64,000 bases of DNA. Origin: Methanomassiliicoccaceae archaeon (GTDB lineage Archaea; Thermoplasmatota; Thermoplasmata; Methanomassiliicoccales; Methanomassiliicoccaceae). The DNA is taken from contig CAVSJV010000003.1 of NCBI GenBank assembly GCA_963728405.1, positions 224,001 through 288,000 of the forward strand. Reading direction: 5' to 3'. Shown one piece after another: positions 1-64,000 of the stretch. Position numbers and translations under genes: made by a program. The notes below the pieces were generated by a model. That model had not been told where the DNA came from. It ran no database searches and worked only from the letters and a program-made list of their open reading frames with translations. Numbering within the stretch: position 1 is the first letter of the stretch; each line of letters opens with the position of its first letter.

Positions 1-1
1 G

Positions 2-1000
2 TCATTGGCGGTGATGTCCTTGCGGACCCCGCCCAGCACAGTTGACAGAACGAAGCAGGCGGGAGCCGGTGAGACACTCGTTAAGGTTGAGGGCCCTCTC
101 CCTCAACAGATAACCGTTGGCCGCGGGTACGCTGAAGGCGGTGTCGAGGGCTATGCCCGACAGATCTCCGAAAAGGTTGTAGAGTCGCTCCATCTCCAGC
201 AGCACGGTCCGGATGTACTCGGCCCTCTCCGGGGCCGGGGAGGAAGCGAGCTTCTCCACCGCCTGGCAGTAGGCGGTCGAATGGGCGACGGAATTATCTC
301 CCGAGACCCGCTCGGCCAGGAAGATACCATTATTGTACGGTGTTCGCTCCGAAAGCTTCTCGATCCCTTTGTGCACGTAGCCCATCCTGATCTCTAGGTT
401 GATTATCGGTTCCCCGGCCACCGAGAAGCGGAAGTGCCCCGGTTCGATGACCCCGGCGTGCACCGGCCCCACTGGGATCTCGTAGACTCCCTCCCCTTCG
501 ACCTTGGTATATGGATATTCGCTCTTGGCGAAGGGGACCCTGGTCCCGGGCAAGAAGTCCTTGCGGAGGGGGTAGAACCCGATCGGCCAATTGTCGTAGA
601 GAACCAGGGGTCGGGGGTCCGGATGGCCCGTAGCCACCAGTCCGAACAGGTCCTGCATCTCCCGCTCGTACCAGTTCGCGGAATTGACATGCGGGGTCAG
701 GGAGTCAAAGTAACGGCTGCCTGGGTCCAGCAATGATATGATGGTCACGAATATGTTCTCGCCCTTGGGTGCCAGAACAGCATAGACCTTGAAGCACTGG
801 TCGACCTCCCGCTCATCCGTGGCGTGGAGTGTGATCAGGCGGGCCTCATAGGCCTTACAGAGATGCCTGGTCAGAGGGATCAATAGGTCCTTCTTTACGG
901 CCAGGCGCAGCTCGTTCCGCTCGATGATCGAGAAGTGCACTCCCGGCACCAGCTCAGGGGGCAGGTGGTGTAGGATGGCCTTGAGGCGGTCGGTGCTCAT
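2..1000 (-). CDS. Hyf/Ehr-type complex large subunit (NuoC+NuoD-like fusion, HyfG/EhrL); 3' end runs off the window; probable frameshift near 40
   Basis: N-terminal NuoC-like [20 protein letters not shown], then NuoD-like [24 protein letters not shown]; L1 motif reads ERVSGDNS (no Cys). Confidence 0.85.
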
Positions 1001-2464
1001 TGCCCCCCTCCAAGGAACAGCTGAGCTATCTGGTTAAGCGCGTCGTTTAGGAACAAGGGCATGTACAGGCCCAGCGCGAGGATCGCGATCAGGAGGATGG
1101 ACATTATTGCCAGGTTGGTGTTGCCCTTCTCCCCCTTGGGCTCCGACCCTCCGCTCTCACCGAACACCATGCGGCCGACGTGATACATGAGCGCCGCGAA
1201 GATCACGGCCAAGAGGGCCAGGTAGAGCGCGGCTCCCAGCCAGTTGCTGGAGTCGAGCCCTCCTACCAGGATCATGAACTCGCTCAAGAACAAGGAGAAC
1301 GGCGGGCAACCGGTGATGGCCAGCGCCCCTCCGATGAACAGGCACGCGGTCACCGGCAGAACCTTGATCAGACCGTGAACCTGGTCGATCTCCTTGGTCT
1401 TCAGCCGCTGCAGGATGTTGCCCGCGCCGAAGAACAACAGGGTCTTGGTCAGAGTATGATTGAGCATGTGGAACAACGCGCCGAAGATGCCCCAGAACCC
1501 TCCGAAGCCGAACCCGATGGCGATGATGCCCATATGTTCGATGGACGAGTAGGCTAGCATCCGTTTGTAATCCCGCGACTGTGATGATGAACGCCGCCGC
1601 GGTGCCCAGGGAGATTATGCCGAACAGGAGCAGCAGGCCACCAGAGAAGCCCGGCCCAAGGGAAGAGCCGGACACGATCATATGGAATCGGAGGATGCCA
1701 TACATGGCACAGTTCAACAACACCCCTGACAGGAGGGCCGACACCGGGGTGGGCGCCTGGGAGTGGGCGTCCGGGAGCCAGGTGTGCATGGGAGCCAGGC
1801 CGACCTTGGTGCCGTAACCGATGAGGACGAAGATGAAGGAGATCTTGAGCAGGTCGGGGTTCAGCGAGCCGGCCGCTGCCATGAGGGTGGACCAGTTGAG
1901 GGCCGTGGATGACTCCCCCAGAGCCTGGATCGAGGAAGCGTAGATTATGATCGTGCCCAGTAAGGCCAATGTGATCCCGACCGAACAGATGATGAGGTAC
2001 TTCCAGGCTGCCTCGATCGATGTTTCCCGATCGTACAGACCTACCAGGTAGGCGGACGCCAGCGTGGTGCCCTCGATAGCGATCCACATGATGCCCAAGT
2101 TATTGGACACACACACCAGGAGCATGGTGAAGACGAACAATTGGAAGAAGATGTAGTAGTTGCGGAGCTTCAGGTCGGTGATCTCCCCCTCCTCGTGCTC
2201 CCGGCCAATGTAGGAGATCGAGTAGATGACCGCCAGGAGGCCCACCAAGGAGACCAGCATGAGAATGTAGGCCGAGAAGGCATCCATGTACAGGAGGTCC
2301 TCGTCCAGCGTACCTTGGGCGAATGCCTCGTAGGACAGATAGGTGGCAAATAGGAGGGTGGCGGCCGAACCGGCCACAGCCACCCCCTCCACGAGCCTCC
2401 TCCTCCGCAACGGATAGCACAACGCGGCGGCGATGAGGGGGATCAGCAGCAAGTACTCGATCAA
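997..2464 (-). CDS. hyfF: Hydrogenase-4 component F-like antiporter subunit; split by a frameshift at ~1580
   Basis: ORFs 1157..2464 and 997..1560 join into one NuoL/M/N-family protein: [47 protein letters not shown]. Confidence 0.85.
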
Positions 2465-3126
2465 TCCCGCAGCCTCCTGAGGATAGTGGTGTCCACGCTA
2501 TCGAACGTCTTGTTGATGCGGAAGGCGAACAGACCCATGATGATGACGGCCACCAGCACGTCGAAGAATATGCCGAGTTCAACGATCATGGGCATTCCGT
2601 AGGTGACGGAAATAGCCGCCAGGAAGATACCGTTCTCCATGGTCAACAGACCCATGATCTGAGTGATGGCCTTCTTCCGCGAGATCATGATGAAAAAGCC
2701 GATCAGGACGACGGCCAGTGAGATGGCCAGGCAGTTCTTTGTGAGCGTGGTAATCGCACCACTGGTGAAGATTATGGGCTGGGCGATATAGAACGCCACA
2801 ATGGTCAGGACCCCGCACAGCAATAGGGACAGGGGGATGCCCACTAAGGGTTCCACCTCCTTGTCAGTCTTGATCTTATCCATGACGTAGAGGAGCACCC
2901 AGGGGATGACCGCTCCCTTGAGGCCGAGAGTGAGCACCGCCACTATGTAGATGTGGGGGGCATCGGCGAAGTAGGCGACCGCTAGGGCCAGGAGGCCCAG
3001 GGCCACCGACTGGAGGGCAAACAGGCGGACAAGGGAGAGCATACGATTGCTGGCAACTGCGATGAACGCCGTCACCAGAATAGCGGCGGCAAGGGTGTCG
3101 ATGATGCTGACCATAGAGAATGCCAC
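2461..3126 (-). CDS. hyfE: Hydrogenase-4 component E-like membrane subunit
   Basis: Hydrophobic 221 aa with SRKKAITQIMGLLTMENG..ELGIFFDVL; operon position. Confidence 0.85.
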   Translation of the reverse strand: MAFSMVSIIDTLAAAILVTAFIAVASNRMLSLVRLFALQSVALGLLALAVAYFADAPHIYIVAVLTLGLKGAVIPWVLLYVMDKIKTDKEVEPLVGIPLSLLLCGVLTIVAFYIAQPIIFTSGAITTLTKNCLAISLAVVLIGFFIMISRKKAITQIMGLLTMENGIFLAAISVTYGMPMIVELGIFFDVLVAVIIMGLFAFRINKTFDSVDTTILRRLRD

Positions 3127-4062
3127 TCAGGCCACCCCCAAGATATAGAACGATATCACTGCCAGTAGCGCCAGGATGAACGCCACAGTGAGCAGGTTGG
3201 GCAAGCGGAACAGACGCATCTTGGCGATGGACGACTCCACCAGGGCGATCACCATCGCCAGGAAGATTACCTTGAGCAGGAAGAACAACAGGCCGCCGGC
3301 CAGAGCCAGGACAGAGACTTCGTTGGCTATCCCCCAGGGGAAGAAGACGTTGGCGAGGATGGAGAGGAAGATGACCAGCTTGGTCATCGACGCCAGTTCC
3401 ATGAGCGCTAGCTGCTTGCCGGAGTACTCTAGGAGCATGGCCTCGTGGATCATGGTCAGCTCCAAGTGGGTGGCCGGGTTGTCGAAGGGGACCCGGGCAT
3501 TCTCCGCCAGGGTGGCGATGAAGAACGCTGCGGCGGCCAGGAACAGGGAGGGGGTGACCAGGTCAAGGCCACTGGACGCGATCTGGCCGGAGATTATTCC
3601 CAGGGAGGTCGACCCTGCCACCAAGGCCATGGCGAAGATGGAGAGCAGCATGGTTGGCTCCACGATGGAGGAAATATACATCTCTCGACTGGAGCCCATT
3701 CCCCCAAATGTAGAGCCGGCGTCTAAGGCGGAGAGGGCCATGAAGAACCGCATCATCGCTAGGAGGTAGATGAGCACGATGAGATCGCCCACGAAGCCGA
3801 AGGTGCGGGCATAGAGCACTGGGACCAGCAGGGCGGCGATGGTGACCGCGGCCATGCAGACGTACGGGGTCAGGTTGAAGAGCCAGGAGGCCTCGTTGGA
3901 GATCACCGAACCCTTGGAGAACAGCTTCCGCAGATCATAGTATGGCTGGAAGATACTGGGGCCCTGCCGGCTCTGCAGGATGGCCTTGGTCTTGCGGATC
4001 AAACCGGTGATTAGGGGGGCGATGACCAGGACCAATAAGAACTGGAGGAGCTCAAGGATCAT
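3127..4062 (-). CDS. hyfC: NuoH/HyfC/HycD-family membrane subunit
   Basis: QSRQGPSIFQPYYDLRKLFSK, ENARVPFD, EAMLLEYSG motifs. Confidence 0.88.
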   Translation of the reverse strand: MILELLQFLLVLVIAPLITGLIRKTKAILQSRQGPSIFQPYYDLRKLFSKGSVISNEASWLFNLTPYVCMAAVTIAALLVPVLYARTFGFVGDLIVLIYLLAMMRFFMALSALDAGSTFGGMGSSREMYISSIVEPTMLLSIFAMALVAGSTSLGIISGQIASSGLDLVTPSLFLAAAAFFIATLAENARVPFDNPATHLELTMIHEAMLLEYSGKQLALMELASMTKLVIFLSILANVFFPWGIANEVSVLALAGGLLFFLLKVIFLAMVIALVESSIAKMRLFRLPNLLTVAFILALLAVISFYILGVA

Positions 4063-6128
4063 CGGAGCACCACCAGCAGTACGAGGAGAACGATGAAGAT
4101 GTAGGCCAGGTAGGCCTGGATGCTACCCCTCTGGATGATGCTCGCCCGGCGGGCCAGGAGCACCGCAAAGACCGAGATAGGAGCATAGAGGTAACGCTCG
4201 ATGACCGGTTCGATGGTCCGTGAGAAGGAGATCCGGCGCTTGATGAGCGCGGATGTGGTGTACTCGGTCTTGATCTCAGTATGGGGTCGGTAGATCGACC
4301 TGAACACGCGGTTGATCGGCTCGGAGAACCCAGTGGCAGTATACTCGGTCCTCGAGGTCAGCGGTGTTCCGCAGTCCCAGGTGTCGCCCTTCTGCACCTC
4401 CCTCTTCCCCCCTAGCCGCCTCGAGATCAGGAGGGTAGCGGGGACCAGGAACAATAGTAGGGCACCGATGACCAGCGGGCTCATGCTGGAGAATTCTCCG
4501 GCCGGTGGGCTGAGAACCAGGCCGTTGACCAGCTTAGAGGCTATGCTCACTCCCAGCACCGACGAGGTGACCCCGTCGATCTGCGGGATGATGAAGACCG
4601 ACAATACGCCCATGAGCACGCACAGGGCGGCGGCGATGCCCATACCCACCAGCATCGTCCGGGGCACCTCACGGGCCTCCGCGGCTTGTTCACTGCGGGG
4701 CCTGGCCAGGAAGGATATGCCGAAGAGGCGCACGAAGCAGGCGGCCGCCAGAGCACCAGTGAGGGCCAGGACCCCCACGGCCACCGGTATGAGCAAGTTG
4801 ACCATCGGATCGTTGATATTGGGGGTGAGCAGCAGAGCCTGGAACATCAGCCACTCGCTGACGAACCCGTTAAACGGAGGGATGGCAGATATGGACAACG
4901 CCCCCACGAAGAACAGGATGCCGGTCCACTTCATTCGCTTTACCAGGCCGCCGAGCTCTTCGATGTTCCTAGTGTGGGTGGCATACATGATCGCCCCCGC
5001 GCCCATGAACAGCAAGCCTTTGAACAGGGAGTGGGCCAGTGTGTGGAAGAGAGCGGCGATTAGCGCCAGGGCCGCGAGATCGGCCAAATAGGCGTGGGTC
5101 GTGCTGTCGGCCAAGTAATAGGATTGGAACACCATGGCCGCGCCGAGGGCGATGAAGATAAGACCGACGTTCTCGACCGTCGAGTAGGCCAGAGCACGCT
5201 TGATGTCCTTCTCCATCAGAGCGTACAGTATCCCCAGTAGCGCGGAGATGCACGCCATCAAGAGGATCAGTAGCCCCCACCAGGTGTCCCACACCCCAAG
5301 GAAGTCAAAGTAGCAGCGGATGAGCATGTAGACGGCGGTCTTGACCATGACCCCGGACATCAGGGCCGATATGTTGGACGGAGCAGCCGGATGGGCTCGG
5401 GGCAACCACACATGGAGGGGGACCAAACCCGCCTTGGTGCCAAAGCCCACGAAGAGTAGGATGAACGCCGCCGCGCGAGCCAACCCAGGGACCGCACCCG
5501 CGGTGGAGCCCAGCTGCTGGAAAGCGGAGAAGTCGAAGGAGCGCTCGCCGGGCGTGTATAGCCACATTATCACGAAGGCCACGGCGATAAGGGCGGTGCC
5601 GATGTGGGTCATGACCACGTAGAGCAGACCGGAGGAGATGCTGTCCTGGTTTCGGTTCTCGTACACCACTAGAAGATAGGACGAGATGGACATCGTCTCC
5701 CATAGTATCAGGAACAGAACGGCATTGCTAGCGGTGACCACCAGCATCAGGGAAAGGAGGAAGATGTTGAAGAGGAACCCCATCTTGCCCGCGCTGTAGT
5801 GCCCTTCATACTCCTTGGTGTAGCTGATCGAATATGTGGCTACACAGACAGAAAGGACCGAGATGGTCAGGAGGAAGAAGGCCGACAGCCTGTCTATGGT
5901 GAAGGAGAAGTGACCAAGGGCCATGATGGTGCTGGGCATGGTCACAACGATGGTGTTGCCACCCAGGATCACCTCCAGGGACACCACTAGTCCCAGAACG
6001 GAGGAGATGAGGGCGGTACCGAAGGAGATGAGGCGACATAGGTTTTCTTTCTTGTTCAACAGCGCCGCGGCCGCCGCTCCCGCCAGCGAAATAATGATAA
6101 GCAGTACGAAGAGGTCATGGCCGTACAT
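4059..6128 (-). CDS. hyfB: Hydrogenase-4 component B-like antiporter subunit
   Basis: GFGTKAGLVPLHVWLPRAHPAAPSNISALMSG, KRALAYSTVENVG, TWDCG motifs. Confidence 0.88.
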   Translation of the reverse strand: MYGHDLFVLLIIISLAGAAAAALLNKKENLCRLISFGTALISSVLGLVVSLEVILGGNTIVVTMPSTIMALGHFSFTIDRLSAFFLLTISVLSVCVATYSISYTKEYEGHYSAGKMGFLFNIFLLSLMLVVTASNAVLFLILWETMSISSYLLVVYENRNQDSISSGLLYVVMTHIGTALIAVAFVIMWLYTPGERSFDFSAFQQLGSTAGAVPGLARAAAFILLFVGFGTKAGLVPLHVWLPRAHPAAPSNISALMSGVMVKTAVYMLIRCYFDFLGVWDTWWGLLILLMACISALLGILYALMEKDIKRALAYSTVENVGLIFIALGAAMVFQSYYLADSTTHAYLADLAALALIAALFHTLAHSLFKGLLFMGAGAIMYATHTRNIEELGGLVKRMKWTGILFFVGALSISAIPPFNGFVSEWLMFQALLLTPNINDPMVNLLIPVAVGVLALTGALAAACFVRLFGISFLARPRSEQAAEAREVPRTMLVGMGIAAALCVLMGVLSVFIIPQIDGVTSSVLGVSIASKLVNGLVLSPPAGEFSSMSPLVIGALLLFLVPATLLISRRLGGKREVQKGDTWDCGTPLTSRTEYTATGFSEPINRVFRSIYRPHTEIKTEYTTSALIKRRISFSRTIEPVIERYLYAPISVFAVLLARRASIIQRGSIQAYLAYIFIVLLVLLVVLR

Positions 6129-6375
6129 CAGAGAACCACCTGGGTGAACGGCATTTCGTTGTCTTGTTTCGGTATCGTTCTAAAGGCCTACCCTTTTGTC
6201 GGGCAAAACGCTTGGCTATCTTAAACATTTCGATATCGCCCCTGAAACCAAATAGTGAACGCGGCCGCCCCACAGTTCTTGGGCAAAAAGATGTGAACAC
6301 CGATTTGGTCCGGCGACGCCGCTGGGGAAGATATATAAAGACTGATGCCGGTTCTAAGATATTAGAGGGAAGGGA

Positions 6376-6921
6376 ATGGGTTCTGAGAGAAGCAACTGGA
6401 AGGGAGACGAGCTTACCCTAAATCGCCAGCTGGGCATACTCGCAGCGGCTGTCAATGTAGAGACCTACGGTCGGGACTTCTATCTGAGGATGAGCGAATG
6501 CATCAAGGACAAAGAAGGCAAGCTGATCCTAAAGAGTCTGGCCGGGGATGAGCAGGAGCACCGGGCCTGGTTGACCCGACAGATCGACCGCATCTTCCCG
6601 GGCAAGGATGCCTCCTCCATCACCCCGGACCCACTATATGCCGGGATCGTGCCTCAGAAAGTGTTCCCCGACCTGGCCCCTGGAGCGTGTCTCTCTGTCG
6701 AGGATGAAGTCAAGGGAGTGGAGGCGGCCATCGAGATCGAGAAGGCCTCCATCCGCATGTACACCGAGGTCGCCGACCTGGCCAAGGACCTGGAGCTGAA
6801 GATGCTCATGCAGCGCCTGGCCCACTGGGAGAAGGGGCACCAGAAGATCTTGGAGGACAACCTTCATTACCTAAAAAGTGGAGGGAGCTGGTACGGATAT
6901 ACTCCCATTTTAGATGGGTAA
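6376..6921 (+). CDS. Rubrerythrin/ferritin-like di-iron protein
   Basis: Two E..FY / ExxH repeats (DEQEH, WEKGH). Confidence 0.8.
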   Translation: MGSERSNWKGDELTLNRQLGILAAAVNVETYGRDFYLRMSECIKDKEGKLILKSLAGDEQEHRAWLTRQIDRIFPGKDASSITPDPLYAGIVPQKVFPDLAPGACLSVEDEVKGVEAAIEIEKASIRMYTEVADLAKDLELKMLMQRLAHWEKGHQKILEDNLHYLKSGGSWYGYTPILDG

Positions 6922-7099
6922 ACCCCCTCCCGATCCCTTTCTTCATAGCCCCGATGGTGCGGGCCGTGGCCCTAGCTGGACAATGCATCAGGGGCAGGTC
7001 TGTTCCGTCGATAGTTATAAGAAGTTTTCTTCCATACAGTCGTTCCATAATCGCTCTTAACAGGAGATATAACGCTCTCCAATTCACCGAGGTGCACCG

Positions 7100-8382
7100 A
7101 TGGTAAAGATGCCGGAGATCAACAGAGAACTTCTTGCCTGTCTACAGTGCGGATACTGCGTGCGCGTCTGCCCCGCTTATGAGCAGACACCGTGGGAATC
7201 CGTCACTCCACGCGGAAAGGTATACTACTTGAACCAATTAGCCAAGCGCTCCCCGGTGGACGCTCTCCTAGGCCGCAAGGTCAAGGTCGACGAGGAGTTC
7301 GTCGATGCGCTGTTCCGTTGCACTGGCTGCGCCCAGTGCGAGACGGTCTGTCATGTCAGCATCGAATTCGCCGACTTCTGGGAGAAGGTCAGGGAGTGGG
7401 TTGTGGACCAGGGCAAGGGACCGCTGCCTGTACATGCTAAACTGGCCGAGAGGATCAAGGAGACTCGGAATCCCTACGGCGAGCCGGTCGAGAAAACGTG
7501 GCGACTGGTGGCCTGCGGAGATCCCTCACGTCGGCCCGCCCAGACGTCATATTCTTCGCCGGATGCACTGGCTCTTACAGGATGCAGAAGATCGCCAAGG
7601 CCGGCGCGACCGTGCTGTCCAGGGCCGGGGTCAAGCTGGACATCCTGGGAGGAGATGAATGGTGCTGCACCTCTCCCGCCCTTAGAACCGGCCAGACCGG
7701 TCTCACCACCGAGTTCGCCGAGCACAACATCCGGGCTGTAGAGACCAGAGGGGCCAAGTCCATGGTCACCACCTGCGCGGGATGCTTCAAGACCACCTCC
7801 CACGACTACGGCAAGTACTTCGCGAACCCCAGCTTCCCGGTGTACCACTTCTCGCAGTTCGTAGGACAGCTCATCAAGGACAAGAAGCTCAAATTCACCA
7901 AGGAGATCAAAGCCAAGATCACCTACCATGACCCCTGCCACCTGGGACGCCATGGCGGCGTGTTCGAGGAGCCGAGGGAGGTCCTGAAGAAGATCCCCGG
8001 TGTAGAGCTAGTAGAGATGCCCCGCAACCGCATGGGCTCCCGCTGCTGCGGCGCGGGAGGCGGCTACAAGAGTGCCTTCAACGACCTGGCCGTGAACATC
8101 GCCGCGGAGAGGGTCAAGGAGGCCGTGGCCACCGGCGCGGACATACTGGTCACCACCTGTCCGTTCTGCGTCGTGAACCTGCAGGCGGGCGCCAAGCAAA
8201 TCGGGGCCAAGATCAAGGTCATGGACATCTCCGAGCTGCTGATGGAAGCCACCGATCCTAGCGCCGCACCAGCCGCCGGCGAGAGCGCCAAGGCCGCCGA
8301 GCCGAAGGCCGCCCGGGCCCCCAAGGCCGAGGGTGCGGCTAAGACCCCCGTTCCGGAGAAAGCCTCCGCTCAGAACGCCTGA
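7100..8382 (+). CDS. HdrD/GlpC-like Fe-S oxidoreductase (2x[4Fe-4S] plus two CCG domains); frameshifts at ~7495 and ~7535
   Basis: CLQCGYCVRVCP, CTGCAQCETVC, EWCC, TTCAGC, YHDPCHLGR, CCGAGGG, TTCPFC; Ala/Lys/Pro-rich tail. Confidence 0.85.
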
Positions 8383-8555
8383 ACAAACACCTTAACTCAT
8401 TTTTCATTTATTTAGCGGCCCCCAGGCCGACCCATCGCCGCCCCGCATGGTCAAGCATACCAACCCGTTGCTCCTATGTCAGAGGGGGCGCAGGCCTAAG
8501 ACCTCGCACGACCAGGGTCTAGCCTACCCCATCACTTGATGGGGTACAGTCCCAG

Positions 8556-9150
8556 GTGAGGCATGCTCCGTATTCTCTCGATCTCAACAGGTATCCCCGC
8601 GAATGGGTCCCTCTAAGCATCGTCATCAGGGACGCGGGGGGGCGAGGTAGGTTGCTCCAACAGTATTTCTATCACTGCGGTCAAGGCCGCCTCCTACGGC
8701 GTCCCTGGCATACTCTGGTACCTTGTTCTCATCTCTCCCGCGGCAGGGGCCTTCTTGGCTGGATTGATCATGTATCGTTTCAATCCAGAGGCCGCTGGCC
8801 AGGATATGAGCTGCGTCAACGACGCCTTGGACTACCAGGAGGGAGAGATCCCGCCCCGCATCGTTCCGGTGAAGTTGGCCGTCACCGTCCTAGCCGTTGG
8901 CTCCGGCGGGGGAGCGGGAGGGAGCCATAGCGTAGATGTGTGGCGAGGTGGCTTCCCTCCTGGACTAGCGCCTGCGCCATGAGGATCTCAAGAAAGAGAT
9001 GACCTACAAGGGCACCCCCCGGCGGCGGTGGTCGGTCCGGTCGGGGTCATGGGTCTGTTCAGCTTCGAGGAGGTCCTGGGCATCCTCGGTTACATCTGCC
9101 CGCCCATGGACATCATCAGGTGCCCCATGGCCGAGACCTGCAAGGGGTCG
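8556..9150 (+). pseudogene. Decayed, truncated CLC chloride channel/antiporter gene
   Basis: Fragments in several frames: PEAAGQD, IPPRIVPVKL..LAVGSGG, GREP; far shorter than a CLC and contains stops. Confidence 0.6.
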
Positions 9151-9215
9151 GCTTCCGGACCATCTGACGATACTTTGAAATAGGCACATAACTTCGATAA
9201 AAAAGACACCTGGAC

Positions 9216-11957
9216 ATGGCATTCGAACTTCTGGACAAGAGGATTCAGCAGGTCCTCCGGGACAAGAACATCCACGAGCCTACCGGCCCCCAAAAAGAGG
9301 CCATCCCTCACATCTTGAAGGGCGAGCATCTTCTGCTGGTGGCACACACCGGAATTGGTAAGACCGAAGCGGCCATGCTGCCCATCTTCCAGCACCTGCT
9401 GGAGACGCCGGGAAAGGGGATCAAGTGCATCTACATCACCCCGCTCCGGGCATTGAACCGGGACATGCTGAAGCGGCTCACCGAGTTCGGCGAGGCCCTG
9501 GAACTGGAGGTGGCGGTGCGCCATGGTGATACCACTCAGGCCGAGCGGCAACATCAGTCCAAGAACCCTCCCGATGTGCTGATCACTACCCCGGAGACGG
9601 TGCAGGTGTTGTTCACCGGCAAGAGGCTGCGGGAGCACCTGTCAAGGGTCCGTTGGGTGGTCATCGACGAGATACACGAGCTTGCCAACAACGAGCGGGG
9701 AGCGCAGCTGTCGGTGGCCTTGGAACGCCTGACCGAGCTGTCCGGCGAGTTCCAGCGCATCGGCCTTTCGGCCACGGTCGGCTCGATCGATGAGGTCGCC
9801 CATTACCTGGGCGGGGCGAAGCGAGAGGTGCGCACCGTCCGCGCCCAGGTCTCCAAGGACCTGGCGGTGACGATCCAATCCCCCGAGGTCCTGGAATCCG
9901 ATCGGGACCTGGCCGGCACGTTGCAGAGCGACCCCCACCTGGTAGCAGGGATGCGTCGGTGCAAGAAACTCATCGAAGATCACCGCTCCACCCTGCTGTT
10001 CGTGAACACCAGGGACACCGCCGAGGCGCTGGCGGCCCGTTACCGCGTCTGGGACGAAGGGTTCAAGGTGGGAGTGCATCACGGTTCGCTGTCCAAGGAT
10101 ATTCGCATCGAGATGGAGGAGGAGTTCAAGCAGGAGCGTCTGAAGGGCCTGATCTGCACGTCGTCCCTCGAGCTGGGCATCGACATCGGCTCGGTCGATT
10201 TTGCCATCCAGTATAACTCGCCGCGGCAGGTGGCCCGGTTGATCCAGAGGATGGGGCGGGCCGGACATTCGGTCGGAGAGCGTTCGGAGGGCGCCATCGT
10301 CGCCTCCAACCCGGATGAGATCGCCGAAAGCCTGGTCATCGCCCGTAAGGCCATGAAGGGCGAACTAGAGGACCTCTGGGTCAGGGAAAACCCCATGGCG
10401 GTGCTCGCCAACCAGTTGGTGGCCATGGCCATGGTCGGGCAGGTGGAGAAGGAGTGGGCCTATCAGGTCATCAGGCGCTCCTATCCGTTCCGGAACCTCT
10501 CCCGCGATGGTTTTCACGGAGTTCTAGAACAGCTTGTCCGCATCGGACTGCTGTTCGACAACGAGCAGAAATATCGCCGCAGCAGCCGAGGCATGCGCTA
10601 CTTCTACGATAATCTGTCCATGATACCCGACGAGCGCACCTACCTCATCCGGGATATCGGCTCGAGACGGATCGTCGGCTCGCTGGATGAATCGTTCGTC
10701 GTGTCCTTCGCCGAACCGTACGCAGCATTCATCACCCACGGGAAGACCTGGAGGATCGTCGAGGTCAGGGAGGACGAGCTGCTGGTGGAACAGATCCGGG
10801 AGATCGGCTCTATCCCATCGTGGGTAGGCGAGGACATCCCTGTCCCCTTCGAGGTCGCCCAGGAGGTCGGCAGGCTCCGGCGGGAGGAGAACTATTCCGA
10901 CTACGCCGGGGACCACGACGCGGTCCGCGAGCTCAGGAAGTACTTTGAGGACCAGCGGAAGGACGGCGCTATACCGTCGGATAGATTGGTCACTCTGGAG
11001 ATGGGTAAGAGGCTTGCCATCCTCAACATGTGCTTCGGGACCAAGATCAACGAGACGGTCTCGAAGATCCTGTCCGTGCTGCTGTCTGCCCGCCTGGGCG
11101 AGAGTGTCGGGGTGCATACTGACCCCTACCGCATCGTCATCGAGCTGCCCCGGGACATCAACCCCCAGATGATAATGGATACTCTAAAATCGATTCGGTC
11201 CGACGGAGTGGAGAGCCTCATCCGGCTGGTGCTCAAATCATCCTCCTACCTTCGATACCGGTTCGTCTATGTGGCCAAGAAGTTCGGCGCGATCGAGAAG
11301 GATGCCGACTATCGGCAGGTGAACTTCACTAGGCTGGCGGAAGCGTTCGAGGACACCCCTCTGTTCGAGGAGGCGGTCAAGCGCGTGCTGTGGGAGGATT
11401 TCGACATCGAGGGGACGGTCGCCGCCATGAGGCGCATCGAGGCGGGGGAGATCTCCTTCCAAGTCATGGGCCTCACCGCCATCGGGAGGGCCGGATTACA
11501 GCATTCCAGGGAGCTTATCATGCCCCAACGGGCCGACCACAGCATCCTGATGGCGCTGAAGAATCGCCTGGAGGTGGAGACGATGAACATGTCCTGCCTC
11601 AGCTGCCAGGCCCAATGGAGGATGAAGCCCAAGGATGCTCCCGATCGAATCACTTGTCCCAAGTGCGGTGGGCAGATGATCGCTGCCCTCCTGCCGTATA
11701 ACCGGGAGGACATCGGGCTGCTGAAGAAGGCCAAGCCCACCGAAGATGAGACCAAGAACATCAGGAGGATGTTCAAGAACGCCAGCCTGATCAAGGAGCA
11801 CGGGAAGCGGGCCATGATGACCTTGGCCGGACGGGGCATCGGCCCAGACACGGCGACCCGGGTGCTCTCTTCATTCTATGATGGAGAGGACGAGTTCCTG
11901 CGGGACATATTGAGCGCCGAGCTTACCTATGCCCGGACGAAGCGGTTCTGGGACTGA
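9216..11957 (+). CDS. lhr: Lhr-like SF2 DEAD/H helicase with C-terminal Zn finger
   Basis: AHTGIGKTEA, ITPLRALNRD, DEIH, GLSAT, TSSLELGIDIG, QRMGRAGH; CLSC..CPKC. Confidence 0.92.
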   Translation: MAFELLDKRIQQVLRDKNIHEPTGPQKEAIPHILKGEHLLLVAHTGIGKTEAAMLPIFQHLLETPGKGIKCIYITPLRALNRDMLKRLTEFGEALELEVAVRHGDTTQAERQHQSKNPPDVLITTPETVQVLFTGKRLREHLSRVRWVVIDEIHELANNERGAQLSVALERLTELSGEFQRIGLSATVGSIDEVAHYLGGAKREVRTVRAQVSKDLAVTIQSPEVLESDRDLAGTLQSDPHLVAGMRRCKKLIEDHRSTLLFVNTRDTAEALAARYRVWDEGFKVGVHHGSLSKDIRIEMEEEFKQERLKGLICTSSLELGIDIGSVDFAIQYNSPRQVARLIQRMGRAGHSVGERSEGAIVASNPDEIAESLVIARKAMKGELEDLWVRENPMAVLANQLVAMAMVGQVEKEWAYQVIRRSYPFRNLSRDGFHGVLEQLVRIGLLFDNEQKYRRSSRGMRYFYDNLSMIPDERTYLIRDIGSRRIVGSLDESFVVSFAEPYAAFITHGKTWRIVEVREDELLVEQIREIGSIPSWVGEDIPVPFEVAQEVGRLRREENYSDYAGDHDAVRELRKYFEDQRKDGAIPSDRLVTLEMGKRLAILNMCFGTKINETVSKILSVLLSARLGESVGVHTDPYRIVIELPRDINPQMIMDTLKSIRSDGVESLIRLVLKSSSYLRYRFVYVAKKFGAIEKDADYRQVNFTRLAEAFEDTPLFEEAVKRVLWEDFDIEGTVAAMRRIEAGEISFQVMGLTAIGRAGLQHSRELIMPQRADHSILMALKNRLEVETMNMSCLSCQAQWRMKPKDAPDRITCPKCGGQMIAALLPYNREDIGLLKKAKPTEDETKNIRRMFKNASLIKEHGKRAMMTLAGRGIGPDTATRVLSSFYDGEDEFLRDILSAELTYARTKRFWD

Positions 11958-12581
11958 TCAAGCTCGTCGGAATGGATTCCTGACCGTTCCGACGCCGAAA
12001 ACCTTCGCCTCTACCATGTCGCCATCGTTCAAAGGGCTCACTCCTTCCGGTGTCCCGGTGGCGATGATGTCGCCTTCCTCCAACGTCATATAATTGGAGA
12101 TGTAGGCGATCAACTGCTCCGGGGTGAAGATCATGTCCGAGGTGTTGCCCTTCTGCCTCACCGTACCGTTCACCCTGAGCTCGAGGTCAAGGTTGTGAAC
12201 GTCCTTCACGCTGGAGATGGGCACCGGTTCGGACATGGGCGCGAAGGTGTCCATTCCTTTTGCCAGGGACCAGGGATTCCCTACGTTCCGAGCGTTGCCC
12301 TGAAGTTCCCTCGCGGTCACGTCGTTGAACACCGCCAGGTGCGAAATGAAACCTAGCGCCTCCGACTCTGCCACCCGCTTGGCCTTCCGCCCGATGATCA
12401 GGGCGAGTTCGACCTCATGGTCGACCCTTCCGACATTGCCGGCCTCGATGACCTCGTCGTCGCCGATGAGCGCGGATGCCGGTTTCAAGAAAAGGATCGG
12501 TTCCTTGGGCGGCTCGGAGTTCATCTCCTTGGCATGGGCCCGGTAGTTCTGGCCGATGCAGACGATCTTGCCGCACCTCAT
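11958..12581 (-). CDS. Fumarylacetoacetate hydrolase family protein
   Basis: KIVCIGQNY..H, DHEVELA, NDVTAR, GDIIATGTPEGV. Confidence 0.92.
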   Translation of the reverse strand: MRCGKIVCIGQNYRAHAKEMNSEPPKEPILFLKPASALIGDDEVIEAGNVGRVDHEVELALIIGRKAKRVAESEALGFISHLAVFNDVTARELQGNARNVGNPWSLAKGMDTFAPMSEPVPISSVKDVHNLDLELRVNGTVRQKGNTSDMIFTPEQLIAYISNYMTLEEGDIIATGTPEGVSPLNDGDMVEAKVFGVGTVRNPFRRA

Positions 12582-12590
12582 AGAGCGGCC

Positions 12591-12824
12591 TCAGAGATAG
12601 TCGCTGACCGTCTGGAGCTTGAACAGCACCTGTTTCCCTTTGAGAGTAAGGTGGACCTTATCGGCAAGGTAGATGGCGTCCTCCACGGTGGCCTTGCTTC
12701 CCCACCGATAGATGAAGTCGTAACTTCCCGTAGTAGGTTCGAACCCCAGTCCGTGCAGGGCGTCCATGACCTCGGACGGGCGGGAACCTTCAGTGCTGAA
12801 AGTAACGGTGAGATAAGTGATCAT
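12591..12824 (-). CDS. Small hypothetical protein, probably leaderless
   Basis: MITYLTVTFS..; host-like codons; TTATAAA box ~25 nt upstream of ATG 12824. Confidence 0.65.
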   Translation of the reverse strand: MITYLTVTFSTEGSRPSEVMDALHGLGFEPTTGSYDFIYRWGSKATVEDAIYLADKVHLTLKGKQVLFKLQTVSDYL

Positions 12825-12909
12825 CGGACCATGAATAGGGTAGGGCAATTTATAACCTTATTCCCACCCCTTCCAGATGTACGCTGCTTGTCGATCCGAA
12901 TGTTATGGA

Positions 12910-12984
12910 GAGAAAAGAAAGGTGGGAGCGGCGGAGGAAAAATGATGAATCGGATGGGTTCTGATTGGGGGGTTCTCCGCTCCC
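12910..12984 (-). ncRNA. Candidate small RNA (terminal stem, C-rich loop, U-tract)
   Basis: TTATATA at 13015-13009, 25 nt before GGGAGCGGAG..CTCCGCCGCTCCC stem followed by TTTCTTTTCTC. Confidence 0.4.
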
Positions 12985-13033
12985 TAAATATTGTACCGGC
13001 AAAGTGAGTATATAATTGACGACCGTCAGACAA

Positions 13034-13726
13034 TCAGTTTTGATTTTTGCATTCGTTAGCTAGCTGCACATTTTCATTAACATTCGTCGTGAGCGCAGCC
13101 TTCGAGACCTCTTTCTCGGGCGATCCCCTGAACCCTTTGGCAATGATGTAGATCTCGGAGCTGCACGAACGGGAGGCCTTGGGAGCATGAAGACGCACCG
13201 AGCTGAAGCTCTTGCGGACCTCGTCCAGGAAATCGTTGATCATGTCCCCTTCGAACATCTTCATGACCAGCGACCCTCGCGGTTTGAGAGCTTGTCGGGC
13301 AAAATTGAGAGCGTGGGTGCATAGATCGACCGAACGGGCGTGGTCCATGGAGTAGCTGCCGCTAATGTTCGGGGACATGTCCGATATGACCACATCGGCC
13401 TTCCCTCCCAGCAGTTCTTTCAGCTCCTCCACCGTCTCCGGTTTGGTGATATCTCCACGGATGGTCTCGATGTTTGGCAGCGGGTCGATGTGCTGGAGGT
13501 CCACTCCGACCACTTTCCCTTCGGGGCCGACCCTCTCCTTTGCTATTTGCAGCCACCCTCCCGGCGCCGCGCCCAGATCGACCACTGCGCTGCCTTCCCG
13601 GAAGATGCCGAACTTCTCATCTATCTGGTGCAGCTTGAACGAGGCCCGCGAGCGGTAGTGGAGCTCCTTGGCCTTCTTGTAATAGAAGTCGGCTCTCCTC
13701 TCGTTAAGCCAGCGCTTGCTCATCAT
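13034..13726 (-). CDS. rlmE: 23S rRNA Um2552 methyltransferase RlmE/FtsJ
   Basis: YRSRASFKL, VDLGAAPGGW, VISDMSPN, KASRSCSSEIY. Confidence 0.92.
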   Translation of the reverse strand: MMSKRWLNERRADFYYKKAKELHYRSRASFKLHQIDEKFGIFREGSAVVDLGAAPGGWLQIAKERVGPEGKVVGVDLQHIDPLPNIETIRGDITKPETVEELKELLGGKADVVISDMSPNISGSYSMDHARSVDLCTHALNFARQALKPRGSLVMKMFEGDMINDFLDEVRKSFSSVRLHAPKASRSCSSEIYIIAKGFRGSPEKEVSKAALTTNVNENVQLANECKNQN

Positions 13727-13788
13727 TCTCGCTATTCCGGCCTCGGCCTTAAAGGTTATGGATTGGAAGACCGCAAAATGGCCCGACA

Positions 13789-14340
13789 TCAGGCATATTG
13801 TCCATTGAACACTATCCTCACTGGCCTGACAGTCCTCCGGCACCTCGAAGCCCACGGTCAGGGTGGCCGATCCCCCGTTGGTGCTCAGGTTCGGCATATC
13901 GGCCGTGGCATACTCGGAATGATCATGGTACGAACCATCATCCCCCAGCAGCAGGAAGTCCGATGGTTCCAGGGCCACGTCCCCGCCGGCCTCATTGGTC
14001 ATGGTAACGGTCACCTGGATATACCGGTTGCCGGAATCTGCGGGCAGGGTCCCTTCGGCCGGGTCGACCGTGTTGACCATGGATAGTGTCACGCCGCCGT
14101 CGGTAGAGCGGTCCTGTCCATTCCATAACGCCAACGCCCCCATCGCGATCACCGCCACCAGGACCACTGCCATAATAGCAATGAGCAGGAGGGTCCTGGA
14201 CTTGCGGGCGACTTGGGCCCAGTGTAAGGCGGAGGCGCCGTTACGGCCCCTTCGGACGCGCTGCCGACCCTCGCTCCGCAGCCTGGGCAATACGGGCTCC
14301 CGGGTTCGAGGGGAGTTCCGCATTTTTGACAATAGGTCAT
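13789..14340 (-). CDS. Zinc-ribbon + TM + DUF4352-like membrane protein; two frameshifts
   Basis: MTYCQKCG..YCPGCG, hydrophobic helix, VTVTMTN..PSDFLLLGDDG..GFEVPE; alternative frame ends VRIVFNGQYA* at 13789. Confidence 0.6.
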
Positions 14341-14449
14341 CGGGTTCCCTCACCGGAAATCACGTCGCCCGTTCGTACAAAAGGGTTGTGGCCGCCTAGG
14401 TCGGCGGGAAAAAGCTTGAAGTAAAGGAACGATTACCGTAACGGTCAGC

Positions 14450-15481
14450 ATGTCCTGCAGCCGAAAGCCCTTGACGTACGCCCAAGCGGGAGTGAACATC
14501 GATGCCAAGTCCCAGGCCATCGAGGCCCTGGTCAAGCAGCTTACCTTCCGCCGGTCGGGAAAGGTCAAGATGATCGACCTTCCCGGGCAGTTCACCGGAT
14601 TGATAGACTTCGGCGAGATGGCCCTGACCCTCTGCACCGACGGGGTGGGCACCAAGTTGCTCATCGCCAAGGCCATGAACAAATGGGACACCGTGGGGAT
14701 CGACTGCGTGGCCATGAACGTCAACGACACCATCTGCGTGGGGGCCGAACCCATCTCCTTCGTCGACTATCTGGCCATCGATGTGCCTGACCCGGCGCTG
14801 ATGGAGAAGATCGGCATCGGGCTGAACAAGGGGTGCGAGCTGGCCAACTGCGATCTGGTGGGCGGCGAGGTCGCTGTACTTCCAGAGATCATGAAGGAGA
14901 TCGACCTGTCCGGCAGCTGCTTGGGCATGGTGCGTAAGGACCGCATCATAGACGGCTCCAAGGTAGCGCCGGGCGACATGGTGGTCGGTCTGCCCTCAAC
15001 GGGTGTGCATTCCAACGGCCTCACCCTGGCCCGCAAGGTGCTGGAGAACAACGAGGTGGACCTGGACGAGAAGTTCCCCAAGCTCGGGGGGACCATTGGC
15101 ATGGAGCTCCTGACCCCCACCGAGATCTACGTCCGCAAGGTGCTGGAGATAGTAAGCAAGTGCCAGGTGCATGGCATGATCGACGTTACCGGCGGCGGGC
15201 TGCGCAACTTCCTGCGCCTCCGGAAGGGCATCAGCATCTCCATCGACCAACCCATGCCCGTGCCACCGGTGTTCAATGTGCTCACCGACATGGGCTCGGT
15301 GGAAGTGGAGGAAGCCTATCAGACCTTCAACATGGGCCTGGGGTTCGCCCTGGTGTGCCCGGAAGAAGAGGCCAAGAAGGCGGTGGCCATCTACGGGGAG
15401 GGCGCCAAGATCGTGGGCCGCGTTCTGGCTGGAGATGGCGTGGTCGTTCCCTCTTTGGGGCTCAGATACGAGAAGTACTGA
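14450..15481 (+). CDS. purM: Phosphoribosylformylglycinamidine cyclo-ligase (AIR synthetase)
   Basis: TYAQAGVNID, TDGVGTK, GIDCVAMNVND, STGVHSNG, TFNMGLG. Confidence 0.95.
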   Translation: MSCSRKPLTYAQAGVNIDAKSQAIEALVKQLTFRRSGKVKMIDLPGQFTGLIDFGEMALTLCTDGVGTKLLIAKAMNKWDTVGIDCVAMNVNDTICVGAEPISFVDYLAIDVPDPALMEKIGIGLNKGCELANCDLVGGEVAVLPEIMKEIDLSGSCLGMVRKDRIIDGSKVAPGDMVVGLPSTGVHSNGLTLARKVLENNEVDLDEKFPKLGGTIGMELLTPTEIYVRKVLEIVSKCQVHGMIDVTGGGLRNFLRLRKGISISIDQPMPVPPVFNVLTDMGSVEVEEAYQTFNMGLGFALVCPEEEAKKAVAIYGEGAKIVGRVLAGDGVVVPSLGLRYEKY

Positions 15482-15509
15482 CCCATACAAGGACCCCTGC
15501 TGCCCGGGG

Positions 15510-17177
15510 TCAGCCCTTCCTCTTCATGTGGGGGACGGTGAACACTCCCTCATAAACGAGATTTCCGTCACTGAACTTGGTCCCGATCATGCCCTCCTTC
15601 CACAGCGCCTCCAGGACCGCGATGAGCTTGATCTCCTCGATGCTGGTGAGGTTAGCCAATGCCGAGAAAGAAAGGTTCTGCTTGTTGAGCTCGCGGAGCA
15701 CCCGCTTCTTGTAGTCGGCCATGATCACATCGGGTACATCTCTCGTCTCCGGCCGATTCCTGGTGACGAACAGGACCGCCAGTATGATCAGGACTATGAG
15801 CACGAAGAAGGTCGGCCATTCGATGGAACTCTCGCTCTTGAGCGTCTCCACCTGACCGGCCACCCTGATCTCATGCTCACCGTCGACAAGCCCTGATGCG
15901 GTGAACCTCACCTCCTTGCTCTCTCCTGGACCCAAATCCACGATCTGGGCATCGATGGGCCTACCATCGATGAACAAGGTGACTACGTAACTTCCGGCGG
16001 CTGCCCCCTCGTTGGTGATGAACACAGCGACCAAGACCGACTCCCCTCGGCTGGAGAACAGGACTATGGGCCACCACCTCTGGTCCAGAACGGGCGTCAC
16101 CACAAGTCCCCCAGCGGTCATGAATGCCTCGAGGTCGCCGGTACTGCCGATGGGGCTGGCCAGGACAGCGAAGGTACCGGTGCTCCCGATGAAGCCCCGG
16201 GCCTCCCAGGAGGTCAGCGCCCCGGCCGGCCCAGGCAGCCGGGACCAGTTGCCTTGGGTGGTGAGCATGTGGATGCCTTCGATCTCCTGACCGGCGGGAA
16301 GATCGGAGGAGCTTACTCCCAGGGACAGACCGGCCTGAGGAGAAACGTACACATCGGCCGGGGTGGTGTCGTCGAGGTACCCTTTCAGTTCGTAGGCCTG
16401 CCCCACTATGCTCATCCCCTCCGGGAAAGCCGGAAGTAAGGAATCCACCTCGGTCAAGATGAGATGACTGGGGACCAGCCCGTCCTTCGTCAAGATTGTA
16501 GCGCCCTGGGCGACCGAGAGGCGATGCAGGCCCTGTGGATCGGTGGCCTCGAAGCTCTGCTGGACCACCCCCGTGGAGTTGACGGCCGCCACCGTCTCCT
16601 TGCCCAGTATGTCGATGATGATGAAATGATAGGTCTCCCCGGATGGAGGGATCTCGGCCAGCAGGTAATTGATGGTGAATGACAACCCATCGCCCTGGGC
16701 ATCGTTCTGGGGATTTCCGTTATCCACGAACTCCCAGTTCCAGTGTGTCACCACCGAAGACCCCGACGGCAACGGTCCAACGGTCAGCTGTTTGCCGCCC
16801 GACGGATAGCTGGGGAACTCATATATGGTGGTCGGGAAGATGAGCGTGGTCTGTAGGTCCTCGGCCGCAAGGGTGAGCCGCAGGTACTTGCTGAGGGCGG
16901 CCCCGTCCTCCCCGTGGTCCGTCTCCACGATGTCACTTAGCCACAGCGTCAGATAGGCCGTGGTAGGACCGGCGTTCCGGATCTCGACCTCCTTGGTACC
17001 GCTGTCGCCTGGCTGGATGGCCCCCATGGTCCAGGCCACGCTGCCCTGTCCTCCCAGGACGAGATCTTCCGGACCATCGTCGGCGCCGCGGACCGGGGAC
17101 GGTAGGGCGGACACCAGCATGAGGATGATTAGGACGAGGACGACCGTACGTCCGTGCCTAGGCTCCGCCCTGATCAG
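15510..17177 (-). CDS. Membrane-anchored surface protein: Sec signal, TasA-like domain, Ig/CARDB-like domains, TM, short cytoplasmic helical domain
   Basis: IQPGDSGTKEVEIRNAG..NDAQGDGLSFTINY resembles the TasA-like gene; ITNEGAAAGSY..LGPGESKEVRF; C-terminal TM. Start uncertain (CTG 17177 overlapping the upstream TGA). Confidence 0.7.
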   Translation of the reverse strand: MIRAEPRHGRTVVLVLIILMLVSALPSPVRGADDGPEDLVLGGQGSVAWTMGAIQPGDSGTKEVEIRNAGPTTAYLTLWLSDIVETDHGEDGAALSKYLRLTLAAEDLQTTLIFPTTIYEFPSYPSGGKQLTVGPLPSGSSVVTHWNWEFVDNGNPQNDAQGDGLSFTINYLLAEIPPSGETYHFIIIDILGKETVAAVNSTGVVQQSFEATDPQGLHRLSVAQGATILTKDGLVPSHLILTEVDSLLPAFPEGMSIVGQAYELKGYLDDTTPADVYVSPQAGLSLGVSSSDLPAGQEIEGIHMLTTQGNWSRLPGPAGALTSWEARGFIGSTGTFAVLASPIGSTGDLEAFMTAGGLVVTPVLDQRWWPIVLFSSRGESVLVAVFITNEGAAAGSYVVTLFIDGRPIDAQIVDLGPGESKEVRFTASGLVDGEHEIRVAGQVETLKSESSIEWPTFFVLIVLIILAVLFVTRNRPETRDVPDVIMADYKKRVLRELNKQNLSFSALANLTSIEEIKLIAVLEALWKEGMIGTKFSDGNLVYEGVFTVPHMKRKG

Positions 17178-18526
17178 GCGTAGTATATCCTCACCTCTTG
17201 GAGCGTTGGAGTGTTGGCGGAATTTGTGGTACCGAGGACCGCCCGCCATTGGACATATCTTCCGCTCAGTCCGCTCAAAGAGGCCGAAGTTCCCGCCCCC
17301 AGCGCTTGCCATGGAGCAGCGGTCAGGCCGGCCATGGTATCAGCGGCACGCAGCTCCAACGTCAATCCAGTTGACGCAGCCAAGGTCCGGTCCCAGAACG
17401 CATAGTCCAACTTTGTGCTCGAGACCCCTGTGTCCAGGACCGTGGAGGTGACCGTACCCGTGGTGGCGTAGCCGACCTTGATAACCGGTACGTAGACAAG
17501 ACAGCCGCCCGCGTTCACCGCGGTCGGGAGGCTCGACCGAGCGGTCCAGCTATCGGTTGTGATGGCATACTGGGAGAAGGCGGTCTGGGAACCACCGGCC
17601 AACGCATAGATGGCGTTGGAACCGTCGAAAGCCAGGCCGCCGCCGGCGCCTACCGTGGTCGGTTCGCTTCCCCTGGTCGTCCATGAGTTGCTGGCGACCG
17701 TGTACATGGAGAACTTGTTCCGGCCGTTGCCATTGGTCTCGTACATCGTCCCCGTCGGCCCCAACACCAGCTCGGCACCGGCACCGATGTTCCAGGGGAC
17801 CTTGGCCATGGTCGTCCAGGTGGAGGTGGCGATGGTGTACCTCCAGAAAGTCTTGGTCGTATCTCCTCTAGTGACGTAAAGGGACCCGCTGCTGAGGGCC
17901 AAGGATGCTCCCGTCCCGACCTGCGAGGGAGTCTGCGCCACAGTGGTCCAGCCCGAGGTAACGGGGTCGAACCTCCAAATATTCCTTCCCCCGGCGCCCT
18001 GTAGCACGTACAGGCGGCTACCGTCCCAGGCCAGGCTTCCGCCGCTCCCCACCGGACCGGGGGTGGTGGCGACGATGGTCCAGGAGTTCAAGACGACATC
18101 ATAGCGCCCGATGTTGCTACCCCCTCCACCCTGGAGCGCATATACGTACCGCACCTGGTCGAAGGTTAGGGCCGCGCCGTCGCCCACGGTGAAGGGGATC
18201 GAAGTCATGGCGGACCAAGCGCCCGTCGTAAGATTGTAACGATAGAAGGTCCGGGAGTTTCCTCCTGCCAGAGCGTAAACGCCCGCGTCCTTGTAGGACG
18301 AGCCGAGGATGACGTTACCCGGGCTGGTGGAGGCGTCCGTCCTCACCAATGTGCTGGCCTGGAAGTCCGCGGCCGTGGTCTGGGTCCAGGTCCGAGGGAT
18401 CCACCCGGTGGCGGTGTTGCCGGCAGAGATCTCACTGTCAGTATAGACGCAGCCGATATCGCCCATGCCAATCATCAGGACCAGGAGGATGGCCGCGATC
18501 AGTATTCCATTGTTCGAAGGCCTCAC
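17174..18526 (-). CDS. Kelch-repeat beta-propeller protein with SipW-type signal peptide
   Basis: Signal peptide then VYTDSEISAGNT; six repeats of YALxGG..xxRYD..W..P..VG.G..L. Confidence 0.8.
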   Translation of the reverse strand: MRPSNNGILIAAILLVLMIGMGDIGCVYTDSEISAGNTATGWIPRTWTQTTAADFQASTLVRTDASTSPGNVILGSSYKDAGVYALAGGNSRTFYRYNLTTGAWSAMTSIPFTVGDGAALTFDQVRYVYALQGGGGSNIGRYDVVLNSWTIVATTPGPVGSGGSLAWDGSRLYVLQGAGGRNIWRFDPVTSGWTTVAQTPSQVGTGASLALSSGSLYVTRGDTTKTFWRYTIATSTWTTMAKVPWNIGAGAELVLGPTGTMYETNGNGRNKFSMYTVASNSWTTRGSEPTTVGAGGGLAFDGSNAIYALAGGSQTAFSQYAITTDSWTARSSLPTAVNAGGCLVYVPVIKVGYATTGTVTSTVLDTGVSSTKLDYAFWDRTLAASTGLTLELRAADTMAGLTAAPWQALGAGTSASLSGLSGRYVQWRAVLGTTNSANTPTLQEVRIYYA

Positions 18527-19029
18527 TTCCCAGCCTCCGAAGATGCTGTCCCCTCCTTATTCTTGACCGGTGGCTTCCCGCTGCCTAGGGCCAGGACCAG
18601 AAGGGCCACCAGTATGATCAAGGCCCAGCCGAAGGGGCCCTTAAGAAAATCGATGACATAGCCCAGGAGCGGGACGTTACCGCTCACCTTCCCCACGACG
18701 CTTTCAAAGGGGACGGGGGCAGGGTCCTGATGCTGGTTGGCATCACCCTTGGTGTAAATGGTAAGATTGGCTTTGTCCACCTCGACAATCCGGTGGCAGA
18801 CCAGGGTCCCGCCCTCCGCGTGGAAGCTGATGACGTCCCCTGCTTGAAGGTCCCCGGGCTCGCAGGGCGATGTCACTAGCAGGTCCCCTACACCGATCGC
18901 AGGGGCCATGCTTCCCGATTGCACGACGTCCAGTCGCCACCCGAACACCGGGGCCAGCACCCCGACCAGGGCCAAGGCTAGGAGTATGACCAGTATGGCC
19001 GTCCCTAGGTGGCTAGACCTGAGCTTCAC
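18523..19029 (-). CDS. sipW: SipW/Sec11-type signal peptidase I
   Basis: VVQSGSMAPAI.VGDL, VCHRIV, TKGDAN..DP (Ser/His type). Confidence 0.9.
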   Translation of the reverse strand: MKLRSSHLGTAILVILLALALVGVLAPVFGWRLDVVQSGSMAPAIGVGDLLVTSPCEPGDLQAGDVISFHAEGGTLVCHRIVEVDKANLTIYTKGDANQHQDPAPVPFESVVGKVSGNVPLLGYVIDFLKGPFGWALIILVALLVLALGSGKPPVKNKEGTASSEAGK

Positions 19030-19091
19030 TATTCACCTCGTCAGGCTGGTAAAGATATTAGGCGGTCCTTGCGGACCGCCGAACAGCCCGA

Positions 19092-19673
19092 TCAAGCCTG
19101 GATCAGGGCGAATCCGATGTTGAAGGTGCAGGTATCCCCCATTATCTCATTTCCCACCGCATCGTAGTCGATGGAGTACGAGATGCTAAGGTAGGTGGTG
19201 GCACTGTGCGCAAGGGAGCCCAGGTCCCAGGAAGTGGTGGCGCCGCTGAGCTTCCCACTATACTTCACAGAGTCGGTGGCTGAATCAAAGACCCCATTCC
19301 CATTGACGTCCACAAAGATGGTGATGGCCATGGCATCAGCTAGCTCACCATTGTCAGGGGTCGGCTCCGGTTCAGGGGTGGCCCCAGGACCGTTGACGAT
19401 CGAGGTGATCTGTCCAGTAAGTGTGCCATCGATTGATCCAGCGTTGGTGAGCGTGATTGTGCTGACACCGGTGGAGCCAGGCTTCATGTCCGTGGCAGTG
19501 AAGGCGACCCCAGAGGGGGCCGCGGTCGACAGGGTCAGGTCCAGTGTTCCGGCGGTGAACGAGTTGCCGGTGCTGGTCTCGGTGTCGTTAAAATATGCAT
19601 ATATGGCGCCGCTGCTGAACACGCCCACGATCGCCACCGCTATCAAAGCTATCGCTAATTTTTTCTTTATCAT
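19092..19673 (-). CDS. TasA/camelysin-family fibre subunit with SipW-cognate signal peptide
   Basis: MIKKK-hydrophobic-GAIYA|YFNDTETSTGNSFTAGTLDL; MKPGSTG..LTNAGSIDG; NEIMGDTCTFNIGFAL. Confidence 0.85.
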   Translation of the reverse strand: MIKKKLAIALIAVAIVGVFSSGAIYAYFNDTETSTGNSFTAGTLDLTLSTAAPSGVAFTATDMKPGSTGVSTITLTNAGSIDGTLTGQITSIVNGPGATPEPEPTPDNGELADAMAITIFVDVNGNGVFDSATDSVKYSGKLSGATTSWDLGSLAHSATTYLSISYSIDYDAVGNEIMGDTCTFNIGFALIQA

Positions 19674-19873
19674 TTTTCCCATCCCTTTTTCGGGGGTGCG
19701 ATACCCATCGCTCCGTGCACCCCGCTGCGCCAAAGAATAACGGAGGACAATATAATTGTTATCATCAACGATATAAAATAATAAGGCCACGCATTATAAT
19801 ACTCATTGAGCGACCATGGCCCATCGTAATCTCGTACGATATTTGGAATATATCTATGAATTTCGTATGAATA

Positions 19874-20413
19874 TTATAATTTATAGGCGATAGCCCCTAC
19901 CACGACGCCCATGGCGGTACAGGTCTCCAGGGAAAAGCCTCCAGGAGTAATGTCCATGTGGTGCCGGGTCATCTCGAAGACCTCCTTGGGCGCGCCCTTG
20001 GGACCGAGACCGAACACCACCATCACGCTCTGCCCCTTGCGCAGCAAGGCGGCCACCTCGTCCAATGACATCTTCTTTCCTGGTTCCGGCTTTCTTGTCG
20101 TCAGGACCACCTCGCCCAATTGAGGGGGGAACCCCTTGTTAGGATATGGGAAGGTCTGGAACCGCCCCTTGGCAGTCAGCTCCTTGAGGAAACCGCCGTG
20201 TTCCCCGATGGACGTGGTCGTGGCAACCCAATCGGCGATCTCCTGAGGAGTGGTAAGCTCCGGGGGGAAGGGAAAGCCGAACGTGGCGAGGTTGAAGTCG
20301 AATGCCAGGGCTAGGGGTCCGGCCCTGGCCAGCGCCCTACGGTGGGCCTCGCGGAAGCTCTTGGGGTCATAGGAATTATAAAGCGCTATGGTCGGTCGGC
20401 CGAGGCGAGACAT
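19874..20413 (-). CDS. DUF531-family archaeal protein (predicted SPOUT-fold RNA methyltransferase)
   Basis: LYNSYD..EAHRRALARAGP..AFDFNLA; GLGPKG..DIT..SLETCTAMG. Confidence 0.75.
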   Translation of the reverse strand: MSRLGRPTIALYNSYDPKSFREAHRRALARAGPLALAFDFNLATFGFPFPPELTTPQEIADWVATTTSIGEHGGFLKELTAKGRFQTFPYPNKGFPPQLGEVVLTTRKPEPGKKMSLDEVAALLRKGQSVMVVFGLGPKGAPKEVFEMTRHHMDITPGGFSLETCTAMGVVVGAIAYKL

Positions 20414-20868
20414 GGTACCGTAGCAGGGAAGTGGGCGGAGGTCAAAAATGTTTAGTTGGTCTCCAGGGACACCTGCTCGATTCCTTTCAAGACTGTCCCC
20501 CTCCCACGCGTACTTCAGGCGCTTACGGTCCTTCCACGCCCCTTTCTGGAACCAGAGGGCAATTAGTGCACGGCCGATAGAATGTTCGCGGAGCTCAAAG
20601 CGTCAACAAGCGATGAGGTCTTGTAGTGATGAAAATCCCCTGGGCCGGCAGAAGTCCAGGTATGGTGTGGCCCCGATTGACACGATACGGCCCATGATGA
20701 CCAGGCGTATCATGACAGCTTCCGTACACCGGACGCCCTCTCGATCCAAGGCCATTGATCATTTGGTCAATATGCACCTAATATGGCTTTACCCAGATGA
20801 TCGACGACATGATGAAAAAGGAGAGAAAGAAGGGAAGGGGCCCACCGTGATGGGCTTTCGGGCCGCGC

Positions 20869-21897
20869 TCAATCCTGTTCTTGGTCGAGCATCTTGGCCC
20901 ATGCGTACCGCTTGCGCGCCTTGAGGTTGACGTTGTGGTAAACATAGCTGAAGATCAGCGGAACAACCGTGGTCGCCTCGGCGTACACCATCTGCTCGTA
21001 GGTCGTCTCGACCTTTCCCCAGGAGCTCGCTTCCTTCAGCGTAGAGGATGAGCACGCACCGTCGCGAACGTCCGCAACGGTGATCTGGACCGCGTACTGG
21101 TGCATCGGGACGTCCTTGCCCAGGCATTCCGCACAGACGACCGTGTCCTGTGCGAAGTTCTTTGGGACGCCTCCGCCCACCATGAACAGGCCCGATGTCT
21201 TGGCCTCCATCTTGATACGAGTGAGCTCATAGAAGTCCTTCACCGAGTCGATGGAGATATGCTCCTTGCGATTGGCGGCCTGGTGCATTACCAGGCCGAA
21301 CCCGGCGCTGGAATCGGAGAAGGCAGGACAGAAGATAGGGACGTTGTGCTTGAATGCCAGCTCGACCAGCGAGTTCTTCTTCTTGGCATTCTTGGTCAGC
21401 CACCGACCCATCTCGCGGATGAACTCCCGCGACGAATAGGGTCTCGGCTCCAGTCCATCAGCTATCGTCTTGATGGTAGAATCACAGTGCTGAAGTTCTT
21501 CCTCATCGATGTAGGTGTCGTAGATACGGTCGACGTAGTTCTTGCGCAGCATGTGGTCATCGACGAAAGGCGTCCCCTGGTAGTGCTTGTAACCAAGTGC
21601 TTCGAAGAAGTCCATGTCGACTATCGAAGCGCCGGTGGCCACGACTGCGTCGATCATGTTGTGCTTGATCATGTCGGCGTAGACATTCATGCATCCGCCA
21701 GCGCTGGTGCTCCCTGCGAGGGTGAGCATGGTAGTGCAGTCCTTGTCCTCCAGCATCCGCCTGAGGATATCGGCTGCGCGGGCAGTATCGCGAGAGGTGA
21801 ACGACATCTCGCGCATGCTGTCTATTATCGGTGTGGAATCGAACTTGGTTGCATCCACCTGCTTGACAACTCTCTTCAGGAGGTCTTTCTTCTTCAT
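20869..21897 (-). CDS. Deoxyhypusine synthase-like protein
   Basis: PIFCPAFSDSSAG, GGGVPKNF, DGACSSSTLKEASSWGKV with catalytic Lys. Confidence 0.9.
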   Translation of the reverse strand: MKKKDLLKRVVKQVDATKFDSTPIIDSMREMSFTSRDTARAADILRRMLEDKDCTTMLTLAGSTSAGGCMNVYADMIKHNMIDAVVATGASIVDMDFFEALGYKHYQGTPFVDDHMLRKNYVDRIYDTYIDEEELQHCDSTIKTIADGLEPRPYSSREFIREMGRWLTKNAKKKNSLVELAFKHNVPIFCPAFSDSSAGFGLVMHQAANRKEHISIDSVKDFYELTRIKMEAKTSGLFMVGGGVPKNFAQDTVVCAECLGKDVPMHQYAVQITVADVRDGACSSSTLKEASSWGKVETTYEQMVYAEATTVVPLIFSYVYHNVNLKARKRYAWAKMLDQEQD

Positions 21898-22184
21898 GGG
21901 TGTCCACTCGACCTTTCGACGGGGGCATCAACAGACCGCCTGGCGAGCCCTGTTGAGGTCATCGACATTCCGTCGCTCTGAGCGTGATGATTTTTAGAAT
22001 ATAAAACTTAGCCTAGGTCGTGCATAACTTCGGTGCGCCGGAACATGATGCTGGATGGGTTCGATGTTGTCCCGTTGCACAAATGCCGACCTCGTTCAAA
22101 GGAACGACACGTTCGTGGGTGCGTCAGGTAGAGGGGCAACTGGTCGTCGAGCGCTAAGAGAGGCAGCCTGATGATCATTTCGAT

Positions 22185-22355
22185 TCAGTGCTGTTCGGCC
22201 TGTTTCCGGGGTCGGCTGCAGATGGCATAGATGTCCCCGTCGAAGAATACATCCAGCTCAGGGTGCTCGGCCTGTATCTCCTCGATCTTCTTGAGCACCT
22301 CGCGGAGCGTCAAGTCGCTTTTCTTATCGATCTTGACGTGTATCTGCTTCTCCAT
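22185..22355 (-). CDS. Small hypothetical protein (56 aa), absent from the ORF track
   Basis: MEKQIHVKIDKKSDLTLREVLKKIEEIQAEHPELDVFFDGDIYAICSRPRKQAEQH; host-like codons; AGGAG upstream. Confidence 0.65.
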   Translation of the reverse strand: MEKQIHVKIDKKSDLTLREVLKKIEEIQAEHPELDVFFDGDIYAICSRPRKQAEQH

Positions 22356-22576
22356 TCGCAAAACTCCTGGCCACGACTAAACTTTCCCTATTGAATGAGC
22401 CTGTCGGTATTTATGACTTTGTTTTCTGCTGTCCTGGCCGCTGACATACTGGGTGGTTCGGCCTCCGACCCTCATGACGGGCGGCGGTCGATCTTCCAGA
22501 GATAGCTCAATCGGGGCGAAATTGTTAATAGCTTCCTTGTTGGTTCCAGCTTGACCTAGGTCGAACAGGTGCATAT

Positions 22577-24412
22577 TTGCCCCGAAAGAAGAAGGCGAGG
22601 GAGGCCAACCCCCCTCAGGCCGAGGGTAGTTCTCTCGCATTGGTCCCAGGTTCAGGGGAAGCTGCCGCAGCCCAAGCTGAGGAGCTTCGCAAATGGATGG
22701 CCGGAGAGTCGACCATACTGGCATGGCTGGAGGAGGACCCCGCTCAGCAGCCCACTTTCTATACTGACGCCCTGGACGTACTGGACCTCGACCCGGAGCT
22801 GAAGGAGCGGGTGGCGAAATACGAGGAGGAGATCGCCTCGCTCCGGCGGAGGCTGGAGAGCGCCGGGGACGGCGCCGGTCCTGGGGTAGGCCAGGAGAAC
22901 ATCAGGTTGAAGGTCGAGCTGGACCGGCTGACCAAGGCCAATGGCGAGCTGCGGGACCGCACGGTGTCCACCGCCCCTGAGGCGCTCAAGGAAAGGGAGA
23001 CGACCCTGCGGGACAAGGAGGCCGAGCTGGAGCTGAGAGAGAAGGCCCTGAGCCTGGGCGGCGGGGACGGCGCCGATATGTTGGAGCGGTACCGGGCCGA
23101 GCTCAGAGAGAAGCAGGCCGAGGCCAGGAGCAGGGAAGGCGATCTCGCGGTGAAGATCGAGCAGCTCGAGAGGGAGCTGAAGACCCGGGAGATCGAGATC
23201 AAGCTCCGCGAGGACGAGCTCAAACTGGCCAAGATGTCCAAGCCCGAGGCGAGCAAGGAGATAGAGGAGAAGCTCCGTGGGTTCCAGGAGAAAGAGAGGA
23301 GGATCCTGGAGCTTCAGGACACCATCAGCCGGCTGAAGGACCTGCTGACCGAGCGAGAGGACGAGCTGAAGGGCCTAAAGGAGATCATCAGCTACAAGGA
23401 GCAGGAGCTCTCCCGTCGAGAGGAGGACCTGCTCTTCCGCGAGCGCAAGATCACCGAGGAGAAGCGCCGTCTAGAGGACACCAGGCGCTCCACGGGTGGA
23501 CTGGAGGAAGCCGAGCTCAAGAAGCGCCTGGAGGAGCTGCGGGCCGAGGTCGACAAGCGGGAGCGGGAGATCAAGGCCAAGGAGGACTTCCTCCGGAACA
23601 AGGAGGCGGAGCTCCGCAAGAGGGAGCAGGGCGCCATCGAAGAGGAGCTCAAGCATAAGGACGAGGATATCGCCATCGAGGTGGAGGCGGCCAAAGCTAA
23701 GACCGGCAACCCCCGCCTGGACGACCTCCTGCTGGGGGGCATACCGTTCGGCTCCAACGTTCTCGTCTACGGCCCGCCCTTCGTAGGGAAGGAAACGATG
23801 GTCGACCAGTTCATCGCCGAGGGTCTGAAGAAGGGCATCCCGGCCATCTGGGTCTCCACTGATAAGACCACTGCCGATCTCCGGGAGGAGATGAAGCTGG
23901 TGCTGCCGGCCTACGAGGACTACGAGGCCCTGGGCCTGGTACGATACATTGACTCATACTCCCGCAGCATGGGCGACACCACCGAGGACAAGTACACCGC
24001 GTACATCGACGAGCCGACCGCCCATGACAAGCTCATGGACGCGGTGGAAGACGCCGCTAAAGCTTTCAAGGAGAAGCATGAGTACTACCGCCTGGCCTTC
24101 CGGACCATCTCCACCCTGATCGCGTACTCGGACCCCAACACCGCCTTCCGTTTCCTCTCCCCGTTCGCCGGTCGCCGCAAGAGGGACCGAGCCGTATCCA
24201 TGTACACTATCGAGAAGGGCATGCATGGAGACCAGGAGATCCAGATGCTCGGCTCGATCATGGACGGCATGATCGACTTCAAGATCGATCAGCTACGGAC
24301 GTTCTTCATGGTGCGGGGCATCACCGACGTGCAGTCCCGGTCCTATGTAAGATATAACGCCACCCGCCACGGCCTGAGCATTGGCTCGTTCGCCCTTGAC
24401 CATATAAAGTAA
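22577..24412 (+). CDS. Long coiled-coil protein with C-terminal degenerate KaiC/RAD55-like domain
   Basis: ~300 aa E/K/R heptads, then KTGNPRLDDLLLGGIPFGSNVLVYGPPFVGKE..DGMIDF. Confidence 0.85.
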   Translation: MPRKKKAREANPPQAEGSSLALVPGSGEAAAAQAEELRKWMAGESTILAWLEEDPAQQPTFYTDALDVLDLDPELKERVAKYEEEIASLRRRLESAGDGAGPGVGQENIRLKVELDRLTKANGELRDRTVSTAPEALKERETTLRDKEAELELREKALSLGGGDGADMLERYRAELREKQAEARSREGDLAVKIEQLERELKTREIEIKLREDELKLAKMSKPEASKEIEEKLRGFQEKERRILELQDTISRLKDLLTEREDELKGLKEIISYKEQELSRREEDLLFRERKITEEKRRLEDTRRSTGGLEEAELKKRLEELRAEVDKREREIKAKEDFLRNKEAELRKREQGAIEEELKHKDEDIAIEVEAAKAKTGNPRLDDLLLGGIPFGSNVLVYGPPFVGKETMVDQFIAEGLKKGIPAIWVSTDKTTADLREEMKLVLPAYEDYEALGLVRYIDSYSRSMGDTTEDKYTAYIDEPTAHDKLMDAVEDAAKAFKEKHEYYRLAFRTISTLIAYSDPNTAFRFLSPFAGRRKRDRAVSMYTIEKGMHGDQEIQMLGSIMDGMIDFKIDQLRTFFMVRGITDVQSRSYVRYNATRHGLSIGSFALDHIK

Positions 24413-24428
24413 AAGATAAGGGAAAGGG

Positions 24429-24860
24429 TCAGGCGAACTCTGGACCCGAGGGGGCCCGGGGCGCCGGTCCGGCCTTCTTCTCTATGTTGATGCGCGGGAG
24501 CGGGAAGGGCGGCGGCAACCGGATATCGCGAGCGATGAGCAGTGCGGTGGGGATGCAGTTAGAGACGACGATGTTGTGGACAACGTTCGCGGTCTCGTTG
24601 GGCATGGAGCCGGTGGCGGTCCACTCCTTCATCAGCTCGTCCACGTCCCCCTCCAGCAGCACGCTGCCTTCGATCTTAATGAAGCCCATGCCAACGTAAT
24701 TGATGGTGAAACGGAACTCCACCGTGGCCGTGCGGTCGGAAGCGCGGTTTATCTGGGTGACAGTGCTGTTATGATCGATACGTACGTTAGCCACGTGCTC
24801 TCCCGGACGGGAGAACCGCTTGGCCTCGATGGTGTTGGTCTCAAAGCCCATGAGTTGCAT
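24429..24860 (-). CDS. Conserved archaeal hypothetical protein (possibly SecB-like fold)
   Basis: VEFRFTINY..IKIEG..ARDIRLPPPFPLPRI pattern. Confidence 0.65.
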   Translation of the reverse strand: MQLMGFETNTIEAKRFSRPGEHVANVRIDHNSTVTQINRASDRTATVEFRFTINYVGMGFIKIEGSVLLEGDVDELMKEWTATGSMPNETANVVHNIVVSNCIPTALLIARDIRLPPPFPLPRINIEKKAGPAPRAPSGPEFA

Positions 24861-24936
24861 CTTAGCGCCTTTCGAGCAATGACCTGTCCGGCTATTAGAG
24901 ATTTGCCTGACCATCGGGTATGAAAAAGAGATGGAG

Positions 24937-25009
24937 TGCCGCAGGCCGGACTTGAACCAGCGACTTCAAGATCTTCAGTCTTGCACTCTCCCAGCTGAGT
25001 TACTGCGGC
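24937..25009 (-). tRNA. tRNA-Phe (GAA)
   Basis: GCCGCAG acceptor stem, CAAGA-CTGAAGA-TCTTG anticodon arm, GCTGG-TTCAAGT-CCGGC T arm. Confidence 0.95.
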
Positions 25010-25214
25010 GTCGAGAGTCTGTAAAGGCCCCGCCTATAATAAATTTACCTAACCAACGTGAATAGTTAGAAGGGTCCGGATATCCGATTATTTTTATTAT
25101 TATGGTTTCTTACGAGCCAGTTAGAAGGTTTTAAGACCTCACCGACCTTTTCCCATCGTCGGATTGGGGAGTATAGATAAAATGTCGGTACCAGTGCGCA
25201 CTAGAGCCCTGAAA

Positions 25215-26114
25215 ATGTCGAGCAGGCTGTCTTTTCTGAGGAAGGACCAGCAGGGCGTCGCCTCGACCATAGGCACCATCATGGCGCTACTGGTTTTTTT
25301 GGCATTCATGGCCATGATCACCAACAGCTACGTTCCCGCCTGGATGCTGGACAATGAGCGTTCGCACATGAACCAAGCCATTGACCAGTTCGGCGATCTC
25401 AAGGGCAAGGTGGACGGCATGATCAACCAGCAGCGGGTCACCGGGGACAACTCCATGAAGATGTATGCTCCCATGACCATGGGCGCACAGGGCGTCCCGT
25501 TGTTCGCCGCTCCCACCGTTGGCTTACTTAGTTACATGCCCCAAGGCTCCAATGCTACCGGCATCCATGTCTGGTTCAGCTACACCACCTCCACCTCCAC
25601 CATCCCGGTCGATGTGACCGGCGGCGGCAAGGTCGAGCTGTACGTTCCTAACCGTTACTACGTGCAGCAATGGATCGGCTATGAGAACGGAGCCATCATT
25701 GTCAAGCAGGAGGACGGCCAGGCCATTCGCGCCTTCCCTAACCTGGACATATCAAAGATCGGGAACAGCATCAACGTAGCGTTCACCGAGGTGGATCTCA
25801 TCGGAACGAACCAGTCCCTGACCGGTTCGGACTCGGTCGGCTTCAGCCTAGACCTCGTATACATCGATGCCCAGACGTACACTGTGGGCGGGGACTTCAA
25901 GTGGCACCTGACCACCACAACGACCTATGGAGAGGCCTGGTGGAAATATTTCAATGAGACCATGGCCGAGGCCAACCTGATCCCCTCGACCGATTACACG
26001 CTCCTGATGACCGCCCTGCCCAACGGCGCCTCGATCATCGACCTGACCTTGAACAACTGCGGCCAAATGAACTACAACCGCGCGTATGTCAGCATGACCT
26101 TGCTGACCTCCTGA
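25215..26114 (+). CDS. Archaeal type IV pilin-like protein (class III signal peptide)
   Basis: LRKDQQG|VASTIGTIMALLVFLAF; YENGAII motif; first gene of the pilus locus. Confidence 0.75.
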   Translation: MSSRLSFLRKDQQGVASTIGTIMALLVFLAFMAMITNSYVPAWMLDNERSHMNQAIDQFGDLKGKVDGMINQQRVTGDNSMKMYAPMTMGAQGVPLFAAPTVGLLSYMPQGSNATGIHVWFSYTTSTSTIPVDVTGGGKVELYVPNRYYVQQWIGYENGAIIVKQEDGQAIRAFPNLDISKIGNSINVAFTEVDLIGTNQSLTGSDSVGFSLDLVYIDAQTYTVGGDFKWHLTTTTTYGEAWWKYFNETMAEANLIPSTDYTLLMTALPNGASIIDLTLNNCGQMNYNRAYVSMTLLTS

Positions 26115-26123
26115 GGTGCTAAA

Positions 26124-27872
26124 ATGCAAGAGGCTGAACCACGAGTGAAGGGAAGCGCCAAGACCGCCCAGACCGCTCCGGCCTCATCGAAGGAGAGCAC
26201 CCGGGACAAAGTGAGGGATGGTTATCTCAAGTTCCTCCGCCGAGTGGTCCCCAACCGAGCTACCAGGGTTCGATTGTCCACCATCGAGGTAGAGCAACGC
26301 ATCGAATGGTCCAAAGGCCGAGGGTCGGTGGTCACTGAGATCCCCAAGATCGAGAACCCGTCGATCGAGACGATAGAGGTCTATCCGGTCCTGGAACCGT
26401 TCGCCTATACACGTATCACATACAACAACGAAACAAGCGAGTACTTCCTGGAAGCGCTGGAGCCAAAGCTTTCCCCGGACGATGAGAAGCTCCTGCTCCT
26501 GATCAAGGATACCTTGGGCCGGACACTGGGCTACGAGTGGGACAAGTTCACCACCCTGGACAAGAAGGAGTACCTGGTGGAGAGCGTCGAATCGTACATC
26601 CACAGCCGGGGTGTAAAGGTCAACCCACTGCTCAGGAAAAAGCTCAACTACTACATTCTGCGCGATTTCGTCGGGTACGGCAAGGTTGACATCCTAATGC
26701 GGGATGAGAACGTCGAGGATATCTCCTGCGATGGGGTCGGCATCCCGCTCTTCGTCTTCCACCGCAAGTACGGCAACCTCAAGAGCGCTCTGGTCTTCGA
26801 CGACGAGGACGCCCTGAACTCATAAGTGGTCTCGCTCGGCCAGAGAGGGGGCAAGCAAATCTCGGTCTCCAACCCCATCCTAGATGGTACGACCCCCGAG
26901 GGGCACCGTGTCAATGCGACGTACTCCCGGGAGGTAAGCACGAAAGGCTCGACCTTCACCATTCGACGGTTCAAGGACAAGCCCTGGACCCCCGTCGACC
27001 TGGTGAAGACCAAGACGGCCAGCCCAGAGATGGTGGCGTACTTCTGGCTGGGAGTGGAGAACGGCGAGTCCATGATCATCTGCGGCGGCACCGCTTCCGG
27101 AAAAACGTCCACGCTCAATTCCATCGCCCTGTTCATCCCTCCCGGGGCGAAGATCGTCACCATGGAGGATACCAGGGAGATCAATCTCCCCCACATGAAC
27201 TGGATCCCTGGCACCACTCGGTCGGGAGTAGGCGAAAGGGGACCGGACGGCAAGACGCCCGGTGAGATCGATATGTACGACCTCATGCGCGCCTCCCTCC
27301 GTCAGCGGCCGAACTACATCATCGTCGGTGAGGTCAGGGGCAAGGAGACCTACACCATGTTCCAGGCCATGGCCACGGGCCATACGACCTATTCGACCAT
27401 GCATGCCGATTCGGTGCAGTCGATGGTCAACAGGCTGGAGAACCAGCCCATCAACTGCCCCCGTATCCTGCTGACCGCCCTGCGCAATGTCATCATCCAA
27501 TCCCAGGTAAGGGTAGGACAGGACCTGGCCCGACGGATGAAACAGGTCATCGAGATCGTCGGTTTCGAGCCGGACACCAACGAACTGATCTCCAACACCG
27601 TCTATGAATGGGACCAGGCCACCGACCGCTTCGTGTACAAGGGCCACAGCTTCCTGTTTGACAAGATCATGGAGATGAAGAACCTCACCCACGATGAGAT
27701 GATGAGCGAGTTCACCCGGCGAGTGGACCTCATCAAGTACATGGTGTACCGGGATATCACCGACCACCGCAAGATCTGGGAGCTAATCAATCAATATTAC
27801 AAGGACCAGGAGAAGACCATCAAGAGGGTCCGCCGGGAGCTGCAGGAAGGGGGGATAGCTGTTGTCGCCTGA
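26124..27872 (+). CDS. Type IV pilus/T2SS assembly ATPase 1 (FlaI/TadA family); in-frame TAA at 26823-26825
   Basis: ORFs 26124..26825 and 26826..27872 are in one frame; EDISCDG, GGTASGKTS, LRQRPNYIIVGEVRG, STMHA. Confidence 0.88.
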
Positions 27873-28902
27873 GATCTCCGACTCATTCACCAAGTTCGAT
27901 TCTAAGAAAAAGAGCTATATGAAGACCAAGCGGACCTCGGAGCATACCACGAAGTGGGGCCCCCACCTGGTCAAGCTGCCCGAAGGCGTCCTCCCCGACT
28001 ACATCGAGCTCACGTCATACGAGATGTTCTGCTGGCGGACCATGGGCAAGGCCGTCAAGTTGCGGGCCAAGCCCAACCCCAAGCTGGAACAGCAACTGCT
28101 CCAGGCCCATCTCAGGATGAGGCCGGAAGAATACCTGGCCTACGTCTGGATGAGCACATTGCTGGTCTTCGTGGGATTCCTCGCTACGGCCTCGCTGTTC
28201 GGCGGTGTGCTCTTGGCCTTCCTGCACGTCTCAGCAGCCCTGGTGCTGGTGTTCTTCATCATTCTGGTGATGCTTCCTCCGATGATGACCTTCATGGTGC
28301 TTTTATCGCTCCCAGGCTCCAAGGCCAAGACCCGAGCACGGGACATCAACAAGCGCATCGGACCGGCCATGAGCTTCATCTCCGCCATGGCGTCCGCGGA
28401 CGTCAACATCGATGTCATATTCAAGGAGCTGGCCAAGCAGGACATTTATGGCCAGATCAAGAACGAGGCCGAATGGATCACCAGGGACACCGAGCTCCTG
28501 GGGATCGATATCCTCACCGCTATAAACCTAGCCGCTCAGCGCACTCCATCCATCAAGTTCCAGGAGTTCCTGCAGGGGGTGGTGACCTCGTCCACCTCCG
28601 GAGGACAGCTAAAGCCGTACTTCCTGCAGAAGGCCGAGCAGTTCGAAAAGGAGGGCAAACTGGAGATGCGGTCCCAGCTGGAGACCCTCGGCCTGATGGC
28701 CGAATCGTTCGTAACCGTAGTGGTGGCATTCCCGCTTTTCTTGGTGGTCATCATGGCAATCATGGCCATTGTGCCGGGCGGGGGCGGCGGCTCGTCGACC
28801 ACGGTGCTGCTGCTTGAATTGGTCATAGGACTGATGATCCCGTTCTCCCAGTTCGGGTTCATATTCTTCATTTGGAACATGACCCATGAGTCGTCGCTGT
28901 GA
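27862..28902 (+). CDS. Type II secretion F-domain (TadC/FlaJ-like) membrane platform protein
   Basis: TM pairs; GIDILTAI..TPSIKFQEFLQG..SGG. Confidence 0.85.
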   Translation: MSPEISDSFTKFDSKKKSYMKTKRTSEHTTKWGPHLVKLPEGVLPDYIELTSYEMFCWRTMGKAVKLRAKPNPKLEQQLLQAHLRMRPEEYLAYVWMSTLLVFVGFLATASLFGGVLLAFLHVSAALVLVFFIILVMLPPMMTFMVLLSLPGSKAKTRARDINKRIGPAMSFISAMASADVNIDVIFKELAKQDIYGQIKNEAEWITRDTELLGIDILTAINLAAQRTPSIKFQEFLQGVVTSSTSGGQLKPYFLQKAEQFEKEGKLEMRSQLETLGLMAESFVTVVVAFPLFLVVIMAIMAIVPGGGGGSSTTVLLLELVIGLMIPFSQFGFIFFIWNMTHESSL

Positions 28903-28911
28903 GGTGAGGAA

Positions 28912-29814
28912 ATGGCCGAAGACATAATGGACCTGGAGCAACTGGACCTGAAGAAGCGGGACTATGGCCAGACCATCCTCATCGTTGGGGTGGCGGTTGG
29001 AGCCCTATTGTTCGCCATAGGGTTCTTGGACGGGATAGGGGGCCTAGGAATGCCCTTTGAATGGATCGACTACCTGATACTCGGCCTAATGGCCATCACC
29101 GGGCCGTACGGCTTTTATCAATCCAACCGAAGGAAGAAGATCCGGGAGATCGAGGTCCGGCTGCCGGAATTCCTGAGGGATGTGGCCGAAGCCGGCCGTT
29201 TCGGCATGACCCTTGCCTCGGCCATCAAGGTCGCCTCCCGCGGCAAGTACGGGCGCCTCACCCCGGAGATACGCAGGATGGCCGCCCAGATCGACTGGGG
29301 CGTGCCTGCGTCGGAGGCCATGAGACTGTTCGCCGAAAGGGTGGACACTCCCCTAGTCAAGCGGATGACGTCCATCATTATCAAGGCCAATGACGCCGGC
29401 GGCTCGGTCGCCGATGTGCTGACCATGGTCGCTCACGACGCCCGGGAGACCATGCTCAACCAGACCGAGCGCAAGATCTCCATGTCGACCTACATGATGG
29501 TCATCTACATCGCCTTCGCAGTGTTCATCGCCACCATCTTCATTCTCAACACCACCTTCCTCCCGAAGATGATGGAGGCGGGTCAATCGGTGGCCGCGGG
29601 CGCCGAGAAGGCGGGCATAGATGTTAACAGCCTATCCACCATCCAGACGAGCGTAATACCAACGATTCAGCTGCTGTTCATCATCTCAGTCATGATCCAC
29701 GCGCTGGGCGACGGCATCCTGGCCGGAGTACTGGCGGACGGCCAGATATCTACAGGCATGAAGCATAGCTTCATCATGCTCCTGATCGGGCTGGTGGGCA
29801 CGAGGTTGATCTGA
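28912..29814 (+). CDS. Second type II secretion F-domain (TadB/C-like) membrane protein
   Basis: LPEFLRDVAEAGRFGMTL..YGRLTPEI..WG..GGSVADVL. Confidence 0.85.
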   Translation: MAEDIMDLEQLDLKKRDYGQTILIVGVAVGALLFAIGFLDGIGGLGMPFEWIDYLILGLMAITGPYGFYQSNRRKKIREIEVRLPEFLRDVAEAGRFGMTLASAIKVASRGKYGRLTPEIRRMAAQIDWGVPASEAMRLFAERVDTPLVKRMTSIIIKANDAGGSVADVLTMVAHDARETMLNQTERKISMSTYMMVIYIAFAVFIATIFILNTTFLPKMMEAGQSVAAGAEKAGIDVNSLSTIQTSVIPTIQLLFIISVMIHALGDGILAGVLADGQISTGMKHSFIMLLIGLVGTRLI

Positions 29815-29815
29815 C

Positions 29816-31498
29816 ATGGACGAGGCAGTGAGGCAGGATGAGATAGAGCCCCTGTTCGAGGAGGAGCCCCGGGCCCGGAAGGAGAAGCTGACCCTGACGT
29901 CCAGATATCTCTCGTTCCTGGTGAAGGTCCGCAACAAGCCCATGCGGGTCCGATTACCCAGCGGGACCGCCGTGGAATCGACAATCATCACTGAAATTCC
30001 CCGAATCTCGGACCCCACCATCGAAGAGGTCGAGATCACCCCCATCGAGGAGCCGTACTCCTTCGTGCGCATCAACTACGATAGCACCGCCGGGGAGTAC
30101 CTTTACGAGGTCATCGAGCCCCGGCTGACCGAGGACGAGCAGAACATCCTTGACGTGCTGAAGGGCGCGCTCATTGTCTCCCTGAACCTGTCCGATACCC
30201 ATGATATGGAGGAGAAGCGGGCCGTGCTGAGCAAGGCCACCGACCGCCTGCTGACCAAGCTTGGGGTCACCTTGCACCCCGTGTCCCGCGAAAGGGTGAT
30301 CTACTATCTGCGCAGGGACTTCACTGGCTATGGGGTCATCAACATCATGATGGTCGACCCCAGCATCGAGGACTGCTCCTGCGACGGCGTGGACATCCCA
30401 TTGTACATCTACCACCGCAAGTACGGCAGCATCAAGAGCAACATCCGGTTCGATAGGGAGGACGAGCTGGACGCCTACGTCGTCTGGCTGGCCCAGAAGT
30501 GCGGAAAGCATATCTCGGTGGCGAACCCGCTGCTGGATGCCACCATCCCCGACGGCTCCAGGCTTAACGCCACGCTGGGGAAGTATGTCACCAAGAGGGG
30601 TTCGACCTTCACTATCCGGCGTTTCAAGGACAACCCATTCACACCGGTGGACCTGCTGAAGTTCAAGACCATGTCCACCGAGATGATGTCGTACCTATGG
30701 ATATCGGTAGAGTTCGGCTCATCCATGCTGGTCTGCGGTGGCACCGCCTCTGGTAAGACCACCACGCTCAACGCCATCCTGCTATTCATCCCGCCCCAGA
30801 TGAAGATCGTTAGCATCGAGGACACCAGGGAGCTGAACCTTCCGCACGAGAACTGGATCCCCGGCCTTACCAGAGAAGGGTTCGGGGGCAAGACCGGGAC
30901 CAATAACGGTACTATCAACATGTTCGACCTGCTCACAGCCGCGCTGAGGCAAAGACCCCAGTACCTGATGGTAGGTGAGGTCAGGGGCAAGGAAGCATAC
31001 GTCGTGTTCCAAGCTATGGCCACCGGGCACATATCGTACTCGACATTCCACGCTGAGGACGTCCAGGCCATGGTCCATCGTCTGGAGAACGAGCCCATCG
31101 ATCTGCCCCGAGCGTTGCTCACCGCCCTTAACCTGGTAATGCTCCAAGGGCAGGTGAAGGTAGGCACCAAGATGACCAGGCGGGTCAAAGGTCTGACCGA
31201 GATCGTGGGCATGGACCCCGAGACCGGGGAGCTCATAACCAACTCGGTGTTTTCCTGGAACCCCGCCGACGACAGCTTCACCTACTCCGGCCACTCCTAC
31301 ATCTATGAGAAGGTCCGCGCGGTGCGTAACTGGTCCCCCCGGGAGATGGAGCGGGAGGTCAAGAGACGCATCGACATCCTGGAGTACATGAAGAAGATCG
31401 GTGTCAACAACTATCGCCAGGTGGCCAAGATCGTCTCCGCCTACTACAAGGACCCCGAGAGGGTCCTGAAAGAGGTCAGGGAAAAGACGGCCGAGTGA
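29816..31498 (+). CDS. Type IV pilus/T2SS assembly ATPase 2
   Basis: GGTASGKTT, SIEDTREL, LRQRPQYLMVGEVRG, STFHA. Confidence 0.9.
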   Translation: MDEAVRQDEIEPLFEEEPRARKEKLTLTSRYLSFLVKVRNKPMRVRLPSGTAVESTIITEIPRISDPTIEEVEITPIEEPYSFVRINYDSTAGEYLYEVIEPRLTEDEQNILDVLKGALIVSLNLSDTHDMEEKRAVLSKATDRLLTKLGVTLHPVSRERVIYYLRRDFTGYGVINIMMVDPSIEDCSCDGVDIPLYIYHRKYGSIKSNIRFDREDELDAYVVWLAQKCGKHISVANPLLDATIPDGSRLNATLGKYVTKRGSTFTIRRFKDNPFTPVDLLKFKTMSTEMMSYLWISVEFGSSMLVCGGTASGKTTTLNAILLFIPPQMKIVSIEDTRELNLPHENWIPGLTREGFGGKTGTNNGTINMFDLLTAALRQRPQYLMVGEVRGKEAYVVFQAMATGHISYSTFHAEDVQAMVHRLENEPIDLPRALLTALNLVMLQGQVKVGTKMTRRVKGLTEIVGMDPETGELITNSVFSWNPADDSFTYSGHSYIYEKVRAVRNWSPREMEREVKRRIDILEYMKKIGVNNYRQVAKIVSAYYKDPERVLKEVREKTAE

Positions 31499-31559
31499 CC
31501 GGTCCGATCCGTCCCGGCCATAAACCCTTCTTCCTTATTCTCCGCCGGCATCCCAATAG

Positions 31560-32123
31560 GCATCCATCGATCGGTACCGCCATAGCCTCTATCCAGATGG
31601 TCATTCCGATCATGGCCAAGATCATTCAGACCCTCTAGCTCCTGAACGAAGAAGGTCAAGGCGATCGGAGCAACGAATGCCATGAACAGACCCACCGGGA
31701 AGAAGATCATTCCTTTCTTGAACTAGCCAGCAAAGAAATGGCCCATGCCTAGATGGAGAAAATGCCAGGCATGATGGCGAAGATCGGCATTGCCAACGGG
31801 CGGACCGAGGTCCGGGTTATCTTCCCGCAGCCAGCGCAGTAGCGGCCATAGAACGCAATGGGGGCGTGGCAGTCGGGGCACCCTATGATCACTCGCAAGC
31901 AGACCGCACTGGGTGTAGTACTTCGCTCCCTCCACATCATACATGCCGCAGTTGTGGCATTTGACGGTCTTTTTTGTGTACAGGATAGGGGACCGTTGAT
32001 GGCATCCTCATACAATTTGCCCTTGGCGGTTCGGACGACGGCAGCGGACTTCCGCATTTTACACAGGTCGTTCGAGCGGCCCTTCCCTAAGTTCCACACT
32101 GTGGGCAGTTCATTTTTCCCCAT
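31560..32123 (-). pseudogene. Decayed double zinc-ribbon + TM2-like membrane protein
   Basis: CHNCG, CPDCH..YCAGCG, GMGHFFAG*FKKGMIFF across several frames with an in-frame TAG. Confidence 0.45.
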
Positions 32124-32214
32124 CAGACTTTGGCATCTTCGAATACATATCATGATGAGAATGGAGAAAATTAAAAAAGAAAAGAGAAGGGAAATGGTTT
32201 AAGAGGTCTCTGTT

Positions 32215-35200
32215 CTAAGGATTGTTGTCCTCAGGCTTCGACTCCTCGGTGGGCCCATCCTCGGGCTTGGGTACCTGCTTCTTCTCGACCGGGCGCCTGA
32301 CGATGCGCCGGAGCGGCTTGGGCTGCTGGGCATCGGTCTTCTGCTCCTCGGCCAGTGCCGGATCGGCCTTGGGTAGCTCCATGGTCGAGCCGCACTTGTG
32401 GCAGATGGTCGAGCCACGGGGATTCAGGGTGCCGCAGGACGAGCAGGGCATGCCGCCCACCTTGCGCTTCTCCTCTTCCTGGGACAGCCAGTTCTCGAAG
32501 CTCACGTAGGAGGATTGCTTCTTCCACCAGTCGGGGAACTTTCCATCGGAGTACTTCTTGCCCAGGACCTTGCGGGCCTCCTCACGGAAGGTGTCGACAT
32601 AGGCGTCATACTGCTCCCTCATCTTCTTGAGGTAAGCATCCTCCTCTTCTTCGATGGCGTCGGTGATGAACTTGGCGTTACATTCAGGACAGCTGGTGGA
32701 GTTGGAGGGTATCCAAGCTCCGCACTCGCTGCACTTGGCGGTCCCAACCTCGAACTCCACGCCGCACTTCGGGCAGCGCTTGGACGAATCGGGGATGAGG
32801 GAACCGCACTCGCCGCACTCCACCATCTTACCGAGCCCGTATTTGTATAGCCAGGCGGAGAAGAATATGATCGCCGCGGCGATGCCCGCCAGGATGATCA
32901 GATAGAGGTACCAGGGGACCCCGCCTTCGGCGACCGCCTTGACGGTCACGTTCTTCATCCCGCTGGTGGTCTTGTCCCCGATGGTCACCGAAGCGTGGAC
33001 CTGATAGTCCCCGTCCAGTCCCTCCGGGATGTACAACGAGACGGCGAAGTTGCCGTTAGCGTCGGTGACCCCCGGGAAGGCCACGCCCTTCTGAACGCCT
33101 CCCTGGGCCAGGTAGATCGTTATCTTCGCACCGGCGATCGGATCCGAGGTGTTCTGATTGGCCACCCGTCCGGTCACGAAGATATTGGTGCCCGGATCAT
33201 AGGTCCTGGTGTCCAGCTGGTCGATGATCACCTTGGCATTGGGGGCGTCGATGATGAACGCGACCGATACTTGGTCGTTGGTGATGTTGCTCTCATCGAT
33301 CAGGTGGTCGGGGTTGGCATTTATGACGATGGTGTAGTTGCCCATGGTCACGTTGATCAGCCAGGTCATGTTCACAACGACCGACTGGCCGATCCCTACG
33401 TCCTTCTTGATCGAACCCAGGATAACCTGGTGGTCGTCCTCACCCTTCGCATAGAACACGAATTCGGTGGCCATGGCCGGGCTGTTGCCGGAGTTGCCGG
33501 CGATAGTGGATATGATCACCGTCTCACCCTGGCCGGAATGATTGACCGCGCTTCCGGCATTGGTCATGTTAATGCCCTCGGGGAAGAACACGTCCGGCCG
33601 GAGCTCGTTCACGGTGATGCTCTGAGCCAGTATGTTGTTGTCATAGTTGACCTCAGGGATTAGGGACTGGGGATTGACCCAGACCGTTATCATCACTGGC
33701 TGAGTCTTGAGCCCTTGGGTGATGTTGGCGTTCCAGCTTCCCTTGATCATTTTGCTCTGGCCGGCTCCGATCGAGCTTATGGTCTGCTCATCGATCAGCG
33801 TGCCGGTGACGGTGTCGCCGACATAGAACCTTACGATTACATTGGAAGAACCGACCTCACCGATGTTCTTGATGGTCGCCTCGATGCTCTCGTTGGTATT
33901 GACCGATACCGGACTGGCCGGGTTGAATATTATTTGCTCCGGTGTAAGGTCCGCAAAGTTGAGCACTTTCTGCTCAAACGACAGGTTGTTATTGGTCTCG
34001 GTGATCTCGCTTATGGCGTTAAGACCGTCTACCAGTATGCTTATGGTGTAGGTGCCAGCGACCGATGGGGACCAGGCGATATGGGCCTCCCCAGAACCGT
34101 TGGGATCTATCCGACCTATGGTCTGATTAATGTCCAGGAGAATCGGTGATCCACCGGGGGCGGTGGCATAGAAGCTCACCAGGACGTTATTGGCGGCGAT
34201 ATCCCCTGAGTTATGCACCACAGCGGTAATCGTCGTGGTCTGCCCCCTCACCGGCGAGGTCGGGCTTAGAGTGATATCGCTCCTCTGAACGGAGAGGTCC
34301 GCGATGCCCCTTACATCGACCAGGACATAGTTCCCATTGTTACTGTTGTTCAGCTCATTAATGCGGCCGTAGGGGTCGATGGCCACGGTCAGATTGTGAA
34401 CGGCCAGCGGATAGCTTGCGGTCCAATTGACGTTTAGATATACTGTCTCCTGGGGCTGGATCACCGGTATGATGTACAGATAGGACCTCACGCCCGGAGA
34501 CCAGTCAAGTCCCGTATCGTTGAACATGACCAGCACGTCATAGGCTGGCACCACTCCGATGTTGGTCACCTGGGTAGAAACTACCACTATCTGGTCCCTG
34601 GCAGGATTGTCATCCGACACCGTCAGGGGCGGGTCCAGGTCAGGTCGTGCGCCGGGCACCTGTGTATAGATTTCGCTGACCATGGCATACGGGGCCGACG
34701 TAAAGTTCCTGAGGGACACCAGGGGCCAGGGCTCGGTCCCTTCGTACGCTGTCCCATTGTAGGTGAAGGTTGTCCTGAGCTCATACGAGCCCAGGCTCTT
34801 GATCGTCTGGTCTTCACCCGTGTAGATGTCACATATGGCCCGCAACATCACTTTGCCCGTGGCATCGGTGTATCCATGGTAGGATATCGCCTCGGTGATG
34901 TGGTTGACCTCCACGTACGCGTTCTGGAGGGACCTATTGTTGCCATCTAAGATATTGGCCACGATCCACCGGTAGTGATTGATCACAGCATGCCCGTAGG
35001 CCCTCATGGAGGGCATGGTCACATTGGTCATATCCGCTTCAGTATATCCTCCGAGGGACCAGGACCTTACGAAGGTGGTGTTCGCTGCGTCAATGATAGC
35101 GTGAGACGTGTCTGGCGTCACTATCTCGGCCACGATGGTCGACGATTCGATTTCGATAACGCTGTGATCATCGGCCTGTATCTTTACGTTAGAGAGTATG

Positions 35201-38200
35201 CTGGAAGAGTCCACTATCAGCTTACTGTTGCCAAGAAGGTACAGCCTCATCTCATAATTGGAGTTCAATTGGGCTCCGTTCTTCAGGATGAGAACACCGT
35301 TGTCCCTCACTGTCACCTGCAGGAAGTACGGGTTGGAGGACTGCGAGATGGTCATCTTGGTGCCATCGAGGGTCAGGTTCCCGTAGTTCTCTATGGTAAG
35401 GTTGGTCCATACCTCGAAGGGCAGTGTGGTGGTCGGAAGGGTCCGGTTGGCATGAGCGGGGGTTCCGTCGAACAGCCAGTCAGAAGAGTCGGGGATCAAA
35501 GTAACGGTGATGGAGGTCGAAGCGATGTTGTTCACATTGGAGTATTCTGTGACCTTTCCATCAGCATTTAAGTACACATATACTGGGTAGGTCCCAACAA
35601 TATTGGGCTTCCATACCACTATTGCATCTGCCGCCGCTCCCTGGCCGACCGTCACAGTGGTCGTGTTGACCAACTGGCCACTGAACCTGTCGCCAGCCAC
35701 ATAGACCTGGACGAGGACGTTGTTAGCGGCCGCCCGGCCATCGTTGTGGACGGTTATGATCGCGGTCACGGGTGCGCTGGTGGATGGTGACGGACCGACG
35801 AACACGATGTCGGACGAGGTTATCGAAAGGTCCGGAAGGTTAGGCAGCACTGTGACCAGCTGGGACTTCTTATTGTTGTCCTTTCCACCGACGATCTCAG
35901 GTATGGTGTTGTTCGGGTCGATGACCACGGCCACGTTGTGCACGCCTTCTGGCATGTTGAGCCATGTGGTCTGGGCGATCGCAGTGCCACCCGATAGGAC
36001 CGCACTGATATGGGTCGTGTAGTTGAAATTCTGCTCGGTCTGGTTTAGCAGGCCGGTGATGATCACTTCAAGGTTCGAAACGGCCGTTTCGCCCCGGTTA
36101 CCGATCTCCACCTGGATATTCAGGTCCATACCAGCGTAGATAGGGGTCGGGGTGACCGTGATCGGCCCGATATATAGATCAGGAAGGTCGAGGACGAGAC
36201 CGTTCAGAAGAATGGTCGCCGCCGACCTCATGTGAGCCGGGTCGAGGTTTGGATACGGATTCATGAACGATGTGTTGCCTTGACCATAGTAGGTCACCTC
36301 ACCCTTAACGTAACTTAGTTCCACGTTATATGTGGAGGTTGGCCGGGAGTTCGGATTGGTGCTGGTCTGGTAGATCGTGTCGGCCAGCAGAGGTACCGCT
36401 GCCTTCCCGCTCGCGTTGGTCTTAAAGAAATCGGCCGCGCTGATCCCCACCGGGAACCCAAGATATCTGAGCACATCGGCAGGCGGTACTTCCTGAACCT
36501 GTCCGGACACATAGTATGCCGGGGCGGGGTTCGTGAAGCTGATCGCAGCACCATTTACAGGGAGGGCTTGGGTGTCGATGGCGGTGATGTCAGCCCACCG
36601 GTAGATATGGACGGTCGGCCTAAGAGTGACGTCCATCCAGAGCTTGTCTATCGTTAGGCTATTTACACTATCTTTATTTGAGAATAGAATGTTCAAATTC
36701 CCAATGGATTCTATAGATGTTATTTGTCTTGTATCAATAGTTGTTGTGTCTATTACAAAGGATACAGAACCTTGTGGAGCTCATGGTAGTATTTGTGTAG
36801 GTCAATCCGTCCAAAGACCACGAGAGATAACTAGAAGCGAATGATGATGCGGTCGAATATCGGATTGATAACACAATCTTTGAGATTGACCCAGATAAAC
36901 CACTCACATTCATTTCGTTTATGTGTAGGTTCCTTTCGGGCCCAACAATGTCTGTTAATAAATCCCCTACTACCTGTAAACCAGCTATGTTTTGACTCGA
37001 ATTATCTGGGTATACTAAGTCAGAGGTGTCGAGTGAGAACGGAGTGACCTCGATTGTCTTCTCGATGGTCACGAAGGCCGGCTGCCTGTCCGCCTCGAGA
37101 TCAGGGTTCTGGTCAGTATCAACCGAGACCCCGTACATCTCGGCCTTGGAGTTGTCGGTCAGGACCAGCTGGTTGTGGTTGCTGGTCTCGTTCGAGAAGT
37201 CAACACCTAGATACGAGTTGATGACGGTGAGTGACGAGCTGCCTGCGAGAGTGATGTTCTTGTATGTCGGCACCTCGTAGTTCAGAGTGGTCCAGACCTT
37301 ATTGATCGAGACGCTGTAGGTCGGGACATGTTCTCGTAACCGATCTTGAGACCATACAGGTCCTGGGCCGACATGACCGGCAGATCGACGATGGCCACTT
37401 CCTCTTTCGAGGTCCCCGACGAAGCGTCGTAGGTGTTATGCAGCCGTGTAGTAGACTGCACCACGGTCCCGTTGCGGTACTGGTAGAGAACATAGCCGCC
37501 GTTGGTCGGGAAGTTCTGGTCGGTCTTGTATTTTATACTGAGGACCGGGGCAATGCCTTCGGATACGTTGAAAACAAGGCCAGCGGTGTCGAAACCGTCC
37601 AGCCAGAGGTTGAGGCCGCCTCCGACATTGTAGAACGTGCTGTCATCGGTGGTGAGGTTGGTGAAGGTCTCGCCCACTACGGTGTTGTTGTCCGCAGGGC
37701 CAGAGGGCATCCTGTTGAGGGAGTAACGGACGTTCTCCTTTGAACCGGTGGCATTGTTGACATCTGTGGCAAAGGAGTAGGTGTGACTGTAGATGGAGTT
37801 GTAATCCGTCTCAGGGTTCCAGTCACCTGGCTCGTAGATATCCTGAATCCTGGAGTTGTCATAAAGGCCTACATTGGCGGAAACGAACAACAGGGTGGGA
37901 GAGGTCGCAAATACATTCGATGGGAACACGATGTCATTACAGTATTATCGATGATCTCAGGGTCGAAGCCCTTGATCGCCGATCTCCAGAGCACCAGATT
38001 GGAGTTGTCGACCACCATGTGACCGGAGAACGTCATATTAGAATCGTAAGCTTCGATCGTTCCATTGTTCCTAACCATCACTCCAAGGCTCGGGAAAGCC
38101 CTGATGTTATCCATCTGGGTGCTGAGAGTGGCGTTCTTGAGGATGAGCTTTCCACCATCCTCGATGATGAGGGTGAATTGCTCATTTGGATACGCGGATT

Positions 38201-38444
38201 GCGAAAATATCAGGGAACCATGGTCGACGGTCACTACACCGCCCTGGCCAATGACCAGGTTCGCTGTCATGATGACGTTGGTCATGTTCTTTGCTTCATT
38301 GACAGTCATGTCATCGTCATAGAGGACGCCTGCCTCGCTTCGGGCTATGTCCCCCCCTAGGAACAGGATCCCAGTGAACGATGTAAGCAATAAGCTTACC
38401 ACTATCAGTATGCTTGCCGCTCTTCGAAGGAAAATACTTACCAT
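32215..38444 (-). CDS. Giant (~2000 aa) surface protein: signal peptide, beta-helix-like regions, multiple CARDB repeats, TM, cytoplasmic zinc ribbons; three frameshifts
   Basis: ORFs 37869..38444, 37282..37929, 36734..37273 and 32215..36696 are collinear; repeated (P/A)DL..N.G..DP..I.E..NN motifs; WYLYLII TM then CxxC pairs. Confidence 0.8.
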
Positions 38445-38587
38445 AATGAACCCACCGAATACCTACAGCCCCATCTGGGGATGCCGTGGCAATACCGGTT
38501 TTAGTTTATTTATATTTGAGCCTACAATTAACTTATTTCTAAACAAACCTAGGCATAAAAGAATGTGTCTGGGAAAGGGTTTGCCGC

Positions 38588-39641
38588 TCACTTACGGCGG
38601 ATGATCTTGCGGATCGAGACGGCCTTCTTGGGCTCGTCCTCCTGCTTGGCGGCCTCTTTCAATACACAACCGCAGTGAGGGCACTTCTCATCATTTACGG
38701 ATAGAGTTTTCAGGCATTGTGGGCAGGTGGGTTCGGCCAGCTTGTCCTCGGCCTTGAACACCGGGGTCTCCGGCTCCTCTTCCACTGCCGTGGCGGCCTC
38801 GGGCGCCTTGTATACTGGCGTGGGCTCCTCCTCCGGTTCGGGGGAGGGGGCTTGTTCAGGTTCCGATACCGTCTCCACGACCGCAGACACGACTTCAGGC
38901 AATGGCTCAGGCCCCACTTCGGGAACGACCTCGACCTGGACCGGTTCGGAAACGATCTCCGCCTCTTCAACTACCTCATCTATCGGTTCGAGCGGTTGAT
39001 CTACGGTCCGGCGGGCGATGCTTTCTTCCCGCTCGTTCAGGGTCTTCTCCCAGCTCACGAAGCGCTTCTGCTCCTCCAGCACGATCTTGCGGCCCTCGGC
39101 CAGCAGTGCCTCCTGATCGGCAAGCACCTTGCCTTTGGCCAGTAGCCCCTCTCTCAGGGTCGACAGCTCGTCGAGCATCTGGCGCATACTTTCCTGATCC
39201 TGGATGAGCGCCTCCTCCATCTCTCGGACATGCTCGCCCATGGTGCGGATGTCCGTCTCGTACTCGGCGCTGCGGTCTGCCAGCGAAGTAATGCTCTCTT
39301 CCCGCCGGGTCGATCTCGACCTGGCGTCGCTCCAGCTCTACCCTCGAGCGCTGGACCTCTTCCTCCCGCTGGCGGATCTCCTTCCCTTGGGACCGGATCC
39401 GCTCCTCCTTCTCCTGAACGCTCTTCTCCCGGGGCTCCAGTTCGACCAGGCGGGCGTCCAGCGTCTTCTCCCTGGCCTCCAGCTTGCTGGTCCGTTCGTC
39501 GAGGTTGTGTCTCTCTTTGTCGAGGTCGGTCTCCTGGACCTCCATCTTGTCCCTGCGCTTCTTGAGCTCAAGCTCCTGGGTCTTGACCTTCTCCTTGAAC
39601 TCCTCGAGGACCTCCCATATGGGGGTCTCATCAGTGGCCAT
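38588..39641 (-). CDS. Coiled-coil protein with acidic linker and C-terminal zinc ribbon; frameshift at ~39310
   Basis: Heptad-rich N-terminus, E/P/V-rich linker, CPQC..CPHCG, basic tail IRKIIRRK; AGGAGGTG SD. Confidence 0.75.
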
Positions 39642-39690
39642 TCGTACACCTCCTGTAAATCCCTATGAATGATAGCAAAGTGATCCCTAC

Positions 39691-40392
39691 CTAGCCCAAG
39701 GTCGGTCCGAGGATGGTTAGGCCTTTCTCCCCTACCTCCACGGTGTGTTTCTCCATGCTGTGCTTGCAGGCCCTCATCTTCTCTACCCGGATGAAACGGG
39801 CCAGCTTCCCCCTCGCCCGGTCCAGTCCGAGCTCGATGATGCCGTCCACGAGGAAACCTTCGTTCCCCAGCAGATCGGACGGCCCGCCCCGGGAGCGCTC
39901 CATGACGATGAAGCAGACCAGGTTCTGGTCGCGGAGGGTCTTGAAGAAGTAGAACATGTTCTTGCGCATGTTCTCGCTGCTGTCCATGAGCGAGTACAAC
40001 GCTCCGAGCGAGTCCAGGGTGAACACGGTGAACCGCTCGCCGTGCTTCTTCTTGTGGTACTCGATGGTCTGCTCGATGAACTGGATGTAGTCGGTCGGCT
40101 TCTCCTCGTCGATGACCTCGTCCAGCTCTCGAAGGTCGGTGATGTCCGATATCTCCAAGTTGGGGCTTGGCTCGATCCCCAGGCCGCGCATGTTGTTGAT
40201 ATGGCTCGCCGCGGTCTCCTCCAACGTGACGTAGAGGCCAACCTCATCGGCCTTCTCCAGATAGTTGGACATGACTGAGTAACAGAAGCTCGTCTTCATC
40301 GAGCCGGGAGGCCCAGTGACTAGTATGACCTTGGGTGCTTCGATGTCGGAACGGAATATCCTTTCGAGCCCCGGGATTGAGTCCCTTAGCGT
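39691..40392 (-). CDS. KaiC/RAD55-like ATPase (single domain); apparent ACG start
   Basis: LRDSIPGLE..ILVTGPPGSMKTSF, LYVTLEE, FTLDSL, VDGIIEL..VEKMRA. Confidence 0.85.
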   Translation of the reverse strand, partial: TLRDSIPGLERIFRSDIEAPKVILVTGPPGSMKTSFCYSVMSNYLEKADEVGLYVTLEETAASHINNMRGLGIEPSPNLEISDITDLRELDEVIDEEKPTDYIQFIEQTIEYHKKKHGERFTVFTLDSLGALYSLMDSSENMRKNMFYFFKTLRDQNLVCFIVMERSRGGPSDLLGNEGFLVDGIIELGLDRARGKLARFIRVEKMRACKHSMEKHTVEVGEKGLTILGPTLG

Positions 40393-40425
40393 TGTTTTAC
40401 CCCCGGCTTTAATCCCCTGGGCAAT

Positions 40426-40560
40426 TAAAAAGGTATCTGCGGTGAACTACTCCATCTGATAAAATGGGGTTTCTTGCTTCAACCACTCGACTTGCATCAT
40501 TCTCAATGATGTAGCGGTCCAATGTCCACAAGCGAGTTCGGGCAGTTCCTGCCCTACCTT
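40426..40560 (-). ncRNA. Predicted omega/reRNA scaffold overlapping the tnpB 3' end plus flank-derived guide
   Basis: Hairpins GGGCAG-GAA-CTGCCC, CATCATT-GAG-AATGATG and CCATTT-TATC-AGATGG before TAGTTCAC; position expected for IS605 reRNA. Confidence 0.6.
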
Positions 40561-41680
40561 CTCAATACCTCGGTGGAGGATATTGATGGAAGCGTTATGG
40601 TCACGCGATAGCGATAGACCACAGAATGGACAGTCGTGTCGTCTATCGCCTAGTGTTTTAGGAACTAGCTTGCCGCAGCCGGAGCACATCTGACTCGTGT
40701 TTCTTGGATCGACCTGAACGAACAGCTTACCAGCGTTTTCAGCTTTGTAAGCTAGTTCCTGGTTCAGCGAACTCCAAGACGCGTCGGATATGCTTCTTGC
40801 TAGTCTGTGATTCTTGACCATGTTATTTGGTTGTAACTTTTCGGTCACGATGAGGTCGTAATTGTTGACATACGATCTCGATACTTTATGCTGAAAATCG
40901 TTTCTTTGATTGCACACATGCTCGTACTGGCGAGCAACCTTGATGCGTTGTTTCTCTCGATTGGTCGATCCCTTCTGCTTCTTACTTAGGCGTCGTTGCT
41001 CCCGTCTTAGTTTCTTTAGCGCTTGCTTGAGATGTCTTGGATTCTCAACTTCGTTGCCGTCGCTGTCGACGATGTACAACTCAAGTCCAACATCGAGACC
41101 TACGGCATTCTCAACATCTAATGACTCGTATTCTTTCGAGCCATTGTCGACAATGATGTAAGCGTACCACTTACCGGACGGCATATGCTTGATCGTCACC
41201 TGCTTGATCTCGCCTTCGATTGGACGATGCATTCGTATCGGTATGTCGCCGATCTTCGAGAGATGCAACAAACCGAACTTGTCGTTCCTCGGCAAAATTT
41301 TGAAACCAGACTGATTGTAGGTGACTGTCTTGAACCGGTGTTCGCTCTTGAAGCGAGGTTTTCCGACCTTCCTTCCTCGCTTCTTCATCTCCTTCAATGC
41401 AGCGAGATTGGTGAATAGGCGGTCCACCTCTGGCTGAAGACATTTAGAATAGATGTCTTTTAGCTCAGGCCATACCTTCTTCAAATGGGTCAGGAACTTC
41501 GATAGCTCATTATAGCCTATCGTTCCTGCGTTGTATTCCTCCAACAAACGGTTGTAGGCCCGTCGGCACACTTCCTTTGCCCGTAACAGCTTCCGCTCTT
41601 CCTCTTTGTTGGGGTAGAGACGGCACTTGTTGACAAGCGCATCAGAGCACCGAATTTCTTGACGACCTTCATATATAAAC
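40442..41680 (-). mobile_element. IS200/IS605-family (IS1341-like) element carrying only tnpB; left end not defined
   Basis: tnpB with lower GC than flanks; right end hairpin then GAGTAGTTCAC; no tnpA. Confidence 0.8.
40447..41642 (-). CDS. tnpB: RNA-guided endonuclease TnpB; 1-nt frameshift just after ATG 41642
   Basis: RLYPN HTH start, GLDVG (RuvC I), IVTEKL (RuvC II), CSGC..CPFC, RDHNASINI (RuvC III). Confidence 0.93.
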
Positions 41681-41794
41681 GTCGAACGGAGAGGTCAGTG
41701 AAAGTGCCCGTTTTCGCTTATCCTTGAGATGCCAGGGGGCATGTTCGCACGAAGATAAAAAAGATTATGACCCGCCCGGGGGCGGTAAGGGGTT

Positions 41795-44700
41795 TTACTC
41801 CTCGGTATCGTCGGTTTCCTTGACGGCCGGCAGGATGGTGTCGGCCTCTATGGACTCGGTTTGCGCCACCAAGAGCTTCTCCTGCGCCCCTACGAGCCGA
41901 GCGACCGCGGTGATCTTGTCCTCCTCGGAGAGCTTCATGATGGTCACGCCCATGGTCGAGCGGCCCATCGTCCTGATCTCCTCCGCGGGTACGCGGATGA
42001 CCATGCCTTGCAACGAGGTCAGGATCAGTTCGTCGTCGTCGGAGACCGTGCGCACCGAGACCACGCGGCCGTTGCGGTCGTTGGTCTTGATGGTGATCAC
42101 ACCTCTCCCGCCGCGATGGGTCTTGCGGTAGTTCTCGACCAGAGAGACCTTTCCGAAGCCATGCTCGGTGATGGTCAGCAGCTTGTCCTCTGGTCGCACG
42201 GCGGCCATACTGACCACCTCGTCGCCTTCGTCCATGCGCATGCCGATGACCCCGTGGGCGGGCCGGCCGGTGGACCGGATCTCGGTCTCCTCGAAACGGG
42301 AGGCCTGCCCATCCTTGGTGGCCAGTATTATCTCCATCGTCCCGTCCGTCAGCTTGGTATCCACGAGCTCGTCGCCTTCGTTCAGGCCGACCGCGATGAT
42401 GCCCGAGGAGCGGGACGTTCTTGTACTCGTCGAGCACGGTCTTCTTGACGTTCCCGGCCTTGGTGGCGAAGACAAGGTAATGCTGGTCATCGAACTTGTT
42501 GATGGCCAGATTGTCCTCGATCCTCTCTCCGTCCTCCAGCTTGGGCAGGAGGTTGATGATCGGCTTGCCCTTGGAGTGGCGGCCGCCCACCGGGATGCGG
42601 TAGGCCTTTAGCCAGTAGACCCGACCCTTGTTCGTGAAGAACATGATGTAGTTGTGGGTCATGGTCACGAAGAGGTCGACCACGTGGTCCTCCTCCTTGG
42701 TCTCCATGCCGATGAGGCCGACACCGCCGCGGTGTTGCTGCTTATAGGTGTCCAGCGGCACACGCTTGATGTAGCCATCGCTGGAGATCATGATGACCAT
42801 CTCCTCGTTGGGGATGAGGTCCTCGATGTCCAGCTCCCCCGTGTCGATGACGATCTCGGTCTTACGGTCATCGCCGTAGGCCTGCCGGATCTCGGCCAGC
42901 TCGGCCTTTATTATGGCGAGGATCTTCATCTCGTCGGCCAGGATCTCCTCCAGTTCGCGGATGCGCTTCTCGATGGCCGCGAACTCGGCCCGCAGGTCCT
43001 CGATCTCCAAGCCGGTGAGGGCGCGGAGCCGCAGGTCCAGGATGGCCTTGGCCTGTATGTCATCGAGCTCGAACCGCTGCATCAGGCCGTCCTTGGCCTG
43101 CTCGGTGGTCTGGGCCTCGCGGATGATGCGGATCGTCTCGTCGATTGCGTCGACCGCCTTGATCAGCCCCTGCAATATGTGGTCCCGGGCCAGGGCCTGG
43201 CGCAGCTCGTACTCGGTGCGCTTGGTCACCACCAGCTTGCGGTAGTCGACGAAGGCCATGAGCATCTCGCGGAGGGTGAGCACCTTGGGCTCGTTGTTCA
43301 CCAGGGCGAGGTTGATGATCCCGAAGGTCACTTCCATCTGCGTGTGGGTGAACAGCTGGTTGAGCACGATCTCTTCCATGGCGTCCTTCCGCAGTTCGAT
43401 GACGACCCGCATGCCGTCCCGGTCGCTCTCGTCCCGGAGGTCGGTGATCCCTTCGATCCGCTTGTCCTTGACCAGCTCGGCGATGTTCTCGATCATCGTC
43501 GACTTGTTGACCTGATAGGGGATCTCCTCGACGATGATGCGCTTGCGACCGTCCTTCTCCTCCATGCTGGTCCGGGCCCGTACCTTGAGGCGACCCCTAC
43601 CGGTGGAGTAGGCCTCGATAATGCCGTTGGTGCCGTAGATGATGCCCCCCGTGGGGAAGTCCGGCCCCCTGATGAACGCCATCAGGTCGAGGTTGTCCGC
43701 GGACGGCTCGTCGATCAGATGGACGATGGCGTCGCAGACCTCCCTCAGATTGTGGGGAGGGATGTTCGTCGCCATGCCCACAGCGATGCCAGAGGAACCG
43801 TTGACCATCAGGTTCGGTATCTTGGCCGGCAGGACCACCGGCTCCTTCAGCGAAGCGTCGAAGTTGTCGGTCCACTCGACCGTTTCCTTGTCGATGTCCT
43901 GCAGCATGTCCTCGGCCACCAGATCCAGCCGGCATTCGGTGTAACGCATCGCGGCCGCTTCATCGCCGTCAACGCTCCCGAAGTTACCATGGCCGTCGAC
44001 GAGCGTGTATCTCAAAGAGAAGTCCTGGGCCATGCGGACCAGGGAGTCATAGACGGCCGTGTCGCCGTGTGGATGATATTTACCAAGGCAATTTGAAACC
44101 ACTATGCCGTTCGCTACAAATTCGTGGGCAACTGCAACCTGGATATCATATGTATGTTCTGCGGGGGCTGCGTCAATTTTCTTGATTCCTTGGAAATAAA
44201 TGTGGTTATCCAAGATTTCCTGGAACAGGGGGGCAACCTTTGAACCGATTCTCTCAAGCTTAGAATGGATTCCCCATTCGATGATTTGAGTCCGACCCAG
44301 CGGACGTGTCCGAAGATCCGAGGAGTAACGAATATTTCCGCCATTCGGATAAGCGATCCCGCTACGGAATTTGTTACCTTCGTAATCCTCATACCACCCG
44401 CTTCCTAGGTGATGTTCTGATAGTTCATCGAATACTACGCTCCCGGCATAGGGGATACGGTCAAACGACGAGACCTTACAATCCGCTGCAAGGACTGTGT
44501 TCTAATCGTTCCTTCCTCAATTCATTGTGTAACTCGAGTTTTAATGCAAGGGCTTTAGCATGCCGTCCATTGACTTCGATGGAGATTAGGGGATAATTCC
44601 GTTGCAGAAGCCATCCGTTTACCATCTGGATGTTATCTGTGCTATCCTGTATGTGGCGATGGCTCGGTATGCCCAGTTGCTGCATGATTAGTTGGACATC

Positions 44701-45741
44701 ATCGGCCAACCTCTCGGATACAGTCCCATAGTGGATGGTAGAACGATCCTTATGGACAGATCCGTCACCATCAATTAAACCAGATAGGAGAGCTGCCAAA
44801 GCAGTTTTTGGCGATTGAAATAATGCTTCTGGTACTCGAACGCTCTTCGTCTTATTAGACGTGGCACCTTTAATAATATTCGCAATATATTTATTAAGGT
44901 CATGGTCTGTAATTCTTATCTGATTCATGACCTTGCCATCGGGCAAAGACTCCTGCGGATTTGCCCCATAACTTCTAATTACTGCCTCATAACCGAATGT
45001 TGCTTTTAGCAGGTCCCGTACATGGTTTATTACTCCCACAGAGGACGAATAGAAGCAGAAATAGCCCACATTCGTATTTCCGTTGGACGGTTCGAGGTGT
45101 CCATCCGACACGAACTGTCCAATCAAATAGGCAATGTTCTCATCGAGCTTAAGCTTCCGGCCATTCCAATCAGGCAAATCAACATAGGGCAGGTTATCTG
45201 GATAGTCGAACCTCATGACCAAATTGTCATTTTCAGTTAGCTCCTCTGCTTTCTTCCATTTATACTGAAGGCCATTGGTTATAACCTTAAATGGCTGCGA
45301 TGGCGTCGCTGTTATCGATAGGCCACTTTCGAGAGTGATGCGCAGTAGCTCCCTCTTTGGCATCTCATATAGCTCGGTGACGGTCGAGAGGCCCCTCTGA
45401 GTGTAGACCTGCTCGCCCTTACCGATCTCCTCGATGGGGATAAGACCGCGGTCCGTGAGCACACGGGTGCCGGCGACGAAACATTCTCCGACCACCCTGG
45501 CGCTCTTCTTATGGGGCTTGTTGTGGGTGTTCCCCATATCGTACATCGCGTACATGATACGCCGATGCACTGGCTTGAGCCCATCCCTTACATCGGGGAG
45601 CGCCCTACCGACGATGACGCTCATGGCGTAGTCGATGTAGGATTTCTTCATCTCCTGCTCGATGGGCCGGTGGATCTCTTTCAAAGGGGCAAGCACTACG
45701 GCCTGCGGTTCCGTGTTCTGTGATTCGTTATCGTCTGTCAT
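41795..45741 (-). CDS. gyrA: DNA gyrase subunit A with intein; frameshifts at ~44497 and ~42415
   Basis: [30 protein letters not shown], GyrA-box QHRGGVG, beta-pinwheel repeats. Confidence 0.95.
44091..45483 (-). mobile_element. Intein with LAGLIDADG homing endonuclease in gyrA
   Basis: ARVVGE|CFVAGT...[18 protein letters not shown]|CLGKYHPHG; LIGQFVSDG and LSGLIDGDG motifs. Confidence 0.92.
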
Positions 45742-45751
45742 GTCATTTCAC

Positions 45752-48130
<2,379 letters not shown>

Positions 48131-48398
48131 TCATGAATATCGCGCTCAAAGCAAGTCGGCTAATCGTGTCGATTTTATCAGGTAGAATTTGTGCATCCCG
48201 TCCCCTATTTCGACAGCCTGAGTAATAGCATCAACCTATTAATATCCTTGTAGTCACGTCTGGCTATATAAGCAAAAGTCCTGATAAAACCCCCCCAAAA
48301 ACGTGGCCATTTGATGGCTGATTTTTCGGCACGTCTAAAACCGGGAGCGTTGCGCAAGTCTCTTTTAGGAAGATGGTCTTAGGTTTGAAACGAGCTAA

Positions 48399-49666
48399 AT
48401 GGCCGGCGCGAGCGTTTCTCACAGTGACCTGATCAAGGAAGTGGCCCGAAAAGAAGGAGTGGAAGAGAGCGTTCTGGCACACCGGTTCCGGGAGGGCCGA
48501 GTGGTCATACCCAGCAATCCCATCCATACCCCCCGCCCCTGCGGGATCGGCGAAGGCCTTGGGGTCAAGGTCAACGTCAAATGTGGGGACCTCCCGCGAC
48601 CGAGTGGTCCTGGAGGAGGAGCTGGAAAAGGTAAGGGTCTCTCTAGAGTACGGGGCCGACGCCATCATGGACCTGAGCACTGGCGGGGACATTGACGCCA
48701 TCCGGCAGAGGATCATCGCCGAGAGCCCCGTTCCCATCGGAACGGTACCCATCTACCAGACCGGGCTGAAGATGGCCAGGAAGGGTGCCCTGGTGGACAT
48801 GGACGAGGACGACATCTTCAATGGCATCGTCCAGCATGCCAAGGACGGCGTGGACTTCATGACCGTCCATTGCGGGATCACCAAGGAGGCGGTCGAGCGC
48901 CTCAAGCGCACCCCCCGGGTCACCGATGTGGTATCGAGGGGGGGCTCCTTTCTGGTCGCCTGGATCCTGCACAACGGCAAGGAGAACCCCCTCTACGAGA
49001 ACTTCGACTACCTACTGGAGCTGGCCAAGGAGCACGAGTTCGTGCTGTCCCTGGGGGACGGTTTCCGACCGGGATGCATCAATGACGCTACGGACGGGCC
49101 ACAGGTCCAAGAACTGTTGAACCTCGGGGAGCTGGTCCGCCGGTGCCGCCAGGCCGGGGTCCAGGCCATGGTCGAGGGACCGGGGCACGTGCCCATCGAC
49201 CAGATCGAGGCTAACGTTAGGCTGGAGAAGAGCGTATGCCACGGCGCCCCGTTCTACGTCCTCGGCCCGCTGGTCACGGACATCGCGCCGGGCTACGACC
49301 ACATAACCGCCGCTATCGGCGGGGCGATGGCGGCCTATTATGGCGCCGATTTCCTATGCTACGTAACCCCGGCCGAACATCTGTCGCTGCCCACTCCCCA
49401 GGACGTCAAGGACGGCCTTATCGCCAGCAAGATCGCGGCCCACGCCGCGGACGTGGCGCGGGGGCGGGGGAAGGAGCGGGACCTGCGCATGGCCGAGGCC
49501 CGCAAGGCCCTGGACTGGGAAGGCATGTATCGCGAGGCCATCGACGAGAAGAAGGCGAGGGAGTACCGGGCCCGGGGGACCACCGCCGAGAAGGAAGGGT
49601 GCTCGATGTGCGGGGGCAGTCTGCGCCATCAAGATAGTCAAGGAATACCTGAAGCGCGAGCAATGA
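48399..49666 (+). CDS. thiC: ThiC-family radical SAM enzyme (HMP-P synthase, or Bza paralogue); frameshifts at ~48580 and ~49615
   Basis: GADAIMDLSTGG, IGTVPIYQ, SLGDGFRPG, MVEGPGHVP, YVTPAEHL, CSMCG..CA. Confidence 0.85.
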
Positions 49667-49673
49667 GAGAAGA

Positions 49674-49776
49674 TGGAGCCACTGAGGGGTTTCGAACCCC
49701 CGACCTACAGTTTACGAAACTGTCGCTCTTTCGCGGTCCCAGAGCTGGCCCGGGACTGCCGCTGAGCTACAGTGGC
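49674..49776 (-). tRNA. tRNA-Thr (CGT) with encoded CCA and a 26-nt D-loop intron (49731..49756)
   Basis: GCCACTG/CAGTGGC acceptor, ACAGT-TTCGTAA-ACTGT anticodon arm, GGGGG-TTCGAAA-CCCCT T arm; BHB motif in the D loop. Confidence 0.9.
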
Positions 49777-49895
49777 GGATGCTTTTCCATCAAGCCATCC
49801 TTCGATTTATAGATTGTGTCACCGCCTCATTACGCTGGAAGCATGCCGCGGGCAGAAACACTATATGTCCACTCGGCGTTCCTTGAGCGTTATCC

Positions 49896-51749
49896 GTGCT
49901 GCTTGAGCTAGGGGTCCCGCAGGGACAGGTCGTTTCCCGATGGAAGGGGGGCGAGGGGATCGTCAGGGAGGCTTTGGAGAGGGTCAAGGCGGCCTCCTTC
50001 ACCGGATACCTGAAGATCAGCCTGTCCAAAGGGGGGGAGCGGTCCGAGGGGCTTATCTCCTTCACCGGGGGCTGTCCCGTCTTGTGCCTATACGTCTTCC
50101 AACCGGCGGGCATGGAGGAGATCTGGTTCCTCGGGGAGAAGGCCGTGGAGTACCTCTGGTATGACGCGGCGATGGCCGAGGTGGTCATCTCCCTGCATGG
50201 GGACATCAGCCTACGGGACTTCGAGCAGCTGTTCCCTGGTGCGAGGATCAAGAGGATCGAGCCACCCCGCTCGCATCTGACGCCCGATAAGGCGAGGGAA
50301 GAAAAACTGCATAGCGCCGAGCCAGAGAACACCGGAGTGCATATGCTGGGCGCGCTGGGGCCGTCGATGACCGGAGAGGTGGACCGCCGGAAGGTCGATC
50401 AGCAGGCCCGGGGCGTCTATGACCTTATCCTGCAGTACCACAAGATGCAGTCAAGCGCCCAAGGGATCAACGCCTGCAGGGACTGCGGCGAGCCGATCGA
50501 TCTGCTGGGCTATTGCCCCCTATGCGCTTCCAAGGATGACCGCGGGCCGATCGTGCCGCGCATGGACCCTCGGTTCACCTTCGATTCCTTCGTGGTCGGG
50601 ACCAGCTCTCGATTCGCCGAGGCGGCGGCCCGGGCAGTGGCCACCGACCCCGGATACCTCTACAATCCGTTGCTCATCCACGGCCGGTCGGGGCTTGGCA
50701 AGACCCACCTCCTACAGGCCATCGGCCATCAATTAAAGAAGGACCACATCGACCTCAATGTGGTATGCGTCCCTCTGGAGTCGCTCGAGGAGCACGTACT
50801 GGAGTCGCTCGGGAACAAGCAGGGGGAGCTGCGCCAGGAGATGGAAGGAGCGGACATTTTGCTCATCGACGATATCCAGTTCCTTTCGGGAAAGGAGCGC
50901 TTGCAGGATGAGCTACTGAGGGTCATCAACTGCCTGATACCTAGCGGCAAGCAGGTGTTGCTCACCGCCGATCGGGCGCCCAAGGACATTGCGTCGCTGA
51001 CGGATCGCCTGGCCTCGCGGATCGAGTCGGGACTGGTAGTGGATATGGGACAGCCGGACTTCGTGGCCCGCCTGGACATCCTGCGGAAGGTCGTCGCCGA
51101 TGAGGGATTGAACATCCCGGAAGAGGTCATGGAGTTCGTGGCCGAGATGTGCCCCGACAACGTCCGCCAACTGGAGGGCGGCATGAACAGGGTGATCGCG
51201 TTCGCCTCGCTGATGCGCTCGGACGTCACCCTGGACGTCGCCCGTGAGGTCCTGGGACACGAGAAATCGCCGGGAAGGACGATAAGGAAAGAGCTGGTCG
51301 ACCACCGCTCCTACATAGTTGAAGAGTCCCGCCCCGATCATTGTTACGATATCCTAATCTCCAAGTTGGACGACGGCTACCGCGGCATGGTCTTCAGCCG
51401 CAGCAACCCCGCCTCGATCAGGGAGCGACTGGAAGGAAGGGCGGCAGAGATATTCTGGCTGACCGAGCGCGAGACCCGGGGCGAGCGGACCGTGCCCCCC
51501 TCGTTGGAGAAGATCGTGTTGCTAGCGGAGGACCACATCCATCTGGATGGCCCATCCATAGTCCTACTGGACGACCTTCACTACCTGATCAGCAATGCCA
51601 CCTTCGACGGCGTCATCCGCTTCGTGCGATCGCTGGTCGACCATGTCTCCGAGCACAAGGCATTGTTCGTGGTCTCGGTGAGCCCGGACAGCCTGAAGGT
51701 GCAGGAACGGTCCATTTTAGAAAGGGAGTTGGAACCGATAAAGCCGTGA
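49896..51749 (+). CDS. Multidomain protein: DUF2226-like, zinc ribbon, DnaA-type AAA+ (domain III), DUF835
   Basis: FTGYLKI..EGLISF; CRDC..CPLC; FTFDSFVVG, YNPLLIHGRSGLGKTHLLQAIG, LLIDDIQFL, RLASR, NVRQLEG; SRSNP..FWLT..LLDDLHYLI..LEREL. Confidence 0.85.
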   Translation: MLLELGVPQGQVVSRWKGGEGIVREALERVKAASFTGYLKISLSKGGERSEGLISFTGGCPVLCLYVFQPAGMEEIWFLGEKAVEYLWYDAAMAEVVISLHGDISLRDFEQLFPGARIKRIEPPRSHLTPDKAREEKLHSAEPENTGVHMLGALGPSMTGEVDRRKVDQQARGVYDLILQYHKMQSSAQGINACRDCGEPIDLLGYCPLCASKDDRGPIVPRMDPRFTFDSFVVGTSSRFAEAAARAVATDPGYLYNPLLIHGRSGLGKTHLLQAIGHQLKKDHIDLNVVCVPLESLEEHVLESLGNKQGELRQEMEGADILLIDDIQFLSGKERLQDELLRVINCLIPSGKQVLLTADRAPKDIASLTDRLASRIESGLVVDMGQPDFVARLDILRKVVADEGLNIPEEVMEFVAEMCPDNVRQLEGGMNRVIAFASLMRSDVTLDVAREVLGHEKSPGRTIRKELVDHRSYIVEESRPDHCYDILISKLDDGYRGMVFSRSNPASIRERLEGRAAEIFWLTERETRGERTVPPSLEKIVLLAEDHIHLDGPSIVLLDDLHYLISNATFDGVIRFVRSLVDHVSEHKALFVVSVSPDSLKVQERSILERELEPIKP

Positions 51750-52850
51750 TCAGAGGTTCCGCTCCTCGGCATGGAACTCGGTGAGCCGCTCCAGCGCCTC
51801 CTCGTACCTCTCCCTCTTCATGGACACCCCGGCATCCTTGAGGATCTTGACCATGGCCGTGACATCCTTGCCGTTGGACTTGGCATCCAAGAGGCTCTGC
51901 TTCGCTTTCCGCAGCTCGACCATGAGCATCTCCGGCAGCGCCTTGTTCAGCTCCTCGCGGCCCTTGCGGGACAGGATCCCCATGGTTGTCCAGTCCCCAC
52001 TTTCGCCGGCGTCACGCGCTTCGTTCAGTAGCTTGCGAGACTCCCTGACGTCTAGATAGAAGCGTTCGGAGTTCAGGATGAGCTTTTCCAGTGCCTCGTA
52101 CAGATCGTGCGTTTCCACGTACTTGCCGGTGAGCTGTTCGGCCAGCCTCTTTCCGGAACGGGCCTGGTTCAGCGCCCCTTCGTAGTCGCGAACGGCGTAC
52201 CTTTCCTTGGTGTCATCGATCACCTTCTCGATGACCTGGTGATCGGAGTTCATCTTACGCGCCACCACGGCCAGGTTCTCCAGGTACATGATGTCCCGCT
52301 CCAGCCGGTCGGCCAGAGATCTGATCAGCATCTCGCGGCACTCCCGCATGGTCTTGACCGCGGGGTCGATCTCCCGGCGCTTGCCGAGCCCGACCGCTTT
52401 GTCGATGAGCCTGCGGGTGGTGATGGTATCTATTGAGAAGTCCTTGGCCAGGGCCAGCAACGGGCCGACCTCGCTGACCAGTTCGGAGAACTCTTCCCTC
52501 AGTTCCTTCTGCAGGGCGACCTGTTCCTGCTCCTCGATCTCCTTGGTATCGGGGACCTTCTCCTCGGTCTTTGGTTCCTCTACGGGGGGTGGTCCCATAA
52601 GGGAATGTCCGCACTTGGGACAGGCCTCGCTCTCCCCGGGGACGGTGGCGTGGCACTGGGGGCACTCGATCTCGGCCACTTCTTCGATCACGAACTCCAC
52701 GCCGCACTTAGGGCAGCGGTCCACCTCACCCAAGATGTGCATGCCGCACTCTGGGCAATCGAACTCAAAATCATCCTCGGCTTTGTGGTTTACGGTGGAG
52801 TCAGACAGACCGATCACCTCTGGGTCCCGGTGCAAATCAGGCCACAACAT
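51750..52850 (-). CDS. Double zinc-ribbon protein with helical C-terminal repeats
   Basis: CPECG..CPKCG..CPQCH..CPKCG then helical repeats; start is ATG 52850 or CTG 52808. Confidence 0.75.
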   Translation of the reverse strand: MLWPDLHRDPEVIGLSDSTVNHKAEDDFEFDCPECGMHILGEVDRCPKCGVEFVIEEVAEIECPQCHATVPGESEACPKCGHSLMGPPPVEEPKTEEKVPDTKEIEEQEQVALQKELREEFSELVSEVGPLLALAKDFSIDTITTRRLIDKAVGLGKRREIDPAVKTMRECREMLIRSLADRLERDIMYLENLAVVARKMNSDHQVIEKVIDDTKERYAVRDYEGALNQARSGKRLAEQLTGKYVETHDLYEALEKLILNSERFYLDVRESRKLLNEARDAGESGDWTTMGILSRKGREELNKALPEMLMVELRKAKQSLLDAKSNGKDVTAMVKILKDAGVSMKRERYEEALERLTEFHAEERNL

Positions 52851-52896
52851 GTTGGCATAAATAGTTGTCGTCACCCCGCCGATTAGCGAGAATAAC

Positions 52897-53697
52897 TTAC
52901 CCTCCCAGCATCCTGAGCATGCGCACCGCATCACCAGACGGATCGGGCGTCTCGGAGATGATGGTGATGTCGCGGCCTGCTCCCGGCAGGAGCCTGGCGA
53001 GATGCCCGAAGTCCGGATCATTCTTCTCCAGCAGCAGGTGCCGCTTCTCCCCCTTGTCGGTGTACTCGATGCAACTGAAGTGGCAATGTAGGTGGCCCTT
53101 GTGGATGCTGAGAGCCTCATCGAGCACCCTCTTGAAGTCCTGAGCGGTGCGCAGGCAGCCCTGTCCCCGGGCATGGAGATGGGCGAAATCGGGGACCGGC
53201 TCAACGCCCTCGACCTCGGCCATTACCGCAGCGATCTCCTCCAGGGTGCCCCAGCTTCCGGTCTTGCCCATGGTCTCCAGGCCGATCAGGGGCCTGAGGT
53301 CCTCGTTCTCTACGACCTTGCGGACGCGCCTGAGACCGGCCACGACCGCGCGAGTGGTGTCGCTGCTGCTCTTACCCATATATGAGGCGGCATGCACGAC
53401 CACGATACGCCCACCACAGGCGTCCGCGGCGCGCAGGGAGTCCAGGAGCCACTTATCGCTCTTCGCCTGGTTCTCCTCGTTGGAGTTGAAGTTGATATAA
53501 TAGGGGGCATGGGCGCTCAGGGAGATGCCCAGTTCCTTGGCCCGCTGGCCCAGTTCCTTGGCCCTCTCCATCGAGAGATTCACACTACGTCCGAACTGGA
53601 CCTCCAGGGCATTGAGCCCCAGGGCCTGGACGTTCTCCACCGCCTGGACCGCTCCCTTGCTTCCCGGCGGGTATCCGGCCGGGCCGATAAACAGCAT
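52897..53697 (-). CDS. nfo: Endonuclease IV (AP endonuclease family 2)
   Basis: SAHAPYYIN, GLETMGK..GTLEE, DFAHLHAR, HCHFS, IISETP. Confidence 0.88.
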   Translation of the reverse strand: MLFIGPAGYPPGSKGAVQAVENVQALGLNALEVQFGRSVNLSMERAKELGQRAKELGISLSAHAPYYINFNSNEENQAKSDKWLLDSLRAADACGGRIVVVHAASYMGKSSSDTTRAVVAGLRRVRKVVENEDLRPLIGLETMGKTGSWGTLEEIAAVMAEVEGVEPVPDFAHLHARGQGCLRTAQDFKRVLDEALSIHKGHLHCHFSCIEYTDKGEKRHLLLEKNDPDFGHLARLLPGAGRDITIISETPDPSGDAVRMLRMLGG

Positions 53698-53790
53698 GCC
53701 TCGCTCATCGGCCTGCCGCTCTAATAATATTGCCCATGGCCTGGCGGCAAGCATATTTATTGCCGTTGAAGGCCTTAAGTTCTGAAGAGC

Positions 53791-54273
53791 ATGAGGACCG
53801 AGACAGTGGAGCTGAGGAAGCCACCAGAGACGAACATCATCGTCGGCCAGTCCCATTTCATCAAGACCGCTGAGGACATCTACGAGGCGTTGATGAACGC
53901 CGCCCCGGGGATCAAGTTCGGGGTCGCCTTTTGCGAGGCGTCCGGGGACCGGCTCATCAGGGTCGAGGGAAACGATGATGGCCTTCGCTCCGCGGCGATC
54001 GATAATGCCCAACGCATCGCCGCCGGCCATACCTTCGTCGTCGTGCTCGCCAACGCATACCCCATCAACGTGCTCAGGAGCATCAAGGACGTGCCTGAGG
54101 TCTGCGGCATCTTCTGCGCCACGGCTAACGAGGCCGAGGTGCTGGTGGCCGAGACCGAGAGGGGACGGGGGATCATCGGGGTCGTGGACGGCCAGACCCC
54201 AGTGGGAGTGGAGAATGATGAGGACGTCAAAAAAAGGAGAGAACTCCTTCGGCGCATCGGATACAAGCGCTGA
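53791..54273 (+). CDS. Adenosine-specific kinase family (DUF355) protein
   Basis: NIIVGQSHFIKT.ED, FGVAFCEASG, IFCATAN, GRGIIGVVDG. Confidence 0.88.
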   Translation: MRTETVELRKPPETNIIVGQSHFIKTAEDIYEALMNAAPGIKFGVAFCEASGDRLIRVEGNDDGLRSAAIDNAQRIAAGHTFVVVLANAYPINVLRSIKDVPEVCGIFCATANEAEVLVAETERGRGIIGVVDGQTPVGVENDEDVKKRRELLRRIGYKR

Positions 54274-54274
54274 T

Positions 54275-55039
54275 GTGGAGAGCCTGGACCTGTACGAGGC
54301 ATCGGCCAGGTACTATGATATCTGGCATGAAGACTACCACGACGACATCCGCTTCTTCCTGAGGCTGGCCGAGAGGACCGGTGGGCCGGTCCTGGAGGGC
54401 ATGAGCGGCACCGGCAGGGTGCTCATCCCCTTCGCCCAGGCAGGTCTGGACATCACCGGGGTGGACCGCAGCTCCGCCATGCTGGACCAGTGCGCCACCA
54501 AGCTGTCGTTCCAGAAGCTGGAAGTGCAGCAACGGATCGACATGGTCCAAGGGGATGTACGGGATGTCAAGCTGGAGCGCATGTTCAAGCTTGCCTTCAT
54601 CCCCTTCAACTCGTTCCTGCATCTGCTGGAGACAAAGGACCAGGAGGCCGCCCTGCGCAACATCCATGCTCACCTCGAGGACGGCGGACTGTTCTCCTTC
54701 GTGGTCTTCTCTCCCCGCCTCGACCGGCCGGAGCAGCTGCTGCGCCATCGGGGCACCAAGATCACCTACCAGGGAGAGATTATATCGTGGTTCGAATCAC
54801 AGACCTTTGATCAACCAAGCCAGCGCACCACGGTCACCTATTTCTATGACATTTCCAGGCAGGACAAGCCACTGCGCCGGGTGACCTCGGTGTTCACTCT
54901 TCGCTATCTGTTCCAACGCGAGGCGCTGGAACTGCTGGACCGGTGCGGTTTCGAAGTGCTGGAGGTCAACGGCGACTATAACGGCGGCCCCTTCAAAGCC
55001 ACCAGTGAGCTCATGCTGTTCGTGGCCAGGAAGAGATGA
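54275..55039 (+). CDS. Class I SAM-dependent methyltransferase
   Basis: VLEGMSGTGR, GVDRS.AML, FNSFLHL; GTG start after the upstream stop. Confidence 0.85.
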   Translation: MESLDLYEASARYYDIWHEDYHDDIRFFLRLAERTGGPVLEGMSGTGRVLIPFAQAGLDITGVDRSSAMLDQCATKLSFQKLEVQQRIDMVQGDVRDVKLERMFKLAFIPFNSFLHLLETKDQEAALRNIHAHLEDGGLFSFVVFSPRLDRPEQLLRHRGTKITYQGEIISWFESQTFDQPSQRTTVTYFYDISRQDKPLRRVTSVFTLRYLFQREALELLDRCGFEVLEVNGDYNGGPFKATSELMLFVARKR

Positions 55040-55893
55040 TGCGGGCCCCCCTGCTCGATCTGGACCATACCTTGGACAGTGGGCAGGTGTTCCGATGGAC
55101 AAGAGAGGGGGAGTGGTGGACAGGGGTCGTGGGACCTCGATCGCTACGGCTTCGCCAGAAGGACGGCCGCCTGGACATGGAGGGTGACGTCGATGAGGCC
55201 TTCCTCCGCTCCTACCTGCGATTGGACGACGACCTGGAGGCCATCTACCAGGACATCTCCAGGGACGAGTGCATCGCCGGCATCATCGACCGCTTCCGGG
55301 GGATGCGACTGATCCGCCAGGACCCCTGGGAATGTTCAGCGTCCTATCTCCTGGCCTCGTATTCCAACGTGCCTCGTATCAAGAAGATGATCGAGAACCT
55401 ATGCCGCACCTACGGGCAGAGGTTACCGGATGGGCGATACTCATTTCCCTCCCCAGAGGAGATCGCCGAGGGTTGCGGGGACATCGCCAGCTGCCGATTG
55501 GGCTATCGGGCGGAGTGGATCAAGGGCTACGCCCGCTCGGTGATGGACGGTTCGTTCGACCTGCCCAGGCTCCTGACCCTCGAATATCCCGAAGCGGTGC
55601 GATACCTGAAGACCATCAAGGGCATCGGAGATAAGGTCGCCGACTGCATCGCTCTGTTCTCCCTGGACCACCTGGAGGCCTGCCCGGTGGACGTACGCAT
55701 CGCCCGAGCGATGAAAGAGATCTACGGCGTGTCGGGCAGTTACAAGAAGGTCAGCGAGCACGCTCGTCAGCACTTCGGTCGGTTCGCCGGCTACGCCCAG
55801 GAATATCTATACATCGCCGAGGATCGGGAAAGGAAGAAAGAACTGGCATCTATCCGATCGTGCATTCCGGGCAGACGCAGTCAGGGGCCCTGA
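55036..55893 (+). CDS. ogg1: 8-oxoguanine DNA glycosylase (OGG1-type HhH-GPD)
   Basis: TLDSGQVFRW, RLIRQDPWE, LGYRA, KGIGDKVADCIALF, PVDV, FAGYAQEYL. Confidence 0.9.
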   Translation: MMRAPLLDLDHTLDSGQVFRWTREGEWWTGVVGPRSLRLRQKDGRLDMEGDVDEAFLRSYLRLDDDLEAIYQDISRDECIAGIIDRFRGMRLIRQDPWECSASYLLASYSNVPRIKKMIENLCRTYGQRLPDGRYSFPSPEEIAEGCGDIASCRLGYRAEWIKGYARSVMDGSFDLPRLLTLEYPEAVRYLKTIKGIGDKVADCIALFSLDHLEACPVDVRIARAMKEIYGVSGSYKKVSEHARQHFGRFAGYAQEYLYIAEDRERKKELASIRSCIPGRRSQGP

Positions 55894-56230
55894 CCCCCGT
55901 GTGGATCTCATAGACCTTCACTAACATGCCGCTGCGCTTGACCATCTCGCAGACCCGGCAGGTCTCGGTCACGATGTCCGAACCATCGATGATGCGCTGA
56001 GCGGCCCGGCATACCTCGGCCTTGAACTCCTCGTACTTGCCACTGTTCTCCAGCTCCTTGTTCGTCCCTCTCTTGGACTTTAGGTACTGAGATATGGCCG
56101 CATCGGTGACGCCGAATCGCCTGGCTACCTCGGCCTGGGTCAGCTTATGCTTCTCCACCAGCTCCCTGGCCAACTCTCGCCTGATCGAAGGAAGAACATA
56201 CCACACGATGAGCTCGCAAGGGATTTTCAT
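55850..56230 (-). CDS. Archaeal HTH transcriptional regulator with Cys motif
   Basis: PCE..LPSIR..LTQAEVARRFGVTDAAISQYL..KRG; C..C. Confidence 0.85.
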   Translation of the reverse strand: MKIPCELIVWYVLPSIRRELARELVEKHKLTQAEVARRFGVTDAAISQYLKSKRGTNKELENSGKYEEFKAEVCRAAQRIIDGSDIVTETCRVCEMVKRSGMLVKVYEIHTGVRAPDCVCPECTIG

Positions 56231-56392
56231 AGTAGGAGGGGAAACGGCTTAACAATATTTAAAAGTTAACACCCCTTTGTTTTCCCCATAGAACTTTCCT
56301 AGGGATCGACCTGCGAGGGCGGTCCAAGATGGGAAAGAATTGAAAAGGGCCTCGGGACCTCATCCTGGGTCGAGAGCGTGGTTCCGGCGGCC

Positions 56393-59300
56393 TTAGACCT
56401 CTCCGGGATGGGTCTTCTCATAGAACGCCTGGACCTCCCAGTCAGGGATGGTATTGGGGTCCTCGGCCACCCGGATGGTGAGACCATTGTCCTTGAGATA
56501 GCGGGTGAGTACCGCCCGGGCCTCCTTCTCGCCCTTGAAGTCCTGGAGGACGATATCGGAGGCCTTGATCCTTCCCCGGAACGAGCCGATCATATGGGGC
56601 CCGTCCATTATCAGGGAGAAGTAGCTCCCCCCTAGATCCTGCCTGATCCGCTCCGCGAGGTAGGTATGGAGGTTGTCCTCGGGGCCCAGGACGAACTGTT
56701 CCCTGGTCCTGACCTTCCCGATCTGTTTGAGGTCCTCTCTGAGCATCCAATGGACGCTCTCATCCCCGTCCACTAGGAACCCCTTGACCAGGAAGCCCTC
56801 CCTTTCCAGGTCGGCCAGTATGCCCCGCAGCTCCTTCATCGACAGTTCGTACCGGGTGTAGCGGGACAGGTTCTCCGCACTGAAGATGCCAAAGTTGCGG
56901 AAGCAGTGGCGGATTATCTCCCGTCTCGCTTCCAAGACCGGAAGGGGGCTGGGCGGAACGATGCGCACCCGCTTGTTCTGGTCCTGATAGATCAGGGTCC
57001 CGTTGCTCAGCTCCTTGATAGCATCATAGGTGGCCCGATGACCCAGGACCGAACGATCGAAGAGCTGGTTGCGGGACATGGGCTTGCCATCCTGGACCAC
57101 CTGGAGAAGCATCTTCATCTCCTCGGTGACCTTACGGTCCTTGGCCCGGCGACACAGCGAGGCGTGCTCCAGGCTACAGTACGTGACATAATCCGGTATG
57201 GCATGGACCTTGATCAGGAAGCCCATCTCATACATCTTCTTGAGCAGGATGCGGTTGCGGCAGCGGAGGGCCGCCGCGGCGTCCGACCTCAGCCCTCCGG
57301 TGGACTTGATGGCCTCGACCACGTTGGTATAGCGGCGGCGGGGCTCGATGTGCTGCTTCCAGAGGATATAGGAGAGCACATCCTCCCACGGATGGTGGTC
57401 TAGGGCCATAGTGCCCTTGACGAACATATCGCCGATGCGCGAGTAGCCGTGTTCCTCGAGCACGGCCTTCGTTTCCGGCAGTGCGTTCTCCGGCGATTTT
57501 CCCAGGACCTCACGGATGCGGACGATGTCATAGCCCATCATGCCGTAGAAGGACATGAAGCGGTCCAGCGCCTCCAGGGCGTCGGGCAGCAGGGCGGGGT
57601 CCTCCAGGTCCAGCTCACGGACCTCAATGCACCCGCTCATGTTCCACTTCTCCGCCCCGCCCACCAGACGGCCGTTCGAAACGATGGGGAAGATCCACCG
57701 GTCGCCATACTTGGAGGCGATGGACGCCCACAGGGCCTGCACACCCGGATCATACAGGGACACGATCCTCATGGCCTGCTCGTTCCGGGGGACTTCCTTC
57801 AGCCGAGGCAGCTCGTCGCGGAAGAGATACATCTCCTCTCTCGACTCCCCAACGGTCACGGTCTCGACGTCCAGCTCGTTGAGGATGGCCCCGACCTCGG
57901 CGATAGGGAACTGGGTGGCGGTGGTGATCGCATAGATGGGCACCGGGCCATAGGCTCTCAGGAACCGTTCCACGATCACCTTGTATGGATCTCCATCGTA
58001 CGCGGGCGCGTTGTAAGCGAGGTAAGTGTTCTCCGATGACCACTCTTCCCGCTCCTCGAACCTACGGACGATGTACATGTTGCGGTCCAGGCGGTCCACG
58101 CTCTCCTTGAGCTCTTCCTTGGTATGGCCAAGCGCGGGTAGCAGCTGGCGGAGGGACATGCCCTCGTCGCTGTACCGGATGAGGTCCAGTACTTTTTGGT
58201 CGAGTGGTTTGAGGGCCGCGTTGCGGTACGCCGCAACGTAGGCTGGGGCATCGATGTCACGCACGTACTTGACCCTCCCCCGTAGGAACCGGCCCAGGAG
58301 CAGTCTCCCCGAGCGGCGCATCTCCTCCCAGTCCTTCAGCTGGAAGCCCTTCACGCGGTGGAAGGCATCGAGGGGCATGCCAATGTCCCCAAAGTTATCG
58401 AACAGCTCGTCGATGGAGCCAAACGCCTGGTCCTGCTTGGAGCGGCGGTACGCCTCCACCGTGCTATGATCGTAGGCGTTCAGATTGTTGGTCTTGAGCC
58501 GGAGGTAATCGCGGCGAAGCATGTATTGCTCGTGCTCCGAGACCAGGTAGCGGCCCTTGGACACCAGGCCCTCTTGGACCAGGTCATCGAGGGTCCGCCG
58601 GACCTCCTGAACGTCCAGTCCGAAGACGAAGGCGATCTCTTCCGCCGTGGCCGGGGCGAAGCATTCCAGATGATGCACTAGGATCTCGTCCAGGGCGTCC
58701 TGGCGCGGCCTCTTCTCCACGTCCCGACGCTGGTACTGCCACTTGCCGTCGCGGTAGGCTACCCGACCGACCGAACCTCCGGCCTCCATCCTCCGGATGA
58801 GCTGGTGGACCTTGTCGCTGGGCGCGTCCAGCTTCTCGGCCAGCTCCTGAGGGGTGCGCGGCTCGGCCAGCTCCAGGAGCGCCCGCTCCTCGAGCGCGCT
58901 CCTCGGCCGGTCCTTGGACAGCACCGCGAGATAGATCGGCAGGTCCTCGGTCGGCACGAAGTAGGCGTCATCGATATAGACCGACGATATCGCTCCTTCC
59001 TTGACGAGCTCGGCGGACCAGGCGTCCACAGACTCACGCCCGGCCACGGTGAAGGGGTAGACGTTGCGCCCCTTCTCCTTGAGCACTCGGATCGGTCCGG
59101 CCCGGCGGACCAGACCGAGCAGGTCATCCTTGGTGGCCACGAACCCGACGCGCTGCCGGAAGTATGGCAGGACCTTGTCCTCGGTGAACTCGAACTCAGA
59201 GATCTCCGAGCCCATGACCTTAGACAGCACCCGGCGGTGCAGCTCCCTGAGCAGGGCGCCGCGGTCCTCCATCAGCACCATGTCCGATATACCGGCCAGG

Positions 59301-61771
59301 ATGGCGTTGTGGGCGAACGGCGACGGGGCCGAGGTATATTCGAGGGCCTTGACCCGGACCTCTCCGCTCTCGATCGAACCGAGGATGTCCTTGGCGTTCT
59401 TGATGTCCATGACATCCTCCATGATCTCACGGTAGGTCTCGTCGATCACCGGGACGCCTTCCATGTTGCCCAATGCTTCCAGGAGATACTGGGAGCGGAC
59501 CTGCTGCCGGCCCACGGACACTTCCCGGCCCTTGTAGTTGCGCAGGATCATGAAGCTGCGGGAGGCGGTGTGCCGGAACCGCTGCTTGAACAGCTCGGAG
59601 TCCTTGATCGCTCTCGACAGGATGCCCTCAAGCAAGGCCGATGACAGCAGCCGCTCGATGCCCGCGATCTCGATGCGCTTGGGCGAGGAGACCATGAAGG
59701 TGTCGTCGGTGATGGAGACCGAGACATTGCTGCCCAGTTGCTGAGTGAGCACGAAAGCGTAGGCGCGGGAAAGGGCGTCATTGACCCGCCGCCCGAATGG
59801 GAAGTGGAAGATGAGGTTGTAGTTACCGGTCATGTCGATGTAGCCTTCGATCGCCAGCTCCTTGTCGTGGGGGATGAAGCCACACGCCGCCATCTGCTCC
59901 CGGAAGTAGGATAGGATCGACTGGGCCGAGCCCAGATCGATGCCGAAGGCGCACAGCCATTTCAGGATCTCATCGTCCTCCAGCTCCAGCCGCTCCATCA
60001 GCTCCCGTCGGAAAACGGCTATGTTCATCGATAGGTCGAACGACCGGGGCAGCATCTCTCCGCTCCAGGACGGCACGGTGGGCTTGCGCCCGGCCGCTTC
60101 CTTGACGAAGACCTTCATGCCCTTGGTCCGCACGTACTCGTACGATTTGCCGCCCAGAACGAACACGTCCCGGGCCGACAGCCGCTCGACGAACTTCTCG
60201 GACAGGTCGCCGATCAGCCCGCCCTTGTCGGTGAAGACCTTGTAGTGCGCTTCCTCGGGGATCGTTCCCAGGTTGAGGAAGTATATCATCCTCGAGCCGG
60301 CCCTCTTGCCAAAGCGGGCCTCGGCCTCGTCATACCACAGTTTGGGGTACACGCCCTCGAAGGCATCCTTGCTTCCGAGGTAGCGCAGCACTTCCAGGAA
60401 CGACTTCTCCGATAGATTGCGGTAGCAGTAGGAGGAGCGGACGACCTCGAGCGCGTCCTTGACGTCCCAGCGCTGTTCGAGGGACATGCCCACCAGGCTC
60501 TGGGAGAGCACATCCAGGCAGTTCTCGGAGATGGATACGCGGTCGATGTGCTTGCGGTGGGCGGACCGGCACAGCACGGCGCATTCCACCAGATCGTCCT
60601 TCTCGAACACCAGCATACGGCCCTTGGAGGTCAGCCCGTGTCCGTGGCCGCTGCGTCCGATGCGCTGCAGCCCTTTGGCCACCGACTTCGGCGAGCCGAT
60701 CTGGACGACCAGGTCGACCGAGCCGATGTCGATCCCCAGCTCCAGGGAGGTGGAGGACACCACGCACTTCAGCAGCCCCTTCTTCAGGCGCTCCTCGACG
60801 TCCAGCCGGGTCTCCTTGGCCAGGGAGCCATGGTGTGCCTCGATGCCTTCCAACCCGCGCTCCTTTAGCTTGTACACCACATGCTCGGTGCCCGAACGGG
60901 TGTTGGTGAAGACGATGGTGGTCCGATGCTCCTTGACCATCTCATAGAGCTGGTCGTACATCTTGGAGTTGACGATCTCGTACGGTAGAGAGGTCATATC
61001 GTCGGTGGGACACTCCACCCGGACGTCGAGGTCCCGCTGCCGCATGATCTCTACCACGTTCACCTCCCTCGGCTTGCCGTCCTGGTATCCCACCAGGTAC
61101 TGCGACACTTCCTCGATGGGGGCGAGCGTTGCCGACAGACCGACCCGCACGAACGGACGGGAGCACAGATGCTGCAGCCTCTCCAGAGTGAGCGACAGGA
61201 ACACCCCGCGCTTGGAGTCGCACACCTCGTGGATCTCGTCCAGGACAACGTACTCGACCTGAGCCAGCCGCTCCCGGAACTTCGGCGCGGCCAGCACCAA
61301 TGCGAGCGATTCGGGCGTGGTGATCAGGATATGGGGCGGCTTCCTCAGCATCTTCTGCCGATCGGCCTGGGACGTGTCTCCTGTGCGCACTCCGACCCGG
61401 ATCTGGGGGAACTCCACACCATCCCTCTCGGCGACCTCCCGCATCTCCCGCAGCGGCTCCTCGAGGTTGCGATTGATGTCGTTGGCCAGGGCCTTGAGGG
61501 GGGAGATGTAGATGGCATAGACGCGGTCTTCCAGCCGGCCATCCTTGGAATATTTGAACAGTTCGTTGATGATCGATGTGAAAGCGGTCAGGGTCTTGCC
61601 CGAGCCGGTGGGCGAGGAAACAAGAACGTTCTGCCGGTTGTGAATTAAGGGAATGGCGTACGATTGAGGCTCGGTGAAGTCCTTGAACTTCCCGTTGAAC
61701 CACTTGGCGATCAGAGGGTCCAAGAGGGAGATTACCTCGTCCTTCTTGTATCTCTTAGTTACCTTTTGCAT
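56393..61771 (-). CDS. lhr: Long Lhr helicase (1792 aa) with C-terminal winged-helix/HTH_42-like extension
   Basis: SPTGSGKT, ISPLKALAND, DEIH, SLELGIDIG, QRIGRSGH; ~900 aa extension with RFLRAYGP, FRNFGIFS. Confidence 0.92.
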   Translation of the reverse strand: MQKVTKRYKKDEVISLLDPLIAKWFNGKFKDFTEPQSYAIPLIHNRQNVLVSSPTGSGKTLTAFTSIINELFKYSKDGRLEDRVYAIYISPLKALANDINRNLEEPLREMREVAERDGVEFPQIRVGVRTGDTSQADRQKMLRKPPHILITTPESLALVLAAPKFRERLAQVEYVVLDEIHEVCDSKRGVFLSLTLERLQHLCSRPFVRVGLSATLAPIEEVSQYLVGYQDGKPREVNVVEIMRQRDLDVRVECPTDDMTSLPYEIVNSKMYDQLYEMVKEHRTTIVFTNTRSGTEHVVYKLKERGLEGIEAHHGSLAKETRLDVEERLKKGLLKCVVSSTSLELGIDIGSVDLVVQIGSPKSVAKGLQRIGRSGHGHGLTSKGRMLVFEKDDLVECAVLCRSAHRKHIDRVSISENCLDVLSQSLVGMSLEQRWDVKDALEVVRSSYCYRNLSEKSFLEVLRYLGSKDAFEGVYPKLWYDEAEARFGKRAGSRMIYFLNLGTIPEEAHYKVFTDKGGLIGDLSEKFVERLSARDVFVLGGKSYEYVRTKGMKVFVKEAAGRKPTVPSWSGEMLPRSFDLSMNIAVFRRELMERLELEDDEILKWLCAFGIDLGSAQSILSYFREQMAACGFIPHDKELAIEGYIDMTGNYNLIFHFPFGRRVNDALSRAYAFVLTQQLGSNVSVSITDDTFMVSSPKRIEIAGIERLLSSALLEGILSRAIKDSELFKQRFRHTASRSFMILRNYKGREVSVGRQQVRSQYLLEALGNMEGVPVIDETYREIMEDVMDIKNAKDILGSIESGEVRVKALEYTSAPSPFAHNAILAGISDMVLMEDRGALLRELHRRVLSKVMGSEISEFEFTEDKVLPYFRQRVGFVATKDDLLGLVRRAGPIRVLKEKGRNVYPFTVAGRESVDAWSAELVKEGAISSVYIDDAYFVPTEDLPIYLAVLSKDRPRSALEERALLELAEPRTPQELAEKLDAPSDKVHQLIRRMEAGGSVGRVAYRDGKWQYQRRDVEKRPRQDALDEILVHHLECFAPATAEEIAFVFGLDVQEVRRTLDDLVQEGLVSKGRYLVSEHEQYMLRRDYLRLKTNNLNAYDHSTVEAYRRSKQDQAFGSIDELFDNFGDIGMPLDAFHRVKGFQLKDWEEMRRSGRLLLGRFLRGRVKYVRDIDAPAYVAAYRNAALKPLDQKVLDLIRYSDEGMSLRQLLPALGHTKEELKESVDRLDRNMYIVRRFEEREEWSSENTYLAYNAPAYDGDPYKVIVERFLRAYGPVPIYAITTATQFPIAEVGAILNELDVETVTVGESREEMYLFRDELPRLKEVPRNEQAMRIVSLYDPGVQALWASIASKYGDRWIFPIVSNGRLVGGAEKWNMSGCIEVRELDLEDPALLPDALEALDRFMSFYGMMGYDIVRIREVLGKSPENALPETKAVLEEHGYSRIGDMFVKGTMALDHHPWEDVLSYILWKQHIEPRRRYTNVVEAIKSTGGLRSDAAAALRCRNRILLKKMYEMGFLIKVHAIPDYVTYCSLEHASLCRRAKDRKVTEEMKMLLQVVQDGKPMSRNQLFDRSVLGHRATYDAIKELSNGTLIYQDQNKRVRIVPPSPLPVLEARREIIRHCFRNFGIFSAENLSRYTRYELSMKELRGILADLEREGFLVKGFLVDGDESVHWMLREDLKQIGKVRTREQFVLGPEDNLHTYLAERIRQDLGGSYFSLIMDGPHMIGSFRGRIKASDIVLQDFKGEKEARAVLTRYLKDNGLTIRVAEDPNTIPDWEVQAFYEKTHPGEV

Positions 61772-62078
61772 CTGTGAAGCTCCTTTGAAATCACGCTCGA
61801 TTCCCCGTACTCATATTATAGGCTTTCGATAAGTTGCCCGAATGGCCTGGGGCCAAGGGGATCGCCCTGAAGGAGACATATCGCTCCTGGCTACCCCCGG
61901 GCAAGGCATTGCATCGACCGAAAATCGGCTCGAATGACGGAACCCGCCCGGGCGCGGTCCTTAAGTGATGGGGGCCGTCCAGACGTGGCCGCTCTTCTCC
62001 AAAGGGGCTCTTCGACAGCGAACGATCAGGTTCGACCAGCGGTCAAAAACAGTTTTATCCCAGGAGAACGTTTCGGCA

Positions 62079-63104
62079 ATGGTCATGAAAATTCCAGCTC
62101 TCCTTCTCGCGCTTTTGGTCCTGGGCCTGGTGGCTTCGTCCGGCGTTGTAGCGGGAGCGGGGACGGTGGTCCTCAGCGGCCATGTGCAGAACCTCGATGG
62201 ACTTCCGTTCGAGGGGGCCAGGATCACCATCCTCAATACAATCACCAATGTCACCCTTTCATCCATTCTGACCAACTCCAACGGGGACTTCTCCTCGCAG
62301 ACCCTGGCCGCTGGTAACTACACGGTCAGCGCCACTTACCCACTTTACAACGCCAACGTCACCTATTCGGGCCTGTCATCCTCGGCCAGCAATCTCGATT
62401 TTTCCCTCTATGAGGTCCAGGGCACCGTGATCGGCCAGGTCACCGACGGGAACACCACTCTATCGGGCGTGAAGGTCATCCTGAGCAACAGCGTGGCCAA
62501 CTTCTCCGCCCTGAGCACCGCCCCCCTGGGGCAGTTCACTATAGAGAACGTGACCTCGGGCACCTACATCGCCCATGCCGTGAAGGACGGCTATGACGGC
62601 GTCAGCGGCATCTATCCAGACCCAGTGGTGGTCTCCAGGGGCAGCATGGTGGAGCTGAACTTCACCCTGACCGAGCTGGCCAACCAGGAAGCTCAGTTAA
62701 GTGGGAAGGTCACCTACGATGGCGACCCCCTCTCCGGGGTCAAGGTCGTCCTCTCGCCGCTGGAGGGCACGGACATAATGACCACCACCGATGCCCAGGG
62801 CAGCTACACTTTCAAGAGCGTGACCGCCGGGCAGTACGAGCTGCTCCTATCCAAGAGCGGATACATCGGCACCTCGCAGAAGGTGGTCCTGGAACCGCTG
62901 AAAGAGAAGAATGTCGACGTCGCTATGAAGAAGGACACCCTTCCGGGGAACGCCGGCTTCCTCATGGACTACGACCTCGCCCATTCCTTGATGATCGTGG
63001 CGCTGGGCCTCGCGCTCGTCACCACCCTCGGCGCCCTGTTCATCCGGCGTCGTGCGCGCAACAAGCCGGAGATCCTGGAGAACGAGGAGGACTCGTCCGA
63101 TTGA
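62079..63104 (+). CDS. Membrane-anchored surface protein with three carboxypeptidase-regulatory-like (prealbumin-fold) repeats
   Basis: Signal peptide; repeated G.V..G..L.G.V..T..G.(F/Y)..G.Y; C-terminal TM plus RRRAR. Confidence 0.8.
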   Translation: MVMKIPALLLALLVLGLVASSGVVAGAGTVVLSGHVQNLDGLPFEGARITILNTITNVTLSSILTNSNGDFSSQTLAAGNYTVSATYPLYNANVTYSGLSSSASNLDFSLYEVQGTVIGQVTDGNTTLSGVKVILSNSVANFSALSTAPLGQFTIENVTSGTYIAHAVKDGYDGVSGIYPDPVVVSRGSMVELNFTLTELANQEAQLSGKVTYDGDPLSGVKVVLSPLEGTDIMTTTDAQGSYTFKSVTAGQYELLLSKSGYIGTSQKVVLEPLKEKNVDVAMKKDTLPGNAGFLMDYDLAHSLMIVALGLALVTTLGALFIRRRARNKPEILENEEDSSD

Positions 63105-63696
63105 TCACTTTTCGAACTGTTCGCTTGATCTCGGCCAGGGCGTTCTCGGCCTGGCGGTTCACCGCCTCGTACATCGAGTTGCCGTGAGCGTCCATGGCCA
63201 CGATCATCGGTCCCAGGTCCTGAGCCTCCACGACCCACAGCGCCTCGGGCATTCCCAGATCCAGCCATTCGACCTTCTTCACCGTCTTGATGCCCTGAGC
63301 GGCCAGCACCGCGGCCCCTCCGGTCATCGCCAGATACACGCAGCCGTGCTTCTTCATCACGTCCAGGGTCGGCCGGGACATGCCGCCCTTGCCGATGATG
63401 GCCCGGATGCCGAACGCCTCTATGAACGCTGGTTCCAACGAGTTCATGCGGGCCGAGGTGGTCGGCCCGGCGGCGATGATGCTCCAACTCTCCCCGTGCT
63501 TCTGAGCGATGGGGCCGCAGTGGAACAGTATGCCGTCCCGGAGGTCGACCGGGAGCGGCTCGCCCCTCTCGTGCATCTCCAGCGCCCGGATGTGCACCTC
63601 ATCTCGGCCGATGAACACCGTGCCCGCTACCCGGACCTCCTGCCCCAGACGAAGCGAGCGGACCGTGCTCTCGGACAGCGGAGCCTGGAGGATCAT
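63040..63696 (-). CDS. Class I fumarate hydratase/tartrate dehydratase beta subunit; true stop may be near 63104
   Basis: GRDEVH, FHCGP, AGPTTSARM, IIGKGGM, LGMPEA, MDAHG. Confidence 0.9.
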   Translation of the reverse strand: MILQAPLSESTVRSLRLGQEVRVAGTVFIGRDEVHIRALEMHERGEPLPVDLRDGILFHCGPIAQKHGESWSIIAAGPTTSARMNSLEPAFIEAFGIRAIIGKGGMSRPTLDVMKKHGCVYLAMTGGAAVLAAQGIKTVKKVEWLDLGMPEALWVVEAQDLGPMIVAMDAHGNSMYEAVNRQAENALAEIKRTVRKVINRTSPPRSPGSPACCAHDAG

Positions 63697-64000
63697 GACC
63701 TCATCTCCACCCTGCCATCGGGGAACACCCGGGCGGTCGCCCTTCGCGCCGCCCAGCATTGCATGTTCACTGCCACCGGCAGACTGGCGGTGTGGCAGAA
63801 GGCGGCCGAGACCCGCACCCCGAGGACGGTGGTCCTCCCTCCTAGCCCCATGGGGCCGACCCCGCTCCGGTTCAGCGCCGTATGCAGCTCGTCCTCCAGC
63901 GCCTGCAGCTGGGCGTCCTCGTTGGGGATGTCCAGCGGCCTCAGCAACGCTTTCTTGGCCAGCTCGCAGGCGAGATCGGCGGTCCCGCCGATCCCCACGC
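63693..64000 (-). CDS. Class I fumarate hydratase/tartrate dehydratase alpha subunit (3' part)
   Basis: GIGGT..LAKKAL, GPMGLGGRTT, HTASLPVAVNMQCWAAR. Confidence 0.9.
   Translation of the reverse strand, partial: VGIGGTADLACELAKKALLRPLDIPNEDAQLQALEDELHTALNRSGVGPMGLGGRTTVLGVRVSAAFCHTASLPVAVNMQCWAARRATARVFPDGRVEMRS

Follow-up and report, generated by a model that had tools for sequence, protein, structure and literature searches.

The question raised by this locus is whether a handful of adjacent archaeal genes could specify a whole surface fiber, from its tip to its attachment at the cell. In the window, the whole stretch of 64,000 nucleotides that was analysed, four open reading frames (g1 to g4) lie at 15510..19673, all on the minus strand, as do the features of the cassette described below. 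A sequence-only reading had placed here a TasA-like subunit, a peptidase, a Kelch protein and a membrane-anchored protein, and both the open reading frames and the profile matches agree with this makeup. Its description of the source as a probable methanogen has as its sole basis that the nearest relatives are MAGs of Methanomassiliicoccaceae; the relatives of the cassette are MAGs throughout, and the fiber is known here from genes alone. On balance, we think that g1 to g4 probably form a compact cassette for a cell-anchored fiber of the TasA superfamily whose parts are joined by donor-strand complementation.

The same reading had cast g1 as donor and acceptor, g3 as donor only and g4 as acceptor only, and the distribution of the donor motif within the first 90 residues agrees with this scheme: it is found in 13/14 g1-like, 10/10 g3-like and 0/42 g4-like proteins. 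Within the window, the g1 profile and that of the g4 N-domain match only g1 and g4, and do so reciprocally. The resulting parts list, with a donor and acceptor shaft, a donor-only tip, an acceptor-only anchor and a dedicated peptidase, is consistent with all sequence tests that were run and in this sense appears well supported.

The TasA-like subunit and the adjacent signal peptidase

The candidate major subunit g1 (193 aa, 19092..19673; a second possible ATG is found at 19682, three codons upstream) comprises a signal (residues 1-26, 19596-19673), a donor segment (residues 27-42, YFNDTETSTGNSFTAG, 19548-19595) and a jelly-roll body that extends from there to the C-terminus. Its description as a TasA-like protein with a SipW-type signal held up, with scores above the cut-offs for both Pfam PF12389, named Peptidase_M73 (E 2.7e-13, 50.6 bits against 22.5, the match covering only residues 2-82), and TIGR04088, named cognate_SipW (28.7 bits against 19). 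When the g1 family profile was compared to the PDB, it found the TasA fiber (8AUR, E 7.7e-5) and the TasA monomer (5OF1, E 8.3e-5), and the g1 N-terminus aligns with the TasA donor strand. Since F28 aligns with residue 2 of the 8AUR chain, cleavage is predicted at A26/Y27. Polymerization of g1 would proceed by insertion of its N-terminal strand into the next subunit. The TasA equivalog NF046066 gave only 20.8 bits against a cut-off of 450; judged by these profiles, g1 is a member of the TasA family and not an orthologue of B. subtilis TasA.

Upstream of g1, an AT-rich spacer that separates it from a DUF531 gene (19674..19873) is likely the promoter region and contains the sole promoter-like match (19777-19749) of a scan that models bacterial-type and not archaeal promoters. 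On the other side, 12 nt past the g1 stop, lies a GC-rich hairpin with an 8-bp stem, a GCAA loop and a T-rich tail behind it (19061..19080). Strong hairpins occupy the g1-g2 spacer in 7 of 11 loci examined (the window and the related loci L001, L006, L008, L009, L011 and L012) and are absent from the other four (L002-L005), and the region has no excess of terminator-like sites (3, against 2.9 in shuffles). The hairpin might possibly act as an attenuator or mRNA stabilizer that gives a high ratio of shaft to minor parts, though the evidence for this is weak.

Starting 62 nt downstream of g1, g2 (168 aa, 18523..19029) encodes a SipW-like signal peptidase I of the archaeal/ER type with hydrophobic segments at its two ends only. 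Residues G39, S40, M41, P43, H79, R80, G95, D96 and D102 are invariant in 12/12 cassette peptidases, and we take S40, H79, D96 and D102 to be the catalytic Ser, His and Asp positions. By its sequence, g2 encodes an archaeal-type signal peptidase I that is intact. The earlier naming of this gene as sipW stands insofar as g2 scores 94.6 bits against the archaeal signal peptidase I profile TIGR02228 (cut-off 51.85), but not in the strict sense of the Bacillus SipW equivalog NF046067, for which its 91.6 bits remain below the cut-off of 190. A peptidase profile run across the 64-kb window matched g2 alone and found no second peptidase.

The candidate tip and anchor proteins

The tip or initiator role proposed for g3 (450 aa, 17174..18526) is based on its Kelch matches and its profile alignment to g1. 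Behind a signal (residues 1-26, 18449-18526) and a donor segment (residues 27-42, 18401-18448), a conserved frame is split by an inserted Kelch block into an N-terminal half (residues 43-77, 18296-18400) and a C-terminal half (residues 346-450, 17177-17491). The block itself (residues about 78-345, 17492-18295) matches Kelch_6 (34.4 bits), Kelch_1 (30.7) and Kelch_3 (24.3) of Pfam, all over cut-off, and the repeat [YFW]x6-8W[STA]x3-6P recurs in six copies spaced by about 45 residues (at 95, 142, 184, 228, 275 and 320). We conclude that g3 carries Kelch repeats, predicted to form a six-bladed propeller. An alignment of the g3 and g1 families (hhalign 95.5%, E 1.5e-8) is confined to residues 1-44; on this evidence the two proteins share nothing beyond the signal and donor motif, in line with the earlier view that g3 resembles g1 at its N-terminus but has no TasA body. 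D30, S34 and N37 are invariant in 10/10 members of the g3 family, with E32 nearly so, and D30, E32 and N37 occupy the positions of D30, E32 and N37 in g1. This D30/E32/S34/N37 motif mimics the donor strand of the subunit, a feature expected of a TapA-like protein. A search for the SipW-cognate signal, proposed earlier as a check, succeeded for g1 but not for g3 of the window, which gave no match to TIGR04088 at E <= 0.1; 2/11 short members of its family did match. A profile of the g3 frame compared to 177,635 PDB sequences found no TapA chain, with PrgB as the lone match (E 1).

What is inserted in the frame varies among relatives of g3: Kelch, Laminin_G_3 with DUF2341 (Laminin_G_3 being found in bacterial relatives), DUF2341 alone, an unassigned stretch in L006, or nothing at all. 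Because three archaeal loci (L003-L005) encode an insert-free g3 of 175 aa, adhesion is not a conserved role of this protein.

The genes g2 to g4 had been described as overlapping at stop and start codons, which is true of g2 and g3 (GTGA) but not, by canonical codons, of g3 and g4, where the junction reads CTGA without any ATG, GTG or TTG. These two genes therefore overlap only if the CTG at 17177 initiates translation. ATG codons are available at 17249, 17312 and 17120 (the last within the signal peptide), and a canonical g4 start at the conserved place is absent from both the window and L001.

With its start thus uncertain, the candidate anchor g4 (about 555 aa, 15510..17177) was characterized by profiles, fold and architecture. 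A Sec-type signal ending at VRG/ADD is followed by a TasA-like N-domain (residues 32-180, 16638-17084), two Ig-like domains (residues 184-342, 16152-16628), a CARDB-like domain (residues 352-452, 15822-16124; PF07705 at residues 378-445 with 24.8 bits, gathering score 22.7), a membrane helix (residues 454-473, 15759-15818) and a winged-helix-like cytoplasmic tail (residues 483-544, 15546-15731). An AF2 model (pLDDT 85.3) likewise has beta domains, the helix at 454-473 and a tail of three helices and a hairpin at 483-544, so that profiles and model agree with the architecture read earlier. Elsewhere in the same window, there is another CARDB protein of 1493 aa.

The assignment of the N-domain draws on several comparisons. 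The g1 and g4 families align with each other (hhalign 98.2%, E 3.1e-14) from residues 39-193 of g1 to 32-177 of g4, and since this alignment begins at g1 residue 39, it is exactly the donor segment that g4 lacks. PF12389 gave 21.3 bits for g4 of the window, slightly under the cut-off of 22.5, and precomputed matches to it exist for 11/42 g4 homologues; it also annotates 28/30 of the nearest named Atlas clusters among language-model neighbors of the N-domain. TasA chains were not among the matches when the PDB was searched by sequence with the profile of the g4 family. For the predicted structure of the N-domain (pLDDT 80.3), the best 3 of 350,542 PDB chains in a Foldseek search were all TasA (5OF2, 5OF1_A and 5OF1_B), with a best E of 2.6e-3, a TM of about 0.5 and none at E <= 1e-3, a result that favors a TasA-like fold. 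The domain is therefore best viewed as TasA-like and homologous to the g1 body, starting where the donor segment ends, with modest evidence from the fold. Its most conserved stretch (N158, Q161, G162, F167, I169, Y171 and L173) aligns with the C-terminal strand of g1, and in TasA the donor segment is described as pairing with the C-terminal strand region (PMC10151520). We thus regard the g4 N-domain, devoid of a donor motif throughout its family, as a putative open acceptor.

Conservation of the cassette and alternative roles

Co-occurrence of the four genes elsewhere, another check proposed with the original reading, was borne out: the order g1-g2-g3-g4 is kept in 9/13 related loci from Methanomassiliicoccales and from the bacterial Dehalococcoidales. 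Two further loci (L011 and L013) are expanded versions with TasA-like genes, peptidase genes and, immediately upstream of g4, a gene for a protein that has the donor motif but no TasA body. In all, g4 directly follows a donor-only gene in 11/13 loci across two domains of life. At L010, g4 is N-terminally truncated, and its partner genes were not found in 4.3 kb upstream. Because the five archaeal loci have their entire neighborhood in common with the window, the synteny amounts to roughly two independent lineages and not nine; in a tree of g4, archaeal and bacterial rows are split on a single branch with 100/100 support. The genes g1 to g4 stay together in both Methanomassiliicoccales and Dehalococcoidales, and sequence, profiles and synteny lend good support to a logic of tip, shaft and anchor.

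The alternative that survives best, though in our view unlikely, is a secreted matrix fiber in which g1 is the TasA-like polymer, g3 a mere TapA-like initiator and g4 a separate, co-regulated surface protein, i.e., a membrane-anchored adhesin or receptor for the matrix whose TasA-like domain is retained but degenerate. TapA of B. subtilis is described as acting at initiation and thought unlikely to be involved later (PMC10151520), the 175-aa g3 proteins have no binding module, Ig-like and CARDB domains with a membrane helix are common in archaeal surface proteins, the window contains the second CARDB protein noted above, and g4 is partnerless in L010. Yet g4 in L010 is a truncated copy, the donor segment is precisely what is missing from g4 in 42/42 cases while the pairing strand is the most conserved motif of the protein, and its place right behind a donor-only gene extends across both domains of life.

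The features of g4 behind the anchor reading would serve identically for an assembly platform, i.e., a membrane-fixed, chaperone-like acceptor that transiently holds the newest g1 strand, passes it to the next incoming subunit and so catalyzes growth at the base. The cassette has no chaperone or usher gene, and the likely weak, non-canonical g4 start of the window would fit a low-copy factor. We nevertheless consider this role quite improbable, as there is no sign of strand exchange, TasA and AbpX are reported to polymerize in vitro without such a factor (PMC10151520, 10.64898/2026.01.04.697558) and the published Tafi model casts the equivalent protein as a terminator. A role of g1 and g4 as secreted metalloproteases of the camelysin type, instead of fiber parts, is suggested solely by the family name Peptidase_M73 and is highly implausible, given that no HExxH was found in the translations of g1 or the g4 N-domain, that g1 aligns with donor strand and body of TasA, and that g1 shares the donor motif with its non-homologous neighbor g3.

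Comparison with known fibers and proposed assembly

[quoted passage not shown] A cell-anchored fiber built from g1, g3 and g4 would differ by having no chaperone, usher or outer membrane and by a reversed polarity, since the tip adhesin of those pili is acceptor-only whereas we infer a donor-only tip and an acceptor-only base.

The tapA-sipW-tasA operon of B. subtilis shares with the cassette a PF12389 major subunit, a SipW-type signal, an adjacent gene for an ER/archaeal-type peptidase and a minor protein that has only the N-terminal strand in common with the subunit and is a proposed donor to the first one (PMC10151520). On the other hand, g1 and g2 score below the equivalog cut-offs (NF046066, NF046067), no resemblance of the g3 frame to TapA or to any PDB chain was detectable, and the Bacillus operon lacks an acceptor-only membrane anchor.

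Similar in layout are the haloarchaeal Tafi fibers (TafA/E shaft), compared here by published descriptions, which have the same proposed parts list and polarity. As described (PMC11821415, PMC12337348), the tip TafC donates its N-terminal strand and bears a laminin-G-like domain, recalling the lectin-like Laminin_G_3 of bacterial g3 relatives; TafD is a dedicated signal peptidase I; and the anchor TafF, whose Sec signal sets it apart from the donors, has an N-domain resembling the subunits and membrane helices at its C-terminus. The roles of TafC and TafF are themselves model-based. In contrast to the Tat-exported Tafi subunits, g1 and g3 have SipW/Sec-type signals without a twin arginine, g1 belongs to the canonical TasA family, g4 contains a single membrane helix where three are described for TafF, an adapter subunit is absent from the cassette, and a DUF5305 accessory gene was not found among its four genes and 38 other ORFs of the window.

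The AbpX and AbpA-AbpB bundling pili are also described as donor-strand fibers with an adjoining signal peptidase I and predicted tip and minor subunits, and in bacteria, anchors are predicted that AF3 models as strand-linked to the subunit in oligomers (10.64898/2026.01.04.697558; PMC9245690). The g1 profile matches AbpX chains weakly (9SJ2, E 2e-3; 9RHP, E 3.2e-3). The anchors described for AbpX loci are SLH or LPXTG cell-wall types as opposed to the membrane helix of g4, and the AbpX-linked peptidase is described with ten membrane helices, unlike g2. The sequence-only reading had taken the tip and anchor parts to be undescribed, which is overstated: the Tafi model and the AbpX preprint (10.64898/2026.01.04.697558), which describes genes for tip, minor subunit and anchor around loci of the TasA superfamily, already propose such a layout for related archaeal fibers, though not this gene set.

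The Tafi model, with the same polarity and an anchor with a Sec signal (PMC11821415), is a precedent for the mechanism that we propose, in which strands insert from g3 into g1 and from g1 into g4. Cleavage of g1 and g3 by g2 after the signal (A26/Y27 in g1) would free their N-terminal strands, and that of g3 would fill the groove of the first g1, so that g3, like TapA in the TasA fiber, starts the fiber and caps its distal end. Every g1 would donate its strand to the next, and at the end near the cell, the strand of the final g1 that remains free would be taken up by the strand-less domain of g4. Assembly would be driven by folding and strand insertion, an ATPase not being part of the conserved set. 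The fiber would thus expose the variable middle of g3, here Kelch, as a binding module at its tip, and the Ig/CARDB stalk and membrane helix of g4 would fasten it to the cell.

Candidate shaft subunit and signal peptidase of a four-gene cassette

The minus strand of positions 15510-19790 carries four consecutive ORFs that we call g1 (TasA-like candidate shaft subunit), g2 (signal peptidase), g3 (putative tip protein) and g4 (putative membrane anchor), together the cassette. The g1 gene (19092-19673, minus strand) encodes 193 aa when read from the ATG that gives MIKKK, with a second ATG three codons upstream. Its product matches the Pfam family Peptidase_M73/TasA over residues 2-82 only (E 2.7e-13; 50.6 bits, cut-off 22.5), and the SipW-type signal that the sequence-only reading had assigned to it is borne out by the SipW-dependent signal model TIGR04088 (28.7 bits, cut-off 19). 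A profile built from g1 and 13 relatives matched TasA both as a fibre (8AUR, E 7.7e-5) and as a monomer (5OF1, E 8.3e-5); its matches to chains of AbpX, a bundling-pilus-type subunit of the TasA superfamily, were weak. Because the profile alignment sets F28 of g1 against residue 2 of mature TasA, cleavage is predicted after A26, and mature g1 would begin YFNDTETSTGNSFTAG.

The g2 gene (18523-19029, minus strand) encodes an archaeal/ER-type signal peptidase I that scores 94.6 bits with TIGR02228 (cut-off 51.85) and stays under the cut-off of the Bacillus SipW equivalog. It is the sole match of the peptidase profile within the window, and 12 of 12 cassette peptidases share S40, H79, D96 and D102, which we take to be the catalytic residues. 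Downstream of the g1 stop codon lies a GC-rich hairpin (19080-19061) followed by a T-rich tail, and strong hairpins occur in the g1-g2 spacer at 7 of the 11 loci examined, being absent from L002-L005 (related loci from our genome scan are numbered L001-L013). The region has no more terminator-like sites than shuffled sequences do (3 versus 2.9), and the hairpin may serve as a weak hint on expression.

Donor and acceptor elements of the putative anchor and tip proteins

As read, g4 (15510-17177, minus strand) has a CARDB match and a near-threshold match to the TasA family (21.3 bits, cut-off 22.5) that spans residues 51-169 of g4 and positions 55-185 of the 196 in the profile. Comparison of the g1 and g4 family alignments (14 and 42 sequences) by hhalign gave 98.2% and E 3.1e-14, with g1 residues 39-193 on g4 residues 32-177; mature g4 therefore begins where the donor segment of g1, its N-terminal strand (residues 27-42), ends. 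Within the window, the g1 and g4 N-domain profiles match each other reciprocally and no other protein (E around 5e-7). An AF2 model of g4 made with 42 sequences (pLDDT 85.3) comprises a signal helix (9-23), a beta domain (37-174), further beta domains (184-342 and 352-452), a helix (454-473) and a tail of three helices and a hairpin (483-544). Foldseek returned only generic multi-domain beta proteins for the whole model. For the N-domain modeled alone (149 aa, 13 sequences, pLDDT 80.3), the TasA monomers 5OF2, 5OF1_A and 5OF1_B ranked best among 350,542 PDB chains with modest scores (E 2.6e-3 to 1e-2, probability 0.99-1.00, TM around 0.5), and no match reached E <= 1e-3. The TasA-like body previously read into g4 is thus upheld by the hhalign result and by the three best Foldseek matches. 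A language-model search with the N-domain found PF12389 in 28 of the 30 nearest named clusters (best score 0.93), and the g4 family profile matched PDB sequences over CARDB-like stretches only, with no TasA chain among them.

The best-conserved stretch of the g4 family (N158, Q161, G162, F167, I169, Y171 and L173) aligns with the C-terminal strand of g1. In TasA filaments, the pairing partner of the donor segment D31-S41 is the stretch of residues 220-230 close to the C-terminus (PMC10151520), and we infer that the conserved g4 stretch would correspond to this pairing strand. Pfam gave no match for the Ig-like middle of g4 and only ZapD at E 0.14 for its cytoplasmic tail. This tail (15546-15731, minus strand), whose three helices and hairpin look winged-helix-like in the AF2 model, is confined to the g4 subclade of the window and measures 75-85 residues there versus 5-22 in bacterial members. 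Among scored candidates from 5.8 billion clusters, the g4 family comprises 42 proteins at E <= 1e-3, 11 of which carry a precomputed PF12389 match, and none of 72,556 plasmids gave a tblastn match to g4.

The g3 gene (17174-18526, minus strand) shows Kelch matches and six evenly spaced repeat motifs. Its family alignment (10 sequences) matches the g1 family by hhalign (95.5%, E 1.5e-8) over residues 1-44 only, and this part is, as predicted from the sequence, the signal with the donor motif. A relaxed form of the motif, D-x-[EKRQ]-x-[STAG]-x-x-N sought in the first 90 residues, was present in 13 of 14 g1-like proteins (N replaces D in the other one), 10 of 10 g3-like proteins and 0 of 42 g4-like proteins, which agrees with the earlier division of the parts into donors and acceptors. 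The motif occurs at two places in the window, a count not beyond chance for a pattern so loose, so that its weight comes from its position and from the hhalign result.

All g3 relatives have in common the signal with the donor motif, a short N-frame (pattern W-x-Q-T...D-F...G...P-G) and, at the C-terminus, a frame some 105 residues long. The two frame halves enclose a Kelch block in the window, L001 and L002, Laminin_G_3 with DUF2341 in L008 and L009, DUF2341 alone in L012 and a domain without assignment in L006, while L003-L005 have no insert (g3 of 175 aa). g3 is a scaffold with exchangeable inserts, and since some of these tips have none, initiation or capping is more likely the conserved role of g3, with binding as an added function. 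The frame domain itself had no match in Pfam, NCBIfam or PDB: four short or insert-bearing members gave no frame match in Pfam at E <= 0.01, 11 short members gave only Kelch, one Gly_rich_2 and one weak PF12389 in Pfam as well as TIGR04088 (2 of 11) and one spurious match to MCR in NCBIfam, and the single PDB match had E 1. In the Atlas, the best score was 0.88, to unnamed clusters, and a word-based search with g3 residues 1-80 found 2 proteins only. Across 1.84 billion cluster representatives, the g3 profile had 4637 matches at E <= 1e-3, a count that Kelch repeats inflate. Of the best 150 of these (50%-identity clusters), at least 53, with lengths of 176-918 aa, have the donor motif within residues 1-70.

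The sequence-only reading had g2, g3 and g4 overlapping at stop and start codons, which is true of the g2/g3 junction (GTGA) and fails at the g3/g4 junction, where CTGA offers no canonical start. In relatives, g4 starts on or just after the g3 stop codon, with ATGA in L003 and L004 and GTG in P0002, a further g4 relative. In the start region of the window (17120-17312, minus strand) this place is taken by a CTG overlapping the g3 stop and in that of L001 (7938-8100) by CTA, with no ATG, GTG or TTG, and an in-frame TAA closes the g4 frame upstream in L001. Because CTG stands where relatives begin, g4 of the window needs a non-canonical start, reinitiation or an unconserved upstream ATG at 17249; one of the former two is likely. 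The database version of this protein (P0001, 536 aa) begins inside the signal peptide. The last g3 codons include a strong GAGGTGAGG run.

The cassette in Methanomassiliicoccales and Dehalococcoidales

A scan of 185,579 species genomes yielded 13 loci, 5 in MAGs of the methanogenic Methanomassiliicoccales and 8 in MAGs of Dehalococcoidales/Chloroflexota. The four genes do recur together, as the earlier proposal required, with the order g1-g2-g3-g4 at 9 of the 13 loci (L001-L006, L008, L009 and L012). At L007, a contig end cuts the locus so that only the g3 tail is visible before g4. L011 and L013 are expanded by extra TasA-like genes, with a second peptidase in L013, and both have a donor-motif protein without detectable TasA body directly upstream of g4. 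In L013 (2420-7952), the genes upstream of g4 comprise those of the two signal peptidases, one of which has a 160-residue low-complexity tail, three TasA-like genes (204, 311 and 212 aa) and the gene of a 405-aa protein that has the donor motif and lacks the g3 frame. At L010 (1-5507), g4 is N-terminally truncated, starting around residue 86 of the family alignment, and lies directly behind genes for a histidine kinase and three response regulators; the 4.3 kb upstream of it contain no TasA, peptidase or tip gene, and this g4 is a remnant, a rearrangement or a misassembly.

The five archaeal loci have their whole neighbourhood (deoxyhypusine synthase, DUF531, cassette, purM and FtsJ) in common with the window and therefore count as one lineage, of which the bacterial loci are an independent replicate. 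In a maximum-likelihood tree of 54 g4 sequences, one branch with 100/100 support splits all labelled archaeal from bacterial rows; as the tree is unrooted, it gives no direction of transfer. The cassette is common to both orders, and its observation is real and non-random.

Several other features of the window were recorded. A type IV pilus or archaellum-like assembly locus (22577-31498, plus strand) encodes two ATPases of the T2SSE type, two T2SSF membrane proteins and a KaiC-like ATPase whose N-terminus is a long coiled coil, and the KaiC-like gene and its neighbours also adjoin the cassette in L001, L002, L004 and L005. A 1493-aa protein (32215-36696, minus strand) combines four CARDB stretches with zinc-ribbon/double zinc ribbon domains at its C-terminus and is followed by several small ORFs without Pfam matches. 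An IS605 OrfB/TnpB-like gene lies at 40447-41571 (minus strand; OrfB_IS605 and Cas12f1-like TNB domain). The gyrase genes (41718-48112, minus strand) contain inteins, with an intein splicing domain in gyrB and gyrA present as two ORFs, the upstream one (44476-45741) containing a LAGLIDADG/intein segment. Two large Lhr-type helicases are encoded at 9216-11957 (plus strand) and 56393-61771 (minus strand), the latter (1792 aa) fused to an AlkZ-like glycosylase domain and MarR/HTH segments.

A proposed anchored pilus and its relation to known systems

With the family memberships, donor/acceptor distribution, membrane tether and co-inheritance of the four genes in place, the tip-shaft-anchor interpretation is coherent and survived every test run, strand docking being its conjectural step. 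g2 would free the N-terminal strands of g1 and g3, the g3 strand would fill the first g1 groove at the distal end, g1 subunits would link head to tail, and the last free g1 strand would enter g4, which would terminate and anchor the fibre with its Ig/CARDB stalk as a spacer from the membrane. The conserved four-gene set includes no ATPase; the type IV pilus-like genes of the window lie 3 kb off on the opposite strand.

A bolder joint reading, which we consider improbable as a whole, takes the cassette for a complete donor-strand pilus machine, smaller than any outlined so far. Its uncleaved SipW-type signal would keep every incoming subunit tethered until the groove of that subunit has received the strand of the one before, so that peptidase cleavage would gate growth at the fibre base. 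The strand-less, membrane-fixed g4 would end growth, and its winged-helix-like cytoplasmic tail would report or regulate when the fibre is complete. The tip would serve as a general scaffold for plug-in modules, made of a donor strand and a split frame that takes Kelch, laminin-G or DUF2341, and a single crossing would have carried the entire kit between two lineages. To our knowledge, both of these lack a peptidoglycan wall (Dehalococcoidia being without peptidoglycan), which would be why the anchor is a membrane protein instead of a sortase or SLH anchor.

The tip-shaft-anchor interpretation has a close precedent. Tip and anchor parts had been thought undescribed, which is not correct: the model of haloarchaeal Tat-fimbriae (Tafi) has the same proposed parts list and polarity, with TafC as a tip with a laminin-G-like domain, TafE and TafA as the shaft, TafD as a peptidase needed for TafA processing according to its knockout, and TafF as an anchor that has a Sec signal, an N-domain resembling the subunits and membrane helices at its C-terminus; AlphaFold models are the basis for the roles of TafC and TafF (PMC11821415, PMC12337348). 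A preprint on AbpX assigns AbpA, AbpX, TasA, Tafi, threads and cannulae to a single superfamily and describes loci with signal peptidase, tip and minor subunits as well as bacterial anchors of the SLH or LPXTG kind, which strand complementation is predicted to link to the fibre (10.64898/2026.01.04.697558). TapA gives its N-terminus to TasA (PMC10151520). Among the matches listed for TasA and Methanomassiliicoccales was Wang et al. 2022, which noted PF12389 homologues in this order and other archaea but did not study them (PMC9245690); its PDF supplement and the supplements and figures of the preprint may list such loci. Matches for TasA and Dehalococcoid were unrelated papers, judged by title and start of the abstract. 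What is new is a putative shaft of the canonical TasA family, predicted to be processed by a SipW-type peptidase, together with two unnamed accessory families, one an anchor that lacks the strand and has a membrane helix, the other a tip of plug-in design.

Our analysis also defines two unnamed protein families, the g4 anchors (42 found) and the g3-type tips (at least 53 of the best 150 50%-identity clusters). With four genes, no ATPase and modular tips, the cassette is a tractable system for studying what starts, orients and ends strand complementation when no chaperone takes part, and the same question applies to Tafi and to the anchors near AbpX, since the roles of TafC, TafF and these anchors come from structure prediction alone. 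If the interpretation is true, the canonical TasA family would form not only loose matrix fibres but also true pili that are anchored to the cell and have a definite tip and base, and such pili would be present in gut and sediment relatives of methanogens and in organohalide-respiring Chloroflexota, organisms whose surface appendages are almost unstudied.

Follow-up and report, generated by a model that had tools for sequence, protein, structure and literature searches.

The window analysed here is a stretch of 64,000 nucleotides from contig CAVSJV010000003.1 of a Methanomassiliicoccaceae archaeon, and the gene under study lies within it as an unbroken open reading frame with a GTG start and its stop codon inside the coordinates given in Table 1. 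The assignment of the start is right, since the orthologues share the same beginning (MLLELGVPQG). The four-part architecture that had been proposed from the sequence is borne out by Pfam, by NCBIfam and by the alignment of orthologues. Moreover, every motif quoted for a near-textbook DnaA domain III was located in the translation (FTFDSFVVG, YNPLLIHGRSGLGKTHLL, LLIDDIQF, GKERLQDE, DRLASR and NVRQLEG), together with CRDC...CPLC.

Table 1. Features of the locus, in positions of the window.
Feature	Coordinates	Strand	Basis
Whole gene, 617 aa: N-domain / Zn ribbon / DnaA domain III / DUF835	49896..51749	+	ORF, Pfam, NCBIfam, orthologues with the same ends
N-terminal alpha/beta domain, about residues 8-120	49917..50255	+	AF2 model
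Conserved helix GVYDLILQYHKM, ahead of the zinc ribbon	50373..50453	+	Alignment of orthologues
C4 zinc ribbon, C194-x2-C197 ... C207-x2-C210	50469..50531	+	Alignment of orthologues
DnaA domain III, AAA+ base and lid, residues 221-457	50556..51266	+	Pfam, NCBIfam, structure comparison
DUF835 domain, residues 470-617	51303..51746	+	Pfam, secondary structure, alignment
Convergent neighbour: triple zinc-ribbon and helical/coiled-coil protein, about 366 aa	51750..52850	-	Pfam DZR/Zn_Ribbon_1

Textbooks treat DnaA as the marker of replication initiation in bacteria and as missing from archaea. The core of this archaeal protein is a genuine DnaA domain III ATPase module without the parts that read DNA. 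Bac_DnaA (PF00308) matches residues 224-383 with 173 bits (E 7e-51), and the DnaA model of NCBIfam, TIGR00362, scores 263.9 bits, the matched positions 102-339 of 437 being those of domain III including the lid; this score is below the full-length equivalog cut-off of 343.9 and the protein as a whole does not qualify as a DnaA. Nor does it qualify as an Hda, TIGR03420 giving 96.3 bits where the cut-off is 194.8. The same order is seen with solved structures, where domain III of Bacillus subtilis DnaA is matched with 211 bits, Hda with 36.8 and the helicase-loader entry 2w58 with 25, so that the AAA+ part groups with DnaA and not with Hda or DnaC. Identity to canonical bacterial DnaA is 42-47% across about 230 residues. 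The predicted model superposes on B. subtilis DnaA III (8bv3_A) with a TM score of 0.92, an rmsd of 2.0 A and 45% identity, the initiator-type helical insert included, and the ssDNA-bound DnaA entries 8btg and 3r8f also fit. All the motif residues of domain III are kept, namely K269 of Walker A, D325/D326 of Walker B, D359 of sensor I, R371/R375 of box VII and R424 of sensor II, and AID-2 is present as well. The same AAA+ fold and lid are found in the bacterial domains III of Thermotoga maritima (2z4r) and Aquifex aeolicus (1l8q/3r8f).

What surrounds this module is unlike bacterial DnaA, as the archaeal protein has no domain I, II or IV. Pfam gave no match at E<=1 in the 617 residues either to Bac_DnaA_C (domain IV), whose absence beside Bac_DnaA had been predicted, or to DnaA_N (domain I), and domain IV was found in none of the 18 related archaeal proteins scanned (E<=0.001). 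Residues 1-220 hold another domain and the zinc ribbon instead of domain I, and the DnaA match stops at residue 453-457, after which DUF835 follows. On the best reading of this architecture the protein would not be a replication initiator, being devoid of the domain for helicase and partner binding and of the domain that reads DnaA boxes. In this archaeon an engine of the DnaA type, separated from the domains that read DNA and coupled to an archaeal signalling module, has probably acquired another use.

Comparison of 56 archaeal modules with 90 canonical DnaA proteins showed that the ATP site and the protomer interface are well kept. The Walker A lysine and the Walker B aspartates are present in 56/56 and 90/90, the arginine finger in 50 of the archaeal modules (with lysine in four more) vs 90/90, the sensor II arginine in 52/56 vs 90/90 and the AID-2 leucine in 51/56 vs 81/90. 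By its residues the module is thereby shown to retain all that ATP binding and hydrolysis, and contact between protomers through the box VII arginine finger, would require. Nevertheless the arginine finger or sensor II is substituted in a few orthologues, and hydrolysis may therefore not matter in all of them.

The ssDNA-contacting positions, the H-motif and AID-1, behave differently, and so does E204, taking these residues to have the roles described for DnaA of E. coli and B. subtilis. These positions are relaxed across the archaeal family. The H-motif residue is I or V in 90/90 canonical DnaA proteins, whereas D, T, S, K or other residues stand there in 21 of the 56 archaeal modules; the AID-1 arginine is found in 31/56 vs 85/90 and E204 in 35/56 vs 90/90, and in some close orthologues the helix-loop region around the H-motif and AID-1 is shortened by deletions. 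Loss of the B-motif arginine (position R245 of E. coli) was also considered and dropped as an indication, because this residue (17/45 in the archaeal modules) is equally variable in canonical DnaA, with R in 30/90.

These observations bear on the idea, put forward in the original prediction, that the protein is a sensor of ssDNA or of the state of replication. As such it would form ATP-dependent filaments on ssDNA that DUF835 would report, for example upon replication stress or DNA damage. The fold with its helical insert speaks in its favour, as do the zinc ribbon immediately upstream of the AAA+ part and the DNA-transaction genes nearby, and since a hydrophobic residue occupies the H-motif position in 35/56 modules and in this protein (L302), binding of ssDNA is conceivable. 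The relaxed H-motif and AID-1 and the deletions weaken the idea, and elsewhere the module has a PilB-type ATPase or long regions not related to DNA as its fusion partner. Taken together, we consider an ssDNA sensor a somewhat unlikely explanation.

The remaining parts of the protein are less easily named. The AF2 model of the N-terminal domain is confident (pLDDT 90.1, pTM 0.84), and Foldseek found no solved structural relative of it at E<=0.001; in a VIA structure search the best Z was 5.5 and the PPC/DUF296-type entries reached Z 4.4-5.4, which is below the level that the tool regards as meaningful. The domain, which is unique in its own genome (a single match), had been described as DUF2226-like. 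The 617-aa protein itself stays under the cut-off of DUF2226 (PF09987; 15.2-17 bits vs 22, model positions 4-79 of 252), although the first third of this model is matched by six of 22 orthologous N-domains (best E 2.8e-07) and the Atlas score for DUF2226 is 0.87. It may thus be remotely homologous to the first third of DUF2226, short of full membership, and DUF2226 has no match in the genome. An assignment to DUF4388/PatA_N was discarded, as hhalign to the bacterial protein P0080 gave nothing and weak Pfam matches were seen in just 2/22 orthologues. In the helix GVYDLILQYHKM, which is modelled with a pLDDT of 40-47, Y175 and D176 are invariant and L177-L179 nearly so. The CxxC..CxxC ribbon was correctly recognised from the start, its four cysteines (C194, C197, C207 and C210) being invariant in 27/27 orthologues. 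NCBIfam returned nothing useful for the N-terminal part, the DUF835 part or the neighbour.

At the other end, DUF835 (PF05763) is matched with 75.4 bits (cut-off 33.1) at residues 479-612, over model positions 4-136 of 136. Its secondary structure shows a Rossmann/RecA-like alternation of strands and helices, which it shares with the core of KaiC-family proteins and ArlH (FlaH). Unlike these, it has no Walker A motif: neither residues 464-617 nor any of 13 aligned DUF835 domains contain a P-loop of the form GxxxxGK[ST]. The likeness is also below significance, the best solved sequence match being FlaH 4yds (E 0.054, over the Walker-B region); Pfam finds no KaiC (PF06745) match in the protein at E<=1, and hhalign of DUF835 with the KaiC of the window gives a probability of about 1%. 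Atlas leads for DUF835 point to KaiC/DUF7504 with scores of 0.77-0.80. Kinship with KaiC/RecA-like P-loop ATPases at the level of the superfamily is possible on these matches. The description of DUF835 as a degenerate KaiC accordingly stands as a label used in the main text of Galperin 2018 (PMC5847659), while the comparisons made here add weak matches. The accompanying claim that a KaiC network is abundant in the window did not hold, as there are just two KaiC-family ORFs and no link to them was found.

The genome contains 12 DUF835 matches, with partner domains REC, HisKA_7TM (three proteins), V4R and HhH. REC-DUF835 is named among the 'iKaiC' output architectures in the main text of PMC5847659, and REC-DUF835 and REC-PAS-DUF835 proteins carry the same C-terminal 'iKaiC' domain in output position. 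The present protein differs from them in having an ATPase, the DnaA III module, upstream of DUF835 and not a classical sensor or receiver. Fusion of DnaA to DUF835 is not mentioned in the passages of that paper considered here. The literature searched contains no published DnaA-DUF835 or archaeal DnaA-III protein, in line with the original statement that no characterised protein of this architecture is known.

The gene is class-wide, and the scope given to it earlier was too narrow. In the class Thermoplasmata the AAA+ part occurs in 190 of the 401 genomes sampled and in 53 of 104 genera, always within long ORFs, and its fusion to DUF835 occurs in many families. Among 41 related genomes 23 have the same unbroken ORF, including the single-contig genomes G008 and G009, and the homologues bear the names Methanomassiliicoccus, Methanomassiliicoccales or Thermoplasmata. 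The gene is single copy, its GC content is unremarkable (0.60-0.615) and its flanking genes are archaeal and of conserved order. The wide distribution and the conserved synteny speak for an old, vertically inherited chromosomal gene.

These data leave a negligible probability that the gene is an artefact or a recent import, that is, a misassembled chimera, a bacterial contamination or a transferred mobile or defence gene. Such an origin could be suspected because the assembly is a draft in 18 contigs whose contamination is estimated at 4.07%, a TnpB/IS605 gene is found about 8 kb from the gene and the AAA+ part cross-matches PADLOC mad8 weakly, but the fusion recurs in the relatives counted above. 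Two genes for Orc1/Cdc6, the proteins with which archaea initiate replication, are present in the same genome, on another contig, and with the names of the homologues they confirm the archaeal host. A role in anti-phage defence was discarded, the only match in PADLOC-DB 2.0 being mad8, with 23.9 bits over residues 258-347, which covers generic P-loop positions only; the neighbour has no match.

No copy of the gene was seen in genera g3 (0/4), g12 (0/2) and g15 (0/1) or in any of the 48 genomes of family f7, most of these genomes being 97-99% complete; several lineages with small genomes are among those in which it was not found. Genus g8 (4/4) has, at the corresponding syntenic position, a gene for the N-domain and DUF835 that lacks the AAA+ part. 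Elsewhere in the phylum the module recurs in several other architectures, being split from DUF835 (at locus L023 the two are encoded by adjacent genes), fused to a PilB-type ATPase (the DnaA-III-T2SSE fusion L027) or followed by zinc ribbons.

The slot formed by thiC, the gene under study and the gene of the zinc-ribbon/coiled-coil protein is kept across distant families. The latter gene adjoins the former in 19 of the 31 loci examined, and its phyletic pattern follows it, genus g5 excepted. Its product is a possible, putative partner. A complex prediction for the two proteins scored 0.00 in both runs, which counts neither for nor against a contact. The idea that the neighbour is a paralogue of the linker of the 617-aa protein was ruled out, as there is nothing alike beyond CxxC.

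Also in the surroundings are genes for DNA transactions, namely gyrB/gyrA (gyrB at about 1.8 kb), an AP-endonuclease-fold gene, OGG and the helicase Lhr-AlkZ, in an order that is partly conserved, so that a role related to DNA would also fit. One such role would be that of a replication accessory factor which, acting like Hda or DnaC, regulates or loads Orc1/Cdc6 or MCM. Bacterial Hda and DnaC/DnaI provide the precedent, Hda and the helicase loader give weaker matches to the 617-aa protein, and gyrB is close. Absence from whole families with complete genomes and the loss of the AAA+ part in g8 are, however, hard to square with a core role in replication; both orc1/cdc6 genes are unlinked, and the C-terminal module is that of sensory proteins. 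An accessory factor is therefore very unlikely. The placement of Orc1/Cdc6, the missing genes and the g8 loss are likewise reasons for reading the protein as a non-initiator.

The origin of the module was addressed with trees in which the sample of canonical DnaA is biased towards the best matches of the query. With this sample, 65 of the 66 canonical DnaA modules form one clade (support 96) in a FastTree tree of 185 rows, and the query falls outside it. The mixture-model tree leaves the backbone unresolved. A single origin of the archaeal modules is not rejected (p-AU 0.36), and they are nested in no sampled bacterial DnaA lineage, so that a bacterial donor is unproven. With the modules outside the sampled canonical clade and such a backbone, the word 'bacterial' in the first description of the domain is not upheld. 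Close to the archaeal modules, and also outside the canonical clade, are bacterial proteins with two DnaA-III modules in tandem (Gemmatimonadales 'DnaA/Hda family protein', P0094 and P0081). They too have domain III without domain IV, but differ from the archaeal protein in having two AAA+ modules per chain, no DUF835 and bacterial hosts, P0080 carrying DUF4388.

Our preferred explanation, to which we give a probability of a little over one half, is that the protein would be a non-initiator, a regulator that oligomerises under the control of ATP and uses DUF835 for signalling. Binding of ATP would make the AAA+ modules associate with one another head to tail, as it does in DnaA, Hda and DnaC; we infer this oligomerisation from the interface residues. 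The nucleotide state of the module would then be handed on to the C-terminal DUF835, most likely a KaiC/ArlH-like domain shared for output or docking, given that in the same genome it stands behind receiver, 7TM-sensor, V4R and HhH domains. The DUF2226-like domain and the zinc ribbon at the N-terminus, fusions which bacterial DnaA does not have, may give an input or localisation cue.

Bacterial Hda and DnaC/DnaI belong to the AAA+ proteins of the DnaA family and work by contacting other proteins. Together with IstB they are the analogy that we favour for the function of the archaeal protein, since they likewise may be described as AAA+ proteins without a sequence-specific DNA reader of their own that make ATP-dependent protein contacts. 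Their sequences are nevertheless far off, their partners are others and they have neither DUF835 nor a zinc ribbon. The 'DnaA-like' ATPase of fuselloviruses and the primase-fused 'DnaA-like' AAA+ proteins of archaeal mobile elements share only the label and the AAA+ membership. These (arCOG07960 etc.) are carried by viruses or plasmids and owe their name to a loose resemblance (PMC4158269). Judged by these descriptions they stand apart from the present gene, which is chromosomal, syntenic and close to true DnaA III.

The L027 fusion, the split pair at L023, the position of the modules outside the canonical clade and the p-AU value also suggest a further reading, which is speculative and in our opinion unlikely. 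The DnaA engine would be an old, free-standing oligomerisation module from which the bacterial initiator arose by gaining domains I and IV, others persisting as ATP-switched polymers in Thermoplasmatota and in the bacterial tandem proteins. In archaea the ArlH/KaiC-like DUF835 would attach the polymer to hexameric ATPases of the PilB/ArlI or KaiC type.

A major archaeal class has thus long possessed, and widely inherited, a close relative of the DnaA engine. This represents a natural experiment in which the engine alone may be left with ATP switching, self-assembly and possibly contact with ssDNA. Moreover, it may give a first access to the function of DUF835, which serves archaeal sensors as an output domain of unexplained role, and a new data point for the assembly of the bacterial initiator from its parts. 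Automatic pipelines label such genes 'chromosomal replication initiator protein DnaA', which misleads archaeal annotation and the prediction of origins. One orthologue carries the automatic name FlaH in one source.

The protein, with its N-domain, C4 zinc ribbon, DnaA domain III and DUF835, was found to carry all the motifs quoted in the original prediction. Pfam placed Bac_DnaA at residues 224-383 (173 bits) and DUF835 at residues 479-612 (75.4 bits), and at E<=1 neither Bac_DnaA_C nor DnaA_N was matched, as had been anticipated for the first two DnaA models. The NCBIfam DnaA model was aligned over positions 102-339 of 437 only, which are domain III and the lid, at 263.9 bits (below the full-length cut-off of 343.9) versus 96 bits for the Hda model. 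The top solved structures were 8bv3/8btg, titled B. subtilis DnaA (211 bits, residues 223-453), followed by the DnaA proteins of T. maritima and A. aeolicus, versus 37 bits for Hda and 25 bits for the helicase-loader entry 2w58, so that the AAA+ part does side with DnaA over Hda/DnaC. With 27 orthologues as input, AlphaFold gave a model (overall pLDDT 80.6) in which three separate domains are confident, at about 10-120, 223-455 and 470-617, and the linkers are disordered; the model fits domain III of B. subtilis DnaA with TM 0.92, rmsd 2.0 A and 45% identity. In 27 orthologues the four cysteines of the zinc ribbon are invariant, as are Y175 and D176 in the helix ahead of it. The N-domain occurs once in the genome and is modelled confidently in isolation (pLDDT 90.1); structure searches gave no convincing solved relative, and matches of 6/22 orthologues to the first third of DUF2226 (best E 2.8e-07) suggest a remote relationship.

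The window lies on contig C3 of a genome of 2.73 Mb in 18 contigs, which has one Bac_DnaA match and two Orc1/Cdc6 genes, both on contig C17. The gene with its AAA+ part lies in one unbroken frame in 23/41 related genomes, single-contig genomes included, and this support from relatives disposes of the concern that the fusion was a misassembly. Four others (genus g8) have the N-domain and DUF835 only, seven have DUF835 paralogues only, and in seven no match was found (genera g3 0/4, g12 0/2, g15 0/1); the gene is dispensable in several lineages. Searching with the AAA+ part alone (E<=1e-20) gave matches, mostly in ORFs of 560-820 aa, in 190/401 sampled genomes of the class (53/104 genera; 84/260 high-quality genomes), with none in families f7 (0/48), f16 (0/59) and f24 (0/43). 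A phylum-wide sample gave matches in 45/401 genomes (27/161 genera). This is a real, old, archaeal gene, and an artefact or a mobile origin is very improbable.

Close homologues from Methanomassiliicoccus sp., Methanomassiliicoccales archaeon and Thermoplasmata archaeon are automatically named 'DnaA/Hda family protein' or 'DUF835 domain-containing protein', and labelled 'chromosomal replication initiator protein DnaA' by JGI. The family being already in databases, the protein is therefore an uncharacterised variant and not an unseen gene. A full-text literature search, with the supplements of PMC5847659 outside its reach, found no description of this architecture. Archaeal proteins called 'DnaA-like' in passages of PMC4158269 are viral or plasmid ATPases, and DnaA is treated as bacterial in passages of a 2025 review of archaeal initiation (PMC11880632).

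Residues of 56 archaeal modules were compared with those of 90 canonical DnaA proteins (with domain IV), positions being mapped via E. coli DnaA (L042) and their roles being those which we take from the DnaA literature. The Walker A Lys and Walker B Asp-Asp are universal (56/56 vs 90/90 each), and there is high retention of the sensor I Asp (53/56 vs 90/90), box VII R281 (51/56 vs 89/90), arginine finger R285 (50/56 plus four Lys vs 90/90), AID-2 Leu (51/56 vs 81/90) and sensor II Arg (52/56 vs 90/90). Lower counts were obtained for the ssDNA-contacting H-motif (I/V/L in 35/56 vs I/V in 90/90), the AID-1 Arg (31/56 vs 85/90) and E204 (35/56 plus 16 Asp vs 90/90). Nucleotide handling and the protomer interface therefore seem to be under DnaA-like constraint, and positions tied to origin unwinding relaxed; at unwinding-linked positions the target has L302, E317, E295 and R335. 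The B-motif arginine was dropped as an archaeal difference since it also varies in canonical DnaA (R in 30/90).

The target is thus a conserved archaeal gene whose DnaA domain III is genuine and, judged from sequence, has an intact ATP site and arginine finger. It has no origin-reading or helicase-recruiting domains, and an accessory role in replication is unlikely. Sensing of ssDNA is somewhat less improbable, and is in agreement with the hydrophobic H-motif retained in the target and with the DNA-transaction genes nearby. The reading we prefer, with a probability of roughly 0.55, is an ATP-switched, self-associating regulator: the AAA+ part would self-associate according to its nucleotide, and this state would be read out through DUF835.

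The AAA+ module is coupled to DUF835 by fusion or adjacency. An architecture survey covered 20 further loci from class and phylum (Table); among the 18 proteins scanned Bac_DnaA was found in 16 and domain IV in none, and some phylum genomes (G502 and G559 noted) have up to six DnaA-III matches. The g8 genes occupy exactly the target's slot and are therefore orthologues that lost the AAA+ module, which looks like a clean natural deletion.

Table. Features of the window and of related loci
Feature	Source	Position	Strand	Make-up
Target	window	49896-51749	+	one open frame, GTG start, 617 residues
Neighbour	window	51750-52850	-	three CxxC zinc ribbons, then about 250 residues of helical repeats
tRNA	window	49677-49776	-	100 nt; Rfam 57.1 bits; between thiC and target, 120 nt upstream of target start
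thiC, mechanical ORF	window	48559-49812		overlaps tRNA
gyrA	window	41718-45741	-	intein with LAGLIDADG endonuclease; two mechanical ORFs, 41718-44213 and 44476-45741
gyrB	window	45752-48112	-	mini-intein (Intein_splicing, residues 441-584)
KaiC/pilus region	window	22577-31498	+	611-aa protein with C-terminal KaiC/DUF7504 domain, tRNA-Phe, type-IV-pilus-like cluster (two T2SSE ATPases, two T2SSF membrane proteins)
KaiC-family gene with TnpB	window	39691-41571	-	short KaiC gene (202 aa) next to IS605-type TnpB (OrfB_IS605 + Cas12f1-like TNB)
Lhr-type helicase	window	56393-61771	-	1,792 aa; AlkZ-like DNA glycosylase region and wHTH in same protein
Another Lhr	window	9216-11957		913 aa
DUF835 paralogue	L015 (G000:C2), own genome	1483-3318	-	DUF5915 region, helix-hairpin-helix DNA-binding motifs, DUF835
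g8 genes	L034 (G038); L035 (G030)	1656-2663; 1800-2807		N-domain-DUF835, 335 aa; slot thiC / gene / Zn-ribbon neighbour / AP endonuclease
Split form	L023 (G550:C1)	1565-2980; 3065-3994		471-aa protein, DnaA domain III at its C-terminal end; separate 309-aa DUF835 protein 85 nt downstream
T2SSE fusion	L027 (G444:C1)	2856-5297		813 aa; DnaA domain III (234 bits) joined directly to PilB/ArlI-type T2SSE (124 bits)
N-domain-AAA-DUF835	L026, L029-L032, L036
AAA-DUF835, no N-domain	L028, L040, divergent L033
Short forms	L024, L038			C-terminal domain not detected
Long forms	L022, L025, L037			1,251-1,423 aa; about 900 residues without recognised domain, AAA+ near C-terminus, then (double) zinc ribbons
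Phosphatase-type form	L041			purple-acid-phosphatase-N-like domain

DUF835 occurs 12 times in the genome, with REC, HisKA_7TM sensors (three proteins), V4R, HhH or no partner, and the paralogue L015 shows it linked to a DNA-binding input as well. In passages of Galperin et al. 2018 (PMC5847659) REC-DUF835 is among the response-regulator output architectures and DUF835 is labelled 'iKaiC', a divergent, possibly inactivated KaiC-superfamily ATPase. The DUF835 of the target is modelled as alternating strands and helices and has no Walker A motif; its closest solved match was FlaH 4yds (E 0.054), Atlas leads were KaiC/DUF7504/DUF7090 clusters (scores 0.77-0.80), and comparison with the window's KaiC by hhalign was not significant.

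The AAA+ part, searched exhaustively, matched 19,946 proteins at E<=0.001, and the best 150 were assigned to architecture classes: 65 canonical, 11 of archaeal type, 32 with a single AAA+ and no domain IV (a second AAA+ being partially matched in many of them), and 42 with two DnaA-III modules in tandem, one of these with domain IV. The other 41 representative clusters (P0081, P0094, P0122-P0175 etc.; loci L073, L076, L098) belong to a large bacterial family for which no description was found. Tandem proteins from Gemmatimonadales, to which those with named hosts belong, are the best 'bacterial' hits among the named homologues; P0080 ends in DUF4388/PatA_N, and P0122 and P0126 have about 1,900 aa each. 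Canonical representatives share 42-47% identity with the query, as much as archaeal relatives in other families do. FastTree, run on 185 modules, grouped 65/66 canonical ones in a single clade (support 96) and placed the archaeal modules in several supported clades outside it. An IQ-TREE quick search (LG+C20 PMSF; 63 rows including 24 named bacteria) gave a backbone without resolution, from which no donor phylum emerges; bacteria were sampled with a bias towards the query's best matches, and long branches make rooting with Hda/DnaC unreliable. When 26 archaeal modules, a group named after a first tree was seen and leaving out L041, were constrained to be monophyletic, this cost 7.3 log-likelihood units (p-AU 0.36), therefore a single archaeal origin is not rejected.

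Among 31 loci examined, thiC lies upstream of the target in 16 and the convergent zinc-ribbon gene directly downstream in 19, among which another four families of the class are represented (L029-L032, L039). Only zinc-ribbon models of Pfam matched this neighbour, NCBIfam giving nothing useful. Its full-length orthologues accompany the target in 10/15 genera and neither was found in four (g3, g4, g12, g15); in g5 the neighbour is present in 3/6 genomes and the target was not found, and the genomes being kin, this co-occurrence is suggestive only. The tRNA between thiC and the target was not reported by ARAGORN, probably owing to an intron. Relatives show conservation of its region in a different frame, and as the thiC ORF overruns it, the true end of thiC is probably earlier.
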